Positions 1-64,000 of a DNA stretch of 64,000 bases are shown piece by piece (positions within the stretch are counted from its first letter, which is position 1; each line of letters opens with the position of its first letter). The translations under genes and the position numbers were made by a program. Where the stretch lies: NCBI RefSeq assembly GCF_000316605.1, contig NC_019683.1:478036-542035 (forward strand), read 5' to 3'. The notes beneath the pieces are model-generated. The model saw only the letters and a program-made list of their open reading frames with translations. It had not been told where the DNA came from and ran no database searches. This stretch comes from [Leptolyngbya] sp. PCC 7376. Lineage in GTDB: Bacteria > Cyanobacteriota > Cyanobacteriia > Cyanobacteriales > MRBY01.

Positions 1-485
1 CTACAGATAAGGAGAGCTTTCTTTAACGTTAGCGTGAAGTTTTTTGAGGAGAGTTCTAATCGAATATTTTGTCGTTTTTCTTAAACATTAATGTGATTTT
101 ATGTTTGATTTCTTTTTGAAAGTCCCATGACTTTGACAATATTCTCTGATCAACAAAAAGATAATATTAAGATTAGGAAAATGAATCCTAATAGCTTGTG
201 TTCTGGGGATCATGCTAAAAGCTTCTTCGATTTTATGCTGTGGGTTAATACGAGTTTTCTTGTACGGGTTTCTTCGCAAGTTAAAATTTTAATGTTTATC
301 TAAGGATTGCTTAGGGTATTCGTTGTAAATGCTATTTTTCTTCGTTTCTTGAGGCTATGGAGAGCTGAGATATCAAGTTAGGTTAAGAGTGGTGTAAAGG
401 TATTTTAAGAAGATATAAGAACCTGTTTTAAAAGTCGGAGGTGATCGCCCATCACTTCACGATCTTTACGTGTATTACTCGGAGA

Positions 486-1217
486 TTATTCCGGTTGAGG
501 ATAGTCATCCCAGAGGCTACAGTTTTGACGAAGACTGCTGAAATTATCATGCCCAAGAATGAGATGATCCATGAGAGGAATCCCAATGATTTGGGCGGCT
601 TGGAGGAGGCGTTCGGTCAGTTGGAGGTCTGTATTACTGGCTTCGAGGCTACCGGAGGGATGGTTGTGGGCAATGATAATGCGGGCAGCTCCCTGTTTAA
701 TCACTTCGCGAAACACTTCTCTAGGATGGGCGAGGGTTTCGGTGGCGAGTCCGATGGTAATTACTTTGGTCGCAATTAGCTTGTTTTTCACATCGAGGCA
801 CAGCACCGCAAATCGTTCTTGTTCCTGCCACATCAGGTCATTGCTGAGGGCGATCGCCGCCGCTTCGGGACTATCAATAATGACTTTTTCTCTGGGTTTT
901 GCTTGAAAAACACGTTTGCCAAGTTCGATACCTGCCAGGATTTGGGCAGCTTTGGCAGGCCCTACTCCTTGAATATTGGTAAGTTCTTGGGGATTGGCAC
1001 TACGGAGAATATCAAACGGATCTCGCTTGCCCTGACTAAAGGTTTGCAAAATCAATTGAGCGAGGCCAATGGCTGATAATCCTTGGTGGCGATCGCCCGA
1101 GCCAATCAAAATAGCGAGAAGTTCCGCATTGGAGAGATATTTGGCACCAATTTCGACAAGTCGTTCTCTGGGTCTTTCACTGGCTGGAATATCTTGAAGA
1201 CGGGGACTATAGCTCAT
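486..1217 (-). CDS. radC: RadC-like JAB-domain protein (UPF0758, DNA repair protein RadC)
   Basis: N-terminal HhH region ([14 protein letters not shown]) and C-terminal JAMM motif HNHPSG followed by E..S..D; typical 243-aa length. Confidence 0.85.
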
Positions 1218-1303
1218 TCGCCATCCTTTCTAAAGTTTGCGAGGGGTGGCATCGTGTCAGTTCTGCCTCCACAAATTTTAGGCGATCGCCCGAGCTCTAG
1301 ACT

Positions 1304-1846
1304 TTAAGACTCAATGAAGCTCACCGTCATCTCATCCCCTTCTGTCAAATTAATCTCATCAGACAAGCCACCGCGAATTTCAATCACCTGATCAATATCG
1401 CGTGGTGTTCCGTAGGTGGGGCAAGGTTCCGTTTCACAGGGCGGCACATCGCGGGCGATCGCCTGAACAACACCATCTTTTAGGAAAATAATATCGAGAT
1501 TAATCAGACAATTTTTCATCCAGAAGCTCACAGGACGAGCCGGCTCAAACTCAAACAACATCCCCCGATTGTCCGGTAAAAAGTCGCGGTACATTAGCCC
1601 TAACTGTTGTTGCTCTTGGGTCGCAGCTACCTCTAGTTCAAAAGATTGACTCGATGACTCAATTGTTGCCGTAGCGGTAATGGGGAGCATCTGTCCTTGA
1701 GGTGTTGGCGTTGTCACAACAGGTTGGGATGTTTCCGGAGGAGCTGTTGTTTCTGGATTAACACTATCGGGAGGTGCCGGTACACAACCGATTAGCAGAA
1801 CACCACAGAAGAGATAAGGCAATAAGCGTTGGGGCAAAGTCATCAT
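1304..1846 (-). CDS. DUF192 (COG1430) domain lipoprotein
   Basis: N-terminal signal/lipobox (LLIGCVPAPP), Pro/Thr-rich linker, conserved MLFEF...WMKNCLINLDIIFL DUF192 core. Confidence 0.6.
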   Translation of the reverse strand: MMTLPQRLLPYLFCGVLLIGCVPAPPDSVNPETTAPPETSQPVVTTPTPQGQMLPITATATIESSSQSFELEVAATQEQQQLGLMYRDFLPDNRGMLFEFEPARPVSFWMKNCLINLDIIFLKDGVVQAIARDVPPCETEPCPTYGTPRDIDQVIEIRGGLSDEINLTEGDEMTVSFIES

Positions 1847-1951
1847 AAATTTTTAATAAATAAGGGCTAATAATTTTTTGCACCATGGAGTATTGATTCC
1901 CACTCTCACAATCTTTTGGGCTAAATTATGAGCTTGTAATTAGCAAAAAGG

Positions 1952-2692
1952 TTAACCATCTTTAAGAACATAGCCGACACCACGCACTGTTTGGATAAGG
2001 CGTTTATGGCCTTTGGTTTCCACTTTGAGGCGTAGATAACGGATATAAACTTCAATGACGTTCGATTCTCCCTGAAAGTCTTCACCCCAAACATTTTTTA
2101 AGATTTGCTCCCGTGTTAATACCTGCTGTGGATAGGACATGAGATACTTCAGCAGTTCAAATTCCTTGACGGTGAGGTCAATAATTTCAGGCGTTTGATC
2201 ATCTTCTGATTCTGCGTCTATGCTTGTGGGCGATCGCCATACCTGCCGACTATTGAGATCGAGGACAAGATCGCCAAATAAGAGCTGCTCTCGTTGTTCT
2301 GGCTGTGGTTGGAGATAAACGCTCAGTACTTGATTCAGCTTTTCTCGTTGATAAGGTTGTAGTAAATAGTCATCGGCGCCTGCTTCAAGACACACCACCC
2401 TTTCCTCTACCCGATCTTGGGTAACGAGAAACAAGATGGGGAACACACGATTGTCACTGCGGAGCATCCGACAAAATTCAATACCTTTTTTGCCAAGGAC
2501 GTTATAGTCCACGACGAGCATACTGGGAGATGTCTGCTGAATTCGCTGAAATCCCTGTTCTGGATCCTCGACGGCGATAGTTTGATAACCTACCTTGGCG
2601 AGATCTGCGCTAATTTTCTGATTGAAACTAGGGCTAGTACCTATAAGAAGAACATAGGCTAAACCATCGGTAAAAGCAGGGAACTGGGTCAT
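1952..2692 (-). CDS. OmpR-family two-component response regulator (receiver + winged-helix)
   Basis: Receiver-like N-domain; C-terminal trans_reg_C motifs (LTVKEFELLKYLMSYPQQVLTREQIL...RYLRLKVE...IQTVRGVGY). Confidence 0.85.
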   Translation of the reverse strand: MTQFPAFTDGLAYVLLIGTSPSFNQKISADLAKVGYQTIAVEDPEQGFQRIQQTSPSMLVVDYNVLGKKGIEFCRMLRSDNRVFPILFLVTQDRVEERVVCLEAGADDYLLQPYQREKLNQVLSVYLQPQPEQREQLLFGDLVLDLNSRQVWRSPTSIDAESEDDQTPEIIDLTVKEFELLKYLMSYPQQVLTREQILKNVWGEDFQGESNVIEVYIRYLRLKVETKGHKRLIQTVRGVGYVLKDG

Positions 2693-2859
2693 GGAAAAGG
2701 ATTAATTTTTTCCTCAGGCAAATGAATACTGACACTGTCTTGATTCTAAAAATTACCTAAGGGCTACAGCATAAATTTTTATAAACCCATTCTCATTTAC
2801 CCTAGGTAGACGCGTGGTGATCGCCGCACACAACTCACTTCAAGGAGTAAGCAGAGATA

Positions 2860-3810
2860 TTAAGTAAATTTACTTGAGGATGGTTTTGCGACATGAGGCA
2901 TTCCCCAACCGAGCTTTTCTCGCAAAATACGGAAAAATTCAGGACGTTGTAACCGCACAAATTTTGCGTTGTAGGGCGATCGCTCTAAATAAACCCGGTC
3001 TTCTGGGAGTACATAGGCACCACCATTACCATCTACCACCAGCATCAAACGGTGGGAAGTGGCTGGCACGATATTGACTGGCTCACTATCCGAAAAGACG
3101 AGGGCACGGGAGGCAAGGGAATGGGGGCAAATCGGCGCAAGCTGGAAGACTGGGACATCCGGTGTCACAACCGGGCCACCTGCGCTGAGAGAATAGGCTG
3201 TTGAACCTGTGGGAGTCGCAATAATAATGCCATCTGCTGCAATATCCACCGGGGCATGGCGACCAATCTGAAGTTCAAAGTGGCACATCCCAGCCAATGG
3301 CTCACGGTGAAGTACCATCTCATTTAGGCTTAGGGCTTCCCACAACAAGTCATCATCACGGAAGAGTTGCACCGCAATCATCGACCGCTCTTCAATCTCA
3401 TAATTTCCGGCTAGGAGTTCGGTGATCGCCTCATCGAGATGCTGGAGATATATTTCCGTTAGAAATCCTAAATGACCTGTATTTACCGTCAGCATTGGCA
3501 GACCCATCGGTGCCACTTGCCGTGCTGCAGATAGCACTGTTCCATCTCCCCCTAACACAATGACAAATGCCATCTCCTTATCGAAATTGGGTGGGATTAA
3601 TTGATCAATTTGCGTATGGCAAACGGGGCGATTTGTGACAGCAGGGGATGTTGCATCTGCTGGTTTCGCATATCCTAACAAACCACCAAAACCAGTTGCA
3701 GTCTCTACTTCCCAATCGTTCTGCCGCAACATTTTAGTGAGTTTTTGGGCAACTTGGCAGGCGATCGGTTTGATATCGTTGTAAATAATGCCAGCTTTAG
3801 GCACAAGCAA
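2860..3810 (-). CDS. nadK: NAD+ kinase
   Basis: GGDGT(VL) motif and [19 protein letters not shown]-kinase signature. Confidence 0.9.
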
Positions 3811-3958
3811 AATTGTCCTGAAAACTTAGGGGATATAAGCCTATAGGTTATCATTTATGCTGCATTCCTCTAATGAGTGGATAGCAAGCATTTTGACCTC
3901 ATGGGAAGAGATATTAACGATTAAGCTTACGCATTAATGTCTCTTCCCAGAGCGTCAT

Positions 3959-4945
3959 TTAGAACGGAGTACGAATATTAGGCTTCTTCTTACCACTTTT
4001 CTTTTTATTCTTATTCTTCTCATAATCGATTTCCTTGAGCTTCTGCATAATACGACTGAAGTACTCCTGGAGATAGTTCTCAAGAGTTGTGGTATCTGCC
4101 GGGTCTAGCTCAAAGGTTTTGTAAACCTCTTCCATCGGTGCGTCAAGGGAATTGCCAGATGCCATCACCTCTGCAAAGGCAAGACGGTCAGATGCATTTT
4201 TGCTCCACTGGAAGAAACGAGTAATCGCTCGCATCAACCTAAGGAAACCGAGGGATAAGCGTGCAATACTAGACGGCTGACCAGAATATCGTTCACAAAT
4301 ACTAATAATCTCATCACCTTTCCAAGCACGGGTTCCAACAACAGGGAAAGAGCCTTTTTCGGTTGCTGGAATGTTTAATGCTTGTACCGCAAAACGGGCA
4401 ATATCCTGGGTATTCATATAGGCGATCGCCGAATTTTTTCCGGTGATCCAGACCGCCTGATTTTCGAGGATGGGGATTGCATATTGCGCAATCAAACCCT
4501 GCATGAAACCAGCAAGACGGAGGATGGTAAAGTCCATCTCCGCTTCTTCGAGATAGCGCTCTACACAATACTTTGCGTCCATGAGCGGCACTTCACGATA
4601 CTTCTCGGCATCGAGGATCGAGAAGAACACAAAGCGTGTAATACCAGCTTCCTTTGCTGCTTGGATTAAATTGACTTGACCTTGCCAATCAACTTCTTTT
4701 ACCCCAGCTGAATCCGTCGCACGGGCGGTCGCCGCATCGATAATGGCATCAATACCTTCGAGGGCAGGCGGCAAAGATTCTGGCTGGCAGATATTTCCAC
4801 CAACTAATTCTGCACCCCATTCCTTAAGAAAAGAGGCTTTGCGGGCGCTTCTAACAAGACAACGCACTTGATGACCTTCATCTAATGCTCGCCGCGCGAC
4901 CTGTCTGCCTAAAGTGCCCGTAGCACCGACCACCAGTACATTCAT
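3959..4945 (-). CDS. ycf39: Ycf39-like NAD(P)-binding NmrA/SDR-family protein with Lys-rich C-terminal tail
   Basis: MNVLVVGATGTLGRQVARRALDEGHQVRCLVRS Rossmann start characteristic of cyanobacterial/plastid Ycf39; 328 aa. Confidence 0.75.
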   Translation of the reverse strand: MNVLVVGATGTLGRQVARRALDEGHQVRCLVRSARKASFLKEWGAELVGGNICQPESLPPALEGIDAIIDAATARATDSAGVKEVDWQGQVNLIQAAKEAGITRFVFFSILDAEKYREVPLMDAKYCVERYLEEAEMDFTILRLAGFMQGLIAQYAIPILENQAVWITGKNSAIAYMNTQDIARFAVQALNIPATEKGSFPVVGTRAWKGDEIISICERYSGQPSSIARLSLGFLRLMRAITRFFQWSKNASDRLAFAEVMASGNSLDAPMEEVYKTFELDPADTTTLENYLQEYFSRIMQKLKEIDYEKNKNKKKSGKKKPNIRTPF

Positions 4946-5101
4946 TTAAATTTCGGTTAAGTAACGTTTTTTTAAGATTTTATAAGATCTTATCAGAAAT
5001 TGTTCGGTATTCCTGAGGATATCCCCCCAAAGAGGTTCTCCAAGGGTTTTGGGATTTTGTCTACAATCAAGGGGACAATCTCACTGTGAGCCTACTGTTT
5101 T

Positions 5102-5767
5102 ATGTTTTTTGGTTTACTCGGTAAAAAATCCGAAATGCCCAAGCCAGATCAGGCACTTCCCGGTCGCGATCACCAGATGCCTGTTCCCGGTCAGCACTTT
5201 GTAAACGGCAATCCCATTAAGGGGCCTTTCCCTGAATCTATTGAACTCGCAATGTTCGGTTTGGGCTGTTTTTGGGGTGCAGAACGCAAATTTTGGCAAA
5301 CTGAAGGTGTTTATAGCACTGCGGTAGGCTATGCGGCGGGTTACACCAAAAATCCTACTTACCAAGAAGTTTGCTCTGGGATGACGGGCCATAACGAAGT
5401 TGTCCTCGTTGCCTATGACCCCGCTCAGGTCTCCTACGACACATTATTAAAAGTCTTTTGGGAAAGTCATAACCCCACCCAAGGCATGCGCCAAGGTAAT
5501 GATGCTGGCACTCAATATCGTTCTGGTATCTACGCTTATACGGATGCTCAAAAGCAGGCTGCGGAAGCATCTCTGAAAATGTATCAAGGGGCGATCGCCG
5601 AGAAAGGTTACGGCCAAATCACCACAGAGATTCTTGATGCGCCCGAATTTTATTATGCTGAAGAATATCACCAGCAATATCTCGCTAAGAACCCGGGTGG
5701 TTACTGCGGTTTAGGCGGTACAGGTGTTACTTGTTCGATTGGTTTAGGCGTCGCTGACGCGAACTAA
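5102..5767 (+). CDS. msrA: peptide methionine-S-sulfoxide reductase MsrA
   Basis: GCFWGAE active-site motif; full-length MsrA fold; terminator downstream. Confidence 0.9.
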
Positions 5768-5817
5768 TTTGATGAACTAACTCACCTTTGCATTTGAGGT
5801 AGTGTAATTACGAAAGT

Positions 5818-5848
5818 CCTCCCGATTGAATCGAGGGGATTTTTTATT
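5818..5848 (+). terminator. rho-independent terminator after msrA
   Basis: Hairpin cctcccga-ttgaa-tcgagggg followed by attttttatt. Confidence 0.55.
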
Positions 5849-5877
5849 GCAAGGTGATGGCGATCGCCTGAAACTAC

Positions 5878-6102
5878 CTAGCCTTGAGAGAGGATAAAGG
5901 TTAAAAACGCATAGGTTTTTGGCGTATCAAAACGATACTCATTAGCTTGATAGTCAATGATGTAATCGCCTTTGACTTGTCCACAAGCAGTGCAAACGAC
6001 CATATGTTTATTAAGTGCATCGACACTCAGCCTGAGAATTTCCTGTTTAAGCCACTCATCAAATTGAGGATTATCGAAAACTGCAGAGGAAGCTGTACTC
6101 AT
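5878..6102 (-). CDS. hypothetical small protein (74 aa)
   Basis: ORF only; flanked by HIP1 sites; CxxC motif (CTACGQ); no recognisable family. Confidence 0.3.
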   Translation of the reverse strand: MSTASSAVFDNPQFDEWLKQEILRLSVDALNKHMVVCTACGQVKGDYIIDYQANEYRFDTPKTYAFLTFILSQG

Positions 6103-6299
6103 AATTTCTACAAAATGACTGAACAGAAGAGAACAAACATTAGAATTTATTGCTCATATTAGCCCACTTCCCCTTGGAATTCTGAACATCGCTGTATGAG
6201 CGCCAATTCAAGAATAGTTGCGTTTTGGGGAGGAGCGTAGACGAAGCCGCTATAATTACACACCGTAAATATTGACTTAGCGCAAGAGTAGAGAAGACT

Positions 6300-6935
6300 G
6301 TGGCGTCCAATCGGATTTTGGCGGTGATCAACGGGAAGGGTGGCGTGGGAAAAACCACGACTGCAGTAAATCTCTCGGCAATTTTTGCGGAAAAACAAAA
6401 GGTATTGTTAGTCGATAGTGATCCTCAGGGATCGGCAGCTTGGTGGGTTGATCGCAATCCTGAGCAGTGGAACCTGGATATTAGTATTGAGAAGAAGCCA
6501 AATTCACTTAAGAATTTACGGCAAATAGAAGGCTACGATCTGATTGTGGTAGATACGCCGCCAGCTTTGCGCTCAGAAGCTCTCAAAGCAGTGCTACAAA
6601 CAGCAGACTCTGTTGTTTTACCAACGCCTCCTGCACCGATGGATTTAAGTGCGCTCATCGAAACTGTGCAAACGGCGATTAAGCCTGTGGGAGTATCACA
6701 TCGCGTTCTGCTAACGAAGGTTGATAGTCGTAGTTTGCGGGAAAGTATCGATGCCCAAAATACTTTAATCGAGCTGGGCATTCCGGTGTGCCATTCGTTT
6801 GTGCGGGCGTATAAAGCTCATGAACAAGCGGTCTTAGCTGGCGTTCCCATTAGTCAGATGCGTGGTAAAAAGACTAAGGATGCAGAAACGGACTATCGTC
6901 GCGTCGCGGATGAATTGCAACGGGATTGGACATAA
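6300..6935 (+). CDS. ParA/MinD-family P-loop ATPase (GTG start); candidate type-2 McdA
   Basis: Deviant Walker A with signature lysine KGGVGKTT, Walker B LIVVDTPP; 211 aa; immediately followed by coiled-coil partner gene. Confidence 0.85.
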
Positions 6936-6950
6936 ATTAACGGGGGACTT

Positions 6951-7598
6951 ATGGCAACGAGTAAACAGAATTTATCGGATCTACTCCGGCAGGAAGTAAA
7001 ACAGGACACCACAGAGAAAGGTAAGGAGGCAGCCGCCGCTAAGCCTAAGGCCGCAGCTAAAAAGGTTGAATTACCGACGCAACCCTCGGCAACTGCGTTG
7101 TCCCGGATGACAAAGGCACAACTTTTAAAGCATATTGAATGGTTGCAAAGTCAGCCATCTGAGGTGAAGGCGGCTCCTATTCCTGATGCAGAAGCTGAAA
7201 AAGCGGCTGCGGAAGCAAAAAAAGTGGCTGCGAAAAATGCAGCCTTAGCGAAGCAGGTTAAGGCGCTAGAAGGTGAAATCGCGACTCAAAACAAGGCGAT
7301 CGCCACGGCAGAGAAAACCATTAAAACTCTCAAAACAGATTCTGCTGAAAAAACAAAATTAAAGAAAGAGTTAACGAAGCAGCAGGGTTTAGTGGAAAAA
7401 CTCTATGCACAGGTGCAGGTGCTTGAAGCTGAAGTGAATAAACCAGAGCCAGAACCGAAACCAGAGCCTAAAGAGCGCACTGTGGATGAAGACCGAGCAT
7501 TAGTGTTGGCGCGTATTTCTAGCTATCAAGCTAATTTGCAATTTCCGACACAACCGGCTTCTAGCATTCCTGAAGAAGATATTGGCTGGTTTGACTAG
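6951..7598 (+). CDS. charged Ala/Lys/Glu-rich coiled-coil protein, ParA partner; candidate McdB-like adaptor
   Basis: 15-nt downstream of the ParA gene on the same strand; low-complexity N-terminus, central heptad coiled coil, Pro/Glu repeat, C-terminus ...EEDIGWFD with Trp third from end. Confidence 0.5.
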   Translation: MATSKQNLSDLLRQEVKQDTTEKGKEAAAAKPKAAAKKVELPTQPSATALSRMTKAQLLKHIEWLQSQPSEVKAAPIPDAEAEKAAAEAKKVAAKNAALAKQVKALEGEIATQNKAIATAEKTIKTLKTDSAEKTKLKKELTKQQGLVEKLYAQVQVLEAEVNKPEPEPKPEPKERTVDEDRALVLARISSYQANLQFPTQPASSIPEEDIGWFD

Positions 7599-7680
7599 GG
7601 AAAACCATAAATGTCTTAAATTCTTCAGATTGATAGAATAAATCTAAGAATTTTTACTGAAATAACTTTGATAATCGATT

Positions 7681-8631
7681 ATGTTTAAACGCTTTTTATA
7701 CGGAGCTTTGGCAGTGATGCTGTCCTTTGCGCTCATTTTTACCCCAGCAGATAATGCTTGGGCGGCGCGCAGTGGTGGTCGTATGGGTGGCGGCTCTTTC
7801 CGTAGAAGTATGCCCAGTCGGAGTTATTCGGCTCCTGCTCGCCGTGCGCCCGTTGGTGGTGGCTATGGTTATGGCTATGGCGGTGGCTTTGGTTTCCCTT
7901 TCCTCTTACCCTTCTTTGGCTTTGGCGGCTTTAGCGGTATCTTTGGCATCTTCATCATGCTGGCGATCGCCAGTTTCTTGGTGCGCACATTCCAAAATGT
8001 GATGGCTGGCGGTAATGAAGGAGATAGCCTTAATGGTTACTCCTACTCTGGTACTCCGTCCAACCAAATCTCTGTAGCGAAAGTGCAAGTGGGTTTGTTG
8101 GCACAGGCGCGGGATTTACAAAAAGATTTAGACAAGTTGGCGGCAACTGCTGACACTGGTACCCAAGCTGGTCGTGCGAAGGTGCTGCAAGAGTCCACTT
8201 TGGCCTTGCTCCGTCACCCTGAATATTGGGTGTATGGTGCGGCTGAGACAACAAAGTCTGGTGTTGATGCGGCAGAAGCAAAATTTAATCAGTTGGCGCT
8301 CGGTGAACGTAGTAAATTCACTGCTGAGACCCTAACCAACGTCAATAATGAGCTTAATGTTCAGGCGAAAAGTGATGTGTCTGATCTCGTTAAAACTGAA
8401 GAAAATAATAACGAGTACATTATGGTGACCATCATTGCTGGTTCTCTCGGAAAACTCGATTTACCGAAAATTAATGATTCCCAAAGTCTTGAAAAAGCCA
8501 TTCGTCAAGTGGGTGCGCTCGGTGGCGATCGCCTCTTAGCTCTGGAGGTTCTATGGACACCCCAAGCAAAAGGTGACACCCTCAGCACAGACGATATTTT
8601 GACCTACTACCCCGATATCAAGCTCGTTTAG
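7681..8631 (+). CDS. DUF1517-family membrane protein with Gly/Tyr-rich low-complexity segment
   Basis: Signal peptide, GGGYGYGYGGGFGFPF region, hydrophobic helix, then conserved DUF1517 core (VAKVQVGLLAQARDLQKDLDKLA...). Confidence 0.7.
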   Translation: MFKRFLYGALAVMLSFALIFTPADNAWAARSGGRMGGGSFRRSMPSRSYSAPARRAPVGGGYGYGYGGGFGFPFLLPFFGFGGFSGIFGIFIMLAIASFLVRTFQNVMAGGNEGDSLNGYSYSGTPSNQISVAKVQVGLLAQARDLQKDLDKLAATADTGTQAGRAKVLQESTLALLRHPEYWVYGAAETTKSGVDAAEAKFNQLALGERSKFTAETLTNVNNELNVQAKSDVSDLVKTEENNNEYIMVTIIAGSLGKLDLPKINDSQSLEKAIRQVGALGGDRLLALEVLWTPQAKGDTLSTDDILTYYPDIKLV

Positions 8632-8653
8632 AACAAGCTTAATTCTCCAGATA

Positions 8654-8681
8654 TCCTCCTAATTTAGGGAGGATTTTTTTT
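8654..8681 (+). terminator. rho-independent terminator after DUF1517 gene
   Basis: tcctcc-taattta-gggagga hairpin followed by 8 T. Confidence 0.6.
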
Positions 8682-8690
8682 GCCCAATTT

Positions 8691-10019
8691 TTAGATGCTA
8701 TCGGTCACACTACTGAAATGGAAAGCGCTGGTTTTGATGGCTGGGACAACTGAACTGCCATGACGTTCTGGTGTGGCGATCGCCTCGATATTATTCAGTA
8801 GATTCGGGAGGGTTTCATTAAAACGGAGATTATAGATCGGTTGGGCGAGTTTCCCATTCTCAATCCAAAATGCCCCGTCTCGTGTCATGCCAGTTAGCTC
8901 TAAAGTCTTACGATTTACCGACTGAACATACCAAGCGCGATTCACGAAAATGCCCCGCTCTGTACCAGCAATCAAGTCCGCCAAGGTTTGGTCTGTGCCA
9001 GCCATAACTAATGGGAAGAAACTGCCATTCGGTGCACAGTTTTTTTGGGTGGCCCAATAGCGGTCGTAATTAAGATTTTTGACCACGCCCGCCTCAATAA
9101 TCGGTAGGCGATCGCCCGGTAAGCCGCCACTACTGAACGCACTAAATTGAAACAACGGATGGTTCGGGTCGCGATAAAGATTGACCTTGTCGTTAAACAG
9201 TTTTTCGCCGAGACGATTACTTCCTTCTTCACCAGAGAAAAAGCTACGACCTTCATCAGCCGACCGCGCTGACATATTCCAAATCATTCGGGGAATGAGA
9301 TTGGCGATCGCCCCAGCTCCAAAGACCACCGGATAAGTATCTGGCTCCAATCGTGTTGGATTTTGAGCCATGGTCGCCCGCTGCAAAGTTGTTGCAACAA
9401 TTTGCTCAATGGGCAGCTCCTCAAGACCCCAGGCAGTGCGACTCCCCCAACTCGAACCATTTCCAATCTTCGCGGTAAAACTAAACTCTGCGTTGGTTTT
9501 TTTGTCGTAGGCTCGTAACCCTGCCGAATTGCCTAGTGCATAGGCGGTTGCGCTCGTACTGAGAATGCCAGACCCCTCTGTCCCCGCTGCGGCACTCTGC
9601 TGACAAACTTTTTGGATCAGTTCTCCCCGCTCCAGAGGTGAATAGCTGTAGGTTGCCTCATCAAACTTTGCTGAAAAATCTACGTAGGTTTGTGGTTCTA
9701 AAAGCGGAATCCATTCTGGATCAGCTGGAGCAACGCGTGCTAAATCCTCACTCCGACGGAGAGCCGAAATAATGCCGTCCAAGTCCTGTGCAACGGTTGT
9801 TACGCTGGCACTTTGTTGTTTGAAATAGCTAGTGATGCGGATTTCAAACTGATTTTTCTGGAGGTTTTGGCGAATTTGATTTTCCCCGAATCGCCCTAGC
9901 GCAGATTCCCGCTCCTCAATGTAGACGGAGACCCCATCTGATTCGGCTCGCGCAATGATTTTGTCTACCCAATCAAATGCCTGTTCCTGAGAAATGAGGC
10001 GTGGCGCAGTGGCAACCAT
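8691..10019 (-). CDS. TldD/PmbA-family metallopeptidase
   Basis: 442 aa, typical PmbA/TldD length and architecture; conserved C-terminal Gly-rich region. Confidence 0.8.
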   Translation of the reverse strand: MVATAPRLISQEQAFDWVDKIIARAESDGVSVYIEERESALGRFGENQIRQNLQKNQFEIRITSYFKQQSASVTTVAQDLDGIISALRRSEDLARVAPADPEWIPLLEPQTYVDFSAKFDEATYSYSPLERGELIQKVCQQSAAAGTEGSGILSTSATAYALGNSAGLRAYDKKTNAEFSFTAKIGNGSSWGSRTAWGLEELPIEQIVATTLQRATMAQNPTRLEPDTYPVVFGAGAIANLIPRMIWNMSARSADEGRSFFSGEEGSNRLGEKLFNDKVNLYRDPNHPLFQFSAFSSGGLPGDRLPIIEAGVVKNLNYDRYWATQKNCAPNGSFFPLVMAGTDQTLADLIAGTERGIFVNRAWYVQSVNRKTLELTGMTRDGAFWIENGKLAQPIYNLRFNETLPNLLNNIEAIATPERHGSSVVPAIKTSAFHFSSVTDSI

Positions 10020-10088
10020 AGTTAAATGCCTTTCTAGCTATACAAATTATCGTAACGCTAGAGCCGACTCGCGGTAAAAATGGCCTGT

Positions 10089-11051
10089 TTAACGACTCAT
10101 CTCCAGCATCTTTTGGATAGGCTTGAGGGCAGCGGTTGAAGTCGCTTCAGGCAATGTGATTTCGGGGGTCTTATTTTTCATCGCCAAATACAATTTTTCG
10201 AGGGTATTTAGGCGCATATGAGGACATTCGTTACAGGCGCAGGTCTCGTCAGTTGAAGGTGCAGGAATAAAGGTTTTGTCGGGACTATCCTTTTCCATCT
10301 GGTGGATGATGCCCGGCTCTGTCGCCACGATAAATGTTTGGTGATCGCTCTCTTTTGAATATTTCAGCAATGCTGTCGTAGAACCGATGTAATCAGCATG
10401 GCTAAGCACAGGAGTTTCACATTCGGGGTGCGCCAAGATTTCAGAGCCTGGATTTTCCACCTTTAGTTCGATAATGCGTTTCTCAGAGAAAGTTTCGTGG
10501 ACAATGCAACTACCTTCCCACAGCAATAAATCTCGACCCGTTTGCTCCATCACATACCGACCAAGGTTTTTATCTGGTGCAAAAATAATCGGCTGATCTT
10601 CAGGAATTTGATTGACGATTTTGACGGCGTTGGAGCTGGTGCAAATAATGTCGCTCATTGCCTTAATTTCGGCGGTGCAGTTGATATAGGAAATGACGAT
10701 ATGGTCTGGGTTTGCGGCCTTAAACTTTGCAAATTCGGTAGGGGGACAACTATCAGCCAAAGAGCATCCTGCATTGAGATCGGGTAACAAAACCAATTTG
10801 TGAGGATTCAAAATCTTCGCGGTTTCTGCCATGAAGTGCACTCCAGCAAAAACGATCACCTCTGCATCTGTTTCGGCAGCTTGACGAGATAGTCCGAGAG
10901 AATCACCGATATAGTCGGCAATGTCTTGGATATCTGGCTCTTGGTAGTAGTGCGCCAAGACAATCGCGTTTAAGTCTTTTTTTAGGTCGGCGATCGCCGC
11001 AAACAGATCAGTAGGAATTTTGGGAGTAGTGGGGCGGGCAGCAGTAAACAT
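10089..11051 (-). CDS. nadA: quinolinate synthase
   Basis: NadA hallmark VLAHYYQ, three Cys ligands for the 4Fe-4S cluster, 320 aa. Confidence 0.9.
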
Positions 11052-11199
11052 GGTGCAGCAGTTCTCTCACTTATGGGTATAGAAACCTAGGCAAAACATG
11101 ATAACTGTTTATTTCCCAAATTAGTCTGTCTTCCCTGATTCTAGTGAGTATCAAAGTCGACTGAATACGTCACTATCTAGATTTTGCAACCTGAGATAT

Positions 11200-11952
11200 T
11201 TACACTTCAACGAGGAAATCAGGAATAAAACTAGGGTTCAATTCGTCAGGATAACCTTTGGGATTAGCAATTACTCTCGTTTGACCAATGAAGTAGTTTT
11301 GGGTGTGATGAATATGGCCATGTATCCACAGCATAGCGCTGGATTTTGCAACAAAATCGTCAAGATGAGAAGCATAAGCTGCACTGAGTATATTCGCTTT
11401 CTCTTTCTCTGCAATTGATCGCTTACTAGGAGCATGATGTGTAATCACAACAAATTTTTGCTCATTATTTTTGAGCTTTGTTATTTTCTGAGTTAGCCAA
11501 TCTAAAGATTTTCGATGAATAATGGCGGTATCTAGTGATCGAAGCTTTCGATACTGTGGACTAACGCGAATCTTCCTGTAATCCGTCATCACCTGAGTTG
11601 CTTCATAGCCTGCAATTTTAGGTGCGCCGAACAACTCAAAATTTGTCCATAATGTGCAGCCTAGAAAGGTTACTCCATCAATAACTAGACTATCTTTTTC
11701 CAAAATATGGATGTTGGTATCTTGAGCTAGACACTTTAGAGCATCAATATGTTTGGGATATGCTCTGCCATAATATTCATGATTCCCGAGAACGTAGATA
11801 ACAGGTTTATTTGGGAATGTTTTGATAGCCCAATCAATCCCTTTCTTGGCCACATGAATATCGCCAGCAAGAATCACCACATCTGCATTCGTTTGAGGTG
11901 CTTCAAATAGTTCGAATTCATTGTGTAAGTCACTTAAAATGTGCAACTTCAT
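11200..11952 (-). CDS. calcineurin-like metallophosphoesterase
   Basis: MKLHILSDLH, GDIH, GNHEY, GHIH motifs; lower GC than neighbours. Confidence 0.75.
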   Translation of the reverse strand: MKLHILSDLHNEFELFEAPQTNADVVILAGDIHVAKKGIDWAIKTFPNKPVIYVLGNHEYYGRAYPKHIDALKCLAQDTNIHILEKDSLVIDGVTFLGCTLWTNFELFGAPKIAGYEATQVMTDYRKIRVSPQYRKLRSLDTAIIHRKSLDWLTQKITKLKNNEQKFVVITHHAPSKRSIAEKEKANILSAAYASHLDDFVAKSSAMLWIHGHIHHTQNYFIGQTRVIANPKGYPDELNPSFIPDFLVEV

Positions 11953-12028
11953 CTCACTTCAGCCTGCCATCTTATATTTTTAGGACTACCGAATTACTTT
12001 TAAGGATATTCACACAATATTTAAAATT

Positions 12029-12406
12029 ATGGATTGGATTCCCTTGATCGTCGCTTACGGAGCTGTCTTCGGTGCATTAAGTCGTTACTACATAAGCTTA
12101 TTCTGGATACAAAAACAAGGTTCTCAATATCCCTATGGGACGTTATTTGTGAACCTGACTGGGGCGCTAATTATTGGTATATTTGCAGCTCTCGCTGCAG
12201 CTTATGAGCTGCCGATTGTGATTCAAAAATTTATCTTAGTTGGTTTCTTGGGAGCCTATACGACTTTTTCTTCTTACATATTCGACTCAGCCAATTTATT
12301 CCGCAGTGATAGACTTGCCGTCGCCTTTTTATATTGGTTGGGCAGTCCTATCTTAGGATTTGTTTGTGTTGAGCTAGGAATTTTCTTGGGTCGATATTGG
12401 CTATAA
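12029..12406 (+). CDS. crcB: fluoride channel CrcB/Fluc subunit
   Basis: GFLGAYTTFSSY signature, four TM helices, 125 aa. Confidence 0.85.
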   Translation: MDWIPLIVAYGAVFGALSRYYISLFWIQKQGSQYPYGTLFVNLTGALIIGIFAALAAAYELPIVIQKFILVGFLGAYTTFSSYIFDSANLFRSDRLAVAFLYWLGSPILGFVCVELGIFLGRYWL

Positions 12407-12427
12407 AACCGACGATTGATTCTCTTA

Positions 12428-12844
12428 TTAATCTTCAGAAATACTCCAAGATTTAAGAACCTTACCTAAAGTCACCCCTAGACCAAAACAAAAAAAACCT
12501 AGTAACGGACTACCTATCCAATATGTCAACTCTCCTAGTAGATTTCTAGTCTCCAGCAAGTTAGCGGCATCTAGCTCATAGGATGAAAATGTTGTGTAGG
12601 CTCCTAAAAAGCCTGTGGTAATTAACAGCAATTCGTCTGGATTTAATGATAGGCGATGGCTAGCTAAAGTTGTTATGAATCCCATTAAAAAGCAGCCACT
12701 GATGTTGATGAGCATAGTTCCAATAGGAAACTCTAGCGCTAGGGATTGAGTGAGCCACTGACCGACAAAATAGCGACAGAGTGCACCTATAATTGCCCCT
12801 AAACTAATCGCGATAGGTGTTCGGAGCGCTGGGCTATCTAACAT
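12428..12844 (-). CDS. crcB: fluoride channel CrcB/Fluc subunit (second paralog, convergent)
   Basis: GFLGAYTTFSSYE signature, 138 aa. Confidence 0.85.
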   Translation of the reverse strand: MLDSPALRTPIAISLGAIIGALCRYFVGQWLTQSLALEFPIGTMLINISGCFLMGFITTLASHRLSLNPDELLLITTGFLGAYTTFSSYELDAANLLETRNLLGELTYWIGSPLLGFFCFGLGVTLGKVLKSWSISED

Positions 12845-12925
12845 TCTTTTGATGTTTGACTAGTAAATGACATTTTGGTCTTGTCCTTGAAAAATCATAA
12901 AAATCTATACTTACAATTGCTCGCC

Positions 12926-13699
12926 TTATTCCAGAACTAGTTGAGACTCATTGTTAAAGAATTGCCGATAAATGCCTTCTGTGACGAGAGATGTACTGAG
13001 CATATTAGTGGCAGCAATCATAAACAGAATGAGGATTTGATAGGAAGCTGCGTTTAAAGGATCGATGCCAGATAAAACTTGTCCTGTAAAAATACCGGGC
13101 AAACTGACAAGTCCGACAACCATCATGACGTTAATAGTTGGGATTAGGCTGGCTCGGATTGCTTCGCGGCGATAGGTGGCGATCGCCTGTTTTGGAGTTG
13201 CGCCGAGACAGAGCTGAGTTTCGATTTCGAGGCGACTAGATTTGATTTGGCTACTGAGTCTTTCCCCCGCAAGAGACGCACTATTCATCGCATTGCCCAT
13301 CATCATTCCTGACAACGGAATCAAATATTGTGGGTCATACCAACGCTCAGGTTGCACGATAAAGATCAACACATAGGTTAGAGGCAACGCAAACCCAAGA
13401 AAAATTGACCCAAACATTAACGGAAAATTGCCTGCGCCCTGTAGACGATTTTTTGAGGCGATCGCCGCGATGGAGAGCATCACCAGAATAATGCCGAACA
13501 CAGGTATCGGATGTGCCAATGCAAAGACCGCTCCCAGCACATAGCCCACCACCGCAAGCTGGAGAAGAGTGCGTCCTGTGGCGATGAGAAATTGTCCTTC
13601 GAGATCAAGCTTTTGCCACCGAGATAGGGCGATCGCCAATGCGATTAATCCAAAAGCCCATCCCAAATCCCCTCCGTCGAGCTGAATAAATTCGTCCAT
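12926..13699 (-). CDS. UPF0014 (FetB/YbbM-like) ABC-type permease
   Basis: 257 aa, approximately 7 TM helices, family resemblance to FetB iron-export permease; no adjacent ATPase. Confidence 0.6.
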   Translation of the reverse strand: MDEFIQLDGGDLGWAFGLIALAIALSRWQKLDLEGQFLIATGRTLLQLAVVGYVLGAVFALAHPIPVFGIILVMLSIAAIASKNRLQGAGNFPLMFGSIFLGFALPLTYVLIFIVQPERWYDPQYLIPLSGMMMGNAMNSASLAGERLSSQIKSSRLEIETQLCLGATPKQAIATYRREAIRASLIPTINVMMVVGLVSLPGIFTGQVLSGIDPLNAASYQILILFMIAATNMLSTSLVTEGIYRQFFNNESQLVLE

Positions 13700-13769
13700 C
13701 TTGCTTTTTTTTTAAACTCCAATACCCTATAACAGTTATATTTATGCCACTTCTCCGTCACCGCCACCT

Positions 13770-14891
13770 ATGAGCCAAATTCCTCCCGTTGATTTAGGAC
13801 GCCAATACGCAACCATTGCAGATGAAGCCAATGCAGCCGTTCTAGATATTCTCAGCTCTGGGCGTTACATCGGCGGCGCACCTGTCACAGACTTTGAAAC
13901 TCATTTTGCGGCCTATCACGAAACTCCCTATGCAGCAGGTTGCAACTCTGGAACTGACGCATTATTTCTCGGCTTAAAAGGATTAGGCATTGGGGCTGGC
14001 GATGAAGTTATTACTTCTACCTTTACGTTTATTGCCACAGCCGAAGCAATTTGTATGATGGGGGCAACGCCCGTTTTTGTTGATATTACAGCGGATAGTT
14101 TTAATCTCGATCTCGACCAAGTTAAAGCTGCCATCACTCCCAAGACAAAAGCCGTCATTCCAGTGCATCTTTTCGGACGACCCGTTGATATGCATAAGCT
14201 CATGGCGATCGCCGCTGACCATAATTTAAAAATCATTGAAGACTGTGCCCAAGCCACTGGAGCTGCATGGGGTGATAAGAAAGTTGGGGCGATTGGTGAT
14301 GTCGGTTGTTTTAGTTTCTTCCCCACGAAAAATCTTGGTGGTTGCGGTGATGGTGGTGCCATTACGACCCACAATGAAAGACTGCTCGCTGAAGTCAAGA
14401 TGCTACGGCAACATGGCTCAAAAATTCGGTATCAACATGATGTAATGGGTGTAAACAGTCGTCTTGATACCATCCAAGCAGTCATCCTCAATATCAAACT
14501 GCGCCATCTCGACCAGTGGAATAAACAGAGGGCGGCGATCGCCCAACGCTATACAAAATTATTGGCCGGTTTAGAAGAGCAGATTCAATTACCCACTAGC
14601 CCTAATGGCGGAACTCATATTTGGAATCAGTACACACTTTTAGTGAAGGATGGCAAGCGGGATACTCTCAAAGCAAAACTTCAGGAACAGGGGGTTAGCT
14701 CTATGATTTATTATCCAAAGCCTCTACATTTACAGCCTGTCTTTTTGGAATATGACTATCAATCAGGTCAATTTCCTATTGCGGAAGAATGCTCCCATCA
14801 GGTTTTGTCGCTGCCGATGTTTCCCGATCTGAGCGAACCAGAACAGCAGCAAGTGGTGGCTGCTCTGAAAAAATCTCTCACTGAAATTTAG
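13770..14891 (+). CDS. DegT/DnrJ/EryC1/StrS-family PLP-dependent sugar aminotransferase
   Basis: Characteristic N-terminus (LGRQYATIADEANAAVLDILSSGRYIGG), PLP-Lys region FSFFPTKNLG. Confidence 0.85.
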   Translation: MSQIPPVDLGRQYATIADEANAAVLDILSSGRYIGGAPVTDFETHFAAYHETPYAAGCNSGTDALFLGLKGLGIGAGDEVITSTFTFIATAEAICMMGATPVFVDITADSFNLDLDQVKAAITPKTKAVIPVHLFGRPVDMHKLMAIAADHNLKIIEDCAQATGAAWGDKKVGAIGDVGCFSFFPTKNLGGCGDGGAITTHNERLLAEVKMLRQHGSKIRYQHDVMGVNSRLDTIQAVILNIKLRHLDQWNKQRAAIAQRYTKLLAGLEEQIQLPTSPNGGTHIWNQYTLLVKDGKRDTLKAKLQEQGVSSMIYYPKPLHLQPVFLEYDYQSGQFPIAEECSHQVLSLPMFPDLSEPEQQQVVAALKKSLTEI

Positions 14892-15016
14892 GTTTGTGTG
14901 TAGGGCGATCGCCTGAAGAGGTAACAAAACGCTGCAACAATCGAACGTCTCCAGACCGGACTTTCATAATGGGAGAGTACGGAATTTGGTGGCGCGAAAA
15001 AATAGCCTTGGCTCCT

Positions 15017-15955
15017 ATGAAAAATGATTGGCTCACAAAAACATTAACGGTTGGTTTGAGTGTCTTTGCTCTGACGGTGACAGCTTGTAGCCCTGCGATT
15101 GAAGAAGAGGCAATTGAAGAGACCCCATCAGAAACCTCTAACGCAATAACAAATGAGGCCGGTGAGACTTTAGAAGACAACCGAACACTTGGTGAACCTA
15201 TTGCCCAAAGTCCAGCAACAACTCCTGTTGCCGAGGCTCCCGAAACGGAAATCGACAACGAAAGTGAATTGGAATCGCCATCCACTGATACCGTTAGCGA
15301 GATTTTCTATTTGAGTCAATATCAGAGTGAGTCATGGGAGATTACCATTGCAGAAGGCGCCCAAGGATTTACCTATTATGGCTGTAACACTGGGGATGGT
15401 CTCGAAGACCCTTGTATCGTTCTGACAGAAGGCACACGTACCTGTGGTGGTGATGTTTGTATCTATGAGTGGGTATCAGGTGACATCACCTACGAAGCTG
15501 AAATCTCTGAGTATGGCAATAATTTGCTGGTGAGCCAAGGTGATACTGTCCTACTAGAAGAGCCTTATTTAGAGCCGTTTTATACCTCGGATGATGATAT
15601 TCCTGCCGACCGAGAAGATGTGACTGGTATTTCTGAGGCTCAACTCAAGGCCACCGCTGACCAAATTTATCAAGCTGTTTATGAGAGAAATTGGCAGGCA
15701 CTTGCCTCTCTCAGTACAGACCCTGTCAAAGTGAATTACCCTGATGAGGAAAAGTCCACCGAGGTCTCCAATAGCGACCTTCCCGATATCTTAAGCGAAG
15801 CTGACCTAACCCAGTGGGAAGCCCGAATTATGACAAATACAATTGATGACCTTTTGCTTAATCAATATGGCGCGATGTTTGGCGGTGGTGGAATTTGGAT
15901 CAGCGAAATTATTGGTGAGTCAGAACCGCAAATTTACAGCATCAACATTTGGTAA
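15017..15955 (+). CDS. acidic secreted lipoprotein, hypothetical
   Basis: Internal ATG at 15017 gives MKNDWLTKTLTVGLSVFALTVTAC lipoprotein signal (lipobox LTAC); very acidic (D/E-rich) mature protein. Confidence 0.5.
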   Translation: MKNDWLTKTLTVGLSVFALTVTACSPAIEEEAIEETPSETSNAITNEAGETLEDNRTLGEPIAQSPATTPVAEAPETEIDNESELESPSTDTVSEIFYLSQYQSESWEITIAEGAQGFTYYGCNTGDGLEDPCIVLTEGTRTCGGDVCIYEWVSGDITYEAEISEYGNNLLVSQGDTVLLEEPYLEPFYTSDDDIPADREDVTGISEAQLKATADQIYQAVYERNWQALASLSTDPVKVNYPDEEKSTEVSNSDLPDILSEADLTQWEARIMTNTIDDLLLNQYGAMFGGGGIWISEIIGESEPQIYSINIW

Positions 15956-15973
15956 ATCTCAAAGAGTAAACCG

Positions 15974-16744
15974 CTATAAACCCGGTTGAGTTTGGGCAAA
16001 TAGAGCGGAGAAATTATTGGTGACTGTTGCTTGAGATTCCGGCTTGGTTACCACATCAAATGCTTTATTGCGGGCATTGGGTTCGAGTAAAGCTTGCACT
16101 ACAACTTCTGCAACATCCGCGCGAGGAATGCCTGTTGTTATGCCATCAGGAGTGTTCTTGAGCAAGACATCATTTTTGCTGACGACGAGTTCTCGTTTAC
16201 CACCTTTTTCGTTGAGCAAACCACCTGCCCGAACGATGGTGTAGTCAATGCCGGAGTCGACAAGATATTGCTCTGCCTTGCGTTTCCAAATCAAAATATT
16301 GCCGTTGCCGAGGGTATTCAGAAAATGATTTTCGTCAGTACCGCCCATCGAACCAATGAGCACAATATGCTGAACTCCAGCCTTTTTTGCGGCATTAATT
16401 TGGTTAAGCTGACCTTGATAGTCAATCTGTTCGGGCATTTCTCCGTCTGGAAAGGCGAATTCTGGCCGTTGTCCGGTTTGGGAAGGCGCTTTCATTTGAG
16501 GTGTTGCGCTGGTGAGAATCACTAAGGCATCACAGCCTACAATAGCTGTCTCAAGAGCCTGTGTTTCCAGAATGCTACCGAAGTAAAAATTCTCAGTGGA
16601 GCCAAATATTTCTGTGGCTTTCTGAGGCGATCGCCCAAAGCATTTAACCGAAAATTGCTTTGGTAATGCTTGCAGCTTTTGAACGACTAAGGAGCCTGTG
16701 CGTCCAGTGGCACCAGTGACAAGAATTTGGAGAGGATTAGACAT
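15974..16744 (-). CDS. NAD(P)H-binding atypical SDR (NmrA-like) oxidoreductase
   Basis: Start at MSNPLQILVTGATGRTGSLVVQKL (GxxGxxG); intact paralog of the two truncated fragments at 29.4 and 33.4 kb. Confidence 0.8.
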   Translation of the reverse strand: MSNPLQILVTGATGRTGSLVVQKLQALPKQFSVKCFGRSPQKATEIFGSTENFYFGSILETQALETAIVGCDALVILTSATPQMKAPSQTGQRPEFAFPDGEMPEQIDYQGQLNQINAAKKAGVQHIVLIGSMGGTDENHFLNTLGNGNILIWKRKAEQYLVDSGIDYTIVRAGGLLNEKGGKRELVVSKNDVLLKNTPDGITTGIPRADVAEVVVQALLEPNARNKAFDVVTKPESQATVTNNFSALFAQTQPGL

Positions 16745-16916
16745 TCCGGTTAACAGCAAATAAAAATAGCAATACCAAGCCATACTCTAAAGTAATCGTC
16801 AGTCTTAAACAAACTCCTAACATGAGTTATTGACTCTAGAAAGTGTGGCATCTTCTGGGGCGATCGCCATACTTGATTGAAAAAAATAGAGACAATCCAA
16901 TATCTCTAGATTATCT

Positions 16917-17336
16917 ATGATGAAACATATGGATTTAAATCAAGCATTTAACCAAATACGAACTTTAGGAACGAATGGCATCAATTGCGATGTGACGACA
17001 GAAAATATTATTGAACGCCTATCAACATGGTCAAAGAATTTTGAGTTCGATGTTTTAGAAATCGATTATGCCACAGTGAAATTAGCTTTCAAGACAATGC
17101 CGAAAGAGCTGCGTAAATTTTGCGAAGAAGTCTATGAGTTTTGCCCTGACACTATTGATCAAGGATATGGCTGTTTAATGGATCTCATCGAGATCGCGGA
17201 GGCACATGGGCAACAGATACCACCTGAAAATCTAGAGCTAATGGAAGGGCTTGATCCAGATTCCGATGATTTTGGATTAGAGGTGATGCAGAGAGATTTA
17301 TTAAGGACAAAGACATTAACGCTTTGGTGGGATTAG
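16917..17336 (+). CDS. hypothetical protein (139 aa)
   Basis: ORF with RBS; acidic; no family recognised; preceded by a repeated ~70-bp element. Confidence 0.4.
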   Translation: MMKHMDLNQAFNQIRTLGTNGINCDVTTENIIERLSTWSKNFEFDVLEIDYATVKLAFKTMPKELRKFCEEVYEFCPDTIDQGYGCLMDLIEIAEAHGQQIPPENLELMEGLDPDSDDFGLEVMQRDLLRTKTLTLWWD

Positions 17337-18041
17337 TCTAAACTTACCCTCTTGAAAATACTTCGATGATCAAGAGCTAATTGACTCTAGAAATTGTGTA
17401 ATCCGTTGAGGCGATCGCCATACTCAATAAAAAAGGTTAGAGAGAATTCTTTATTGCTAATTTATTCATGCTTGAAGTATATAGTTAGTGTTCTGAAAAG
17501 ATTGCTTTATTCAAAGTTCGTGGCATTCGGATTTAGATCTACTTTTGATTGAAAAAATATAGGCTTAAAAATCGTTGATAATAGAGTGCCGCTATAAGAT
17601 GGAAATCGAAAATACTTATCTCTGGAAGAATTTAAAGATAGTGTAAATGGTTTTTCGTTATTGCTTGAATTGTTAAAGAATAATGAAAAAAGAGATTTGT
17701 TATAATAGTCTTAGTAAAGTGTCAGTCTAAAGAAATTGGAGGTGAATCCAATTCTCTGTTGTAACTTATTAAGATCTTTTCTTGGAAGCCAAATGATCGT
17801 AAGCTGCCGCCTATGGCGACCTTTCGTCAAGGTGATCGATTGTGTTTTTGTAAGATCTTATAGACTAGCCTTTCGGTAACAGGATATTTGTGAGGTGATA
17901 GGTGATTCTATTGCCTTCTGATTAAAACTTTAAAGAAACAAGTCCACATTGATTTTCTGAATAGGACTTGCTCAAAAAGTTTCACTTCGCAGTAAATACT
18001 CCTGTTTCAAAAGTGCATAAGGCAGTATTTTCTGATTTGAG

Positions 18042-18257
18042 GTGAAGACAATGACAGATAATCCAAGTACGCTCCGAATGGAGCAGCAGTTTCGTTTGAA
18101 GATGTTAGGCGATGCAGTGAAAGGTGCTAGCCATGAGCAACTAGAGGAGCTTTTTCTCGAAGCTTCGAGGCAGTTGATGTTAAAAGATAACTGGATTCAT
18201 CAAATGTTCAGAGAATGTCATTTTTCTGGATTCCCTGGTTTGAAAAAATCAACATAG
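18042..18257 (+). CDS. nblA: phycobilisome degradation protein NblA
   Basis: Matches NblA consensus: ...LRMEQQFRLKML...SHEQLEELFLEASRQLMLKDN..MFRE; approximately 60-70 aa; long AT-rich leader upstream. Confidence 0.75.
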   Translation: MKTMTDNPSTLRMEQQFRLKMLGDAVKGASHEQLEELFLEASRQLMLKDNWIHQMFRECHFSGFPGLKKST

Positions 18258-18552
18258 GTAAAAAATAACTAGGACTGAAGTAATCCTTTATCAGTAAATC
18301 GTTGATAGGGAAGTATTTTTCGTGAAGAGATATAGGTTGCATAATGCTTCCCTAATTGACGATCGTCCTTTAGTAGCCAGGTAAAGTCGAGAGTTTATCT
18401 GATATTTGGGTTTGTGGCAGTAGAAAAAGTCTATGCCGTAGTAAATTGTGCTGGCTGAATAATGAGATAAAGCTCGGATTCTCGAAAAAAATATAGGCCG
18501 TTTTTTAATGTGGCTCCCTTGCGACAGGGATGTCCGGTCAGGAGGTTAAATT

Positions 18553-20562
18553 ATGTCAGTAATTAGTGATGAATTACAAGACAAAAAAAAGATTGTATTG
18601 GAAGATTTTTCTTTGGTTAATCAGTCAAAGAAATTAGAAAGGCATGAAATAAAAAGTCATATGGATGGTTTGAAAGAGTATTTTCGTGACCAAAAATCTC
18701 ACTTTGCAGGATATCAAGTTAACGCTGACTTTGATTATTCTGCTCTGTCTGATTTTTTGGAGTTCCATATTAATAATGTTGGTGACCCATTTGTCGCGGG
18801 CACCTATGGCATTCACTCACGGATGATGGAACGCCCTATCATCGAATTCTTTGCCAAACTTTTTCATGCAAAAGAGAAGGATTATTGGGGTTATGTGACT
18901 AGTGGTGGCACTGAGGCAAATATGTATGGTCTGTATACAGGCCGTGTTTTTCTAGAGTCAGAATCAACATCGTCTGTATCTCCCAAGCCCATCGCCTATT
19001 TTTCTGAGGAGACCCATTATTCGATCCGTAAGGCGCTGCGAATGTTGGCGATTGACTCTGAGATTATCTCGTCTACGCCAAAAGGATCTATCAAGGTATC
19101 CAAATTAATGGATGCCATTCTGCAAAGTGATATCGATGCGAATCCTCCTCTGATTGTGGTGACCATGGGGACATCCTTTAAATGTGCCTACGATGATTTG
19201 GAGGAGATTGTTAAACAATTGCGTCAACACCATATCGAGAAGTTTTACATTCATGTTGATGCGGCATTGAGTGGACTATTTCTACCTTTTCTTGAGGTGA
19301 GTCAGGAAAATGATCATGATGCTAAGCTCTCCACAAACAAGATTCCTATTTTCGATTTTCGTCTCCCCATCGGCAGTATCGCGGTCTCCGGACATAAGTT
19401 TATTGGGACGCCTTTTCCTTGCGCCATTTTTATGACGCTGAAAGGCAACATGAGGCATGAGTGGGAAAAAATTGACTACGTGGGTAGTCTTGATTCCACG
19501 ATGTCAGGGTCACGTAATGGGTTGGCTCCCATCTTCCTTTGGTATGCGATCGCCACAAAAGGATTTAGTGGATTGACTAAATATGCGTTAAAAATGCTCG
19601 AAACCGCAGACTATGCCGTTCAGCGGATTACCGATGCAGGCTTGAATGTTTGGAAAAATGATCTTGGTTTATCCGTGATCTTTGATCGTCCGCCGGAGTG
19701 GATTGTTCGCAAATGGTCTTTGGCAACGGTCGGAAATATGTCCCACATCTTCACGATGGGTCATGTCACTCATGAAATGATCGATGAACTTACCCAAGAT
19801 TTACAGCAAGCAAGGCAAACTGGGCTGCGGAAAGAACAGCTGCCGAGTCATCATGTTCCCGCATTGACGATGGATGCGACGAATATTCCAAGTGTTAATT
19901 TCAATTGTCGAACTGACTACGCTTTGGAGCATGTTAATTCGATTGACCTGAAAAAACTTGAGCCGTTTTTCGAGGATATGCCTGCTGATGCTTATCTCGA
20001 AGGTGGTTATCGATTCAGACGTTTTTCGCATATAGAAGTGGTTGGCGATCGCATTCATCGATTACCCCATGGCTATTTATTCCAGAGTCAAGATTACAAT
20101 CCCTTGCTAGGTGACGTGGTGAGAGATTATCCCGAATGTGACCAAGCATTGATTGATCTGCCTGATTTCCAGAAGTTGATATTTGAATTCTTTGAATTTG
20201 CGCGACTATGCACAACCTCCAATAAGATTGGTGTTCATCAAATTCGCACAATCGCCAGGATGGATCATGTTGGTCATCCTGCCCCAGAAGGTCGCCATCA
20301 AGATGGTGTGGATACGATCGGTATCTTTTGTTTGCGTCGCCACAACATTGAAGGAGCTGAAACCTCGCTATTTAAATCGAAGGATAGTGAGCAACCTGTG
20401 ATGACAAAAATCCTCAATCCTGGGGAATTACTCGTGGTCAGTGATCGCCAATATTTCCATTACACATCTCCCACCCGTGCACTCTCGACTGAGAACGGTA
20501 TTCGGGATGTATTTGTCCTCACTTGTCCTGACTTAGTCACGACAGAATTACCGAAACGATGA
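18553..20562 (+). CDS. bifunctional fusion: group-II PLP-dependent decarboxylase (histidine-decarboxylase-like) + C-terminal PF10014-type Fe(II)/2OG dioxygenase domain
   Basis: N-domain approximately 430 aa with SGHKFIGTPFPC PLP-lysine motif of the bacterial HDC type; C-domain approximately 235 aa with HQDG (HxD) and distal FHYTSP His, about 60% identical to the downstream stand-alone gene. Confidence 0.75.
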   Translation: MSVISDELQDKKKIVLEDFSLVNQSKKLERHEIKSHMDGLKEYFRDQKSHFAGYQVNADFDYSALSDFLEFHINNVGDPFVAGTYGIHSRMMERPIIEFFAKLFHAKEKDYWGYVTSGGTEANMYGLYTGRVFLESESTSSVSPKPIAYFSEETHYSIRKALRMLAIDSEIISSTPKGSIKVSKLMDAILQSDIDANPPLIVVTMGTSFKCAYDDLEEIVKQLRQHHIEKFYIHVDAALSGLFLPFLEVSQENDHDAKLSTNKIPIFDFRLPIGSIAVSGHKFIGTPFPCAIFMTLKGNMRHEWEKIDYVGSLDSTMSGSRNGLAPIFLWYAIATKGFSGLTKYALKMLETADYAVQRITDAGLNVWKNDLGLSVIFDRPPEWIVRKWSLATVGNMSHIFTMGHVTHEMIDELTQDLQQARQTGLRKEQLPSHHVPALTMDATNIPSVNFNCRTDYALEHVNSIDLKKLEPFFEDMPADAYLEGGYRFRRFSHIEVVGDRIHRLPHGYLFQSQDYNPLLGDVVRDYPECDQALIDLPDFQKLIFEFFEFARLCTTSNKIGVHQIRTIARMDHVGHPAPEGRHQDGVDTIGIFCLRRHNIEGAETSLFKSKDSEQPVMTKILNPGELLVVSDRQYFHYTSPTRALSTENGIRDVFVLTCPDLVTTELPKR

Positions 20563-20658
20563 GAGTGTTTTTGGCGCAAACATGCTCTCACTAACTTTGC
20601 TGTTTAGTTGGGCGATCGCCACATTTTTGAAGTATTCCAAATCCAAATAGGAGTAATC

Positions 20659-21363
20659 ATGTTGCAAACACGACAGACTCAAAACTTTAATTGCAAAACT
20701 GACTATGCGATTGAAAGCCTTAATGCCATTGATTTGGCAAAATTTGAACCCTTCTTTGAGAATCTCCCAGTCGATCCATATTTGGAGAGAGGGTATCGCT
20801 GCCGACGTTTTTCTCGTGTGCAAGTTTTGGGCGATCGCCTCTATCCATTAGCACCCAACTATTTCTCTCAAGGTCAAGATGGCAACTCATTACTAGGGGG
20901 GGCTGTACGAGAATATGCAGAATTAGAGCCAGAATTATTTACCTTGCCAGATTTTCAAAAATTAGTGCTTGAATTCTTTGATTTTGCCCGCCTTTGTTCT
21001 GGGTCTAGCGAAGTCGGTATCCACCAAATTCGTACTGTGGCGACGAGTGGACAACCTGCACAACCTTGTCCAGAAGGGATTCATCAGGATGGCGGGGAAA
21101 CTATGGGGATCTTTTGTCTGAGTCGTCAAAATGTTGATGGGGCGAAAACGTCTTTGTACACTTCCCCAGAGAGTAAGCCAATCATCACGAAAATTCTGAA
21201 TCCCGGTGAATTTCTTGTGATTAGCGATCGCCGATATTTCCATTACACATCTCCTTTCTTTGTGGATGATGCTGAGCGAGGTACAGGAATTAGAGATGTG
21301 TTTGTCTTTACGAGTCCGGGTTTAGTGATTACCGATTTTCACAAACCGATGTTGTCAACCTAG
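20659..21363 (+). CDS. PF10014-family Fe(II)/2-oxoglutarate dioxygenase (amino-acid hydroxylase, IDO/LdoA-like)
   Basis: Start at ATG 20659 (RBS ggagtaatc); HQDG facial-triad motif, YFHYTSP distal His; paralog of C-domain of upstream fusion. Confidence 0.7.
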   Translation: MLQTRQTQNFNCKTDYAIESLNAIDLAKFEPFFENLPVDPYLERGYRCRRFSRVQVLGDRLYPLAPNYFSQGQDGNSLLGGAVREYAELEPELFTLPDFQKLVLEFFDFARLCSGSSEVGIHQIRTVATSGQPAQPCPEGIHQDGGETMGIFCLSRQNVDGAKTSLYTSPESKPIITKILNPGEFLVISDRRYFHYTSPFFVDDAERGTGIRDVFVFTSPGLVITDFHKPMLST

Positions 21364-21408
21364 TTCAGCACATCGTTTATCCATACCGTTGCGATAGGAG
21401 AGAGTGTC

Positions 21409-22680
21409 ATGTCTTTTGATATTGATTGGATTCGCCAACAGTTCCCAGCACTAACCCAGAAACACAATGGGCAACCCGTCATCTTTTTCGATGGGCCGGG
21501 TGGGACACAGGTCCCTAATTCAGTGATTTCAGCGATGACAAACTATCTGGTGCACTCGAACGCCAATGCCCACGGTGCTTTTATCACGAGTGAACGTACC
21601 GATGCCACCATCACAGCGGCAAGGGAGGCGATGGCCGATTTTCTGGGTTGCGATGGTGATGAAATTGTCTTCGGTGCAAATATGACCTCGCTCACTTTTC
21701 GCTTTAGTCGGGCGATCGCCAGAGAACTAAAGGCGGGCGATGAAATTGTTGTGACGCGATTAGACCATGATGCTAATGTTGCGCCGTGGATGGCATTGGA
21801 GGAAAAAGAGGTTGTGGTGCGAATGGTGGATATCAACCCGAGTGATTGCACCTTGGATATGGCAGATCTTGAAAAGAAGGTGGGCGATCGCACAAAGTTA
21901 ATCGCGGTGGTCTATGCCTCTAACGCCAGTGGCTCGGTTAATAATATTCCGGCGATCGTTCGTTTAGCTCATCAGGTAGGGGCTTGGGTATTTGTTGATG
22001 CAGTGCATTATGCTCCCCATGGTTCGATCGATGTGCGGGCAATGGACTGCGATTTTCTTGTTTGTTCTGCCTACAAATTTTTTGGCCCCCATGTCGGTAT
22101 TCTCTACGGCAAACGGAAACATTTGGCACGTTTGCGTCCCTACAAAGTTCGACCTGCGGCGGATGTCGTTCCCTCTCGCTGGGAAACTGGCACACTGAAT
22201 TTTGAGGGGTTGGCTGGAGTCATCGGCACAATTGACTATCTGACTGAGTTGGGTCGTCGGGTATCATCTGCCCGTGGCGATCGCCATGCGCTTTTAGTTG
22301 CGGCTCTAGATGCGACTCGCCAATACGAACGAAAACTTTGCGAGCATTTAGTGATGGGATTGTTGCAGATATCGGGGGTCACCATCTATGGCATTACGGA
22401 ACTGGTACATTTTGATTGGCGTGTCCCCACTGTTTCAATTCATCTGCAAGGATATACGCCCTATGAACTGGCTAAAGCATTAGGCGATCGCGATATTTTC
22501 ACTTGGCACGGTAATGTTTATGCTCTCAATCTCACTGAGCGGTTGGGTATTGAATCAAAGGGTGGTTTTTTGCGGATTGGTTTAGTTCACTACAACACAT
22601 TGGCAGAGATAGATCGGCTATTGGCAACTCTCCAGGCGATCGCCCCAAAGTTATCCCTCATCATTCCTGCACTGTTATAA
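21409..22680 (+). CDS. class-V aminotransferase-fold PLP enzyme (cysteine desulfurase/SufS-CsdA-like)
   Basis: 423 aa; PLP-Lys context SAYKFFGPHVGILYG; class-V fold N-terminal motifs. Confidence 0.8.
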   Translation: MSFDIDWIRQQFPALTQKHNGQPVIFFDGPGGTQVPNSVISAMTNYLVHSNANAHGAFITSERTDATITAAREAMADFLGCDGDEIVFGANMTSLTFRFSRAIARELKAGDEIVVTRLDHDANVAPWMALEEKEVVVRMVDINPSDCTLDMADLEKKVGDRTKLIAVVYASNASGSVNNIPAIVRLAHQVGAWVFVDAVHYAPHGSIDVRAMDCDFLVCSAYKFFGPHVGILYGKRKHLARLRPYKVRPAADVVPSRWETGTLNFEGLAGVIGTIDYLTELGRRVSSARGDRHALLVAALDATRQYERKLCEHLVMGLLQISGVTIYGITELVHFDWRVPTVSIHLQGYTPYELAKALGDRDIFTWHGNVYALNLTERLGIESKGGFLRIGLVHYNTLAEIDRLLATLQAIAPKLSLIIPALL

Positions 22681-23235
22681 ATGACTATTGTAGCTGGAAC
22701 ACTCATATTGACTTTGGCACCATTGTTTTAATTTGATTTAATACGTTTGATTTGCCATCAAAAAATAACGCAGATAAGTATTAGATTAGAGATGCTGATT
22801 CCGAGCTTATTGCAATCGAAATTGCTTTCTTTTTGTTGTTGCTTAAAGCAGGAAGAAACAGAGAGACAAACTACACAAAAGACTACACAAAACCTGACAC
22901 TCTCTAAAAGAATGAATACAATAGATGTAATAGCGTTCAATTTTTGGATTCTAGTCATGACGGGTCGATTTCGATATAAAAACCGTCAATAATGATTGTG
23001 TTAGCTGCTATTGATGAGTTCCCTAAATCCATTTGAAAATTTATCTGTCAATAAACTTCTCAGCTAACCCTATAAGTTTTTCTGTTTTTTGTTTCTAATG
23101 ATTTTAGTGGATTTCAAGGCGTCGATCTACCCAGAATAAAGCTCCCGAATTCAATAGAAATGGGCATTCTCAGTTCATTCTGATGTTTTTTGTTGCTTGA
23201 ATTTAACTCTGAAAATGATTTGCTGGGAGGGGATT

Positions 23236-24195
23236 TTGACTAAAGTAGAAAGTATTTTAATTACCGGTGCTAATGGTCAGATTGGAAGTGATTTAGCGAT
23301 CGCCCTGCATGACTATCATGGCGTGAAAAAAGTAATTGAAACTGGCCGCCGACTCCCCTCTAACTCAGGCGCAAATCGCCAGTCGTATCGGATTCTGGAC
23401 GTCACAGATATATGGCGACTGCAAGAACTTGTAGAGCAAGATCATATTGATACCATCTATCATCTCGCAGGGGTGTTGTCGGCAACGGGGGAAATGCAAC
23501 CTTATCGTTGCTGGCAGGTAAACATCGAGGGTCTCAGAAATGTTCTGGAAGTGGCGAAAGCGCACCAAGTGAAAGTGTTTTGGCCAAGTTCGATTGCTGT
23601 GTTTGGGGCGAATACTCCCAAGATTAATACTCCCCAAATCGTGATCGAAGATCCTTCCACCATGTATGGCATTACAAAATCTACAGGGGAAATGCTTTGC
23701 CACTATTACGCTGATCGATTTGGCGTGGATGTACGCAGTCTGCGTCTACCCGGCATCATTAGCCATCGCACTTTGCCCGGAGGCGGCACGACGGATTTTG
23801 CAGTAGAAATCTTTTACGATGCACTCAAATTTGGCAATTACAGTTGTTTTGTCCGCCCTGATACTCGCTTACCAATGATGTATATGCCGGATGCGATCGC
23901 CGCTATTTTGGGTCTGATGGATGCGAAATCTGATTCGATTACCGTTCGCTCTAGCTATAACATTGCCGCTGTCAGTTTTTCCGCCGCAGAACTCGTTGCA
24001 GAGATTCAAAAGCATTTGCCTGATTTTAGTTGTGATTATGCTCCCGATTTCCGGCAGGCGATCGCCGATTCTTGGCCAATGGTAATTGATGATTCCCAAG
24101 CGCGGCAGGATTGGGGGTGGCAACATCATTATGATTTGTCGGCAATTGTGACAGATATGCTCCAGCAACTGTCTCGCAAAGGTATTGGCAATTAG
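23236..24195 (+). CDS. tdh: L-threonine 3-dehydrogenase, NAD-dependent epimerase/dehydratase-fold type
   Basis: [14 protein letters not shown] Rossmann, YxxxK; TTG start at 23236 preferred (GGGAGGGG RBS); followed by kbl. Confidence 0.7.
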
Positions 24196-24236
24196 TTAGA
24201 GACAGGTTTTATGTCGAAATAGCAGGAGATACCACG

Positions 24237-25469
24237 ATGATGAAAACAGCTTCCCCCGTCTTTCAGTCAATTTTGGCAGAGATTCGCCAGTCCGGTCTGC
24301 ATAAAGAAGAACGCATTCTTATATCGCCTCAGGGAACCGATATTTCTGTGAGCACAGGGCTAGACGTGATTAACTTTTGTGCAAATAACTATTTAGGGTT
24401 GTGCAATAGTCCAGAGCTGGTGGCGATCGCCCAGGAAGGTCTTGCTAAATATGGTTTTGGTCTGTCTTCGGTGCGATTTATCTGCGGTACTCAAACTATC
24501 CATAAAGAGTTAGAAGCGAAGATTTCACAGTTTCTCGGCACAGAAGATACCATTCTCTATGGGTCTTGTTTTGATGCCAATGGTGGCTTGTTTGAAACGC
24601 TTTTAGATGATGACTGTGCGGTATTTAGTGATGCTCTTAACCATGCCAGCATTATTGATGGATTACGGTTATGCAAAGCGAAATGTTATCGCTATAACCA
24701 CAGTGATATGGCGGATTTGGAGCAGGCTCTACAGCAAACTCAGTCTGCCAAAATTCGATTAATTGCCACCGATGGTGTCTTTAGCATGGATGGGGAGATC
24801 GCCAAGTTAAAGCAAATCTGCGATTTAGGCGATCGCTATGATGCTTTAGTGATGGTCGATGATAGTCACGCCACTGGTTTTTTCGGTGCAACAGGTCGAG
24901 GCTCTATCGAATACTGCGGTGTAATGGGTCGAGTCGATATTATTACCAGCACGCTGGGTAAAGCTTTGGGCGGAGCTTCGGGGGGCTTCACTTCCGGTCG
25001 CCAAGTCATTATTGATTTATTGCGTCAGCGATCGCGCCCTTATTTATTTTCCAATAGTCTGGCTCCAGTCATTGTTTACACGAGTCTCAAAGCGTTAGAG
25101 ATAATTGAGCAGAATCGAGAGTTAGGCGATCGCCTTGCTGAGAATACCCACTATTTTCGCCAGAGGCTAACGGATTTGGGTTTTGATATTAAACCTGGTA
25201 TCCATCCGATTGTGCCGATTATGCTTTACGAGGCTCAACTGGCCAAAGATATGTCCCGCGATTTGCTGGAAGAGGGGATTTATGCCATTGGTTTTAGCTA
25301 TCCGGTTGTGCCCAAAGGTCAGGCTCGCATTCGTCTACAGATTTCCGCTGCCCATACCCGCAAACATCTCGATCGTTGCATTGATGCATTAGCTCGAATT
25401 GGCAGAAAGTATGGTGTTATCTCAGATAAAATTCCTGTCCTAGCCGAGCACACGAGTCGAGGAGGTTGA
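24237..25469 (+). CDS. kbl: glycine C-acetyltransferase (2-amino-3-ketobutyrate CoA ligase)
   Basis: alpha-oxoamine synthase family; PLP-Lys in STLGKALGG; 410 aa. Confidence 0.85.
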
Positions 25470-25470
25470 G

Positions 25471-26685
25471 ATGACTGTCACGCTTCAGGATATTCGCAAG
25501 GCTGCTGAGATTATTCATGAACGAGTATCAAATACGCCCTGTCGTCAGTCGCGATCGCTATCGGAACTGGTTGGCACAGAAGTTGTACTGAAATTTGAAA
25601 ATCTGCAATTTACTGGCTCATTTAAAGAGCGTGGTGCTTTGGTGAAATTGCTGTCTTTAAATGCAGCACAACGAGAAAAAGGCATTGTGGCAATGTCTGC
25701 GGGCAACCATGCTCAGGCTGTGGCTTATCAATCGAAACAGCTTGGTATTCCAGCAACGATTGTGATGCCAAAATTCACTCCCAATATCAAAGTGGAGCGT
25801 ACCCGTGCGTTTGGAGCTGAGGTGATCTTTCATGGGGATACCCTAGACGATTCGATTATGCTCGGACAAAAACTAGCCCATGAGCAGGGATTGCAGACGG
25901 TTCATCCCTACGATGACGAGCGCATTATTGCGGGACAGGGAACGATCACCCTTGAAATGTTGACCGTTTACCCTGAGCTGGATGTGCTCCTTGTGCCAGT
26001 GGGTGGTGGTGGTTTGATTGGTGGGAATGCGATCGCCGCAAAAAGTATAAAACCTGAGATCAAAATTATCGGCGTACAAACCCAGCGATTTCCTTCGATG
26101 TTCCGAGCTTTGCAAGGAGAGTTGGCAGTTTGCGGTAGTTCAACAATTGCGGAAGGCATTGCCGTAAAATCTCCTGGTCAATTGACGTTACCGATTGCGA
26201 GGGAATGGGTGAATGAGATTTTATTGGTGTCGGAAGCTGAGATTGAAAATGCCGTACGGTTTTTGTTAGAGCGAGAAAAAACGGTTGTCGAGGGAGCCGG
26301 AGCCGTTGGGGTTGCAGCCTTAATGAAATATGGCGATCGCTTTTCTGATCAGTCAGTGGGAATCATTCTGAGTGGTGGAAATATCGACTTACCGATTTTG
26401 TCCCGCATTGTGCAGCGGGGATTGGTGCGTTCCGGTCGATTGGTTCGGCTGGATGTAGATGTCAAAGATCTGCCGGGAGGATTGGCCGGAGTATCCCAAT
26501 GTATTGGTGATGCTGGCGCGAATATTATCGAAGTACAGCATCAGCGGGCATTTACTAGCTTGCCGCTTCAATCAGTCAATATTCAGTTTGTGTTGCAAAC
26601 GCGAGGAACGGAACACCTCCAGCAAATTATTGCCGCGCTTTTGGAACAAGGTTATCCAATTCATACTTCCCAACAAGTTGACTGA
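25471..26685 (+). CDS. ilvA: threonine ammonia-lyase (threonine dehydratase) with single C-terminal ACT-like domain
   Basis: FTGSFKERGA PLP motif, GGGGL loop, 404 aa; strong RBS gaggagg. Confidence 0.85.
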   Translation: MTVTLQDIRKAAEIIHERVSNTPCRQSRSLSELVGTEVVLKFENLQFTGSFKERGALVKLLSLNAAQREKGIVAMSAGNHAQAVAYQSKQLGIPATIVMPKFTPNIKVERTRAFGAEVIFHGDTLDDSIMLGQKLAHEQGLQTVHPYDDERIIAGQGTITLEMLTVYPELDVLLVPVGGGGLIGGNAIAAKSIKPEIKIIGVQTQRFPSMFRALQGELAVCGSSTIAEGIAVKSPGQLTLPIAREWVNEILLVSEAEIENAVRFLLEREKTVVEGAGAVGVAALMKYGDRFSDQSVGIILSGGNIDLPILSRIVQRGLVRSGRLVRLDVDVKDLPGGLAGVSQCIGDAGANIIEVQHQRAFTSLPLQSVNIQFVLQTRGTEHLQQIIAALLEQGYPIHTSQQVD

Positions 26686-26795
26686 CAAAATTCTCCATCA
26701 GGGATTTTAAATTATGTTTGAATGGGCAAATGTAAAAAACAAAACTAACTGCCGATTGATTCAATGAATTTTGCGATTTCGTTGGGCAATCATCT

Positions 26796-27125
26796 CTAAA
26801 ATTTAATCCTTTGCAATGAGCTTAATAAGTTTGGAATATCGATCCGAATTACTTCCCACAAAATTGAAGAGTCTACTTCTTTGTATTCATGAATGACGCG
26901 ATTTCGCATGCCGCGAATTGCATGGAATGGTATTTGAGGGTTTTCCGCAATGAATTTTGTAGAAAAGCGATTTGTTGTTTCTCCTAAAATCGCTATCTGA
27001 TATAGAACTGACGATTGTGTCTTTTTATCTTCCTCAAAGTTTGTATAGTTGTAGCCTTGGCTAAATTGCAAAATGAGATTACACGCTTCTATTGCATCTA
27101 GCAATATCTCTTGGTCTCGATTCAT
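26796..27125 (-). CDS. hepT: HepN (DUF86) HEPN-domain toxin of HepT/MntA-type TA pair
   Basis: Rx4HxY motif (RNRVIHEY); 109 aa; overlaps upstream MNT gene by 4 nt. Confidence 0.8.
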   Translation of the reverse strand: MNRDQEILLDAIEACNLILQFSQGYNYTNFEEDKKTQSSVLYQIAILGETTNRFSTKFIAENPQIPFHAIRGMRNRVIHEYKEVDSSILWEVIRIDIPNLLSSLQRIKF

Positions 27126-27490
27126 CGATTGTATAAAACCTGGCTGTGTTCAAGAATATTGCGGCGGCGGATTGGATTATGACTGTTTTCGATGGAATGG
27201 CGGGTCACAATGTCTATGGGGCGATCGCCAAAAAGCTCGCTAAATTCTTGTTCGATGGTATCGAGATTGAAAAAAGTAATCTTGGCATCTGCGGCAAAAC
27301 TAACCAACAAATCAATATCACTATCTATTCGAAAATCATCCCGCAGTACAGAACCAAAACAGGATAGCTCAGTAATTTTCCAACGTTGACAAATCTCTTC
27401 TAAAGCGCGGCTTGGGATTTTAACTGTTGGGTTTAATACGACAACCTCATCTGTCGAAACCATGGCGATCACCTCAAAATAAGATTGCAT
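27122..27490 (-). CDS. mntA: minimal nucleotidyltransferase (MNT) antitoxin
   Basis: GSVLRDDFRIDSDIDLLV nucleotidyltransferase motif (GS...DxD); 122 aa. Confidence 0.8.
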   Translation of the reverse strand: MQSYFEVIAMVSTDEVVVLNPTVKIPSRALEEICQRWKITELSCFGSVLRDDFRIDSDIDLLVSFAADAKITFFNLDTIEQEFSELFGDRPIDIVTRHSIENSHNPIRRRNILEHSQVLYNR

Positions 27491-27771
27491 TCTAATTATA
27501 AACAGTGCTACCTGAGTAAATTTTGTCTAGTGATAATGAAATGCGAGAACAAAATCAAGAGCTGGTTTATTCGAGGAATTGTGAGATTTCTTGGGGCGAT
27601 CGCCGCGCTAAGTTCAAACGCAATAACGCCAAGACTGGGAATTGCTCTCGTCGCTCGCTAGTTCCTGCTATAAGATCTCTAATACTATTAAGGCGATCGC
27701 CACACCGTATCCTTTGGTCTTTAGTATGGAGGCTACAGGTATTTCGATTGATGTTCAGCTGAGAGAAAACC

Positions 27772-29322
27772 GTGCCGAGTGCTTCCGATGATTTCCAATC
27801 CTTCGCCGCATTGCAGCATCAGCTGAAAAAATGTTGGCAAGATGACGAAGAGCTAGAAACGGGTAACCAAGATATTTTAGTGATTCCGTCCTTTAGTATC
27901 GACCAGCAGGTTGGTCAGAACGTGCCAGGTTTCTTGCACTACGAGGAACGTTTACTCTTCTCTCTCATTCGGCTGCGTAATCCCCTCACTCGGCTCATCT
28001 ATGTCACCGCGCAGCCCCTCGCCCCTCTGATCATTGATTACTATCTCCAACTTTTATCGGGAATTCCGTTTTCCCATGCCCGCGATCGCCTGCTGCTGAT
28101 TACCACCTACGACACCTCTTACAAGCCACTAACAAAAAAAATTCTGGATCGACCCCGCCTCGTCGCTAAAATCCGACGGGCACTGCGTCCCAATCAGTCA
28201 TTTATGGTGTGTTATAACGCCACTGAGTTAGAAAAAGAACTCTCGGAAAAGCTCCAAGTGCCACTCTTTGCAGCTAGTCCAGACGTGAGTCACTGGGGTT
28301 CAAAAAGTGGTAGTCGTCAAGCTTTTGAGTTGGCAGAAATTCCATTCCCTGATGGTAGTCATCTCGTGAAAACAGTCCCAGATTTAGTTGAAGTCACAGC
28401 GTCGCTATGGCATCGAAAGCCGGAACTTCAGAGGATTGTAATTAAGCTGAATGAGGGGTTTTCCGGGGAGGGAAATGCAGTGCTTGATCTGCGCCCATTG
28501 CCTCCCGTTTCAACCCTGACTGAACGGCAAACATTAATTGCGAAAGCTTTACCGGAAATGAATTTCCAAGCAGCAACGGAAACTTGGGAACATTTTGCTT
28601 CACGAATTCCAGAACTTGGGGCGATCGCCGAAGCATTTATCGAAGGGGAAACCAAGCGATCACCGAGTGTGCAAGGGTTGATTTTGCCGAGTGGAAAGGT
28701 CGAAATTCTCTCTACCCATGATCAAATTTTAGGTGGGCAGGATGGTCAAATTTACTTGGGATGTACCTTCCCTGCTGCGGCAGAATATCGTCTCCAGTTA
28801 CAAATCCTCGGTTTAAAGGTCGGTGAAATTCTGGCAGCAAAGGGTGCAATGGAGCGCTTTGGTGTTGACTTTATCGCGACCCAACAGCCAGACAAATCCT
28901 GGGATCTCCAAGCAATTGAAATTAACCTCCGTAAAGGAGGAACAACCCATCCTCTGATGACCCTCAAGTTATTGACTAATGGTGAGTATGATTATCAATC
29001 AGGCTTATTTTTTACACCGCAAGGACAAGAAAAATACTACATTGCCTCTGATAATCTCCAGAAAAACCAATACCAAGGACTTTTGCCCAGTGATTTGATG
29101 GATATCATTGCGGCGCACGGCTTACATTTCGATAGCAGCACGAAAACAGGTACTGTATTTCATTTGATGGGAACCCTATCCCAACACGGCAAACTTGGCC
29201 TCACCAGTATTGGGAATTCACTGGCCGAAGCGGAAGCCCATTACCAACGTGTTGAAGAGGTGCTCGATCTAGAAACTTCTGGTTATTATGCAACCTCTAG
29301 CCATTTGCCTTTAACTTGGTAG
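27772..29322 (+). CDS. conserved hypothetical protein, possible ATP-grasp-like fold
   Basis: 516 aa, GTG start; weak ATP-grasp-like C-terminal motif (AIEINLRKGGTTHP); 3' end overlaps truncated SDR fragment on opposite strand. Confidence 0.4.
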   Translation: MPSASDDFQSFAALQHQLKKCWQDDEELETGNQDILVIPSFSIDQQVGQNVPGFLHYEERLLFSLIRLRNPLTRLIYVTAQPLAPLIIDYYLQLLSGIPFSHARDRLLLITTYDTSYKPLTKKILDRPRLVAKIRRALRPNQSFMVCYNATELEKELSEKLQVPLFAASPDVSHWGSKSGSRQAFELAEIPFPDGSHLVKTVPDLVEVTASLWHRKPELQRIVIKLNEGFSGEGNAVLDLRPLPPVSTLTERQTLIAKALPEMNFQAATETWEHFASRIPELGAIAEAFIEGETKRSPSVQGLILPSGKVEILSTHDQILGGQDGQIYLGCTFPAAAEYRLQLQILGLKVGEILAAKGAMERFGVDFIATQQPDKSWDLQAIEINLRKGGTTHPLMTLKLLTNGEYDYQSGLFFTPQGQEKYYIASDNLQKNQYQGLLPSDLMDIIAAHGLHFDSSTKTGTVFHLMGTLSQHGKLGLTSIGNSLAEAEAHYQRVEEVLDLETSGYYATSSHLPLTW

Positions 29323-29369
29323 ATGGTCATCGCTGGCAGGGTGATCGCCACTTCAAGATCCGTGGGGTT

Positions 29370-29546
29370 GAGAATGCTACCAAAGTAAAAGTTATCGGTA
29401 TTGCCAAAAATCTCAGTCGCTTTTTCCGGCGATCGCCCAAAACCTTTAGCGATAAATTTCTCTGGTAATGCTTGCAATTTCTGTAAAACGAGGGAGCCTG
29501 TGCGTCCCGTTGCGCCAGTCACCAAAACTTTGAGAGGAGTTGCCAT
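29370..29546 (-). pseudogene. truncated 5' fragment of NAD(P)H-binding SDR gene (paralog of 15974..16744)
   Basis: MATPLKVLVTGATGRTGSLVLQKLQALPEKF...GRSPEKATEIFGNTDNFYFGSIL then frame runs into unrelated sequence. Confidence 0.7.
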
Positions 29547-29573
29547 CTCGATTTATCACCAATGAAAATACTA

Positions 29574-29707
29574 AGAGGATGTCTGAAAAGGGTCTGACCG
29601 TAACTTTTGTCGAAATGAGTTGCACGTAAAAATAAGTACTTCAGGCGATCAACCTGGCGGAATTTACGCAGTATTTATCGAACATAAAGACTTTTCAGAC
29701 ATCCTCT
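29574..29707. repeat. 134-nt element bounded by perfect 17-bp inverted repeats (MITE-like / long hairpin)
   Basis: agaggatgtctgaaaag at 29574-29590 and its exact reverse complement at 29691-29707; intergenic, HIP1-free. Confidence 0.6.
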
Positions 29708-29891
29708 AAGCCACACCTTAAAGCAATCTGCTCCACGACATGAATCAGTGTGTGGGAGATTAATTTAGCGGGCGATCACTAATACAGCAAAACTTTACCG
29801 TATTTTTCTGTTGTGGCAAGGAGAATACGAGTGATTTTATCTCTAGTCTCTAATGGCTTAAGGTGTTTGGAAGCATCGATCCAAAATAACA

Positions 29892-31004
29892 ATGGCAAAA
29901 CCACCAAAACCTATTCCTGAAAAGTTAACTGAAAAGACGGCATTTGAGATTTATCAGCAACGTTTAAAGCATGGTATCGAAGAGAATTCGGATGCAGATT
30001 GGCAGCAAGCAATAGAGTATTTACAGAAGCATCGTTTCAAAGTGCGCTTGTGGCAATTAAAACAATATGTGATTACCTTCGCTTTTCAGACAGAAAGAAG
30101 ACTGGAAGACTTAGCTGCGCTACTTTATAAAATGGCAATTTTTGAGATCCTAGATTTCGCAGGGAAAGCAGCCATAATTATTGCTGTTTACAGCTATTTT
30201 GCAGGAGCAGAAGATCGACAGAAACAATCAAATTATCAGGCTTGGCAAGTTATTAATTCAGCGGTTGGACAAGTTCATGGTGGTGGTCGTACAGATGCTC
30301 TAGAGGATCTAAATGAAAATAATGTGTCATTACTTGGGATCAATCTCCAAAATGCTCATATTCCAGGAGTCAACCTAAAAGAGGCATATCTTGTCAATGC
30401 GAACTTAAAAGACGCAGATCTTAGCTGGGCAAATCTAGAAAGAACATTGCTTTGGGATGCGAATTTAGAAGGGGCAGATCTTGTTAAGGCGAATTTACAA
30501 GAAGCAGGGCTAGTGAATGCGAATCTAGAAAAAGCAAATCTTATGCTTGCAAGTCTAGAAGAAGCATATCTTATGAGCGCAAATTTAGAGAAAACAGATT
30601 TTATAAGTGCAAATCTGGAAGGAGCAAATTTTACTGAAGCAAATCTAAAAGGAGCAAGACTTACTGGTGTAAATTTAAAAAGAGTAAATTTCACCAAAGC
30701 GAATCTAAAAGGAGTGAGGCTTGTCAGTATAAATTTAGATGAGGCAGATTTTACGAAGGCCAATCTGTCAGAGATACAATTTTTAGGAGGCATCTCTGAC
30801 TTCCAAAAACTCACACTGGAACAGCTTGAACAGTCCTGCTTTTGGGACAATGGCATAACAGTTTGGGATGAACAAACAAAGAAACGTATTTCTCTTGGTG
30901 TAGCGGTTATTGAAAAAGCAATGAACGAATCCCCTTATAATGTGGCCGCTTGCACTGAGTATTGGGATGAGCGTAAAACTAGAGAAACTGAATTGAAACA
31001 GTGA
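29892..31004 (+). CDS. pentapeptide-repeat protein with N-terminal membrane-associated domain
   Basis: About 30 consecutive A(N/D)LxxA(N/D)L pentapeptide repeats from about aa 160-320. Confidence 0.85.
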   Translation: MAKPPKPIPEKLTEKTAFEIYQQRLKHGIEENSDADWQQAIEYLQKHRFKVRLWQLKQYVITFAFQTERRLEDLAALLYKMAIFEILDFAGKAAIIIAVYSYFAGAEDRQKQSNYQAWQVINSAVGQVHGGGRTDALEDLNENNVSLLGINLQNAHIPGVNLKEAYLVNANLKDADLSWANLERTLLWDANLEGADLVKANLQEAGLVNANLEKANLMLASLEEAYLMSANLEKTDFISANLEGANFTEANLKGARLTGVNLKRVNFTKANLKGVRLVSINLDEADFTKANLSEIQFLGGISDFQKLTLEQLEQSCFWDNGITVWDEQTKKRISLGVAVIEKAMNESPYNVAACTEYWDERKTRETELKQ

Positions 31005-31291
31005 TTTTTCAATAAACTTATTTGACAAATCGTTTTAAGCAATTAGTAAGATATTCACTTTTAGATAAACGGCTGTTATCAGTTATTGATAGATTCTATG
31101 AATTGTGCAATTTCTTTGGGCGATCGCAGATGATAGACAGCTTTAGTTTCTTTGGATTTCTCGATGTTTGGTGGTGGAAGTATTGGGATGAGCGAAATAA
31201 TTGGTGAGAAAAACCAACAAATCTATCGCATTAATATTTCGCAGACTTCTTCTGTTTTAATTGTGCAAATCTGCCGACTGATCAATAAGCA

Positions 31292-32710
31292 TTAATCATT
31301 TCCTGAGTTTTTCTCTCTCAAAAAATCTTGAGTGAAATTTGAAACGCCAGCGAGCAGCGCTAAAAGGGGATTGAGTGCACTTTCTTGGGCATCAGCAGAA
31401 ATAATTGTTGTTCGTTGTTCTTGGGGAGCAGGCAAGTTCTTTGCAATTTCTGGTAACTGAGTGATCAATCGTGCCTGAAGATTTGCTTCCGATAATTCAT
31501 TTTCAATTTCCCGCTGCTTCCGATCCAATTCTAGTTGGCGATCGCCCTGAGCCATTTTTGTGGTGTGACGCAGCTCTGCGATATCCAAATTAGCTGCAAC
31601 CTCAGCACGATTCTTTTCAGCTTCGATTGCGTCTAACTGCATTTGCTGTTGTAACTTGTCTATTTCCGCTGTAATTTGTTGTTGTTCCAGTTCTAGCTCT
31701 TGCAACGCCAACTCTAAACGGGCTTGATTTTTCGCTTGGGCAGTACGATTTTGTTCTGCCAACATTTGCCGTTCAGCTTCCTGTTCAACTTGGTTCCGTC
31801 GTAACTTTTCTGCTTGTTCCCGGTCATAGGCAACCCGCGCTTGTTGAGCTTGCAACTGTTCAATTTCACTCGTAACGTTTAGGTCGCCCCGTTCACTACT
31901 CAGACGATTGGTTAATTCCCGCTCATTGATTTCTTCTTCGCTTTCGAGTTGCGCTAGCCGAGCCATTTTTGCCCGTTCTGCCCGAAAAGGAGCCTGAAGG
32001 TTTTGCCACAGTTGCGTGGAGCTGACGACTGCTTCTTTGATTTGTACTGTCACAATTTTTAGCCCTAACCCTTCCGATGTATTGAGGCGATCGCCATCAT
32101 TGCGGCTTCCCTCTGCCACCGTCTGCAAACGATGAGTCAACTCTTCAATAATTGACTGTTTATCACTCAAGACATCATTAATGCTGAGGGTTGCGACTTT
32201 ATCTTTAATTGCAGCTTCGGCTTGCTCCCTCAGTTGTACATTCACAATGCCCATGGGATCTTCTGGATCTGAAAAATCAAGCTTCCAATAGGCAGTATCA
32301 ATATCATCAATGATCCACTGCACATAGGCTTGCACCAAAATCCCTTGCCGCTCGATGCAAATACAATTGGCATTAATCAAGATGGTTTGTACCGCAGCCG
32401 GAATAACGAGAAATGCATCAGTTAGGGGATTAAACCGAAACGAAATACCTTTACCAATATGAATCGGCTGCTGATGTCCACGACGCGTATGCACAATGTA
32501 TACATTAGGCGGAACAATGACACTTTTCCAAAGCCAGAAACCTGTAATGCGATAATCGATAGCTCTGTGGATGGGCTGTGGAATTACCGCACCAGTATTG
32601 GATTGGGGAATAGGAGAGGATGGCGCACGACGTCGAAGTTTCCGATCGATTTCTGCTTTTTCTTGTAAGACTTGCTGAAGATATTTATTCTCGCCCTTTT
32701 TTTTATCCAT
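31292..32710 (-). CDS. SPFH/band-7 (flotillin-like) domain protein with long C-terminal coiled coil
   Basis: N-terminal SPFH core (GIVNVQLREQAEAAIKDKVATLSINDVL...), extended EA-rich coiled-coil, 472 aa. Confidence 0.75.
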   Translation of the reverse strand: MDKKKGENKYLQQVLQEKAEIDRKLRRRAPSSPIPQSNTGAVIPQPIHRAIDYRITGFWLWKSVIVPPNVYIVHTRRGHQQPIHIGKGISFRFNPLTDAFLVIPAAVQTILINANCICIERQGILVQAYVQWIIDDIDTAYWKLDFSDPEDPMGIVNVQLREQAEAAIKDKVATLSINDVLSDKQSIIEELTHRLQTVAEGSRNDGDRLNTSEGLGLKIVTVQIKEAVVSSTQLWQNLQAPFRAERAKMARLAQLESEEEINERELTNRLSSERGDLNVTSEIEQLQAQQARVAYDREQAEKLRRNQVEQEAERQMLAEQNRTAQAKNQARLELALQELELEQQQITAEIDKLQQQMQLDAIEAEKNRAEVAANLDIAELRHTTKMAQGDRQLELDRKQREIENELSEANLQARLITQLPEIAKNLPAPQEQRTTIISADAQESALNPLLALLAGVSNFTQDFLREKNSGND

Positions 32711-32927
32711 AGTGACTTCTTTTCTCTCTATCGGTTTTGAGGTCGCTTTATGCCTTCTGTAAGTTCACCATAACGAAGTTTTTTTGCATTGTTCCTTGCC
32801 ACAAAAAATATTTATCTTATTTGTCTCGCTTTCCACTGTTCATTAGAGGCCGTAGCACAAAGGAATGAAGCAAATGATCAATGGCTACCGTCACTCTCAC
32901 GGGCTGCATTAGTTTGACAGTGAGTCG

Positions 32928-33338
32928 ATGAATTGTTTGATTTGTTTGGGTGATCGCTTTGCCGATCAGTCAGTGGGAATCATTCTGAGTGGCGGAAATA
33001 TTGATTTGCCGATTTTGTCTCGCATTGTGCAGCAAGGATTAGTGCGTTCTGGCCAATTAGTCCGGCTAAATGTCGATGTAAAGGATTTGCCCGGAAGATT
33101 AGCCGCAGTCTCTCAATGTATTGGTGATGCCGGTGCGAATATTATCGAAGTTCAACATCAGCGAGCTTTTACCAGTTTGCCGCTTCAGTCTGTCAATATT
33201 CAGTTTGTGTTGCAGACGCGGGGAACGGAACACCTCCAGAAAATTATTTCTGCGCTTTCTAAAGAAGGTTATGCGATTCACTCTTCCCAGCAAGTAGACT
33301 TACAAGATTCTCCACTAGAGATTCTGAGTTGTGCTTGA
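32928..33338 (+). pseudogene. duplicated 3' fragment of threonine dehydratase gene (C-terminal approximately 135 codons)
   Basis: about 90% aa identity to residues about 270-404 of the intact ilvA at 25471..26685; no upstream catalytic domain. Confidence 0.8.
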
Positions 33339-33349
33339 AATGAACGAAG

Positions 33350-33481
33350 AAAAGATGCGTGAGGCGATCGCCCAAAACCTTTAGCGGTAAATTGCTCCGG
33401 TAACGCCTGCAATTTCTGTAGAACAAGGGAGCCAGTTCGTCCCGTTGCACCAGTCACCAAAACTTTTAAAGTATTTGTCAT
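33350..33481 (-). pseudogene. second truncated 5' fragment of NAD(P)H-binding SDR gene
   Basis: MTNTLKVLVTGATGRTGSLVLQKLQALPEQFTAKGFGRSP then divergence; DNA about 85% identical to 29400..29546. Confidence 0.7.
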
Positions 33482-33629
33482 CTTGATTTGTCTACTAGCG
33501 AGAGTAGTCGGTCAACTGTATAGTTGAAGTGAGTTGAATCAACAACAGATTGATGTGTTTATAAAATAGTTGATTCTTGATACAAAAACTGTATTCAAGT
33601 GAAGCACTATTATGAAGTTCTCTGTTCCA

Positions 33630-34691
33630 CTATAGGTCTATAATCCGATCCTGACATGCTGGACAGAAAGATACGTCATCATCTTCGAGTATCTGTAAAA
33701 TTTCTCTTTCTGAAAGCTCAGTTCTGCACTCACCTTTTTCCCACTCACCCATATACTCTAAATAAAATTGATCGCACATTGAGCATATATAGCCTTTGTA
33801 TTTTGAACGACAATTATAACAATGAGTGATCATGGAATATGTTCTCGGATCTGGTAGAACAACTGCTTCCTCGCTACATAGCTCACAAGTGTAGAATGTA
33901 TGATCAACTCTTCTCTTTGGATGCAGTGGTATACCTTGATCTGACAAAGAATGTATATAAGATAAAAAAGCAAGTGAAAGTGTTTTATAGCTGTCTTGAT
34001 CTTGTATATTCTCTTCTGAAACACCGGCTTCAATCAACTCATTTATTCGAAGTTCATCAAGCTCTTCTAATTTCTCAGACAAACTTATTCCGAGCTCTAA
34101 ACTAACGAAGTCATCCAAAAAGCGAAATGCTACACCTAAGAAACTTTCAACATCACTTTTGCTAATCTCAACTTCTTTATGTTCAATATTATTTCTTGAT
34201 TGTCGTAATTCTTCTAATTCTCTAGAAAATTGATATTCGACTTTTTGAAATTTAACATGTTTGTCAAGATTAATTACACACCAATTGAGTAAACATAGCT
34301 CTAGCAAAGTGTCTTTTAAGCTTGGAGTATTTTGTACCACACAATATTTTTTCCAGTAAAGTGATAAAAGAGTCCTATGTTTATCTGCTTTCTTACTATT
34401 TGATATGCGCTCTATATAACCACTTAGTGGAATATTTGCTTCATCGATTAAGCGTTTTACTGCTTCTGAACAATTAATGGTATGTCCATTTTTTCGATTG
34501 CTATAGATAAGCTTCTCATCATATTTAGCAAGTCTAGCTTTCAACATAAGTTCGACTGCATGAAAAACATGCAGAATTGTGTACTTCCAATCTGATTTTC
34601 GTTTTCCATGGAGATAATGTTCAATGCCATGAACAAGAGAGTCGAGAGCATTTTCTTCAAGAGTTATTACTAGCTTTTGTTTCTCTTCCAT
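33630..34691 (-). CDS. hypothetical protein with C-terminal 4x CxxC zinc-ribbon region; AT-rich, likely horizontally acquired
   Basis: 353 aa; GC visibly lower than surroundings, no HIP1 inside; CELC, CYNC, CSMC, CPAC motifs in last 80 aa. Confidence 0.4.
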   Translation of the reverse strand: MEEKQKLVITLEENALDSLVHGIEHYLHGKRKSDWKYTILHVFHAVELMLKARLAKYDEKLIYSNRKNGHTINCSEAVKRLIDEANIPLSGYIERISNSKKADKHRTLLSLYWKKYCVVQNTPSLKDTLLELCLLNWCVINLDKHVKFQKVEYQFSRELEELRQSRNNIEHKEVEISKSDVESFLGVAFRFLDDFVSLELGISLSEKLEELDELRINELIEAGVSEENIQDQDSYKTLSLAFLSYIHSLSDQGIPLHPKRRVDHTFYTCELCSEEAVVLPDPRTYSMITHCYNCRSKYKGYICSMCDQFYLEYMGEWEKGECRTELSEREILQILEDDDVSFCPACQDRIIDL

Positions 34692-34694
34692 AAT

Positions 34695-35207
34695 TCAACT
34701 CAGTGATTTTACGAATTGAGTGATTTCTTTGGGCGATCGCAGATGGTAGACATTTTTAGTTGTCTTTGATTTCTCTACATACTCTCGATATTTCGGAGTG
34801 AGGTACTTTTCGCAGAGATAAAGAGTTTTGTAGCTATTCATCGAACTTTTCCAAAGGGGACTATTCTCTGGCCAACCTTTAGGGGGATGAATATAACCCG
34901 TGATAAATCGCTTGGTTACCCACCAAAAATGTATATAGATCGGCAAGTCGATATAAACGAGAGTATCGGCAATATCCAGTCGTTGCCACAGCAATTTTGG
35001 ATTGCCGAAGCCATCAATAACCCATCTTTCACTATCTAGAATTCTTTGATGAGCTTGTGTGAATTCTTCAGGAGAGACGGGGATTCCACCCGATTTAAAT
35101 TGAACTTTATCTAAGACATGTAATGGTAAACCTGTGACTGCGGCGATCTGTCTGCTAAGAGTTGATTTTCCGCCGCCAGTATTACCAAAAACTGCAACTC
35201 TGTTCAT
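34695..35207 (-). CDS. P-loop NTPase, adenylate-kinase/topology-modulation-protein-like
   Basis: Walker A GNTGGGKST at N-terminus; 170 aa; 3 nt from upstream gene. Confidence 0.55.
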   Translation of the reverse strand: MNRVAVFGNTGGGKSTLSRQIAAVTGLPLHVLDKVQFKSGGIPVSPEEFTQAHQRILDSERWVIDGFGNPKLLWQRLDIADTLVYIDLPIYIHFWWVTKRFITGYIHPPKGWPENSPLWKSSMNSYKTLYLCEKYLTPKYREYVEKSKTTKNVYHLRSPKEITQFVKSLS

Positions 35208-35224
35208 TTTTTCTGCAAAAAATA

Positions 35225-36160
35225 TTAGTGCACTCGAAAAGCTTTTGGGGTCATTCCGGTCATTTTGCGGAATTTATTCGTTAAATGACTATGGCTATTA
35301 AAACCGCACTCTAGGGCAATATCTGTAATTAAATAATCGGTATTTTTTAAAAGTCTTTTTGCCCGTTCGACTCGCTGCTGAATGAGATATTGATAGGGAG
35401 ATAGACCGATAGATTGTTTAAACAGGCGGCCAAAATGAAATTGGCTCATATCTAATAGTTGAGCAAGGTCAGTGAGCTTAATATCCTGTTCTAGTGAGCT
35501 GTCGATATAGTCCAAAATTTGGCTCAGTTGATGTGGAGGCAAACCGCCTTCATAGGTTTTGATTTTTGGCTTTTTCGTTGTGTATTGACGCAGTAAATTG
35601 ACGGTAAAAATATTGGCGAGGGAGTCAATATATAGCTGACTAGTGGGTTGATTTTGCTCTAATTCAGTTAGCAACATCATGGCGATCGCCTCGACTTGAG
35701 TATTGCGTGTGCGAAATTCTGTGATGAGGGAAATGCGATCAGGATCGGTGTTGAGACTTTCTGTGGCGACGGTGCGTAAAAATTGATCGCTGAGACGAAT
35801 TTGCAAAAGATGATCGTCGGTTTCCCAGCGGGCAAAAAAACGGGATTGGGCTGGGGTGATAACCATGTCCCCTTTGCCATACATCCCTGTATAAGTTTTG
35901 TCGTCTTGTTTTTGCAATAGATGCACAGGGCGGGGCGCTAACGACATACAGAGGATGTGATCATTTGGCGCGGTCGAGTCACATTCCCCGGCGGGATGGC
36001 GCATATGGGCAAGCTGGATGTTTTGCCAGCTCTGGGTTTCGTCGGATGAATGGAAGAAAAAATTGCCTTGGTCTGGCTCGGAAGAAGGACTATTCATTGC
36101 ACCAATGCCGTTCGTCTTGCCTCGATTGTAAAGGGGTTCTCGATGTTTGCATGCAACCAC
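35225..36160 (-). CDS. AraC-family transcriptional regulator with N-terminal cupin-like sensor domain
   Basis: C-terminal double HTH (LTDLAQLLDMSQFHFGRLFKQSIGLSPYQYL...FNSHSHLTNKFRKMTGMTPKAF). Confidence 0.8.
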   Translation of the reverse strand: MVACKHREPLYNRGKTNGIGAMNSPSSEPDQGNFFFHSSDETQSWQNIQLAHMRHPAGECDSTAPNDHILCMSLAPRPVHLLQKQDDKTYTGMYGKGDMVITPAQSRFFARWETDDHLLQIRLSDQFLRTVATESLNTDPDRISLITEFRTRNTQVEAIAMMLLTELEQNQPTSQLYIDSLANIFTVNLLRQYTTKKPKIKTYEGGLPPHQLSQILDYIDSSLEQDIKLTDLAQLLDMSQFHFGRLFKQSIGLSPYQYLIQQRVERAKRLLKNTDYLITDIALECGFNSHSHLTNKFRKMTGMTPKAFRVH

Positions 36161-36269
36161 CGCAAAAAACTTGTCGCAAGATCATGATAGTTCCACAAGA
36201 ATGTGCAAGTTTCAAAAAGTTGTTTTGCCTAATCTGAAAGAGTCAATTTCAAACGAAGGACAGAAACAA

Positions 36270-36899
36270 ATGAAAGTCGTAATTTTTGGTGCTACTGGAA
36301 CAGTTGGTCATCAGGTTGTGGAGCAGGCTTTGGCGCAAGGTCATGAGGTAACTGCTTTTTCTCGCCATCCTGAAAAGCTAGAGATTCCACAGAAAAACTT
36401 GCAACTTTTTGCGGGGGATGTGATGGATTCTTCAACTGTTGAGAAGGCGATCGCCGGACAAGATGCGGTGGTTTGTGTGTTGGGTTCAGGCAAAAAACTG
36501 TCGGGTCATGTGCGTTCGGAAGGCACTCGCAACATTATCCAAGCGATGGAAAAAACTGGGGTGCGTCGCCTCATTTGTCAGTCTACGCTCGGTGCGGGTG
36601 AAAGCTGGAATAACCTCGATTTCTATTGGAAATACGTGATGTTTGGGTTCATCCTCAGAAAGGTTTTCGCAGATCATCTGGTTCAGGAAGAGCTTGTTGC
36701 CCAGAGTCAACTCGATTGGACAATTGTTCGTCCCAGCGCTTTTATCGACGGCGATCGCACTGGAAATTATCGCCATGGTTTTCCGACGGATGATCGCACT
36801 ATCACTCTCAAAATCTCCACGGCAGATGTCGCAGACTTTCTATTGCAGCAGCTCACTAACTCTCTCTACATCGGCAAAACTCCGGGCTTGTCCTACTAA
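36270..36899 (+). CDS. NAD(P)H-binding oxidoreductase (atypical SDR, NmrA/BVR-like)
   Basis: MKVVIFGATGTVGHQVVEQAL Rossmann start at ATG 36270; divergent from AraC regulator. Confidence 0.75.
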   Translation: MKVVIFGATGTVGHQVVEQALAQGHEVTAFSRHPEKLEIPQKNLQLFAGDVMDSSTVEKAIAGQDAVVCVLGSGKKLSGHVRSEGTRNIIQAMEKTGVRRLICQSTLGAGESWNNLDFYWKYVMFGFILRKVFADHLVQEELVAQSQLDWTIVRPSAFIDGDRTGNYRHGFPTDDRTITLKISTADVADFLLQQLTNSLYIGKTPGLSY

Positions 36900-36949
36900 T
36901 CACCAAGCAATTTCACAACTTCTAAATCACATTATTTTCGAGGACTATT

Positions 36950-37432
36950 ATGGACATTTTTCAAACTTGGCGATCGCCCCTAATCCTTTTTGCAGCGGTG
37001 GGTTGTGCTGTTAGCGGTGGTATTTTCTACGCGTTTTCAACCTTTGTGATGCAAGCCCTCGGTGAACAACCCTCGGCATCGGGCATTGCAACCATGCAAT
37101 CGATCAACATCACGGTGATTAATCCCTTGTTTATGGCTGCATTTTTCCTGCCTGCGGTCGCTTCCTTAATCTTGGCGATTGCCGCGTTACGAGATTGGAG
37201 CAATCCAAATTCCAGCTACTTATTGATTGGCAGTTTGCTGTATCTTATTGGCACAATTGGCGTCACCATTGCCGGAAATATCCCGCTCAACGATGCCCTT
37301 GCCGTGGTCAATCCCAGTAGTAATGAAGGTTTTACCCTCTGGACGAAATTTCTTAAAGACTGGACATTGTGGAATCATGTACGCACCATTGCTGGAATGC
37401 TTGCCTCCATCTGTTTTGCGATCGCCCGTTAG
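36950..37432 (+). CDS. DUF1772-like (anthrone-oxygenase-like) 4-TM membrane protein
   Basis: 160 aa, four predicted TM helices, family resemblance. Confidence 0.45.
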   Translation: MDIFQTWRSPLILFAAVGCAVSGGIFYAFSTFVMQALGEQPSASGIATMQSINITVINPLFMAAFFLPAVASLILAIAALRDWSNPNSSYLLIGSLLYLIGTIGVTIAGNIPLNDALAVVNPSSNEGFTLWTKFLKDWTLWNHVRTIAGMLASICFAIAR

Positions 37433-37861
37433 TTGGAGCAAAAAATCATGAAAGACGCAATATCTTTAAAACTCGTTTTGGCCATTGATGCCCTTGTGGC
37501 GATCGCCGTCGGTGCAATGATTCAATTATCCCCAGCCGACTTCTATGCCATGAACCACATTGATATCGGCGAAAACTTGAATTTACTCAGCGAAATTCGT
37601 GCTCCAGCAATGGCGTTATTGTCCTATGGCATTTTGATTCTGGCAGGCATCTTTATCTCGCGACTGACCTTCACCGCAACATTGCTCGCCAGTACTTTTT
37701 ATCTCTCCTATGGTGTCGCTAGGATTGTGAGTATTGGTCTTGATGGATGGCCGAGTGAATCATTAATCACAGCTGCCGTTATCGAGATAGTGCTTGGTTT
37801 AGCTTCGTTATTTTGCCTCTGGAAATATGCCAATGTTCCAAATTTAGGAGAACAACAATAA
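37433..37861 (+). CDS. small 4-TM membrane protein, hypothetical
   Basis: 142 aa hydrophobic ORF immediately following previous gene. Confidence 0.4.
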   Translation: MEQKIMKDAISLKLVLAIDALVAIAVGAMIQLSPADFYAMNHIDIGENLNLLSEIRAPAMALLSYGILILAGIFISRLTFTATLLASTFYLSYGVARIVSIGLDGWPSESLITAAVIEIVLGLASLFCLWKYANVPNLGEQQ

Positions 37862-37904
37862 TTAGGAATGGAAATAACAGGAAAATTGGCGATCGCCCGC
37901 TAGC

Positions 37905-38360
37905 CTAACCAATTAGCTCATCTTTGACTTCAAACTTGAGATTGTTTTCATCCAGATCGTAGAGCAGATGTAACCAACAATTTCCATCTTTCCCTGTCGC
38001 ACTTTTATATGACAATAGCCATTGCCGCATCTGCTCAAATCCATGCTCATCAAGCAACTTTTTTACCGCACTGACAGAAGTTCTTGGGACAGGATAAACT
38101 ATGATTTTCCATTTTGGGTCATACCAACCTTGCTCGATACTTTTGTTATCACTGCTCAAATTGACTCGCCGATAGGAATAGCCAATCCGTAAAATACAAC
38201 AAGGATTTTCTAGCTTATTTGGGTGTTGGCAAGAGTCGAAAAATGCAACCGATAACTCCTCAAATTGTGGTGTATCTTTCAAAGCTTCTGAAAGTTTTCC
38301 CGCACTAGTTGGGTAAGACATTAAATGTGAGAGTTTACTTTTGTAGCGCGTTGGAATCAT
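37905..38360 (-). CDS. hypothetical protein (151 aa)
   Basis: ORF only. Confidence 0.35.
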   Translation of the reverse strand: MIPTRYKSKLSHLMSYPTSAGKLSEALKDTPQFEELSVAFFDSCQHPNKLENPCCILRIGYSYRRVNLSSDNKSIEQGWYDPKWKIIVYPVPRTSVSAVKKLLDEHGFEQMRQWLLSYKSATGKDGNCWLHLLYDLDENNLKFEVKDELIG

Positions 38361-38552
38361 GATTTTTCACCAATACATCGCATTACCAATTTTTTTGTTT
38401 TAGCTGAAATCTTCGGCACAGTATTTCAATCCTCAACGATCTTTCCATTATCATCCAGGGATATGAGGTATCTATCGCCATAAAAATATGAAGACAATCA
38501 CGATCACGATTCTGATTCACAGCTTGCAGAAAATAACAGGAGGCGATCGCTG

Positions 38553-38999
38553 ATGTTGTTTAAAATTTTGGTGATTTTACATACCCTCGGCGCAACTGTT
38601 TGGACTGGAGGACATCTCGTTCTTGCTGCCACGGTACTACCCCAAGCTCTCAAACACCGAGATCCTGATCGCATCCATCAATTTGAATCACACTTTGAGA
38701 ACTTTGGTTTGGCAGCGTTACTCCTTCAGGTCATTACTGGTCTGGGACTCACTTGGATTTATTTTCCCGGACTCGAAACCTTCTGGGCATTTGATTCATT
38801 TCTCTCCACCTATATCGGCATCAAATTGCTATTGCTACTAGGCACATTGGCATTAGCTATCCATGCTCGCTTTTTTATCATCCCCAACCTCACCTCTGAA
38901 ACCTTGAATTCTTTAGCATTCCATATTGTGGGTGTGACGACCCTCGCTGTTTTATTTGTCATCATGGGAGCAGGCATTCGCTTGGGCGGACTCACCTAA
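38553..38999 (+). CDS. membrane protein, CopD-like / hypothetical
   Basis: 148 aa, 4 TM helices. Confidence 0.35.
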   Translation: MLFKILVILHTLGATVWTGGHLVLAATVLPQALKHRDPDRIHQFESHFENFGLAALLLQVITGLGLTWIYFPGLETFWAFDSFLSTYIGIKLLLLLGTLALAIHARFFIIPNLTSETLNSLAFHIVGVTTLAVLFVIMGAGIRLGGLT

Positions 39000-39049
39000 T
39001 TTTCACCTTATCTCACTGGGTATCTCTGCAATGAAGATAGGAGACGGCC

Positions 39050-39892
39050 ATGACCCTTTCTAATCCCGACACAACTACTAAACCTGGAGCGGTTACATCC
39101 TCGTCTTCATCCCGTGCTCGGACTTGGTATCGTCCAGTTGTTTCTCCGGAACATGGAGTGTATGTGATTTTGTTGGTGTCTTTTATCACGGGAGCTGCTG
39201 CCGCTCAACGATGGACATTCTTAACCACATTGGCTTTAGTTTGTGCATTTGCTGGGTTTCAGGCAGAGCATCCTTTGGTGTTGCAAATTAAACAACGACG
39301 CAGTTGGAAGCCTCGATTGCTCTTGTGGGGGAGCCTTTATGCTGGGCTATCGTTGGGTGCTGCCATGTATTTATATCTACAAGTTCCCTCATTGTTATGG
39401 ATCTATCTAGGGGCGATCGCCGCTTTGATTATTGATAGCATTGCCGTGTTTTATCGTCGACAAAAGACCGTATTCAATGAAATTTTAACGTTCGCTGCCG
39501 TTTGTTTAGCCGTCCCGTTTACCTATGTTGCTACCACTGGCACTTGGACAATCTCTCTCTTCGGTCTGTGGTGTCTCAATACCTTGTTTTTTAGCAGCAC
39601 TATTTTTACGGTAAAGTTGCGCAAGCCAAAGACTGCTTCACTCATTCCGGCCATGATTTACCATGCGGTCGCCAGTTTGATCATTTTAGGACTGTGGTGG
39701 ATTGGTTGGTTAGCAAGCCTAAGTGCGATCACCTTTACCATTGTTCTCGCGAAATTTAGCTTGATTCTCTGGCAACGGGATTGGTACAAAACGACTCAGA
39801 TCAAAAATGTTGCCTTTTTAGAAACAATCACTGCAATCTTATTTTTAGCCACCACGGCCATCTCCCTATTACCTGCCCATCTTGCCCAATGA
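39050..39892 (+). CDS. polytopic membrane protein, hypothetical
   Basis: 280 aa, about 8 TM helices. Confidence 0.45.
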   Translation: MTLSNPDTTTKPGAVTSSSSSRARTWYRPVVSPEHGVYVILLVSFITGAAAAQRWTFLTTLALVCAFAGFQAEHPLVLQIKQRRSWKPRLLLWGSLYAGLSLGAAMYLYLQVPSLLWIYLGAIAALIIDSIAVFYRRQKTVFNEILTFAAVCLAVPFTYVATTGTWTISLFGLWCLNTLFFSSTIFTVKLRKPKTASLIPAMIYHAVASLIILGLWWIGWLASLSAITFTIVLAKFSLILWQRDWYKTTQIKNVAFLETITAILFLATTAISLLPAHLAQ

Positions 39893-40054
39893 TCTTGGAC
39901 TTACTGAAGTCTTTTCCTCATTGATTTACCAGACTTTGATTTGCATACGATATTGAGCTAAAAACTCGATTTAATACATCGTATTGCCATGTTTCGGTTC
40001 AGCCGGAATTGATGGCTTGAAGAGAGGATACAAAAAGATGTAATTGCCCTACGC

Positions 40055-43000
40055 CTAGGAAATACTTGATATGGGTAATTGGATACAGAATGTCGTAGAT
40101 TGGCCTAACTCGGATTGAACGGTGAGGCTGCCGCCATGTTTTTTAACAATAATTTGATGGGCGATCGCCAGCCCTAGCCCAGTGCCTTGACCCGCTTTTT
40201 TAGTGGTAAACAAATGCTCGAAAATCTTATCTTGTACCGTCTCAGAAATGCCGCGACCATTATCTGAAATGGTGATTTTGACTTGATTATTGTCTACCTC
40301 TGTGCGAATCGTAATTTGAGGTGAACACTTCTCGATGTCTGCAAAATGAGAGTGAAGATTAGCTTCGTCTAAAGCATCAATGGCATTTGCCAAAATGTTC
40401 ATAAAGACTTGGTTTAATTGTCCAGGGAAACAATCAATAGGCGGAATGTCACCATAGTCGCTAATAACTTTAATTTCAGGACGTTCAGGATTTGCTTTGA
40501 GACGATGGCGCAGAATTAAAATGGTACTTTCCATGCCTTCGTGAATATCAAAACGTTGCTTTTGATCTGTGTCAGCACGAGAAAAGACACGCAAACTTTT
40601 ACTAATAGATGTGATGCGATCGCCACTATCTTCCATGGCTCGAATCAGTTTGGGTAAATCTTCGCGTACATACTCTAGATCGACAGCTTCCAATTCTTCT
40701 TTGAGCCCATCGCTGGGATGAGGAAGTTCTTCGGCATAGAGATCGAGCAACCCGAGTAAATCACTGATGTATTCCTGAGTGGCCCCGACATTGCCGAGAA
40801 TGCAACCAACAGGATTATTAATTTCATGGGCAACCCCCGCCACTAAGCCACCTAAGGCTGACATTTTTTCACTCTGTACCAGTTTTAATTGGGCTTGCTG
40901 TAAATCTGTTAATGTCTGCTGCACCTTTCCATATAGCCGCGCATTTTCTAAAGAAATAGCCGCCTGAGTGCAGAGGATGTTGATCGTCTGGATCCGTTCT
41001 TCTGTAAACACCCCTCTAGTCAAACGATTTTTGAGATATAAAATGCCAATGAGGCTACCTTGGTTGAGTAGCGGCATGCACAAAACACTTTTGGGTTGAC
41101 GCTGGATGAGGTAGTTATCAATGACAGGTAAGTCCGTTTCTAAATCATCGATGACAATAATCTCCTGCGTATTTTTAACGTATTGAATAAGTTTGACTGG
41201 AAGGTCGGGATTATTATCGAGGGGAGTTGTACAAAGCTGGAGTTCTTCTGGGGTGGCGATCGCTCTGACTTGCCACTCGTTAGCTTCACTCGGCAAAATT
41301 AAGGCGCAGCGATCGCCACCAGAATTTTGCAAAATAATCCGAGTGACCTCGGTAAGTAAGGCATTGAGGTCAATGTTACTGGCGATCGCTTGAGAGGCTT
41401 TAAAGATAGCCTGTTGGTCTAACGTTGCATTGATGGAGTAACTCGTATTCGATTGCGCTCTCGTCTGCACGCCAACATAGCGATTAATCATTGAAGTAGA
41501 AACTGAATCGCTCCCAGTGCTTTGTGCTGGTCTAGAAATCCGAGGGGATTGGGTTTCAATCTGAATCGTCTTGGCTCCAGCCCCCCAACGGGCATAGCCA
41601 TAAAAAGCCTCTTGGATATGGGGCATCGCAAAGCTATCCTTACCCTGTTGGTGGTAAAGCCGAGCCGCAAATTCATGGATGAGTGCTTCTTCTTGCATAA
41701 ATCCATTAGTGTGCGCTTCGTCGATTGCCCGATGATATAAGTCCATTGCACCGAGGCGATCGCCTTTTACTCGGCAGCATTCAGCTTTTACCAACAAATA
41801 TTTATGCAGGAAATTTTCTGGGCAACTATCAACCCAAATTTTGAGCTGTTTTTGATTTGCCTCAATCCATTCCCAACGCTTGTGTTCAAGATCTGATGCC
41901 TCGTCAAATTCCGTGTTTAGAAGAACGAGGGAGCCATAGTAAAAGTAGTAGCTATGGGTTGGAAAGCCCACTAGAGAAGACACTATCGGTTGAAGCTGCT
42001 GAAAAAATTGCCACCCTTTCTCAAAGTCTTCGATGATGCAGCAGCGATGCATTTCCAATGAGTAGTGAATGGCTAACCCCAACTGATTACGAGATATCTC
42101 CCCTGCTCGGATAACAGCTTGGGCTTCGGTAATAATTTCTGTTTGTTCCGGGCTAGTGGTATTGGCAGCGACTAACTGTTGCACAAAAATCTGGGCACCT
42201 GCCAGTGCAATTCGGAGCATCTCACTATCTACCTGTTTTTCAACAGCGTCATAGCTCGGCAGAATAGTATTCGCTAAACTCCCTAAGTCTTCTCCTTGGA
42301 AGAGGAGATTCAAGACACTGCCAAAGAGGTTATAGGCTGCATACTGGGTTTCTCCTGCTTCCATCCCGGCTAAAAAACTGTCGTTATTGACCTTCGAGGA
42401 ACCTGCAATTGGTCGAGCCCAAGGATGGGCAAATGAGCCAAGCATGAGTCCCGCTTGACATTGCATCGCCTTACTATTGAATCGATGGGCTAGCTCAACC
42501 CCCATTTCAGCAAAAGTATAGCCTCGTTGATAGTCACCCTGAATTGAGCCGAGCAGCATACCGTAGTTGGCATAGGATTTAGATGATTCTGCAATGTTGC
42601 CATATTCGATAGAGTAACGAGTTCCGAGGAGACCGACTAACGCATAGAGGCTATTTCTGCCCGTAATGTAGACTGGCGGATCAATCGCCACTAATAACTT
42701 AATTGCGGCTTGGATTTTGAGGGGTGGGACTTGATCATTGTGTTCTAATAAGTCATAGATGTGGCGATCGCCCATCATTTCAGCTAAGCGAATAAACTCT
42801 TGCTCAACTAGTGCTGGAATATTGTCCTCTTGGATGTCAATGTCCAAATCTCGCAGCCCTGTTAAACCCCAATCAATCGCCTCAGCATAGCGCCCTTGCA
42901 AACAACAGCCGACTAACTGTAAGACACAAATTTCGGCGCGATCGGTTGCTGATGTAATCTCTGCAAAGGCTTTGTCTGTAGTTTGTTCCAACTCCACATA

Positions 43001-45457
43001 GTTCGCACTACTCAGTTGAGCTGACCCCAATGCTTGATAGAGAGACAGTGTCAGATCATAGTGATGTTGCCATCCTTCATCCCCCAATAGCTCGATACCC
43101 GTTTTACAGTAATCAATAGTGGCATCGTAAGCCGTTGAATTAAGAGCCTTCTGGGCGGCGGCTAAGTTCAGCTGGATGAGTTGTCGCTGTTCATCGTCGT
43201 CCACTAAAAAATCGCGACCGAAATTAAGATAACCCACCACATTGAAGAGGAGGGCATCGTCGTTTGCTTCATTCATACAGGCCAGTAGCAACTGACCGAT
43301 GTGATACTGAGTTGCTACTTTTTCGGCCTCAGGGATTAAGGCGTAAGCCGCCTGTTGTACACGATCATGTAAAAATTGATAGCCCACTGCTAGCTTGTCT
43401 ACGGTGGGGATGCAATCATCATGGTTCTGAAAAAATTTGTAAGTTTCACTTTCTGGAATCACCAACCCTTCTTTTAGGGCGGCCCATAACGCAGTGGCGA
43501 CCTCCTCTTGACTTTGCTCACACACCACAGCCAGTGTTACCAAGTCAAAACGACTACCGATGCAAGCTGCAAGCTTTAACACTGTTTGAGTTGCACTGCT
43601 TAGTCTTTTCAGCCGACTCACCATAAAAGCCACCACATCATTAGTGAGTGCTAAGGCTCTGACCTGGGCGATATCGCATTGCCAACATCCCCCCTCTGCT
43701 GAATAGGCAATAAAACCATCTTCATGCAAGCCTTGCAAAAATTGCGTCGTAAAAAATGGATTACCTTGGGCTTTTTGGAATACTAATTTAGCTAATGCTA
43801 GTGCCGATTCTTGGGAGCATAGTAATGTATCCGCGATTAGGCTCGTAATATCGTCTAGATCTAGAGGGGCTAACGTAATGGTTCCAATATTTGCTCCCTT
43901 TTGAAGCATCTCTTCCAAAGTGAGCATCAACGGATGAGCTGGGGAAACCTCATTGTCCCGATAGGCTCCAAGCACCAATAGGTAGCCTGCATCTGAGTCT
44001 CCCATTAAGAGTTTGACCAACCCCAAAGAAGCCGAATCTGCCCATTGCAGATCATCTAGGAAAATGACTAGGGGATGTTCTTTCGTGGTGAAGACTCGCA
44101 CAAATTGACTAAAGAGGCGATTAAATCGATTTTGTGCGGCGATGCCGGATAGTTCGGGCAAGGGAGGCTGTTCACCAATGATTGTCGCTAGTTCTGGGAT
44201 GACATCAATGATGACTTGACCATTTTCGCCCACAGCTTCAAGGATTTTTGTCCGCCAGCGGGTGAGGTCAGTATCAGATTCTCCTAAAAGCTGTCCCATT
44301 AAGCTACGGAAGGCTTGGACAAAGGCTGAAAAGGGAGTGCTACGGTTAAATTGGTCAAATTTTCCTTTGATAAAGTAACCGTTCTGGCGGGTAATCGGCT
44401 TATGAACTTCATTGATGACTGCTGTTTTACCAATCCCTGAGAAGCCTGCTACCAGCATCATTTCGGTTTGACCCTGGGCAACGCGTTCAAAGGCATTGAG
44501 TAAGGTTTTTGTTTCGGCTTCGCGTCCGTAGAGCTTTTCGGGAATGAGGAAGCGATCGCTGACGTCCCTTAGTCCTAAGCAAAATTCAGCAATCTCTTCT
44601 TGTTTTTTCCATTGTGTGAGGCATTGTTCTAGATCGTATTTCAGACCCAGAGCACTCTGATAGCGGTCTTCCGCATTTTTTTGCATCAGTTTTGCCACGA
44701 GCGCTGCCACCATGGTTGGTATGTTTGGATTGGCCTCAGCGATGGGAGTGGGTTGCTGTGCCATATGGCAATGGATAAGTTCTAGCGGCTCGTCGCTATG
44801 GAAAGGTAATTGCCCAGTCAATAGCTGGTATAGCGTTACCCCGAGGGCATAGAAATCAGTACGATAATCAATTGCTCGGTTCATCCGGCCCGTTTGCTCT
44901 GGGGCAAGATAGGCGAGGGTGCCTTCTAGGCTTTTGGGACTTTGGAGTGCCTGGGTTTCTTTGGGCAGTAGAGAGGCGATGCTAAAGTCAATTAGCTTTA
45001 TTGTTTTTGACTCAGGATGAATCAGAATATTGGCAGGTTTGATGTCTTTATGAATAACTCGATGCTGATGAAGGTCGTGAAGAATATCGGCGAGTTGGCT
45101 GGCGATCGCCAGCACATCAGTTAGATCTAAGGTTTGCTCTTGAAGGAAAGTGTCTAGGGAAATACCACCCCAATCCTCCATCACCAGCACATAGCTATTA
45201 TCTATGGCCTCTAAACTAAGGGGCTTGATAATGCCTGAAATCGGCAGGTTGGCAGTGATCGTATATTGATTGCGAAACTGAACGAGTTCTTTAAAACTCG
45301 GGTAATCTCGCTGTAATACTTTGAGGATAACTGGATTGTTTGAGCCTGATTGTCTAGCGCGATAAACTGCTGTGCGAGACCCCAGATATAGTTGCTCGAC
45401 AATATTAAAACCCGCAATTTCGGGCTTTACGTTAGATCGATTGTCGATGGCGGTCAT
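40055..45457 (-). CDS. multi-sensor signal-transduction multi-kinase: Ser/Thr protein kinase + AAA/NTPase + TPR-like + GAF + HisKA + HATPase_c (1800 aa)
   Basis: HKDIKPANIL catalytic loop and DFS (DFG-like) motif; P-loop GFSGIGKT; GAF region; phospho-acceptor box AHEINNP (HisKA); G-boxes DNGRGI and GTGLGL. Confidence 0.9.
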   Translation of the reverse strand: MTAIDNRSNVKPEIAGFNIVEQLYLGSRTAVYRARQSGSNNPVILKVLQRDYPSFKELVQFRNQYTITANLPISGIIKPLSLEAIDNSYVLVMEDWGGISLDTFLQEQTLDLTDVLAIASQLADILHDLHQHRVIHKDIKPANILIHPESKTIKLIDFSIASLLPKETQALQSPKSLEGTLAYLAPEQTGRMNRAIDYRTDFYALGVTLYQLLTGQLPFHSDEPLELIHCHMAQQPTPIAEANPNIPTMVAALVAKLMQKNAEDRYQSALGLKYDLEQCLTQWKKQEEIAEFCLGLRDVSDRFLIPEKLYGREAETKTLLNAFERVAQGQTEMMLVAGFSGIGKTAVINEVHKPITRQNGYFIKGKFDQFNRSTPFSAFVQAFRSLMGQLLGESDTDLTRWRTKILEAVGENGQVIIDVIPELATIIGEQPPLPELSGIAAQNRFNRLFSQFVRVFTTKEHPLVIFLDDLQWADSASLGLVKLLMGDSDAGYLLVLGAYRDNEVSPAHPLMLTLEEMLQKGANIGTITLAPLDLDDITSLIADTLLCSQESALALAKLVFQKAQGNPFFTTQFLQGLHEDGFIAYSAEGGCWQCDIAQVRALALTNDVVAFMVSRLKRLSSATQTVLKLAACIGSRFDLVTLAVVCEQSQEEVATALWAALKEGLVIPESETYKFFQNHDDCIPTVDKLAVGYQFLHDRVQQAAYALIPEAEKVATQYHIGQLLLACMNEANDDALLFNVVGYLNFGRDFLVDDDEQRQLIQLNLAAAQKALNSTAYDATIDYCKTGIELLGDEGWQHHYDLTLSLYQALGSAQLSSANYVELEQTTDKAFAEITSATDRAEICVLQLVGCCLQGRYAEAIDWGLTGLRDLDIDIQEDNIPALVEQEFIRLAEMMGDRHIYDLLEHNDQVPPLKIQAAIKLLVAIDPPVYITGRNSLYALVGLLGTRYSIEYGNIAESSKSYANYGMLLGSIQGDYQRGYTFAEMGVELAHRFNSKAMQCQAGLMLGSFAHPWARPIAGSSKVNNDSFLAGMEAGETQYAAYNLFGSVLNLLFQGEDLGSLANTILPSYDAVEKQVDSEMLRIALAGAQIFVQQLVAANTTSPEQTEIITEAQAVIRAGEISRNQLGLAIHYSLEMHRCCIIEDFEKGWQFFQQLQPIVSSLVGFPTHSYYFYYGSLVLLNTEFDEASDLEHKRWEWIEANQKQLKIWVDSCPENFLHKYLLVKAECCRVKGDRLGAMDLYHRAIDEAHTNGFMQEEALIHEFAARLYHQQGKDSFAMPHIQEAFYGYARWGAGAKTIQIETQSPRISRPAQSTGSDSVSTSMINRYVGVQTRAQSNTSYSINATLDQQAIFKASQAIASNIDLNALLTEVTRIILQNSGGDRCALILPSEANEWQVRAIATPEELQLCTTPLDNNPDLPVKLIQYVKNTQEIIVIDDLETDLPVIDNYLIQRQPKSVLCMPLLNQGSLIGILYLKNRLTRGVFTEERIQTINILCTQAAISLENARLYGKVQQTLTDLQQAQLKLVQSEKMSALGGLVAGVAHEINNPVGCILGNVGATQEYISDLLGLLDLYAEELPHPSDGLKEELEAVDLEYVREDLPKLIRAMEDSGDRITSISKSLRVFSRADTDQKQRFDIHEGMESTILILRHRLKANPERPEIKVISDYGDIPPIDCFPGQLNQVFMNILANAIDALDEANLHSHFADIEKCSPQITIRTEVDNNQVKITISDNGRGISETVQDKIFEHLFTTKKAGQGTGLGLAIAHQIIVKKHGGSLTVQSELGQSTTFCIQLPISSIS

Positions 45458-45739
45458 GGGGAGTGTATGGAGGCTTTAACAAGATGGACAATTTGATTTG
45501 TTTTAAATATCAGCTAAGCATCGCTCTAGAATTTGCTGCGCTGCATATATTCGAGCCATATGATGAAGCTGACAATTACACCCAAAAGAACTTTTAGAAT
45601 CTTAGCTATAGGCTAGACAGTAGGCTGTGATCTCAAACAGCGATCACGTCATTATCCAGACTATAGGCAATGATCTGAGTTGGAGATTCTCGATACCGGA
45701 GAATTATTTTTTTCGGATATAGGTCTTTGAATGCAAAAT

Positions 45740-46040
45740 GCTGTGGCGTGATTAGGTGCAGATTGGACGGTGATGCTGCCACCAAGTTTTTTAGTGATAA
45801 TTTTGATGGGCGATCGCCATCCTTAGCTCAGTTCCGTTTTTCGTTTTTTGTGTAAACAAATGCTTAAAAATCTTTTCTTTTATAGTCTTAGAAATTTTGC
45901 GACTATTATCTGAAATTTTTATTTTGGCATGATGATTTTTTATCTCAGTGCAAATTATTGTCTGAAGAGAATGTTGCTCTGATTTTCTGAGATTAAAGTG
46001 AAGACTAGCGTCATTCAACGTATCAATGGCATTTACCAAG
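45740..46040 (-). pseudogene. decayed duplicate of the histidine-kinase 3' end (HATPase_c fragment)
   Basis: DNA and translated similarity to 40100..40400 (…KIKISDNSRKISKTIKEKIFKHLFTQK… vs …KITISDNGRGISETVQDKIFEHLFTTK…); AT-shifted, truncated. Confidence 0.6.
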
Positions 46041-46396
46041 ATCCCGCCCTTTATACAAATCTAGTTCAGAGAGAATATTCCTTACATTTCAATATTTCAG
46101 TACATCATGCGACTAAGGCATAAGTAAGAAGAGGCAATCGTCAAAAACATTTAAAAAAATGGTTTCTCAATTGATTTACGGAAGAATATCTTATTGAGGA
46201 ATGAAGAGTATTGTCTCACTAAGAATCTACATCAAGAAAATTCTGGTTCACCATAGAGCTTACAGGCCAATATATGTAATTGATTCGATGTATTTGATAT
46301 AGACGGTTAAACGTGGCTCTCTGTGTACAATAATGTCGATGAAATTCAACATTAATACCTCTTCTGCTAAGTCATAAAATGCAAATATTTTAGACT

Positions 46397-46440
46397 TAGC
46401 AAGTATCAATGGATACGTACGTATCCATTGATACTTGCTA
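46397..46440. repeat. 44-bp perfect palindrome
   Basis: tagcaagtatcaatggatacgt|acgtatccattgatacttgcta, exact reverse-complement symmetry. Confidence 0.9.
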
Positions 46441-46538
46441 TATTTCAAGCAGATTTTTAAGTTCCAAAACTTAATCTAAAGAGATAGTTGACACCGACCT
46501 GATTATCAGTTTTCTAAAAAATAATAATTAATAATTTG

Positions 46539-46650
46539 TATCTAGGGTTCCAGCTCTTTGACATGACTGGGTGTTTGGTCCGAGAGATACAGCCAGTCGA
46601 TTTCTCACATCCAGAAATACTGGTTCACGGAGGGATAAAAGCCCGGGAGG
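46539..46650 (+). ncRNA. guanidine-I (ykkC) riboswitch aptamer
   Basis: Conserved blocks CUAGGGUUCC (46542-46551), GGUCCGAGAG (46576-46585) and ACGGAGGGAUAAAAGCCCGGGAG (46627-46649) in canonical order and spacing; followed by U-rich expression platform and the SSF transporter ORF. Confidence 0.8.
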
Positions 46651-46744
46651 CGTTTGTTGATTTTTCAAGATCACACACTGTCTCTTGGGCTTTCGTTTTT
46701 GCAGAAACTTACAAATGTTCGATATCTAGTTTGGAGATAGATCA

Positions 46745-48250
46745 ATGGAACATACTTCTTTTTCCTATGGAATTATTATTTTTCTATTGGGAACATTGGG
46801 GATTGGAGCCTGGGCTTCCCAGCAAATTAAGGGTGATAGCGTTAACTTTTTGGTCGCTGGACGGGGATTAGCGTTGCCCTTGGCCGCCGCTACTTTGATG
46901 GCTCAGTCGGTGGATTCTAATGCAACGTTGGGTAATACAGATTTGTCGTCTGAGTTTGGCTTTTGGGCTGGTGCAGCTTTACCTATCGGCTTATCTTTAT
47001 GCTTATTTTTAACTGGGACATTTTTGGCAAAACCCATGAATCGCATGGGATTGATTACCATTCCTGACTTCTATCGAGTTAAGTATGGTCGCACTGTTGA
47101 GCTGATTGCAGCTTGCATTATGTGTGTGAGTTTTTCGTTTCTGCTGGCTGGTAACCTCGTTGCGGGTGGCTATATGTTCCAAACGTTCCTCGGAACTAGC
47201 TATGTCGGTGGCATTACTTTGCTCGCAGCTCTTGTCTTTGCCTATACGGTATCTGGAGGCTTATTTGCTGTGGCTTATACCGATGCCATGCAAGTCGTGA
47301 TTGCTTTGCTTGGTACATTAGGTTTGTTGTTTTATCTCGTGGCCAATTTCGGTATTGTGATCGAGCCTGGGATGGGTCCTCTGGCACTGGAACAGTTGAC
47401 GGCGGTAAGTTCTGGGGCTGCGATTAACTGGGCTAGTATTTTGGCTCTAGGACTAGGCAATATGGTAGCGATTGATTTTATGGCTCGAATTTTTGCGGCT
47501 GCAAGCCCCGAAACAGCTCAAAAATCTTGTTATGCAGCTTCTCTTGGCACATTAATCATTGGTATCCCATTTTCAGTCATTGCACTTTCAGCGAATAGAA
47601 TTCTCGACGAGGCTGGAGTTGTCGCTGATGGACCAGTACTGTTTGCTTTACTTCAAAATGCTGTGCCGCCTTTGTTAGGTCTGCTTGTATTAGCGGCAAT
47701 TTTGTCGGCTTCTCTCTCAACTGCTGATGGTGCAATTTTAGGAACATCGTCAGTCTTAGCCCACAATGTTTTTGGAATTCGCCATGAAATTGGTGATGGC
47801 CATAGTGGTGGCGGCGATCGCCTGTTATTCATTACCCGCTTAATGGCTATTTTTATTACGCTCTTAGGGGTCTTCTTGGGACTTAGGGTTCCCCAAACGG
47901 GAGTGCTATTGCTGCTGGGCTTTGACCTGGGTTTTGCTGGATTAGTTGTTCCTCTGTTGGGTGGTCTGTTTTGGAGAAAGGCAACGCCAGAAGGAGCTTT
48001 CGCTTGTATCATTGCAGGTTCTATCACCCGACTTGTGTTCTTTGCCTTTATGCCCACCATGTTTGGCATTGACAACACCCTTTTTTATATTCCCAACAGC
48101 ACATTCACCATTGATTTTGACGGTTTCCCAACGCTGATTAGTCCAATCGTGGGTTTGATTGCCTTCGTCCTCGTCTCTAATCTCACTTACCGTCGCCTTG
48201 ATGCTGGCAAGTTACGGGAAAGAACTTTAGAGGAAATCAAACATCTTTAA
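46745..48250 (+). CDS. sodium:solute symporter family (SSF, DUR3/PutP-like) transporter; candidate guanidine/urea-type importer
   Basis: 501 aa, about 13 TM helices, SSF-typical N-terminus; RBS ggaga; directly downstream of riboswitch. Confidence 0.85.
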   Translation: MEHTSFSYGIIIFLLGTLGIGAWASQQIKGDSVNFLVAGRGLALPLAAATLMAQSVDSNATLGNTDLSSEFGFWAGAALPIGLSLCLFLTGTFLAKPMNRMGLITIPDFYRVKYGRTVELIAACIMCVSFSFLLAGNLVAGGYMFQTFLGTSYVGGITLLAALVFAYTVSGGLFAVAYTDAMQVVIALLGTLGLLFYLVANFGIVIEPGMGPLALEQLTAVSSGAAINWASILALGLGNMVAIDFMARIFAAASPETAQKSCYAASLGTLIIGIPFSVIALSANRILDEAGVVADGPVLFALLQNAVPPLLGLLVLAAILSASLSTADGAILGTSSVLAHNVFGIRHEIGDGHSGGGDRLLFITRLMAIFITLLGVFLGLRVPQTGVLLLLGFDLGFAGLVVPLLGGLFWRKATPEGAFACIIAGSITRLVFFAFMPTMFGIDNTLFYIPNSTFTIDFDGFPTLISPIVGLIAFVLVSNLTYRRLDAGKLRERTLEEIKHL

Positions 48251-48436
48251 TGCTTCTGAAGTGGTTTTCGCTCAGCAAAGAAGAAAATCATTTCTTCTGT
48301 CTGTCTAAACCAAGGTGTATCCCTCGATAGGCAAACCTAATTGTCGAGGGAATATATCAGCCTAATCCCCTCAACATTGACCAAAAGAAATTGGTAAAAG
48401 TATCAACTCAGAATTTTGATTATGAACGTGTAAATC

Positions 48437-49630
48437 ATGACAGATAACCCAACTTTTCAGGAACCAGACTCCAATTCAGAGCCGATGTCAGAAGCTAAAC
48501 GGGCACTGGAACTCGAAACTCATCTTCCCTTAACGGGTTGGCAGCAGGAAGTTGACCAAGGTCTGGAATATGGTCTAGAGGCCGCAGACAGTATCGGTGA
48601 TCGCACGATTTCTACATTCTCTAGGGGTGAGCTGCCCCACTATGCGGGTATCAATACCTTCATGAAGGCGCCTTATGTCGAGGATGTTCGCCTAGTCGGT
48701 AATTATGATGTGGCGATCGTCGGTGTCCCCCACGATTCCGGAACCACTTATCGTCCGGGCACTCGCTTTGGTCCCCAAGGTATTCGCCGAATATCAGCTT
48801 TGTACACTCCCTATAATTTTGAATTAGGCGTTGATCTTCGCGAACAAATTAAGCTCTGCGATGTCGGTGATATCTTTACGATTCCTGGCAATAACGAAAA
48901 ATCATTTGATCAAATTTCTAAAGGAATCGCTCACATTTTTAGTTCGGGTGCTTTCCCAATTATCTTGGGCGGTGACCATTCCATTGGCTTTCCGACAGTG
49001 CGTGGAATTTGTCGTCATTTAGGCGATAAAAAAGTCGGCATTATTCACTTTGACCGCCATGTCGATACCCAAGAAACGGACTTAGACGAGCGGATGCACA
49101 CTTGTCCCTGGTTTCATGCGACCAATATGGCCAATGCCCCCGCGAAGAATCTGGTACAGCTAGGCATCGGTGGCTGGCAAGTGCCTCGCCAGGGCGTCAA
49201 AGTTTGCCGGGAACGTGCGACCAATATCCTAACTGTGACCGACATCATGGATATGGGCATGGATGCAGCGGTAGATTTCGCATTAGAGCGCGCGATGGAT
49301 GGCACGGACTGTGTCTGGATTAGCTTTGATATTGACTGTATCGATGCTGGATTCGTGCCGGGTACAGGTTGGCCTGAGCCAGGTGGATTACTCCCCCGTG
49401 AAGCGCTTTATTTGTTGGGTAAAATTGTCTCACGTGCGCCGGTTTGTGGCCTAGAGATAGTTGAAGTTTCTCCGCCCTATGACGTGAGCGATATGACTTC
49501 GCTGATGGCGACCCGTGTGATTTGCGATACGATGGCTCAGCTTGTGCTCTCTGGTCAATTGCCACGTACAGAAAAGCCTAGTTATATCCATGAAGAAGCC
49601 AATATGGATATAGATCAACCCTGGCGTTAA
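48437..49630 (+). CDS. arginase/agmatinase-family ureohydrolase with N-terminal extension; candidate guanidine hydrolase (GdmH-like) or agmatinase
   Basis: GGDHS, FDRHVDT, SFDIDCIDAGFVPGTG metal-binding motifs; 397 aa; same operon as riboswitch-controlled transporter. Confidence 0.85.
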   Translation: MTDNPTFQEPDSNSEPMSEAKRALELETHLPLTGWQQEVDQGLEYGLEAADSIGDRTISTFSRGELPHYAGINTFMKAPYVEDVRLVGNYDVAIVGVPHDSGTTYRPGTRFGPQGIRRISALYTPYNFELGVDLREQIKLCDVGDIFTIPGNNEKSFDQISKGIAHIFSSGAFPIILGGDHSIGFPTVRGICRHLGDKKVGIIHFDRHVDTQETDLDERMHTCPWFHATNMANAPAKNLVQLGIGGWQVPRQGVKVCRERATNILTVTDIMDMGMDAAVDFALERAMDGTDCVWISFDIDCIDAGFVPGTGWPEPGGLLPREALYLLGKIVSRAPVCGLEIVEVSPPYDVSDMTSLMATRVICDTMAQLVLSGQLPRTEKPSYIHEEANMDIDQPWR

Positions 49631-49695
49631 GTTAGTGCGCAACAGCTTTTTATAAGCACTATGGCGATCGCCACTCTGACGAAAGATAAAAACGG

Positions 49696-50682
49696 TTAGG
49701 CGATCGCCTGTAGATTTTCTTCGATGTGAGCGTTCGGGTCATGGGAGCGGATTTGCTCAATAAAAAAGTCTTCGAGGGTCGGTCGCGCCAATTTTAGATC
49801 CATGAGCTTTGCACCCATCAGATTGAGAGATGCTAAAAAGGCTTGTTGATCACCGACCAGATGCCCATGCCATTTCCCCTCGCGTAACTGTAGATCTGGG
49901 AGCCATTTTTTGAGCTGGGTTTGGTCTCCCCCGCGTACGATGGCTTGATAACGATCTTCTGTCCCCAATAATTCACTCAGAGTACCTGTGCAAATGATTT
50001 CGCCCTTCGACAAAATTGCGAGGCGATCGCAAATTTGTTCGACGTCAGCGAGAATGTGAGAATTAAAAAAGATGGTTTTGCCTTGCTCCTTTAGCGACAA
50101 AATAATTTCCCGCACCTGAAAGCGTCCCAGTGGATCAAGACCAGACATCGGCTCATCGAGGAACACCAAATCTGGGTCATTAATTAATGCCTGTGCCATC
50201 CCAACTCGTTGGAGCATCCCCTTGGAATACTTGCGCATTTGGCGTTTCTTGGCGATTTCTTTTGCCAAACCCACCGTATCCAACAGTGTGTTGATACGTT
50301 TGTGGCGACGCTTCTTGGGGATTTGAAAGAGTGACCCCGTAAAGTCCAAAAATTCCCAAGCCGTTAGATAGTCATAGAAATAGGCATTTTCCGGTAGATA
50401 ACCAATTTTTTCTCTCGTTTGGCGATCGCCGATCGGCTTACCTAGGAGCGTTGCCTGCCCTGCACTTTTCCGAATAATCCCCAACAAAATCTTGAGCATG
50501 GTTGTTTTACCAGCACCGTTAGGCCCCAATAGCCCAAACGTTTCCCCCGGCATCACCTCAAGAGAACAGTTCTTTAGAGATTGACTTGTTTTATTGAGCC
50601 AGAACCCTGTGCGATAAATTTTACTGATACGGTTTGTTGTCAGGATCGCCGCGTTATCTAGGATTCTGGGGTCAGTCTGCAT
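49696..50682 (-). CDS. ABC transporter ATP-binding protein
   Basis: Walker A GPNGAGKTT, signature YSKGMLQR, Walker B LVFLDEP. Confidence 0.85.
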   Translation of the reverse strand: MQTDPRILDNAAILTTNRISKIYRTGFWLNKTSQSLKNCSLEVMPGETFGLLGPNGAGKTTMLKILLGIIRKSAGQATLLGKPIGDRQTREKIGYLPENAYFYDYLTAWEFLDFTGSLFQIPKKRRHKRINTLLDTVGLAKEIAKKRQMRKYSKGMLQRVGMAQALINDPDLVFLDEPMSGLDPLGRFQVREIILSLKEQGKTIFFNSHILADVEQICDRLAILSKGEIICTGTLSELLGTEDRYQAIVRGGDQTQLKKWLPDLQLREGKWHGHLVGDQQAFLASLNLMGAKLMDLKLARPTLEDFFIEQIRSHDPNAHIEENLQAIA

Positions 50683-50830
50683 AGCAATATTTTGTGACGA
50701 ATTGAAACAATTTTTATTAATTTGGCAGAAGCGTTTGAACGAAGCAGTAACATCGCTAAAATGATCACTGGTTGATTATATTAAACCTTAATCAAATCTT
50801 TTTTCGTTGAGAGCTTTAAGAGGAAGATCC

Positions 50831-51184
50831 TTGAAAAAATTACTGGCTATTACTTTAACTGTACTCGTATCCCTTTTCACTTTCAGTACTGCTGCATTTG
50901 CGGCTGATCTTGCTGCTGGTGAACAAGTTTTCACCGCTAACTGTAATGCTTGCCACATCGGTGGTAACAATGCAGTTATGCCCCCCAAAACCCTTAAAGA
51001 AGATGCTCTAAAGGCTAATCTTGAAGGCTACAAAGATGGTTCCAAATCCCTTGCAGACGCTATTGCTTACCAGGTAGAAAATGGTAAGAATGCAATGCCT
51101 GCTTTTGGTGGTCGCCTCCCTGCAGATCAGATCGCTAACGTTGCAGCTTATGTTGCTGATCAAGCTGAAAACAACAAGTGGTAA
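50831..51184 (+). CDS. petJ: cytochrome c6
   Basis: Signal peptide then ADLAAGEQVFTANCNACH (CxxCH) and ...NAMPAF... Met ligand region; TTG start 50831 with AGAGGAAGA RBS assumed (alternative TTG at 50807). Confidence 0.85.
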   Translation: MKKLLAITLTVLVSLFTFSTAAFAADLAAGEQVFTANCNACHIGGNNAVMPPKTLKEDALKANLEGYKDGSKSLADAIAYQVENGKNAMPAFGGRLPADQIANVAAYVADQAENNKW

Positions 51185-51253
51185 ATCGATTTTTCCTGCT
51201 AGTGGATAATCTTTCTTGATCTTCTACTCAGAGAAAAAAATATTTTGATGACC

Positions 51254-51289
51254 AGCTCCTGTCGATCAGGGGCTGATTTTTTTTATTTT
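51254..51289 (+). terminator. rho-independent terminator after petJ
   Basis: cagctcctg-tcgat-caggggctg hairpin followed by 11 T/A-rich U-run (attttttttatttt). Confidence 0.7.
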
Positions 51290-51310
51290 ATTGCTAGTCT
51301 CTTGAGAAGC

Positions 51311-52057
51311 TCAGGATATTGGTCTCGCGACAAATCGCAGCCGGACATAATCAGCGACCCAACCGGCATTGTCTGTATATAAATGAGGTCTCACTTTTTC
51401 TGTGACAGCATCAAGAAAAGTTTGCTGTTGGTTTGGAGTGAGGTCGGCAATCACCTGATCTGCAAAAATCTTTAGCCATGGCTGTACTCCTGCTTTAAGA
51501 GGAGTTGCCCGAGGAATCAATTCCATATAATCAACTTGAAATCCGCCTTCTGCTAAGGCTTTTGTATAGTCTTCTGGGCTGGGAAAATACCAAGGTGATT
51601 GGAACTCTCCAAATTCTGGATTCTCATTAAATACTGCGGCGATCGCCTCTAGCAAACATTGAATATTCCCTGCTCCACCAAACTCTCCGACAAATCTACC
51701 CGTTGGTTTTAATACTTGGTGAACGCCAGCAATCACTGCTTTATAATCCAACATCCAATGCAATGCTGCATTCGTAAATACGGCATCAAATTCCGACTCA
51801 AAAGTTAATACCTCACCATTCATGACTTGGGCATTGAGACCTTTTTGTTGTGCAGCAGCAACCATACTTTCACTAAAATCCACCGCAACCACAGAACTGC
51901 CAGCTTGCTGAATGTGCAGCGCTAACGTGCCATCACCACAGCCTAGATCTAAGATATGCTCACTTGCTTGGGGACTCAGCAAGGCTAAAACAGGTGACCC
52001 AAGTTCTGAGACAAAAGCTGCGTTTTGCCCATATTCGTTTGCTCGCCATGTTTGCAT
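51311..52057 (-). CDS. class-I SAM-dependent methyltransferase (Tam-like)
   Basis: LDLGCGDG motif I, acidic loop VVAVDFS; 248 aa. Confidence 0.8.
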   Translation of the reverse strand: MQTWRANEYGQNAAFVSELGSPVLALLSPQASEHILDLGCGDGTLALHIQQAGSSVVAVDFSESMVAAAQQKGLNAQVMNGEVLTFESEFDAVFTNAALHWMLDYKAVIAGVHQVLKPTGRFVGEFGGAGNIQCLLEAIAAVFNENPEFGEFQSPWYFPSPEDYTKALAEGGFQVDYMELIPRATPLKAGVQPWLKIFADQVIADLTPNQQQTFLDAVTEKVRPHLYTDNAGWVADYVRLRFVARPIS

Positions 52058-52115
52058 AGTGAAACCTACTTATTTTTTATTTCAGAGAGATGGGCGATCG
52101 CCCCGCTTTCAAGTT

Positions 52116-53480
52116 CTAAACTCTAGTGGCTCGGTTACTCGTGCCGCCGCGTTCCACTTCCCGAACCTTCTTACCACGCCAAACAAGACGAATGGGCGTA
52201 CCAGGGAACGCTAAATCTTTACGGAATTGCTTTTCAATATAACGGCGGTAATTATCATTAAATCGCTTCGGATCATTCACAAACAGTGAAATTGTTGGTG
52301 GTTGATTGCGCACTTGTGTGCCGTAATAAATTTTGCCCTGCTTACCTTGGCGAGTGGTTGGTGGGGAGTGCCAGGTTACTGCTTCTTTGATGACTTCGTT
52401 AATAACAGAAGTACTGACACGACGACGGTGAGATTCGGCAGCTTGATCGACGAGGTCTAAAATTTTGTTGACTCGCTGACCCGTCTGAGCACTGATAAAT
52501 AGCATTTCCGCCCATTCCATAAAGAAGAGACGCGCCTGTAATTCTTTCTTGTGCTCATTAATCGTGTAGGTGTCTTTTTCGACAGCATCCCATTTATTCA
52601 CGATCAGCACCACTGCCCGACCTTCTTCAATGATCCGTCCGGCTAATTTAAGGTCTTGCTCTGTTACGCCATCGAGCACATCCACCACAAACAGCACTAC
52701 ATCGGAACGACGAATTGCTTTAAAGGCACGGTTAATACTGAAAAATTCTGCGCCGTAATTGACATTCTTTTTACGGCGAATCCCGGCAGTATCAATCAGT
52801 CGATATTGCTGGTCATTACGCTCGACAAGCATGTCAATGGCATCGCGAGTTGTGCCGGAAATGGGAGAAACGATCGCCCGTTTTTCCCCAGTCATAGCAT
52901 TGAGCAAACTTGATTTACCAACATTTGGACGACCAATAATTGCGACATTAATGGTTGTATCTTCTTCTAAATCACCCATTGCCGGGAGATGTTCAATCAC
53001 CTTATCGAGCATGTCGCCCGTACCACTACCGTGAATGGCAGAGATCGGGAACGGTTCACCCATACCCAATTCCCAAAATTCAGCGGCTTGGGCATAACTC
53101 TGCTCAGCAGATTCACACTTATTTACGGCAATCACAATGGGCACTTTCTGTTGACGCAACCATTCTGCAATTTCGGTATCTGCTGCACTAATACCGTTTT
53201 TACCATCCACTACAAAAATACCAACAGATGCTTCGCTGAGGGCGATCGCCGCCTGCTCGCGAATGAGTGGTAAAAACTCTTCAATATCATCAAAGACGAT
53301 ACCGCCTGTATCCACAATCTGAAAATTGCGATCCTGCCAAAAACCAGGACGATAGGTACGATCACGAGTAATGCCAGGTTCGTCATGGACGATCGCCTGT
53401 TGGTCACCAGCAATACGATTCACAAGGGTCGATTTACCCACGTTGGGACGACCGATTACGGCAATGATAGGGAGCTTCAT
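52116..53480 (-). CDS. der: ribosome-biogenesis GTPase Der (EngA), tandem GTPase domains
   Basis: Two G-domains (GRPNVGKST x2, DTGG/DTAG), KH-like C-terminus, 454 aa. Confidence 0.9.
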
Positions 53481-53703
53481 AGGATTTCGAGAACTGGTTT
53501 GCGTGCGGAAAAGACTGGATATTTAGGCTGAATTTAATACTGGCAGGACTCGTAGCGTGATTATCCGCTAAAATAGTACTCATGAACTAGCTAGCGTTGC
53601 CAGCGCCTAACTTCTAAATTTTCAGAATAATCAATACTACAGGATTTTTGGTGAGATTGCCATCATCCGCTATCATCTGTTCAGTTTTAAGGAACTATCA
53701 TCT

Positions 53704-54258
53704 ATGTCTGCTGATTACGCGTTGCCTCAGTTGCTACGACCAATTGCTAAATACTTTGGGAGAAAATTCAGCTATGAAGTCAGTCGGATGCGTTTGCCGA
53801 ATGGGACTGTGGGGGAATATGGTTGCGTGCGGCATCCAGGTGGTGCCTTGATCGTGCCTGTGACAGATGATGGCAAGTTGGTTTTGGTAAAGCAATATCG
53901 ATTTGCGATGCAAGGTCGTATTTTTGAGTTTCCGGCTGGCACGATTGAGGATGGTGAAGAATCTCTCGATACAGTGAAGCATGAGTTACCAGAAGAAGCT
54001 GGCTATGACGCAAAAAACTGGCAATTCCTCGGTAAATTCCCAATTTGTCCTGGCTATTCAGATGAGTGGATTTTCTCTTATTTAGCAACGGGTCTAACAA
54101 AGCTTGAAAATCCTCCAGCTCAGGATGAGGATGAGGATATCGAAGTCGTTTTGTGGACACCTGCTGAATTTGAAGAGGCGATCAAGCGCGGCGATCGTAT
54201 CGATGCAAAAACCATTGCAAGTTTCTATTTAGCGAAATCACTTCTCGATACTCTCTAA
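53704..54258 (+). CDS. NUDIX hydrolase (ADP-ribose pyrophosphatase-like)
   Basis: Nudix box GTIEDGEESLDTVKHELPEEAGY (Gx5Ex7REUxEExGU-like). Confidence 0.8.
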   Translation: MSADYALPQLLRPIAKYFGRKFSYEVSRMRLPNGTVGEYGCVRHPGGALIVPVTDDGKLVLVKQYRFAMQGRIFEFPAGTIEDGEESLDTVKHELPEEAGYDAKNWQFLGKFPICPGYSDEWIFSYLATGLTKLENPPAQDEDEDIEVVLWTPAEFEEAIKRGDRIDAKTIASFYLAKSLLDTL

Positions 54259-54484
54259 GGTGTAGAAGTTAAGAGGTGATCGCCAACTAGATGCCGTTAG
54301 ATTTTGAAATTCACCATGCTCAGAGTATGGTGAGTTTCACTTTTGAAATATTTGCAAATGGCAACTCGGATAAAAAAAGAGACCTACCTAAACGTCAGAT
54401 AAGTCCCGATATATTGCACAAAGCGAAAACTCTATTTCAACTATTTGTGGCGTAAGTTAAGCCACCCCAATCATCGCATTTGCT

Positions 54485-54718
54485 TTAGAAATCGTCTACC
54501 GGAATAGGTTTAAGTTGGAAGCGAAACCGGTAGCGCATTAAGACCAATAGGCAAAGTAAATGTAAGCCCCAGTGGGTGGTTGCAAAGCCCCAAATAATGC
54601 AGACTGCGGCGGCTGAGATAGCAAGAAGTTTCATGACTTCATGATCAGATGATTGATAAAGATAAACGCTCGCTAGGGCGATCACCCAGAGAAATGCGAT
54701 CAATAAAAAACTCACCAT
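54485..54718 (-). CDS. small 2-TM membrane protein, hypothetical
   Basis: 77-aa hydrophobic ORF. Confidence 0.3.
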   Translation of the reverse strand: MVSFLLIAFLWVIALASVYLYQSSDHEVMKLLAISAAAVCIIWGFATTHWGLHLLCLLVLMRYRFRFQLKPIPVDDF

Positions 54719-54913
54719 GCTGTTGCCTCCGCATCTTCCGAAAACTGCAAGTCAACTGTTAGAAAAACTGCGATTGTTCAGCTTCACTTGTTCTTCACAT
54801 TAGCATTGCTTATGAAGCGTTTTCGTAAAGAGCAGTACTTTTGAAAAGAGTTTTAAGAAAAGTACATAGTTAGTGGCTCAGGTGGCATTATTTGGTCATA
54901 AACCAATTGGGGA

Positions 54914-56383
54914 TCAAGATAAAAGAGCAACTTTTGCTTTGGAGTCAATAAACTCTGTAACCCATTGTTTGAGATGATGAGTCGCCCGACAATCATCTTC
55001 GTTGTAGCGAATGATCGCATCTAAAAGTTGGCGATCGCCCGTTTCAAGCCAGGTGTCATACCAACAAACTGTTTGATCTCCGCTGACTCCCGCTTCATAC
55101 CAGCGATAACCTAAGGAATTAGCAAGGGATTTTAGAGAATAACTCTCGACAGGGAAGATGAGATATTTAGTAACCCATTGGTGAATATCCATTAACCGAC
55201 TCACAATACTTTGTATGTCGTTGGAATGTGTGCCATATTTTTTGCCGAGGCGATTGAGAGTATCTCGCTCATAAGGGGAAAAATGGTAGATCGGTGCAGT
55301 GGGGAATTGTTGCACAAACTCTACAAACTCATGCCAAATTTTTTCTTCTTCGTCTAAAGTTTCGGCGACAAAAGCATAAAATTTTTCGACTTGATTGCGA
55401 TGGTCGACAAAATAAACACCGAGCAAATAATCAACATTGCGGTCAGGTTCTGCTTCGATATCAAAAAAGAGTTCAACATCCTGTTTGGGGAGAGGCTGCA
55501 CTTTATTCGGACGATTAATCCGCCATGCCACTTCTTTATGGACAATTGCGCGAGCCTGCTGTTGCAGTTGCATTGCGATATCGGCACCGAGATGTTGACC
55601 GAGATGTTTCGGAGAGGTTTTTGCGAGGGTTTCGATGCTATCAATGCCCATGATTTGCAGAGATTCGTAGCGATTGGGGGTGACACCAGGGACAAGAGAA
55701 AGGTGTTGGTCGGCTTGGGCGATCGCATAGCAATGATTATGCCAAGAGCAGAGATGGCAGCGTTGCCGTGAGATAAAAACTTCCGGTTCTATTGGATGAC
55801 TGAGGACTTTGACACAGTCAGTAATTGTTTGCTGGAGTTTCTCTGACCAAAGCTCCATGTCAACTTTGTGAGGCCGGCGCGATCGCAAAATTACTTGAGT
55901 TAGCCGTGGCGATCGCCCTTGAATATTTTCGAGCAAAAAACTGTAAAGCATCGAGGTGAGCTTATATTCAGGCTTTGGTTTTTGACCAAGCTTGACACTC
56001 ACAGATCGATAATGCCATTTGCCCCAACGCGATTCACCCACTTGCCGCAACAATACTGTCGGTTTGCCAATCAGAGTGAGCTGTTCAATCTCTGTCCCTT
56101 CCCACCCATCGAAATGATGCAGCAACACACCTTTATATATGCACTCCACCCCTTCCGCCATGAGCGCTTCCGTTTCCTGCGCCCGCGTTTCCCAGTCCTT
56201 TGATTGCGGCTGGCTATAAGGACGTTGACCTAAATATGCGTCGATTTGCAGTTGGTTTTCCTTGCGGAGCTTCATCAAAAAATCTTTTTCCGAAGACTTT
56301 TCGCGGCGATCGCCATACAGATTCAGAAAAGCTCGCCGCTCGCACCGCTTAAAATTCAACAACAAATCATCGGTCAATAACAT
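54914..56383 (-). CDS. TM0106-family RecB/Cas4-like nuclease
   Basis: N-terminus MLLTDDLLLNFKRCERRAFLN typical of the family; Cys cluster CHLCSWHNHC; 489 aa. Confidence 0.7.
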   Translation of the reverse strand: MLLTDDLLLNFKRCERRAFLNLYGDRREKSSEKDFLMKLRKENQLQIDAYLGQRPYSQPQSKDWETRAQETEALMAEGVECIYKGVLLHHFDGWEGTEIEQLTLIGKPTVLLRQVGESRWGKWHYRSVSVKLGQKPKPEYKLTSMLYSFLLENIQGRSPRLTQVILRSRRPHKVDMELWSEKLQQTITDCVKVLSHPIEPEVFISRQRCHLCSWHNHCYAIAQADQHLSLVPGVTPNRYESLQIMGIDSIETLAKTSPKHLGQHLGADIAMQLQQQARAIVHKEVAWRINRPNKVQPLPKQDVELFFDIEAEPDRNVDYLLGVYFVDHRNQVEKFYAFVAETLDEEEKIWHEFVEFVQQFPTAPIYHFSPYERDTLNRLGKKYGTHSNDIQSIVSRLMDIHQWVTKYLIFPVESYSLKSLANSLGYRWYEAGVSGDQTVCWYDTWLETGDRQLLDAIIRYNEDDCRATHHLKQWVTEFIDSKAKVALLS

Positions 56384-56599
56384 GAAGCTTTAGTCATAAA
56401 AAGTCTTCCTTGGAAAATAACACATTCAAATGAGTCAGTAAAAATACCTTCCGATCCCCCCAAACTCTGAAGGGTTAACAAATATAATCGGCGATCACCC
56501 CAAACATAGAAAACTCAATACTTACCTCGTGTACAAATCACCCAGATCTAAACAGCAACTAGTCGTTTCTAAACACACACATATCCTAGATAGATCCCC

Positions 56600-56905
56600 T
56601 TAAGCAGATTCATCAAAACGACTTTTGAAACTGCCTTTCTGATACCAATATTGCTTTAAAGCATGGTGTGGTGTATGTAAGCTGGCCTTCGCTTGGTATA
56701 ACAAAATTCGACGATGAGTTCCGATCCAAACCCGTTTCAAAGGCTCAACTGAAATCAAAGTGCCGCCCAAACTTTCGACACATTGCTCAAATCGTTCAAT
56801 CGTTGAATAATCAAGTGTTTCAAAAATAAAAAAATTACCGGAACAAATCAAGTGACGACTCCGAATCCAAGCTTTCATTTTTTTGTTGGCAACCGGAGGT
56901 AGCAT
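56600..56905 (-). CDS. hypothetical 101-aa protein; positional candidate for CpeR-type activator
   Basis: Small ORF at the distal end of the cpeC-D-E-S-T gene string, the position cpeR occupies in cpeCDESTR operons; no sequence motif verified. Confidence 0.35.
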   Translation of the reverse strand: MLPPVANKKMKAWIRSRHLICSGNFFIFETLDYSTIERFEQCVESLGGTLISVEPLKRVWIGTHRRILLYQAKASLHTPHHALKQYWYQKGSFKSRFDESA

Positions 56906-57090
56906 CGCAATCCCAAGTCAAGTCACTAAGCTATCTAAACGCGAGTTAAAAATAAAATCATCAAACAATATGATAGCGACTTTTCTTCCTCAAAGTGGAC
57001 TGTTTTTCAGAATATCTATCTAGACAATTTTCAAACATTGATTGAATCGTTTTAATCTGTAAATAATGACCAAATAAAAAACAGGTTAAC

Positions 57091-57717
57091 CTAATAATTC
57101 TCTAGAACTTCAGTTGCATAAGAATCTGTTTTGTCGAATTCTAAAGGCCCAATAGCTGAGCCCCAGACTTGTTCATCAGTATCTACATCTAAACCTCGAT
57201 CCCACCCAATAAAGCTTGTCTCCGTAAAACGTGCATCGCTCACCAAATAAGTTCTTTTCCCACGCTTTTCGATTACACAACATTTCCCTTCTACTCGACC
57301 TTGAAAACCATTATTTTCAGGCCGAAAGATCATTGAGCAATTACAGCGGCGTTCGATTACCTCTGGTTTAATACTGCGGAGGATATCTAGATTGCGACCA
57401 GCACCAGCATAGAGCAAAGCATCTTTGAGACTATAGTTTTCGATATAAACCTCATCGCCATGGGGTACGAACCGATGAATGCCTTGGCGGTAAGGTAACC
57501 AGAGATCATAGTCATAGACTTGCTCTGAATAAAACCCAATGCCATTAAAAAATTCCCAGGGCAAAGGGCGAAAGAAAACACGGATGTGGGCGTAATTTTT
57601 TGAATCAGCAAAAGATTGCTTTTGGTTGCTAAATCCACCGGCCATGGTGCGCGCCAGAGAATACATTAATGTCTGCTCTGCTGGAGAGGGACTTTTTTTA
57701 TCGACTTGATAAACCAT
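57091..57717 (-). CDS. cpeT: phycobilin lyase CpcT/CpeT family
   Basis: DUF1001-type beta-barrel sequence (…AGGFSNQKQSFADSKNYAHIRVFFRPLPWEFFNGIGFYSEQ…). Confidence 0.85.
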   Translation of the reverse strand: MVYQVDKKSPSPAEQTLMYSLARTMAGGFSNQKQSFADSKNYAHIRVFFRPLPWEFFNGIGFYSEQVYDYDLWLPYRQGIHRFVPHGDEVYIENYSLKDALLYAGAGRNLDILRSIKPEVIERRCNCSMIFRPENNGFQGRVEGKCCVIEKRGKRTYLVSDARFTETSFIGWDRGLDVDTDEQVWGSAIGPLEFDKTDSYATEVLENY

Positions 57718-57750
57718 AGCTACAGTCAGTTTTAAGTATTTTTAAAATAA

Positions 57751-58284
57751 TTAGGCTGTCGCTTCTTCGCGAATTTCTGATGAAAAAGAAGCTGTCACGA
57801 CACCACTACCCGCACTTGTTTTAATCAATGAGACTCGCATTCTGAAATTAGGATTTGCGAACCAAATTCTCTCTTCTGCTGCGGCACGATCATATGTTGT
57901 CTTTAAAACAAATGCACCATCTTGATCGAAGTAATATTCACCGGCAGAGCTAATTGTTTCAGCATATCCTTGATCACGTAATAACTTTCCTTTTTGAGAA
58001 TCTGTTGTATCAGGGATCGGAATTAGAATTGTTGTGCCAGAAAAGGTTTCATCGTCATCCCAGTCAGATTCTCCTTCCCAGCTCATCCGAAATGGTGTCG
58101 CTGTAACTTCTGGGTCTATATCGTAGGTTTTGCAAAGAGCAATAACGTCAGGATTTTCTTTCGGGAGAGGTTCGATATTAATTGTCGATGTCACCTGTTC
58201 AAAGTGACCGAAGGCAAGATGGTGAGCACTACGCTGCGATCGCCACTGACCGAGCGAACTCTCTACAAATTTTTCTATATCCAT
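57751..58284 (-). CDS. cpeS: phycobilin lyase CpcS/CpeS family
   Basis: N-terminal FVESSLGQWRSQRSAHH motif of S-type lyases; 177 aa. Confidence 0.8.
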   Translation of the reverse strand: MDIEKFVESSLGQWRSQRSAHHLAFGHFEQVTSTINIEPLPKENPDVIALCKTYDIDPEVTATPFRMSWEGESDWDDDETFSGTTILIPIPDTTDSQKGKLLRDQGYAETISSAGEYYFDQDGAFVLKTTYDRAAAEERIWFANPNFRMRVSLIKTSAGSGVVTASFSSEIREEATA

Positions 58285-58526
58285 AAAAATCTTAAAAAAG
58301 AATTAAAAATCGACTTTTGTTTTGACTAAATTGCCAGGTTTTTAAAAGGAATTATTATAAAAATATTTCTTTAGTTTAAATTAATGGCGATGCTTTTGCG
58401 AAGGATATGTCGTAATATTCCGCAATATAAAAAACGGACTACCGAAATAGTCCGCTGCATTTGGATCCGCAATACTTGTGAGATGAGTGCAATCTAAAAC
58501 AAGTTCAGAATTGCTTAAACAGAAAT

Positions 58527-59294
58527 TTACGCGACTTCGGTGATCCCGAGAATAGTGCCGCCTGCCTTCTGGATGTTTTGAATGTTACGAGAGAGCTGCT
58601 TGTAGTTGACTTCGATGTAAGTCTTGCTCAACTTCTTGACAGGAGTTGTACCTGCGCCAGCAATGTCGATGCGGAAGCGCTTGTTTGTTGCGCCTGTTGC
58701 ACCACCGCGGGAGCTTGCAACTTTAACTTCTTGGGGAAGGTTACCTGCAATGCTGCCAACGAGTGCTGCATCACCACCGCGATCGCTAGTTGCATAGCCA
58801 CCAAGGAGGGAAACAGTTTGATTGAACGTATTGTTCTTAAAGCCAGTTTGAGTGCTGATTGTACGGGGATAAGGTACAACGTTTTCACCGAAAGCATTAG
58901 CGTATTCTTCGCTATCGATATAAGAATCGATATCAGCGCTATAGCCTTCTGTGGTGTAAGTTGTGACGTGCTCAGAGATTTCGCCTTGACCTTCAGGTGC
59001 ACGACCGAGCAGATGTTTGAAGTTTAGTTCAATGCTGCGGTAAGCAGGGCTGCCTTCGAAGAAGAGACTCTGATAAAAATCAGACTGAGCAACTGTGCGG
59101 ACAAAGTCACGGACAGTGATGTCACCGTTGCGAAGCATGGACTCTGCACTTTCAAATGCTTGTGCAGAGAGAACATGAACGTTGCCGAGGACCTGCTTGT
59201 AGATTGCGCGGATAACGACTTGCAGTTCGTCTTCAGTCGCGTTGTCGCGGAGCTCGACGGGGGCACCCGTAAAGCCAGCTGTTAAAGTCGACAT
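58527..59294 (-). CDS. cpeE: phycobilisome rod linker polypeptide (PBS-linker domain + C-terminal CpcD domain), CpeE-like
   Basis: VIRAIYKQVLGN...ELNFKHLLGR...DSYIDSEEY linker domain; C-terminal KRFRIDIAG...GGTILGITEV CpcD domain. Confidence 0.8.
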   Translation of the reverse strand: MSTLTAGFTGAPVELRDNATEDELQVVIRAIYKQVLGNVHVLSAQAFESAESMLRNGDITVRDFVRTVAQSDFYQSLFFEGSPAYRSIELNFKHLLGRAPEGQGEISEHVTTYTTEGYSADIDSYIDSEEYANAFGENVVPYPRTISTQTGFKNNTFNQTVSLLGGYATSDRGGDAALVGSIAGNLPQEVKVASSRGGATGATNKRFRIDIAGAGTTPVKKLSKTYIEVNYKQLSRNIQNIQKAGGTILGITEVA

Positions 59295-59375
59295 TCGTTG
59301 TCTCCTAAAGTATTAGTGATTTTTTAAAAGGTTGTTTATGCTGCCAATTTGCAGGGGCAATGGAAATAAATCGCC

Positions 59376-60110
59376 TTACAAATTGATGATTTCAAATGCA
59401 GCAAGGGCAACTGAAACTGTTCCCAGTAAAAGTAGCCCAGCACCACCGTAGGTGATGATTTTGCCGACAACACTGACCCAAGTAGGTGCCACCCAAGGCT
59501 TGTCTACAAAAGGAATATCACCGAAGTAGCCTTGTGCAATTAGGCGATCACGGTGATCGTTGCCATAGCGTGGCATCCGAGCAATGGGAGACTCTCCCTG
59601 GAGTTGCTGCGGCAAAATACGACGTCTTTGGTAGGGTACTGTGTCGAGCCCAAAATTATCCAGATACTCGTCACTATTGAGCAGGTCATTCACAAAACCC
59701 TGCATGCCTTTGGTCGCAATGACGATGGACCAAGCAATTTTTTCCTGCTCGTTGTAGACTTCTCGTCCTAGCACTCGCTGAACGCACATCTGGACAAGAC
59801 GATAATTATTGTTGACATCAACATTACGTTGACGGAATGAATCGGATAGCAGGAGACCTTGAATAAAGTCTCTAACCGTAATCTGTTTATTTTTGAGCTG
59901 GGATTCCAATTCGCGCTTGCGGTTCGCAACTAACATCTGTTGCTCGTTGAAAATCTGGCGATATGCAGCTCTAATTACTAACTCGATCTCTAAGCTCGAT
60001 GATGTATTTTCGACATTGAAAAATTGAGATTGTTCTTCACCAGCGACTTCAAAGCCTTTTACTCTATGGTTTCGGCTGTTTGGCGCGTAATCAAGTCGAG
60101 GAATAGCCAT
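59376..60110 (-). CDS. cpcL: CpcG-family rod-core linker with hydrophobic C-terminal membrane anchor (CpcL/CpcG2-type)
   Basis: MAIPRLDYAPNSRNHRVKGFEV CpcG N-terminus; PBS-linker domain; C-terminal WVSVVGKIITYGGAGLLLLGTVSVALAAF TM helix. Confidence 0.8.
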   Translation of the reverse strand: MAIPRLDYAPNSRNHRVKGFEVAGEEQSQFFNVENTSSSLEIELVIRAAYRQIFNEQQMLVANRKRELESQLKNKQITVRDFIQGLLLSDSFRQRNVDVNNNYRLVQMCVQRVLGREVYNEQEKIAWSIVIATKGMQGFVNDLLNSDEYLDNFGLDTVPYQRRRILPQQLQGESPIARMPRYGNDHRDRLIAQGYFGDIPFVDKPWVAPTWVSVVGKIITYGGAGLLLLGTVSVALAAFEIINL

Positions 60111-60312
60111 GGTGTTAAAAATTTAAATTTTTATAAAAAGGGGTCGGTACAGGCATGGGTAGCAATTGGCGATCGCCCCTAAAGGCAATGAATAATCTAA
60201 TGAATTCGTTGTCGAGAGCGGCGATCACCAACGACTAAACCCATGCTCAATGTGGGGTTTGCCTAGTTATCCTGACCAATATCGATTGAACACAACCGAA
60301 ACAGGACAATAA

Positions 60313-61077
60313 CTAGTTGACTTCAGTGATGCTGACGATACGACCACCAGCACGGTGAATGCGCTGAATCTGAGGTGTCATGCGATTGCCAGGAACGATG
60401 TACTCGCTGTTGCTGACGCGGCGGGGGCTGTCAAACTTGAAGCTAGTTGCAACAATTTTGAAAGTCTTACCAGTTGCATCTGCATAACCAGCAATACGAC
60501 CACCAGTGGAAGGAGTCTCAGCATCAGTGGAGAGATCACAAGCAAGATCGTCAACAAGACGCGCATCAGTAAACGCACTGTCAACACCTGCATAACCCTG
60601 ATAAACAGAGAGCGTACGGTTATAAGTTACGTTCTTTTGACCTACCTGAGTCTGCGCACCACAGTAGTAAGGAACGATGTTCTCACCGAAGTTGGTAATA
60701 TACTCTTCACTGTCGATATAAGAATCAATCTCAGCATCGTAGCCAGCATCAACTGTCTTGCAGATGTGCTCAGAAAGCTCTGCTTGGTCAGCAGGAGAAC
60801 GACCGAGAAGATGCTTGAAATTTAGCTCTACGAAACGGTAGGGCGCACAGGATTCAAAATAGCGGCTTTGGTAAAAACTAGACTTTGCAACAGCACGAAC
60901 AAATTCACGTACTGTTAGCTCACCATTAGCAAGCTGAGACTCAGCTTCAACTAGACGCTCACTTTCCATTACATGGGGATTTCCAAGCACTTGCTTGTAA
61001 ACCGCACGAACGACAGTGGATACATCGGCATTGCTTGTACTGGAAAGTTCGACTGGAGTATCTAAAACTACACTCAT
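60313..61077 (-). CDS. cpeD: phycobilisome rod linker polypeptide with CpcD domain, CpeD-like
   Basis: PBS-linker domain + C-terminal CpcD domain; RBS aggag. Confidence 0.8.
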   Translation of the reverse strand: MSVVLDTPVELSSTSNADVSTVVRAVYKQVLGNPHVMESERLVEAESQLANGELTVREFVRAVAKSSFYQSRYFESCAPYRFVELNFKHLLGRSPADQAELSEHICKTVDAGYDAEIDSYIDSEEYITNFGENIVPYYCGAQTQVGQKNVTYNRTLSVYQGYAGVDSAFTDARLVDDLACDLSTDAETPSTGGRIAGYADATGKTFKIVATSFKFDSPRRVSNSEYIVPGNRMTPQIQRIHRAGGRIVSITEVN

Positions 61078-61139
61078 GGAATGAAAGCTCCTAAAGAAAT
61101 TAAAGAGGTTTTTTTAAAAAAAGCTTAGAATTGCGAGAT

Positions 61140-62021
61140 CTAGCAAGGTGTGATGCTAGAGATTACACCGCCAGTTGCATGGATCCGCTTGTACTCATCG
61201 CTAAGACGATTGAAAGGTACGTAGTAAACTTTGTTGCTACGGCGGAACTTGGAAATGCGATTGACTTTGCCGGGAGAAGCATAGCCTGTAACTTCGATGC
61301 GGAACATCTTGCCGTTTTCGCCTGCACCAGAACCAAGACGAGTCAAGCCAGCATCGCGCACATTGGACTCTTGGAAAGACCAGCCATTACCAGCAGAACC
61401 AGCAGAAGGTGAAACAACAGGAATTGGAGTGTTGTTGATCACGTTGCGGTTGAGGACAGGGTTAATGCCAGAGATACTACCTTTTAGGTCACTGCTAGAT
61501 GCGCCACGCTGCATTGCAAATGTATGCGTGAAGCTAACCATGCTGATGCCAGCGGAAGTCTTATAACCACGGAGGTAAGGGACAAAGTCTTCACCGAATG
61601 TCGCTTGATATTCGTCACTGTCGAGGTAAGAGTCGATTTCTGCTTCATAGCCACCGTTGTCGAGGAGGGTGCTATGCACACGCATTTCTTCAAGGTCTTT
61701 GGGAGTACGACCCAAGAAGTGTTTGAAGTTGAGCTCGATGAAACGGTAACGAGGTGTTGTTTCAAAGAAACGGCTACTGTACAAATCGGATTTGGCGATC
61801 GCCCGTACAAATTCACGAACGCTCAATTCGCCTCTTTTGAATTGCGATTCTGCTACAGAAGCACGCTCGCTTTCCATTACATAGGCATTACCTAAGATTT
61901 GGCGGTAGATAGCACGAATGATAGCTTCTTGCTCATCTGCACGTTGTCCCGGAATGGACTCAATCGGGTCAGTCTCTTCAAAGAGAGCAACGCCGAGTCT
62001 GGATGCGGGTCCAAAAGTCAT
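61140..62021 (-). CDS. cpeC: phycobilisome rod linker polypeptide with CpcD domain, CpeC-like
   Basis: Start at MTFGPASRLGV (RBS ggag); linker domain + CpcD domain (MFRIEVTGY...VYYVPFNRLSDEYKRIH). Confidence 0.8.
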   Translation of the reverse strand: MTFGPASRLGVALFEETDPIESIPGQRADEQEAIIRAIYRQILGNAYVMESERASVAESQFKRGELSVREFVRAIAKSDLYSSRFFETTPRYRFIELNFKHFLGRTPKDLEEMRVHSTLLDNGGYEAEIDSYLDSDEYQATFGEDFVPYLRGYKTSAGISMVSFTHTFAMQRGASSSDLKGSISGINPVLNRNVINNTPIPVVSPSAGSAGNGWSFQESNVRDAGLTRLGSGAGENGKMFRIEVTGYASPGKVNRISKFRRSNKVYYVPFNRLSDEYKRIHATGGVISSITPC

Positions 62022-62626
62022 AAGAAGAGGATCTCCTTTATCAATCAATATTTGGGTTTTCGGTGGGGGAAATGACCGTTAAAGGTGGGGTTCCCAACCC
62101 GATCCCTGAGCAATCCTAGTGCATCTCTTAATGCTGAATTTCAGCTCGAAATCTCAAAAAAATACCGAGCTAGCACAAAGTACTGCTACGCGTTATCCGA
62201 GCAGCAGCGCCAGAGAAATCCGTAGCATATATAACGAAAAACATTGGATACTCAAGACAAATATTGCGTTCTCCCGGACACAAACTATCGGTGGACGCAA
62301 TATAACGTAATAAACGTTACAGAACGTCACGCGCCGACACTCATGGTTCAAAAAGTTCCAATGTTTGGTGTGAACTGTAAATGCTGCTAGCTAAGCTTTT
62401 CTAGTATCTACAGTACGGGTGCTTGAAATATAAATTTTAGTAGTGTTCTCTTAATGTTTAAGGCCGTTTTCTGATGTTGATCGCGGTGATTTTAGGAACA
62501 ATCTTCCGAAAAGTATCTGGCTAGGCTTAAATAAGTGCCTTTGTGAAGAAATGTTTGGCTACGATGCGGATGGCGATCGCCTACAATCAGATCTTGATGT
62601 TGAGTTGTATTTGATTTGCCTGTCTA

Positions 62627-63142
62627 ATGAACTATTTGATCGCTGTTTACCCTGACCGCATCACCGCTGAAGCTGCATACACCGATCTAGAGCAATCCGA
62701 GATTCCGAAGTCTGATCTAACGATCCTTGGGAAAGGCTATCAAACAGCAGATGAGTTTGGGTTTATCGATCCCACTCAGCAAGGGAAAAAACAAGCAAAG
62801 TTAATGTCATTTTGGTTGGTGCCTTTTGGCTTTTTCGGTGGATTTGTTTTTGACTACATCACTGGGCTAAATACTTTCGCTTGGGCTGGAACGCCAGGGA
62901 ATCATATTGTTGGTGGTTTGGCTGGTGCTATCGGTGGGGCAATGGGCAGTTTTTTCGTAGGGAATAGTATCGGTGTTTTAATGGGTAGTGGTGATGCGTT
63001 GCCCTATCGTAATCGTCTCAATATGGGTAAGTATCTCGTTATTTATAAGTACGATGTGAGTCAGTATCGTGATTTAGCAACTCGGATTTTCCAAGATACA
63101 AATCCCGAAAATTTACAGGGGTACTCGGAAGAGTCTGCTTAA
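62627..63142 (+). CDS. hypothetical membrane protein with glycine-zipper segment
   Basis: 171 aa; GGLAGAIGGAMGSFFVGNSIGVLMG Gly-zipper TM region. Confidence 0.4.
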   Translation: MNYLIAVYPDRITAEAAYTDLEQSEIPKSDLTILGKGYQTADEFGFIDPTQQGKKQAKLMSFWLVPFGFFGGFVFDYITGLNTFAWAGTPGNHIVGGLAGAIGGAMGSFFVGNSIGVLMGSGDALPYRNRLNMGKYLVIYKYDVSQYRDLATRIFQDTNPENLQGYSEESA

Positions 63143-63349
63143 TTTGTGATTGCTCCTGCTTTTGAGGCGATCGCCCATTTGTTGCCCAATGCTCGTCATG
63201 GGAGTGTTGGTTAGAAGTGAAGATAAAAATAGGCGATCGCCTGATCACAATTCTGCGGAGCTGCGGCTTCTGCAATCGGGGAAAGTGAGGTTAAATGGGA
63301 TGGGAATTTTTCTCATAGCCCTTAGTTACCGAGCCTTAAACAGAAAATT

Positions 63350-64000
63350 ATGGTTGCCCTCACCCCAAATCCGAGTTACAGCGTTACCCTCCGTCTGCGT
63401 ATTCCCAACCAAGCAGGGACTTTGGCGCAAGTAACCCAGGCGATTGCCAAGGTCGGGGGTAGCTTAGGAAATATTGAGCTGATTGAACGGGATTTGAAAT
63501 TTTTGCTGCGGGATATCACCGTGGATGCGTCTAGTGATAAGCATGCCGATGAAATTGTCGAGGCCGTTAAAGCTGTCGAAAATATCGAAGTTGTAGATGT
63601 TGCTGACCGTACTTTTGCGATTCACCGTGGTGGAAAAATCACTGTAGAAAGTCGTATTCCCCTAACGGTGCAATCAGATTTGGCAATGGCCTATACACCT
63701 GGTGTTGGTCGTGTTTGTAAGGCGATCGCCGAATCTCCAGAGCGGGTTTTTGATCTCACAGTAAAAAGCAATATGGTGGCGATCGTCACCGATGGTAGTG
63801 CTGTGCTGGGTTTAGGAAATCTTGGAGCAGAAGCATCGATGCCTGTGATGGAAGGGAAAGCAATGCTCTTCAAAGAATTTGCAGGTATTAATGCCTTTCC
63901 CATCTGTCTCGATACCCAAGATGTTGATGAAATCGTCAAAACCGTTAAATATTTAGCGCCTGTTTTCGGTGGGGTGAACCTTGAGGATATTGCTGCACCC
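63350..64000 (+). CDS. NAD(P)-dependent malic enzyme (N-terminal ACT-like domain + malic enzyme domain), 3' partial, runs off window
   Basis: …SMPVMEGKAMLFKEFAGINAFPICLDT…VNLEDIAAP malic-enzyme signatures; no stop before window end. Confidence 0.85.
   Translation, partial: MVALTPNPSYSVTLRLRIPNQAGTLAQVTQAIAKVGGSLGNIELIERDLKFLLRDITVDASSDKHADEIVEAVKAVENIEVVDVADRTFAIHRGGKITVESRIPLTVQSDLAMAYTPGVGRVCKAIAESPERVFDLTVKSNMVAIVTDGSAVLGLGNLGAEASMPVMEGKAMLFKEFAGINAFPICLDTQDVDEIVKTVKYLAPVFGGVNLEDIAAP

What the first reader, a model, noticed from the sequence alone, without database searches (positions are those of the whole stretch)
56600..62048. Phycoerythrin-type linker/lyase operon with an embedded membrane-anchored CpcG/CpcL rod-core linker
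On the minus strand the order is CpeC-like linker (with CpcD domain), CpeD-like linker, a CpcG-family protein, CpeE-like linker, CpeS lyase, CpeT lyase, and a 101-aa ORF in the position of cpeR. The CpcG-family protein begins MAIPRLDYAPNS and ends in a hydrophobic helix, the CpcL/CpcG2 hallmark that anchors rods to the thylakoid/PSI. A CpcL-type anchor inside a cpeCDESTR-like operon suggests phycoerythrin-containing CpcL-rods. These might be PSI-coupled and co-regulated with green-light acclimation, which is not the textbook arrangement.
Basis: partly seen in the sequence, partly recalled or inferred. Interest (0 to 1): 0.6.

Follow-up and report, generated by a model that had tools for sequence, protein, structure and literature searches.

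The report
Phycoerythrin linker operon containing cpcL
This stretch of the cyanobacterium [Leptolyngbya] sp. PCC 7376 is a phycoerythrin antenna-linker operon with a genuine membrane-anchoring CpcL linker gene inside it, a gene arrangement already known from other cyanobacteria, although this lineage lacks the usual green-light sensor next to the operon.

Summary
Seven minus-strand genes (56600-62021) encode CpeC, a second PE rod linker, CpcL, a third PE rod linker, CpeS, CpeT and CpeR. The window is [Leptolyngbya] sp. PCC 7376. The CpcG-like protein is a true CpcL. It aligns end to end with the structurally solved Synechocystis CpcL, shares the family's conserved hydrophobic tail, and is modelled with a C-terminal helix at residues 210-238. 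The three rod linkers fall in PE-cluster clades, not in the phycocyanin-operon clade.

The arrangement is not new. cpcL sharing an operon with PE linkers and cpeR is published (N. punctiforme cpeC-cpcG2-cpeR1, the "CA2/0 hybrid"). In my scan, 22 of 81 cpcL loci are PE-embedded. The identical seven-gene order occurs in three Symploca/Caldora MAGs and in Limnothrix rosea.

Symploca and Caldora have ccaS/ccaR and the CcaR G-box beside the operon. PCC 7376, L. rosea and a related MAG have neither. They share a different conserved upstream block instead.

PE-bearing, PSI-directed CpcL rods remain a reasonable but untested inference. Verdict: an ordinary new member of a known kind, with a small regulatory twist.

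The parts
61140..62021 (-). cpeC: phycoerythrin rod linker, 293 aa (PF00427 + PF01383). Inferred to join the first PE hexamer to phycocyanin.
   Evidence: CpeC clade at 98% bootstrap, together with the Nostoc (pebAB-adjacent) and Stanieria cpeC. 62-69% identical to those, against 41-48% to phycocyanin-operon linkers.
60313..61077 (-). Second phycoerythrin rod linker, 254 aa ('cpeD' by position; the D/E letter is ambiguous).
   Evidence: Pfam. Clade at 98% bootstrap. Relatives are named 'phycoerythrin-associated linker protein' by JGI. NCBI calls one relative CpeE (Rivularia) and another the CpeD-derived '27.9 kDa' name (Planktothrix).
59376..60110 (-). cpcL: rod-membrane (photosystem I-associated) linker, 244 aa.
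   Evidence: Full-length alignment 1-244 to Synechocystis CpcL 8hfq_n (315 bits, E 2e-93). Canonical CpcG matches only residues 1-190 (about 207-220 bits). The C-terminal tail is conserved in all 120 best homologues. dN/dS 0.079 against L. rosea.
59397..59483 (-). Segment of cpcL encoding the predicted C-terminal transmembrane helix (residues 210-238).
   Evidence: AlphaFold2 helix H210-238, pLDDT about 68-76. Kyte-Doolittle 19-residue maximum 2.14 at residues 224-242. Aligns with the tail of 8hfq CpcL. In Anabaena the homologous helix inserts between PSI monomers (PMC13037873).
58527..59294 (-). Third phycoerythrin rod linker, 255 aa ('cpeE' by position).
   Evidence: Pfam. Clade at 72% bootstrap with the second linker of the Nostoc and Stanieria PE clusters. 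The inner clade with Symploca/Caldora has 97% support.
58423..58456 (-). Terminator-like hairpin (10-bp stem, 4-nt loop) plus T-run between the last linker gene and cpeS. Probably an attenuator or an RNA 3'-end stabiliser.
   Evidence: Fold -14.9 kcal/mol, z -1.8. Conserved in L. rosea, and in L001 it directly follows cpcL. No compensatory changes are available from three sequences.
57751..58284 (-). cpeS: phycoerythrin-cluster bilin lyase, 177 aa.
   Evidence: Pfam CpeS, E 2e-62. 59-89% identical to genes inside cpe clusters, 40% or less to paralogues.
57091..57717 (-). cpeT: phycoerythrin-cluster bilin lyase, 208 aa.
   Evidence: Pfam CpeT, E 1e-63. 57-88% identical to genes inside cpe clusters, 39-40% to CpcT-type genes next to cpcBA.
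56600..56905 (-). cpeR: small activator of cpeBA/pebAB, 101 aa (92 aa if started at Met10).
   Evidence: CpeR-family names; 66-94% identity in the fetched loci. The activator role is published (PMC13079394; PMC5737509).
62215..62327 (-). Clade-specific, near-invariant upstream block of about 113 nt, 194-306 nt before the cpeC ATG. It starts with a triple ACGTT repeat. Presumed promoter/operator, in place of the CcaR G-box promoter of the Symploca/Caldora operons.
   Evidence: Alignment A2. The triple ACGTT is unique in the window (0 expected). It occurs only upstream of cpeC in the PCC 7376, L. rosea and L001 loci.
62282..62321 (-). Candidate NtcA-type promoter inside that block: TGTA-N8-TAC, then 19 nt, then TAGTTT. 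Weak lead only.
   Evidence: one match in the window, 0.30 expected, 25 of 100 shuffles with at least one match. Consensus and the -41.5 geometry come from PMC5714215.

Best explanation
This is the phycoerythrin rod-linker/lyase/activator operon of [Leptolyngbya] sp. PCC 7376: cpeC, a PE linker, cpcL, a PE linker, a hairpin attenuator, then cpeS, cpeT and cpeR. A genuine cpcL is embedded between the second and third PE linker genes.

Shown:
- the gene identities;
- the CpcL tail;
- conservation of this exact order in L. rosea and in three Symploca/Caldora MAGs;
- strong purifying selection on all seven genes;
- absence of ccaS, ccaR and the G-box at this locus.

Inferred:
- The linker genes are transcribed together from a promoter in the conserved block upstream of cpeC. 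Transcription is partly terminated at the hairpin, and read-through supplies cpeS, cpeT and cpeR.
- CpeR then activates cpeBA and pebAB elsewhere in the genome.
- CpcL, made in step with CpeC/D/E, seats its PF00427 domain in a basal phycocyanin hexamer.
- The CpcD-type domain of CpeC docks on that hexamer, and PE hexamers stack distally. The result is core-less PC-PE rods.

The module is the known 'PE linkers + cpcL + cpeR' unit of CcaSR-controlled chromatic acclimation. In this clade it sits between housekeeping genes without the sensor pair, and is driven by a different, uncharacterised promoter.
For: - Organism and ORFs.
- Domains.
- CpcL: full-length match to 8hfq CpcL (315 bits) against 207-220 bits over residues 1-190 for CpcG. 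The tail is conserved in 120 of 120 homologues. AF2 helix at 210-238.
- PE linkers: tree. Names.
- CpeS/CpeT orthology.
- CpeR.
- Synteny: the identical seven-gene order in L083 and in L002, L005 and L006. 22 of 81 cpcL loci are PE-embedded.
- dN/dS 0.03-0.09.
- Conserved hairpin after the last linker gene.
- No CcaS, CcaR or G-box.
- Conserved alternative upstream block.
- Rod architecture and helix function: PMC13037873 and PMC13436157. The Anabaena CpcL rod is capped by PecC, so CpcL rods accept the linker of a distal pigment class.
- Published precedent for the module: PMC5737509, PMC9415938.
Against: - Co-transcription, the transcription start and the attenuator are inferred from spacing and conservation only. 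The 202-bp cpeD-cpcL gap could hold an internal promoter.
- No PE-containing CpcL rod has been isolated in any paper I could read. All characterised CpcL rods are PC-only.
- PE-embedded CpcLs are polyphyletic and have no distinguishing residues, so gene position may carry little functional meaning.
- cpeBA, cpcBA, cpcG and any ccaSR lie outside the window, so the rest of the antenna system was not seen.
Confidence: 0.7

Rival explanations
1. The co-location has no specific PE-CpcL coupling. cpcL simply rides in a phycobilisome operon so that it is made when rods are made. The CpcL rods of this strain contain phycocyanin only, as in Synechocystis and Anabaena, and the PE linkers serve only the CpcG-anchored hemidiscoidal phycobilisome.
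For: - cpcL sits in many different contexts: directly upstream of cpcBA in 23 of 81 loci, alone with ccaSR in 19, and with no phycobilisome neighbours in 17.
- PE-embedded CpcLs are polyphyletic and share no diagnostic residues.
- All solved CpcL rods are PC-only.
Against: - The position of cpcL between the second and third PE linker genes is kept in distant lineages: the PCC 7376/L. rosea clade and Symploca/Caldora.
- A rod on CpcL is described as structurally the same as a standard rod (PMC13436157). Nothing known would therefore stop CpeC from extending it when PE is present.
- The Anabaena CpcL rod carries PecC.
Confidence: 0.22
2. The operon is still under green/red control by CcaS/CcaR (or by RcaE/F/C) encoded elsewhere in the PCC 7376 genome.
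For: - The identical operon in Symploca and Caldora has ccaS and ccaR adjacent and a perfect G-box.
- The rest of the 5.1 Mb genome was not visible to me.
Against: - No G-box tandem anywhere in the 64 kb window, even with 2 mismatches.
- Half-sites occur at chance level and none lies in the operon's non-coding regions.
- The cpeC upstream region has been replaced by a different block conserved in three genomes.
- No sensor or regulator lies within 8-10 kb in L083, L001 or L081.
Confidence: 0.1
3. This CpcL binds a phycoerythrin hexamer directly, giving PE-only rods attached to PSI. That would make it a functionally new CpcL subtype.
For: - Only its position among PE linker genes.
- It is the most divergent protein of the operon between PCC 7376 and L. 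rosea (76.6% identity against 82-93% for the others).
Against: - No residue separates PE-context CpcLs from the others; the largest frequency difference is 0.48.
- The PF00427 domain is highly conserved with the Synechocystis CpcL that sits in a PC hexamer.
- The PE-context proteins interleave with PC-operon proteins in the tree.
Confidence: 0.04

Closest known systems
Nostoc punctiforme ATCC 29133 ccaS-ccaR / cpeC-cpcG2(cpcL)-cpeR1 cluster (Hirose 2010; called a 'CA2/0 hybrid' in PMC5737509)
   Same: cpcL shares an operon with a PE rod linker gene and cpeR. The expected outcome is joint production of PE rods and the rod-membrane linker.
   Different: The operon here is longer: three PE linkers plus cpeS and cpeT, with cpcL between the second and third linker. 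There is no adjacent ccaS or ccaR and no G-box. I could not open Hirose 2010. I rely on its description in PMC5737509.
Fremyella diplosiphon (Tolypothrix sp. PCC 7601) cpeCDESTR operon (Cobley 2002, as cited in PMC5737509 and PMC13079394)
   Same: The same genes in the same order: linkers, then cpeS, cpeT and cpeR last. CpeR acts as activator of cpeBA and pebAB. From my memory of Cobley 2002, the linker transcripts are the abundant ones and cpeSTR is expressed by read-through, which would match the hairpin found here.
   Different: cpeCDESTR has no cpcL. It is controlled by the Rca and Cgi systems. The canonical cpcL-free versions I retrieved are L085 (Nostoc) and L087 (Stanieria).
Symploca spp. 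and Caldora sp. MAG loci (L002, L005, L006; partial L008, L022), found here
   Same: The identical order cpeC-cpeD-cpcL-cpeE-cpeS-cpeT-cpeR, with 63-83% protein identity.
   Different: These loci have ccaR divergent from cpeC, ccaS adjacent where the contig shows it, and a perfect CTTTCCGATTT x2 G-box. In L002 a probable cpeBA pair lies within about 5 kb.
Synechocystis sp. PCC 6803 ccaR / cpcG2(cpcL) / ccaS cluster (CA1) and its CpcL phycobilisome structure 8HFQ
   Same: An orthologous CpcL with the same C-terminal helix. The mechanism of PSI-directed, core-less rods is expected to be shared.
   Different: Synechocystis has no PE. Its cpcL is the first gene after the G-box promoter, and its rods are PC only.
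Phycobilisome rod gene region of marine Synechococcus, and non-acclimating PE-rich Cyanobium
   Same: cpcL lies within the phycobilisome rod gene region of marine Synechococcus (PMC8995045). In Cyanobium, PE and cpcL occur without any CA photosensor, and the authors suggest PE-rich CpcL rods (PMC13342260).
   Different: Different lineage and different gene order. There is no cpeR-terminated linker operon.

Membership tests
CpcL (rod-membrane / PSI-associated linker, formerly CpcG2/CpcG3) | CpcG-type N-terminal region with a PF00427 linker domain | tested here: met
   PF00427, E 8e-45. The NCBIfam CpcG1-4 models match residues 1-195 at 213-225 bits. These scores are below the cut-offs of those 'exception'-type models.
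CpcL (rod-membrane / PSI-associated linker, formerly CpcG2/CpcG3) | [quoted passage not shown] | tested here: met
   Kyte-Doolittle maximum 2.14 at residues 224-242, with the tail conserved in 120 of 120 homologues. AF2 helix at 210-238. The tail aligns with that of 8hfq CpcL.
CpcL (rod-membrane / PSI-associated linker, formerly CpcG2/CpcG3) | Closer to experimentally characterised CpcL than to CpcG | tested here: met
   8hfq_n CpcL: 315 bits over the full length. Synechocystis CpcG (7sc7_BF): 220 bits. PCC 7002 CpcG (7ext_A1): 207 bits. Both CpcG matches cover residues 1-190 only.
CpcL (rod-membrane / PSI-associated linker, formerly CpcG2/CpcG3) | Forms allophycocyanin-free rods bound to photosystem I | not testable with these tools
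   This needs biochemistry. It is known for Synechocystis and Anabaena.
cpeCDESTR-type phycoerythrin linker operon | PE-associated (not PC-associated) rod linkers | tested here: met
   Clades at 98, 98 and 72% bootstrap, separate from the phycocyanin-operon clade (70%). JGI names. No experimentally characterised F. diplosiphon sequence was available as a reference.
cpeCDESTR-type phycoerythrin linker operon | cpeS, cpeT and a terminal cpeR downstream of the linkers | tested here: met
cpeCDESTR-type phycoerythrin linker operon | Only cpe genes in the operon | tested here: not met
   cpcL lies between the second and third linker genes.
CcaSR-controlled PE/cpcL cluster (CA2+CA1 'hybrid') | cpcL in one operon with PE linker gene(s) and cpeR | tested here: met
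   Same strand, with gaps of 33-242 bp.
CcaSR-controlled PE/cpcL cluster (CA2+CA1 'hybrid') | ccaS and ccaR adjacent to the operon | tested here: not met
   tblastn with CcaR and CcaS from L024: no CcaS hit in the window, and only a 26% OmpR-type hit at 1892-2653. Nothing in L081, L083 or L001. The rest of the genome was not searched.
CcaSR-controlled PE/cpcL cluster (CA2+CA1 'hybrid') | G-box (tandem CTTTCCGATTT) in the promoter of the first gene | tested here: not met
   Present in every ccaR-linked upstream region inspected. 0 matches in the window at 2 mismatches. Half-sites at chance level.

The most novel reading that the evidence does not exclude
In the PCC 7376 / Limnothrix rosea clade, the 'PE linkers + cpcL + cpeR' module has been uncoupled from the CcaS/CcaR green-light switch and rewired to another regulator acting on the conserved ACGTT/GTA-N8-TAC block, possibly NtcA. 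Phycoerythrin-bearing, photosystem I-directed CpcL rods would then be made constitutively or in response to nitrogen status rather than light colour.
Probability: 0.12. Interest if true: 0.55.

Novelty: new member of a known kind. Interest (0 to 1): 0.3.

Why it matters
If CpcL made from this operon really carries PE hexamers, photosystem I in these cyanobacteria would get its own green-light antenna. Every CpcL rod characterised so far is phycocyanin-only. PCC 7376 is an axenic, fully sequenced culture-collection strain in which the module is not under the CcaSR colour switch. It could therefore be a simple system for isolating such rods. Otherwise the locus mainly fills in the known diversity of chromatic-acclimation gene clusters. 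It also shows that public annotation here ('phycobilisome linker polypeptide', 'rod-core linker') hides both the Cpe and the CpcL identities.

Tried and rejected
- The PDB sequence search could not separate PE from PC linkers. It holds no cyanobacterial CpeC/D/E, and CpcC and red-algal linkers score alike.
- NCBIfam has no Cpe-linker models, and its CpcG models are 'exception'-type models with very high score cut-offs.
- Public names for the exact PCC 7376 proteins are generic or wrong.
- Hirose 2010, Hirose 2019 and Tandeau de Marsac 1977 are not held in the library. No held paper states the chromatic-acclimation phenotype of PCC 7376.
- The Rfam scan of 56000-64000 found nothing.
- An exact search of metagenome contigs for the conserved promoter 22-mer found nothing.
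- The covariation test of the hairpin had too few sequences and showed no compensatory pairs.
- The first bootstrap run timed out and was redone with numpy.
- The test for a PE-specific CpcL signature was negative.
- I could not decide whether cpcL was inherited with the seven-gene module or inserted separately. The NJ tree puts the window clade next to stand-alone Limnothrix cpcL (87%). Shared rare residues point about equally to Limnothrix (5 columns) and to Symploca/Caldora (4 columns).
- The sigma-70 scan gave fewer promoter-like sites than the shuffles and none inside the conserved block.
- The NtcA-like site is not statistically significant on its own.

Full report
**What is there.**
The window comes from [Leptolyngbya] sp. 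PCC 7376. The CpcG-like protein is 100% identical to that strain's protein, which sits on a 5.1 Mb contig. The neighbouring proteins are AFY36908-AFY36914.

Seven consecutive ORFs lie on the minus strand, with these Pfam results:

| Coordinates | Product | Domains |
|---|---|---|
| 61140-62021 | 293 aa | PBS_linker_poly + CpcD |
| 60313-61077 | 254 aa | PBS_linker_poly + CpcD |
| 59376-60110 | 244 aa | PBS_linker_poly only |
| 58527-59294 | 255 aa | PBS_linker_poly + CpcD |
| 57751-58284 | 177 aa | CpeS |
| 57091-57717 | 208 aa | CpeT |
| 56600-56905 | 101 aa | none |

The last ORF is CpeR by homology. It has 444 homologues, and NCBI names the PCC 7376 protein 'CpeR family transcriptional regulator'.
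- All three rod linkers carry the CpcD domain.
- cpeC most likely starts at the ATG at 62021, as the gene callers have it.
- CpeR may start at Met10.

All seven genes are under strong purifying selection against Limnothrix rosea (dN/dS 0.03-0.09; dS is near saturation, so the values are rough).

**Is the CpcG-like protein a CpcL?**
Yes.
- The NCBIfam CpcG models cover only residues 1-195.
- The remaining tail is strongly hydrophobic, with a Kyte-Doolittle 19-residue maximum of 2.14.
- The tail is conserved in all 120 best homologues as GK.IT..GAG.L.LG..AVALAAWGIISL. These include Synechocystis and Picosynechococcus homologues.
- Against solved structures, the best match is the Synechocystis 'Photosystem I-associated linker protein CpcL' (8hfq). 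It aligns end to end at 315 bits.
- Canonical CpcG proteins align only over residues 1-190, at 207-220 bits.
- An AlphaFold2 model (mean pLDDT 62) shows the helical linker domain, a low-confidence loop and one long C-terminal helix at residues 210-238.
- In Anabaena the homologous helix inserts between PSI monomers and contacts PsaA, PsaB and PsaM (PMC13037873).

**Are the rod linkers phycoerythrin-type?**
The PDB and NCBIfam could not decide this, so I built context-labelled references.
- PE references: the linkers in L085 (Nostoc, beside pebAB) and L087 (Stanieria). Both loci have cpeC-cpeD-...-cpeS-cpeT-cpeR without cpcL.
- PC references: the linkers following cpcBA in L070, L054, L052 and L079. 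The cpcB of L070 was confirmed against C-phycocyanin structures.

I made a neighbour-joining tree of 66 sequences with 100 bootstraps.
- The three window linkers fall in three clades, with 98, 98 and 72% support. Each contains PE-cluster linkers.
- The phycocyanin-operon linkers form their own clade (70%), with no window protein in it.

All JGI-named relatives of the second linker are called 'phycoerythrin-associated linker protein'.

CpeS and CpeT show bimodal identity: 57-89% to genes in cpe clusters and 40% or less to paralogues.

The D and E letters are not secure. The window's third linker groups with the second linker of the Nostoc and Stanieria clusters. NCBI names relatives of the window's second linker both CpeE and the CpeD-derived '27.9 kDa' name.

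**How unusual is the arrangement?**
Not very.
- PMC9415938 notes that most cpcL genes lie in phycobiliprotein operons.
- cpcL lies in the phycobilisome rod region of marine Synechococcus.

I scanned one genome per species with a CpcL alignment and obtained 80 loci. Together with the window and L083, 81 loci could be scored for context:

| Context of cpcL | Loci |
|---|---|
| Directly adjacent to PE linker or cpeR genes | 22 (13 also with ccaS/ccaR in view) |
| Directly upstream of cpcBA | 23 |
| With ccaSR only | 19 |
| No phycobilisome or cca neighbours | 17 |

- The exact order cpeC-cpeD-cpcL-cpeE-cpeS-cpeT-cpeR recurs in two Symploca MAGs and one Caldora MAG. Two further contigs show it partially.
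- Limnothrix rosea IAM M-220 has the same order and the same housekeeping flanks as PCC 7376.
- The closest MAG, L001, has the same order but lacks the third linker.
- Shorter versions also occur: cpeC-cpcL-cpeD-cpeR, cpcL-cpeD-cpeR and cpcL-cpeR.

**Regulation: the one real difference.**
I took CcaR and CcaS references from the canonical Synechocystis-type locus L024.
- The Symploca and Caldora operons have ccaR divergent from cpeC, and ccaS adjacent where the contig shows it.
- Every ccaR-linked upstream region I inspected carries a tandem CTTTCCGATTT G-box.

PCC 7376 has none of these.
- There is no CcaS hit in the window. The only CcaR-like hit is a 26%-identical OmpR-type gene about 59 kb away.
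- There is no tandem G-box in 64 kb, even with two mismatches.
- Half-sites occur at chance level.
- There is nothing in the 3.6 kb beyond the window edge.
- L. rosea and L001 likewise have no sensor or regulator nearby.

Instead, the three genomes share a near-invariant block of about 113 nt (62215-62327), 194-306 nt upstream of the cpeC ATG.
- It opens with a triple ACGTT repeat.
- That repeat is unique in the window and is found only at this position in this clade.
- Within the block, TGTAACGTTTATTAC fits the NtcA consensus GTAN8TAC. A TAGTTT hexamer follows 19 nt downstream.
- This geometry matches NtcA-activated promoters centred at -41.5 (PMC5714215).
- The composite pattern is expected 0.3 times per window by chance, so I treat it only as a lead.

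**Operon structure.**
The gaps between genes are 62, 202, 81, 242, 33 and 185 bp.
- The only convincing terminator-like element is a 10-bp hairpin with a T-run at 58433-58456, between the last linker gene and cpeS.
- It is conserved in L. rosea. In L001, which lacks the third linker, it follows cpcL directly.
- This suggests that the linker genes, cpcL included, form the abundant transcript, and that cpeS, cpeT and cpeR are expressed by read-through or from a downstream promoter. From memory of Cobley 2002, this resembles F. diplosiphon.
- These steps are inferred, not shown.

**Mechanism.**
- The review PMC13436157 describes a CpcL rod as a standard rod in which CpcL replaces CpcG.
- The Anabaena CpcL rod is capped by the phycoerythrocyanin linker PecC.

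The most likely product here is therefore a core-less rod built as follows:
- CpcL occupies the basal phycocyanin hexamer.
- CpeC bridges to PE, and the other two linkers add further PE hexamers.

I found no experimental demonstration.

A special PE-binding CpcL is unlikely.
- PE-embedded CpcLs are polyphyletic.
- No residue distinguishes them.

**Evolutionary origin: unresolved.**
- The NJ tree puts the window clade's CpcL next to stand-alone cpcL genes of Limnothrix MAGs (87%). Another 70%-identical relative is also stand-alone.
- Shared rare residues point about equally to Limnothrix and to Symploca/Caldora.

**Verdict.**
The finding is real and well described, but it is a further example of a known module. 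The only notable twist is the loss of the CcaSR/G-box control region in this clade and its replacement by a different conserved promoter block.

Noticed in passing
window 62627-63142 (+): A 171-aa ORF divergent from cpeC (Lepto7376_0482, hypothetical, no Pfam family, glycine-rich hydrophobic middle). It is kept at the same position in L. rosea and L001 (89% identity). Homologues at about 52% identity occur elsewhere in three Moorena loci.
   Followed up: partly
window 62022-62272 (-): If transcription starts near the conserved block, cpeC has a 5' leader of about 250 nt. It contains several stretches conserved across the three genomes (e.g. GCTAGCTCGGTATT, CTCAGGGATCG.GTTGGG, AACCCAAATATTGATTGA). 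Rfam found no family. From memory, a long regulatory cpeC leader is known in F. diplosiphon (the Cgi system).
   Followed up: partly
window 40055-45457 (-): An 1800-aa multidomain sensor: Ser/Thr protein kinase, AAA_16 STAND ATPase, TPR, GAF, HisKA and HATPase. It gave no tblastn hit to CcaS at E <= 1e-10.
   Followed up: partly
window 18553-29322 (+): A run of same-strand genes: a 669-aa fusion of a PLP-dependent decarboxylase with a 2OG-Fe dioxygenase, a second 2OG-Fe_Oxy_2 protein, class V and class I/II aminotransferases, an NAD epimerase/dehydratase, a PALP+ACT enzyme and an ATP-grasp/PGM1_C protein. It looks like a small-molecule (amino-acid-derived) biosynthetic cluster.
   Followed up: no
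window 60111-60312 (-); also window upstream of cpeC around 62570-62585: The 202-bp cpeD-cpcL gap is poorly conserved apart from copies of the GCGATCGC palindrome (which I know as HIP1). The simple scans found no promoter-like or terminator-like site there.
   Followed up: partly
L001 10736-11084: The closest MAG lacks the third PE linker gene. cpcL is followed directly by the conserved hairpin and then cpeS, so a two-PE-linker version of the same operon exists.
   Followed up: partly
L002 13627-15420 and L006 13608-15407: Just downstream of cpeR, Symploca and Caldora encode an ORF of about 600 aa that matches the CpeC query at about 450 bits. Separate tblastn segments suggest tandem linker domains. 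In L002, genes about 50%/42% identical to CpcB/CpcA (probably cpeBA) and further CpeE-like linkers follow.
   Followed up: no
L070, L052, L054 and about 20 other loci (cpcL at 10001-10750 in L070): In 23 of 81 loci cpcL lies directly upstream of cpcB-cpcA, followed in several loci by CpcC-type linkers. So cpcL heads a phycocyanin operon in many Pleurocapsales, Moorena and Prochloron genomes.
   Followed up: partly
public annotation of window 58527-61077 and of the Symploca homologues: NCBI and UniRef label the second and third PE rod linkers of PCC 7376 'rod-core linker polypeptide'. The Symploca orthologues (P0261, P0263) are labelled 'photosystem I reaction center subunit XII'. Both are mis-annotations.
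   Followed up: yes
L085 10876-11883: The Nostoc sp. NMS4 PE cluster has a 335-aa PF00427-only linker just after cpeR. In the NJ tree (support not checked) it groups with the long Symploca/Caldora linker ORFs, not with CpcL.
   Followed up: no
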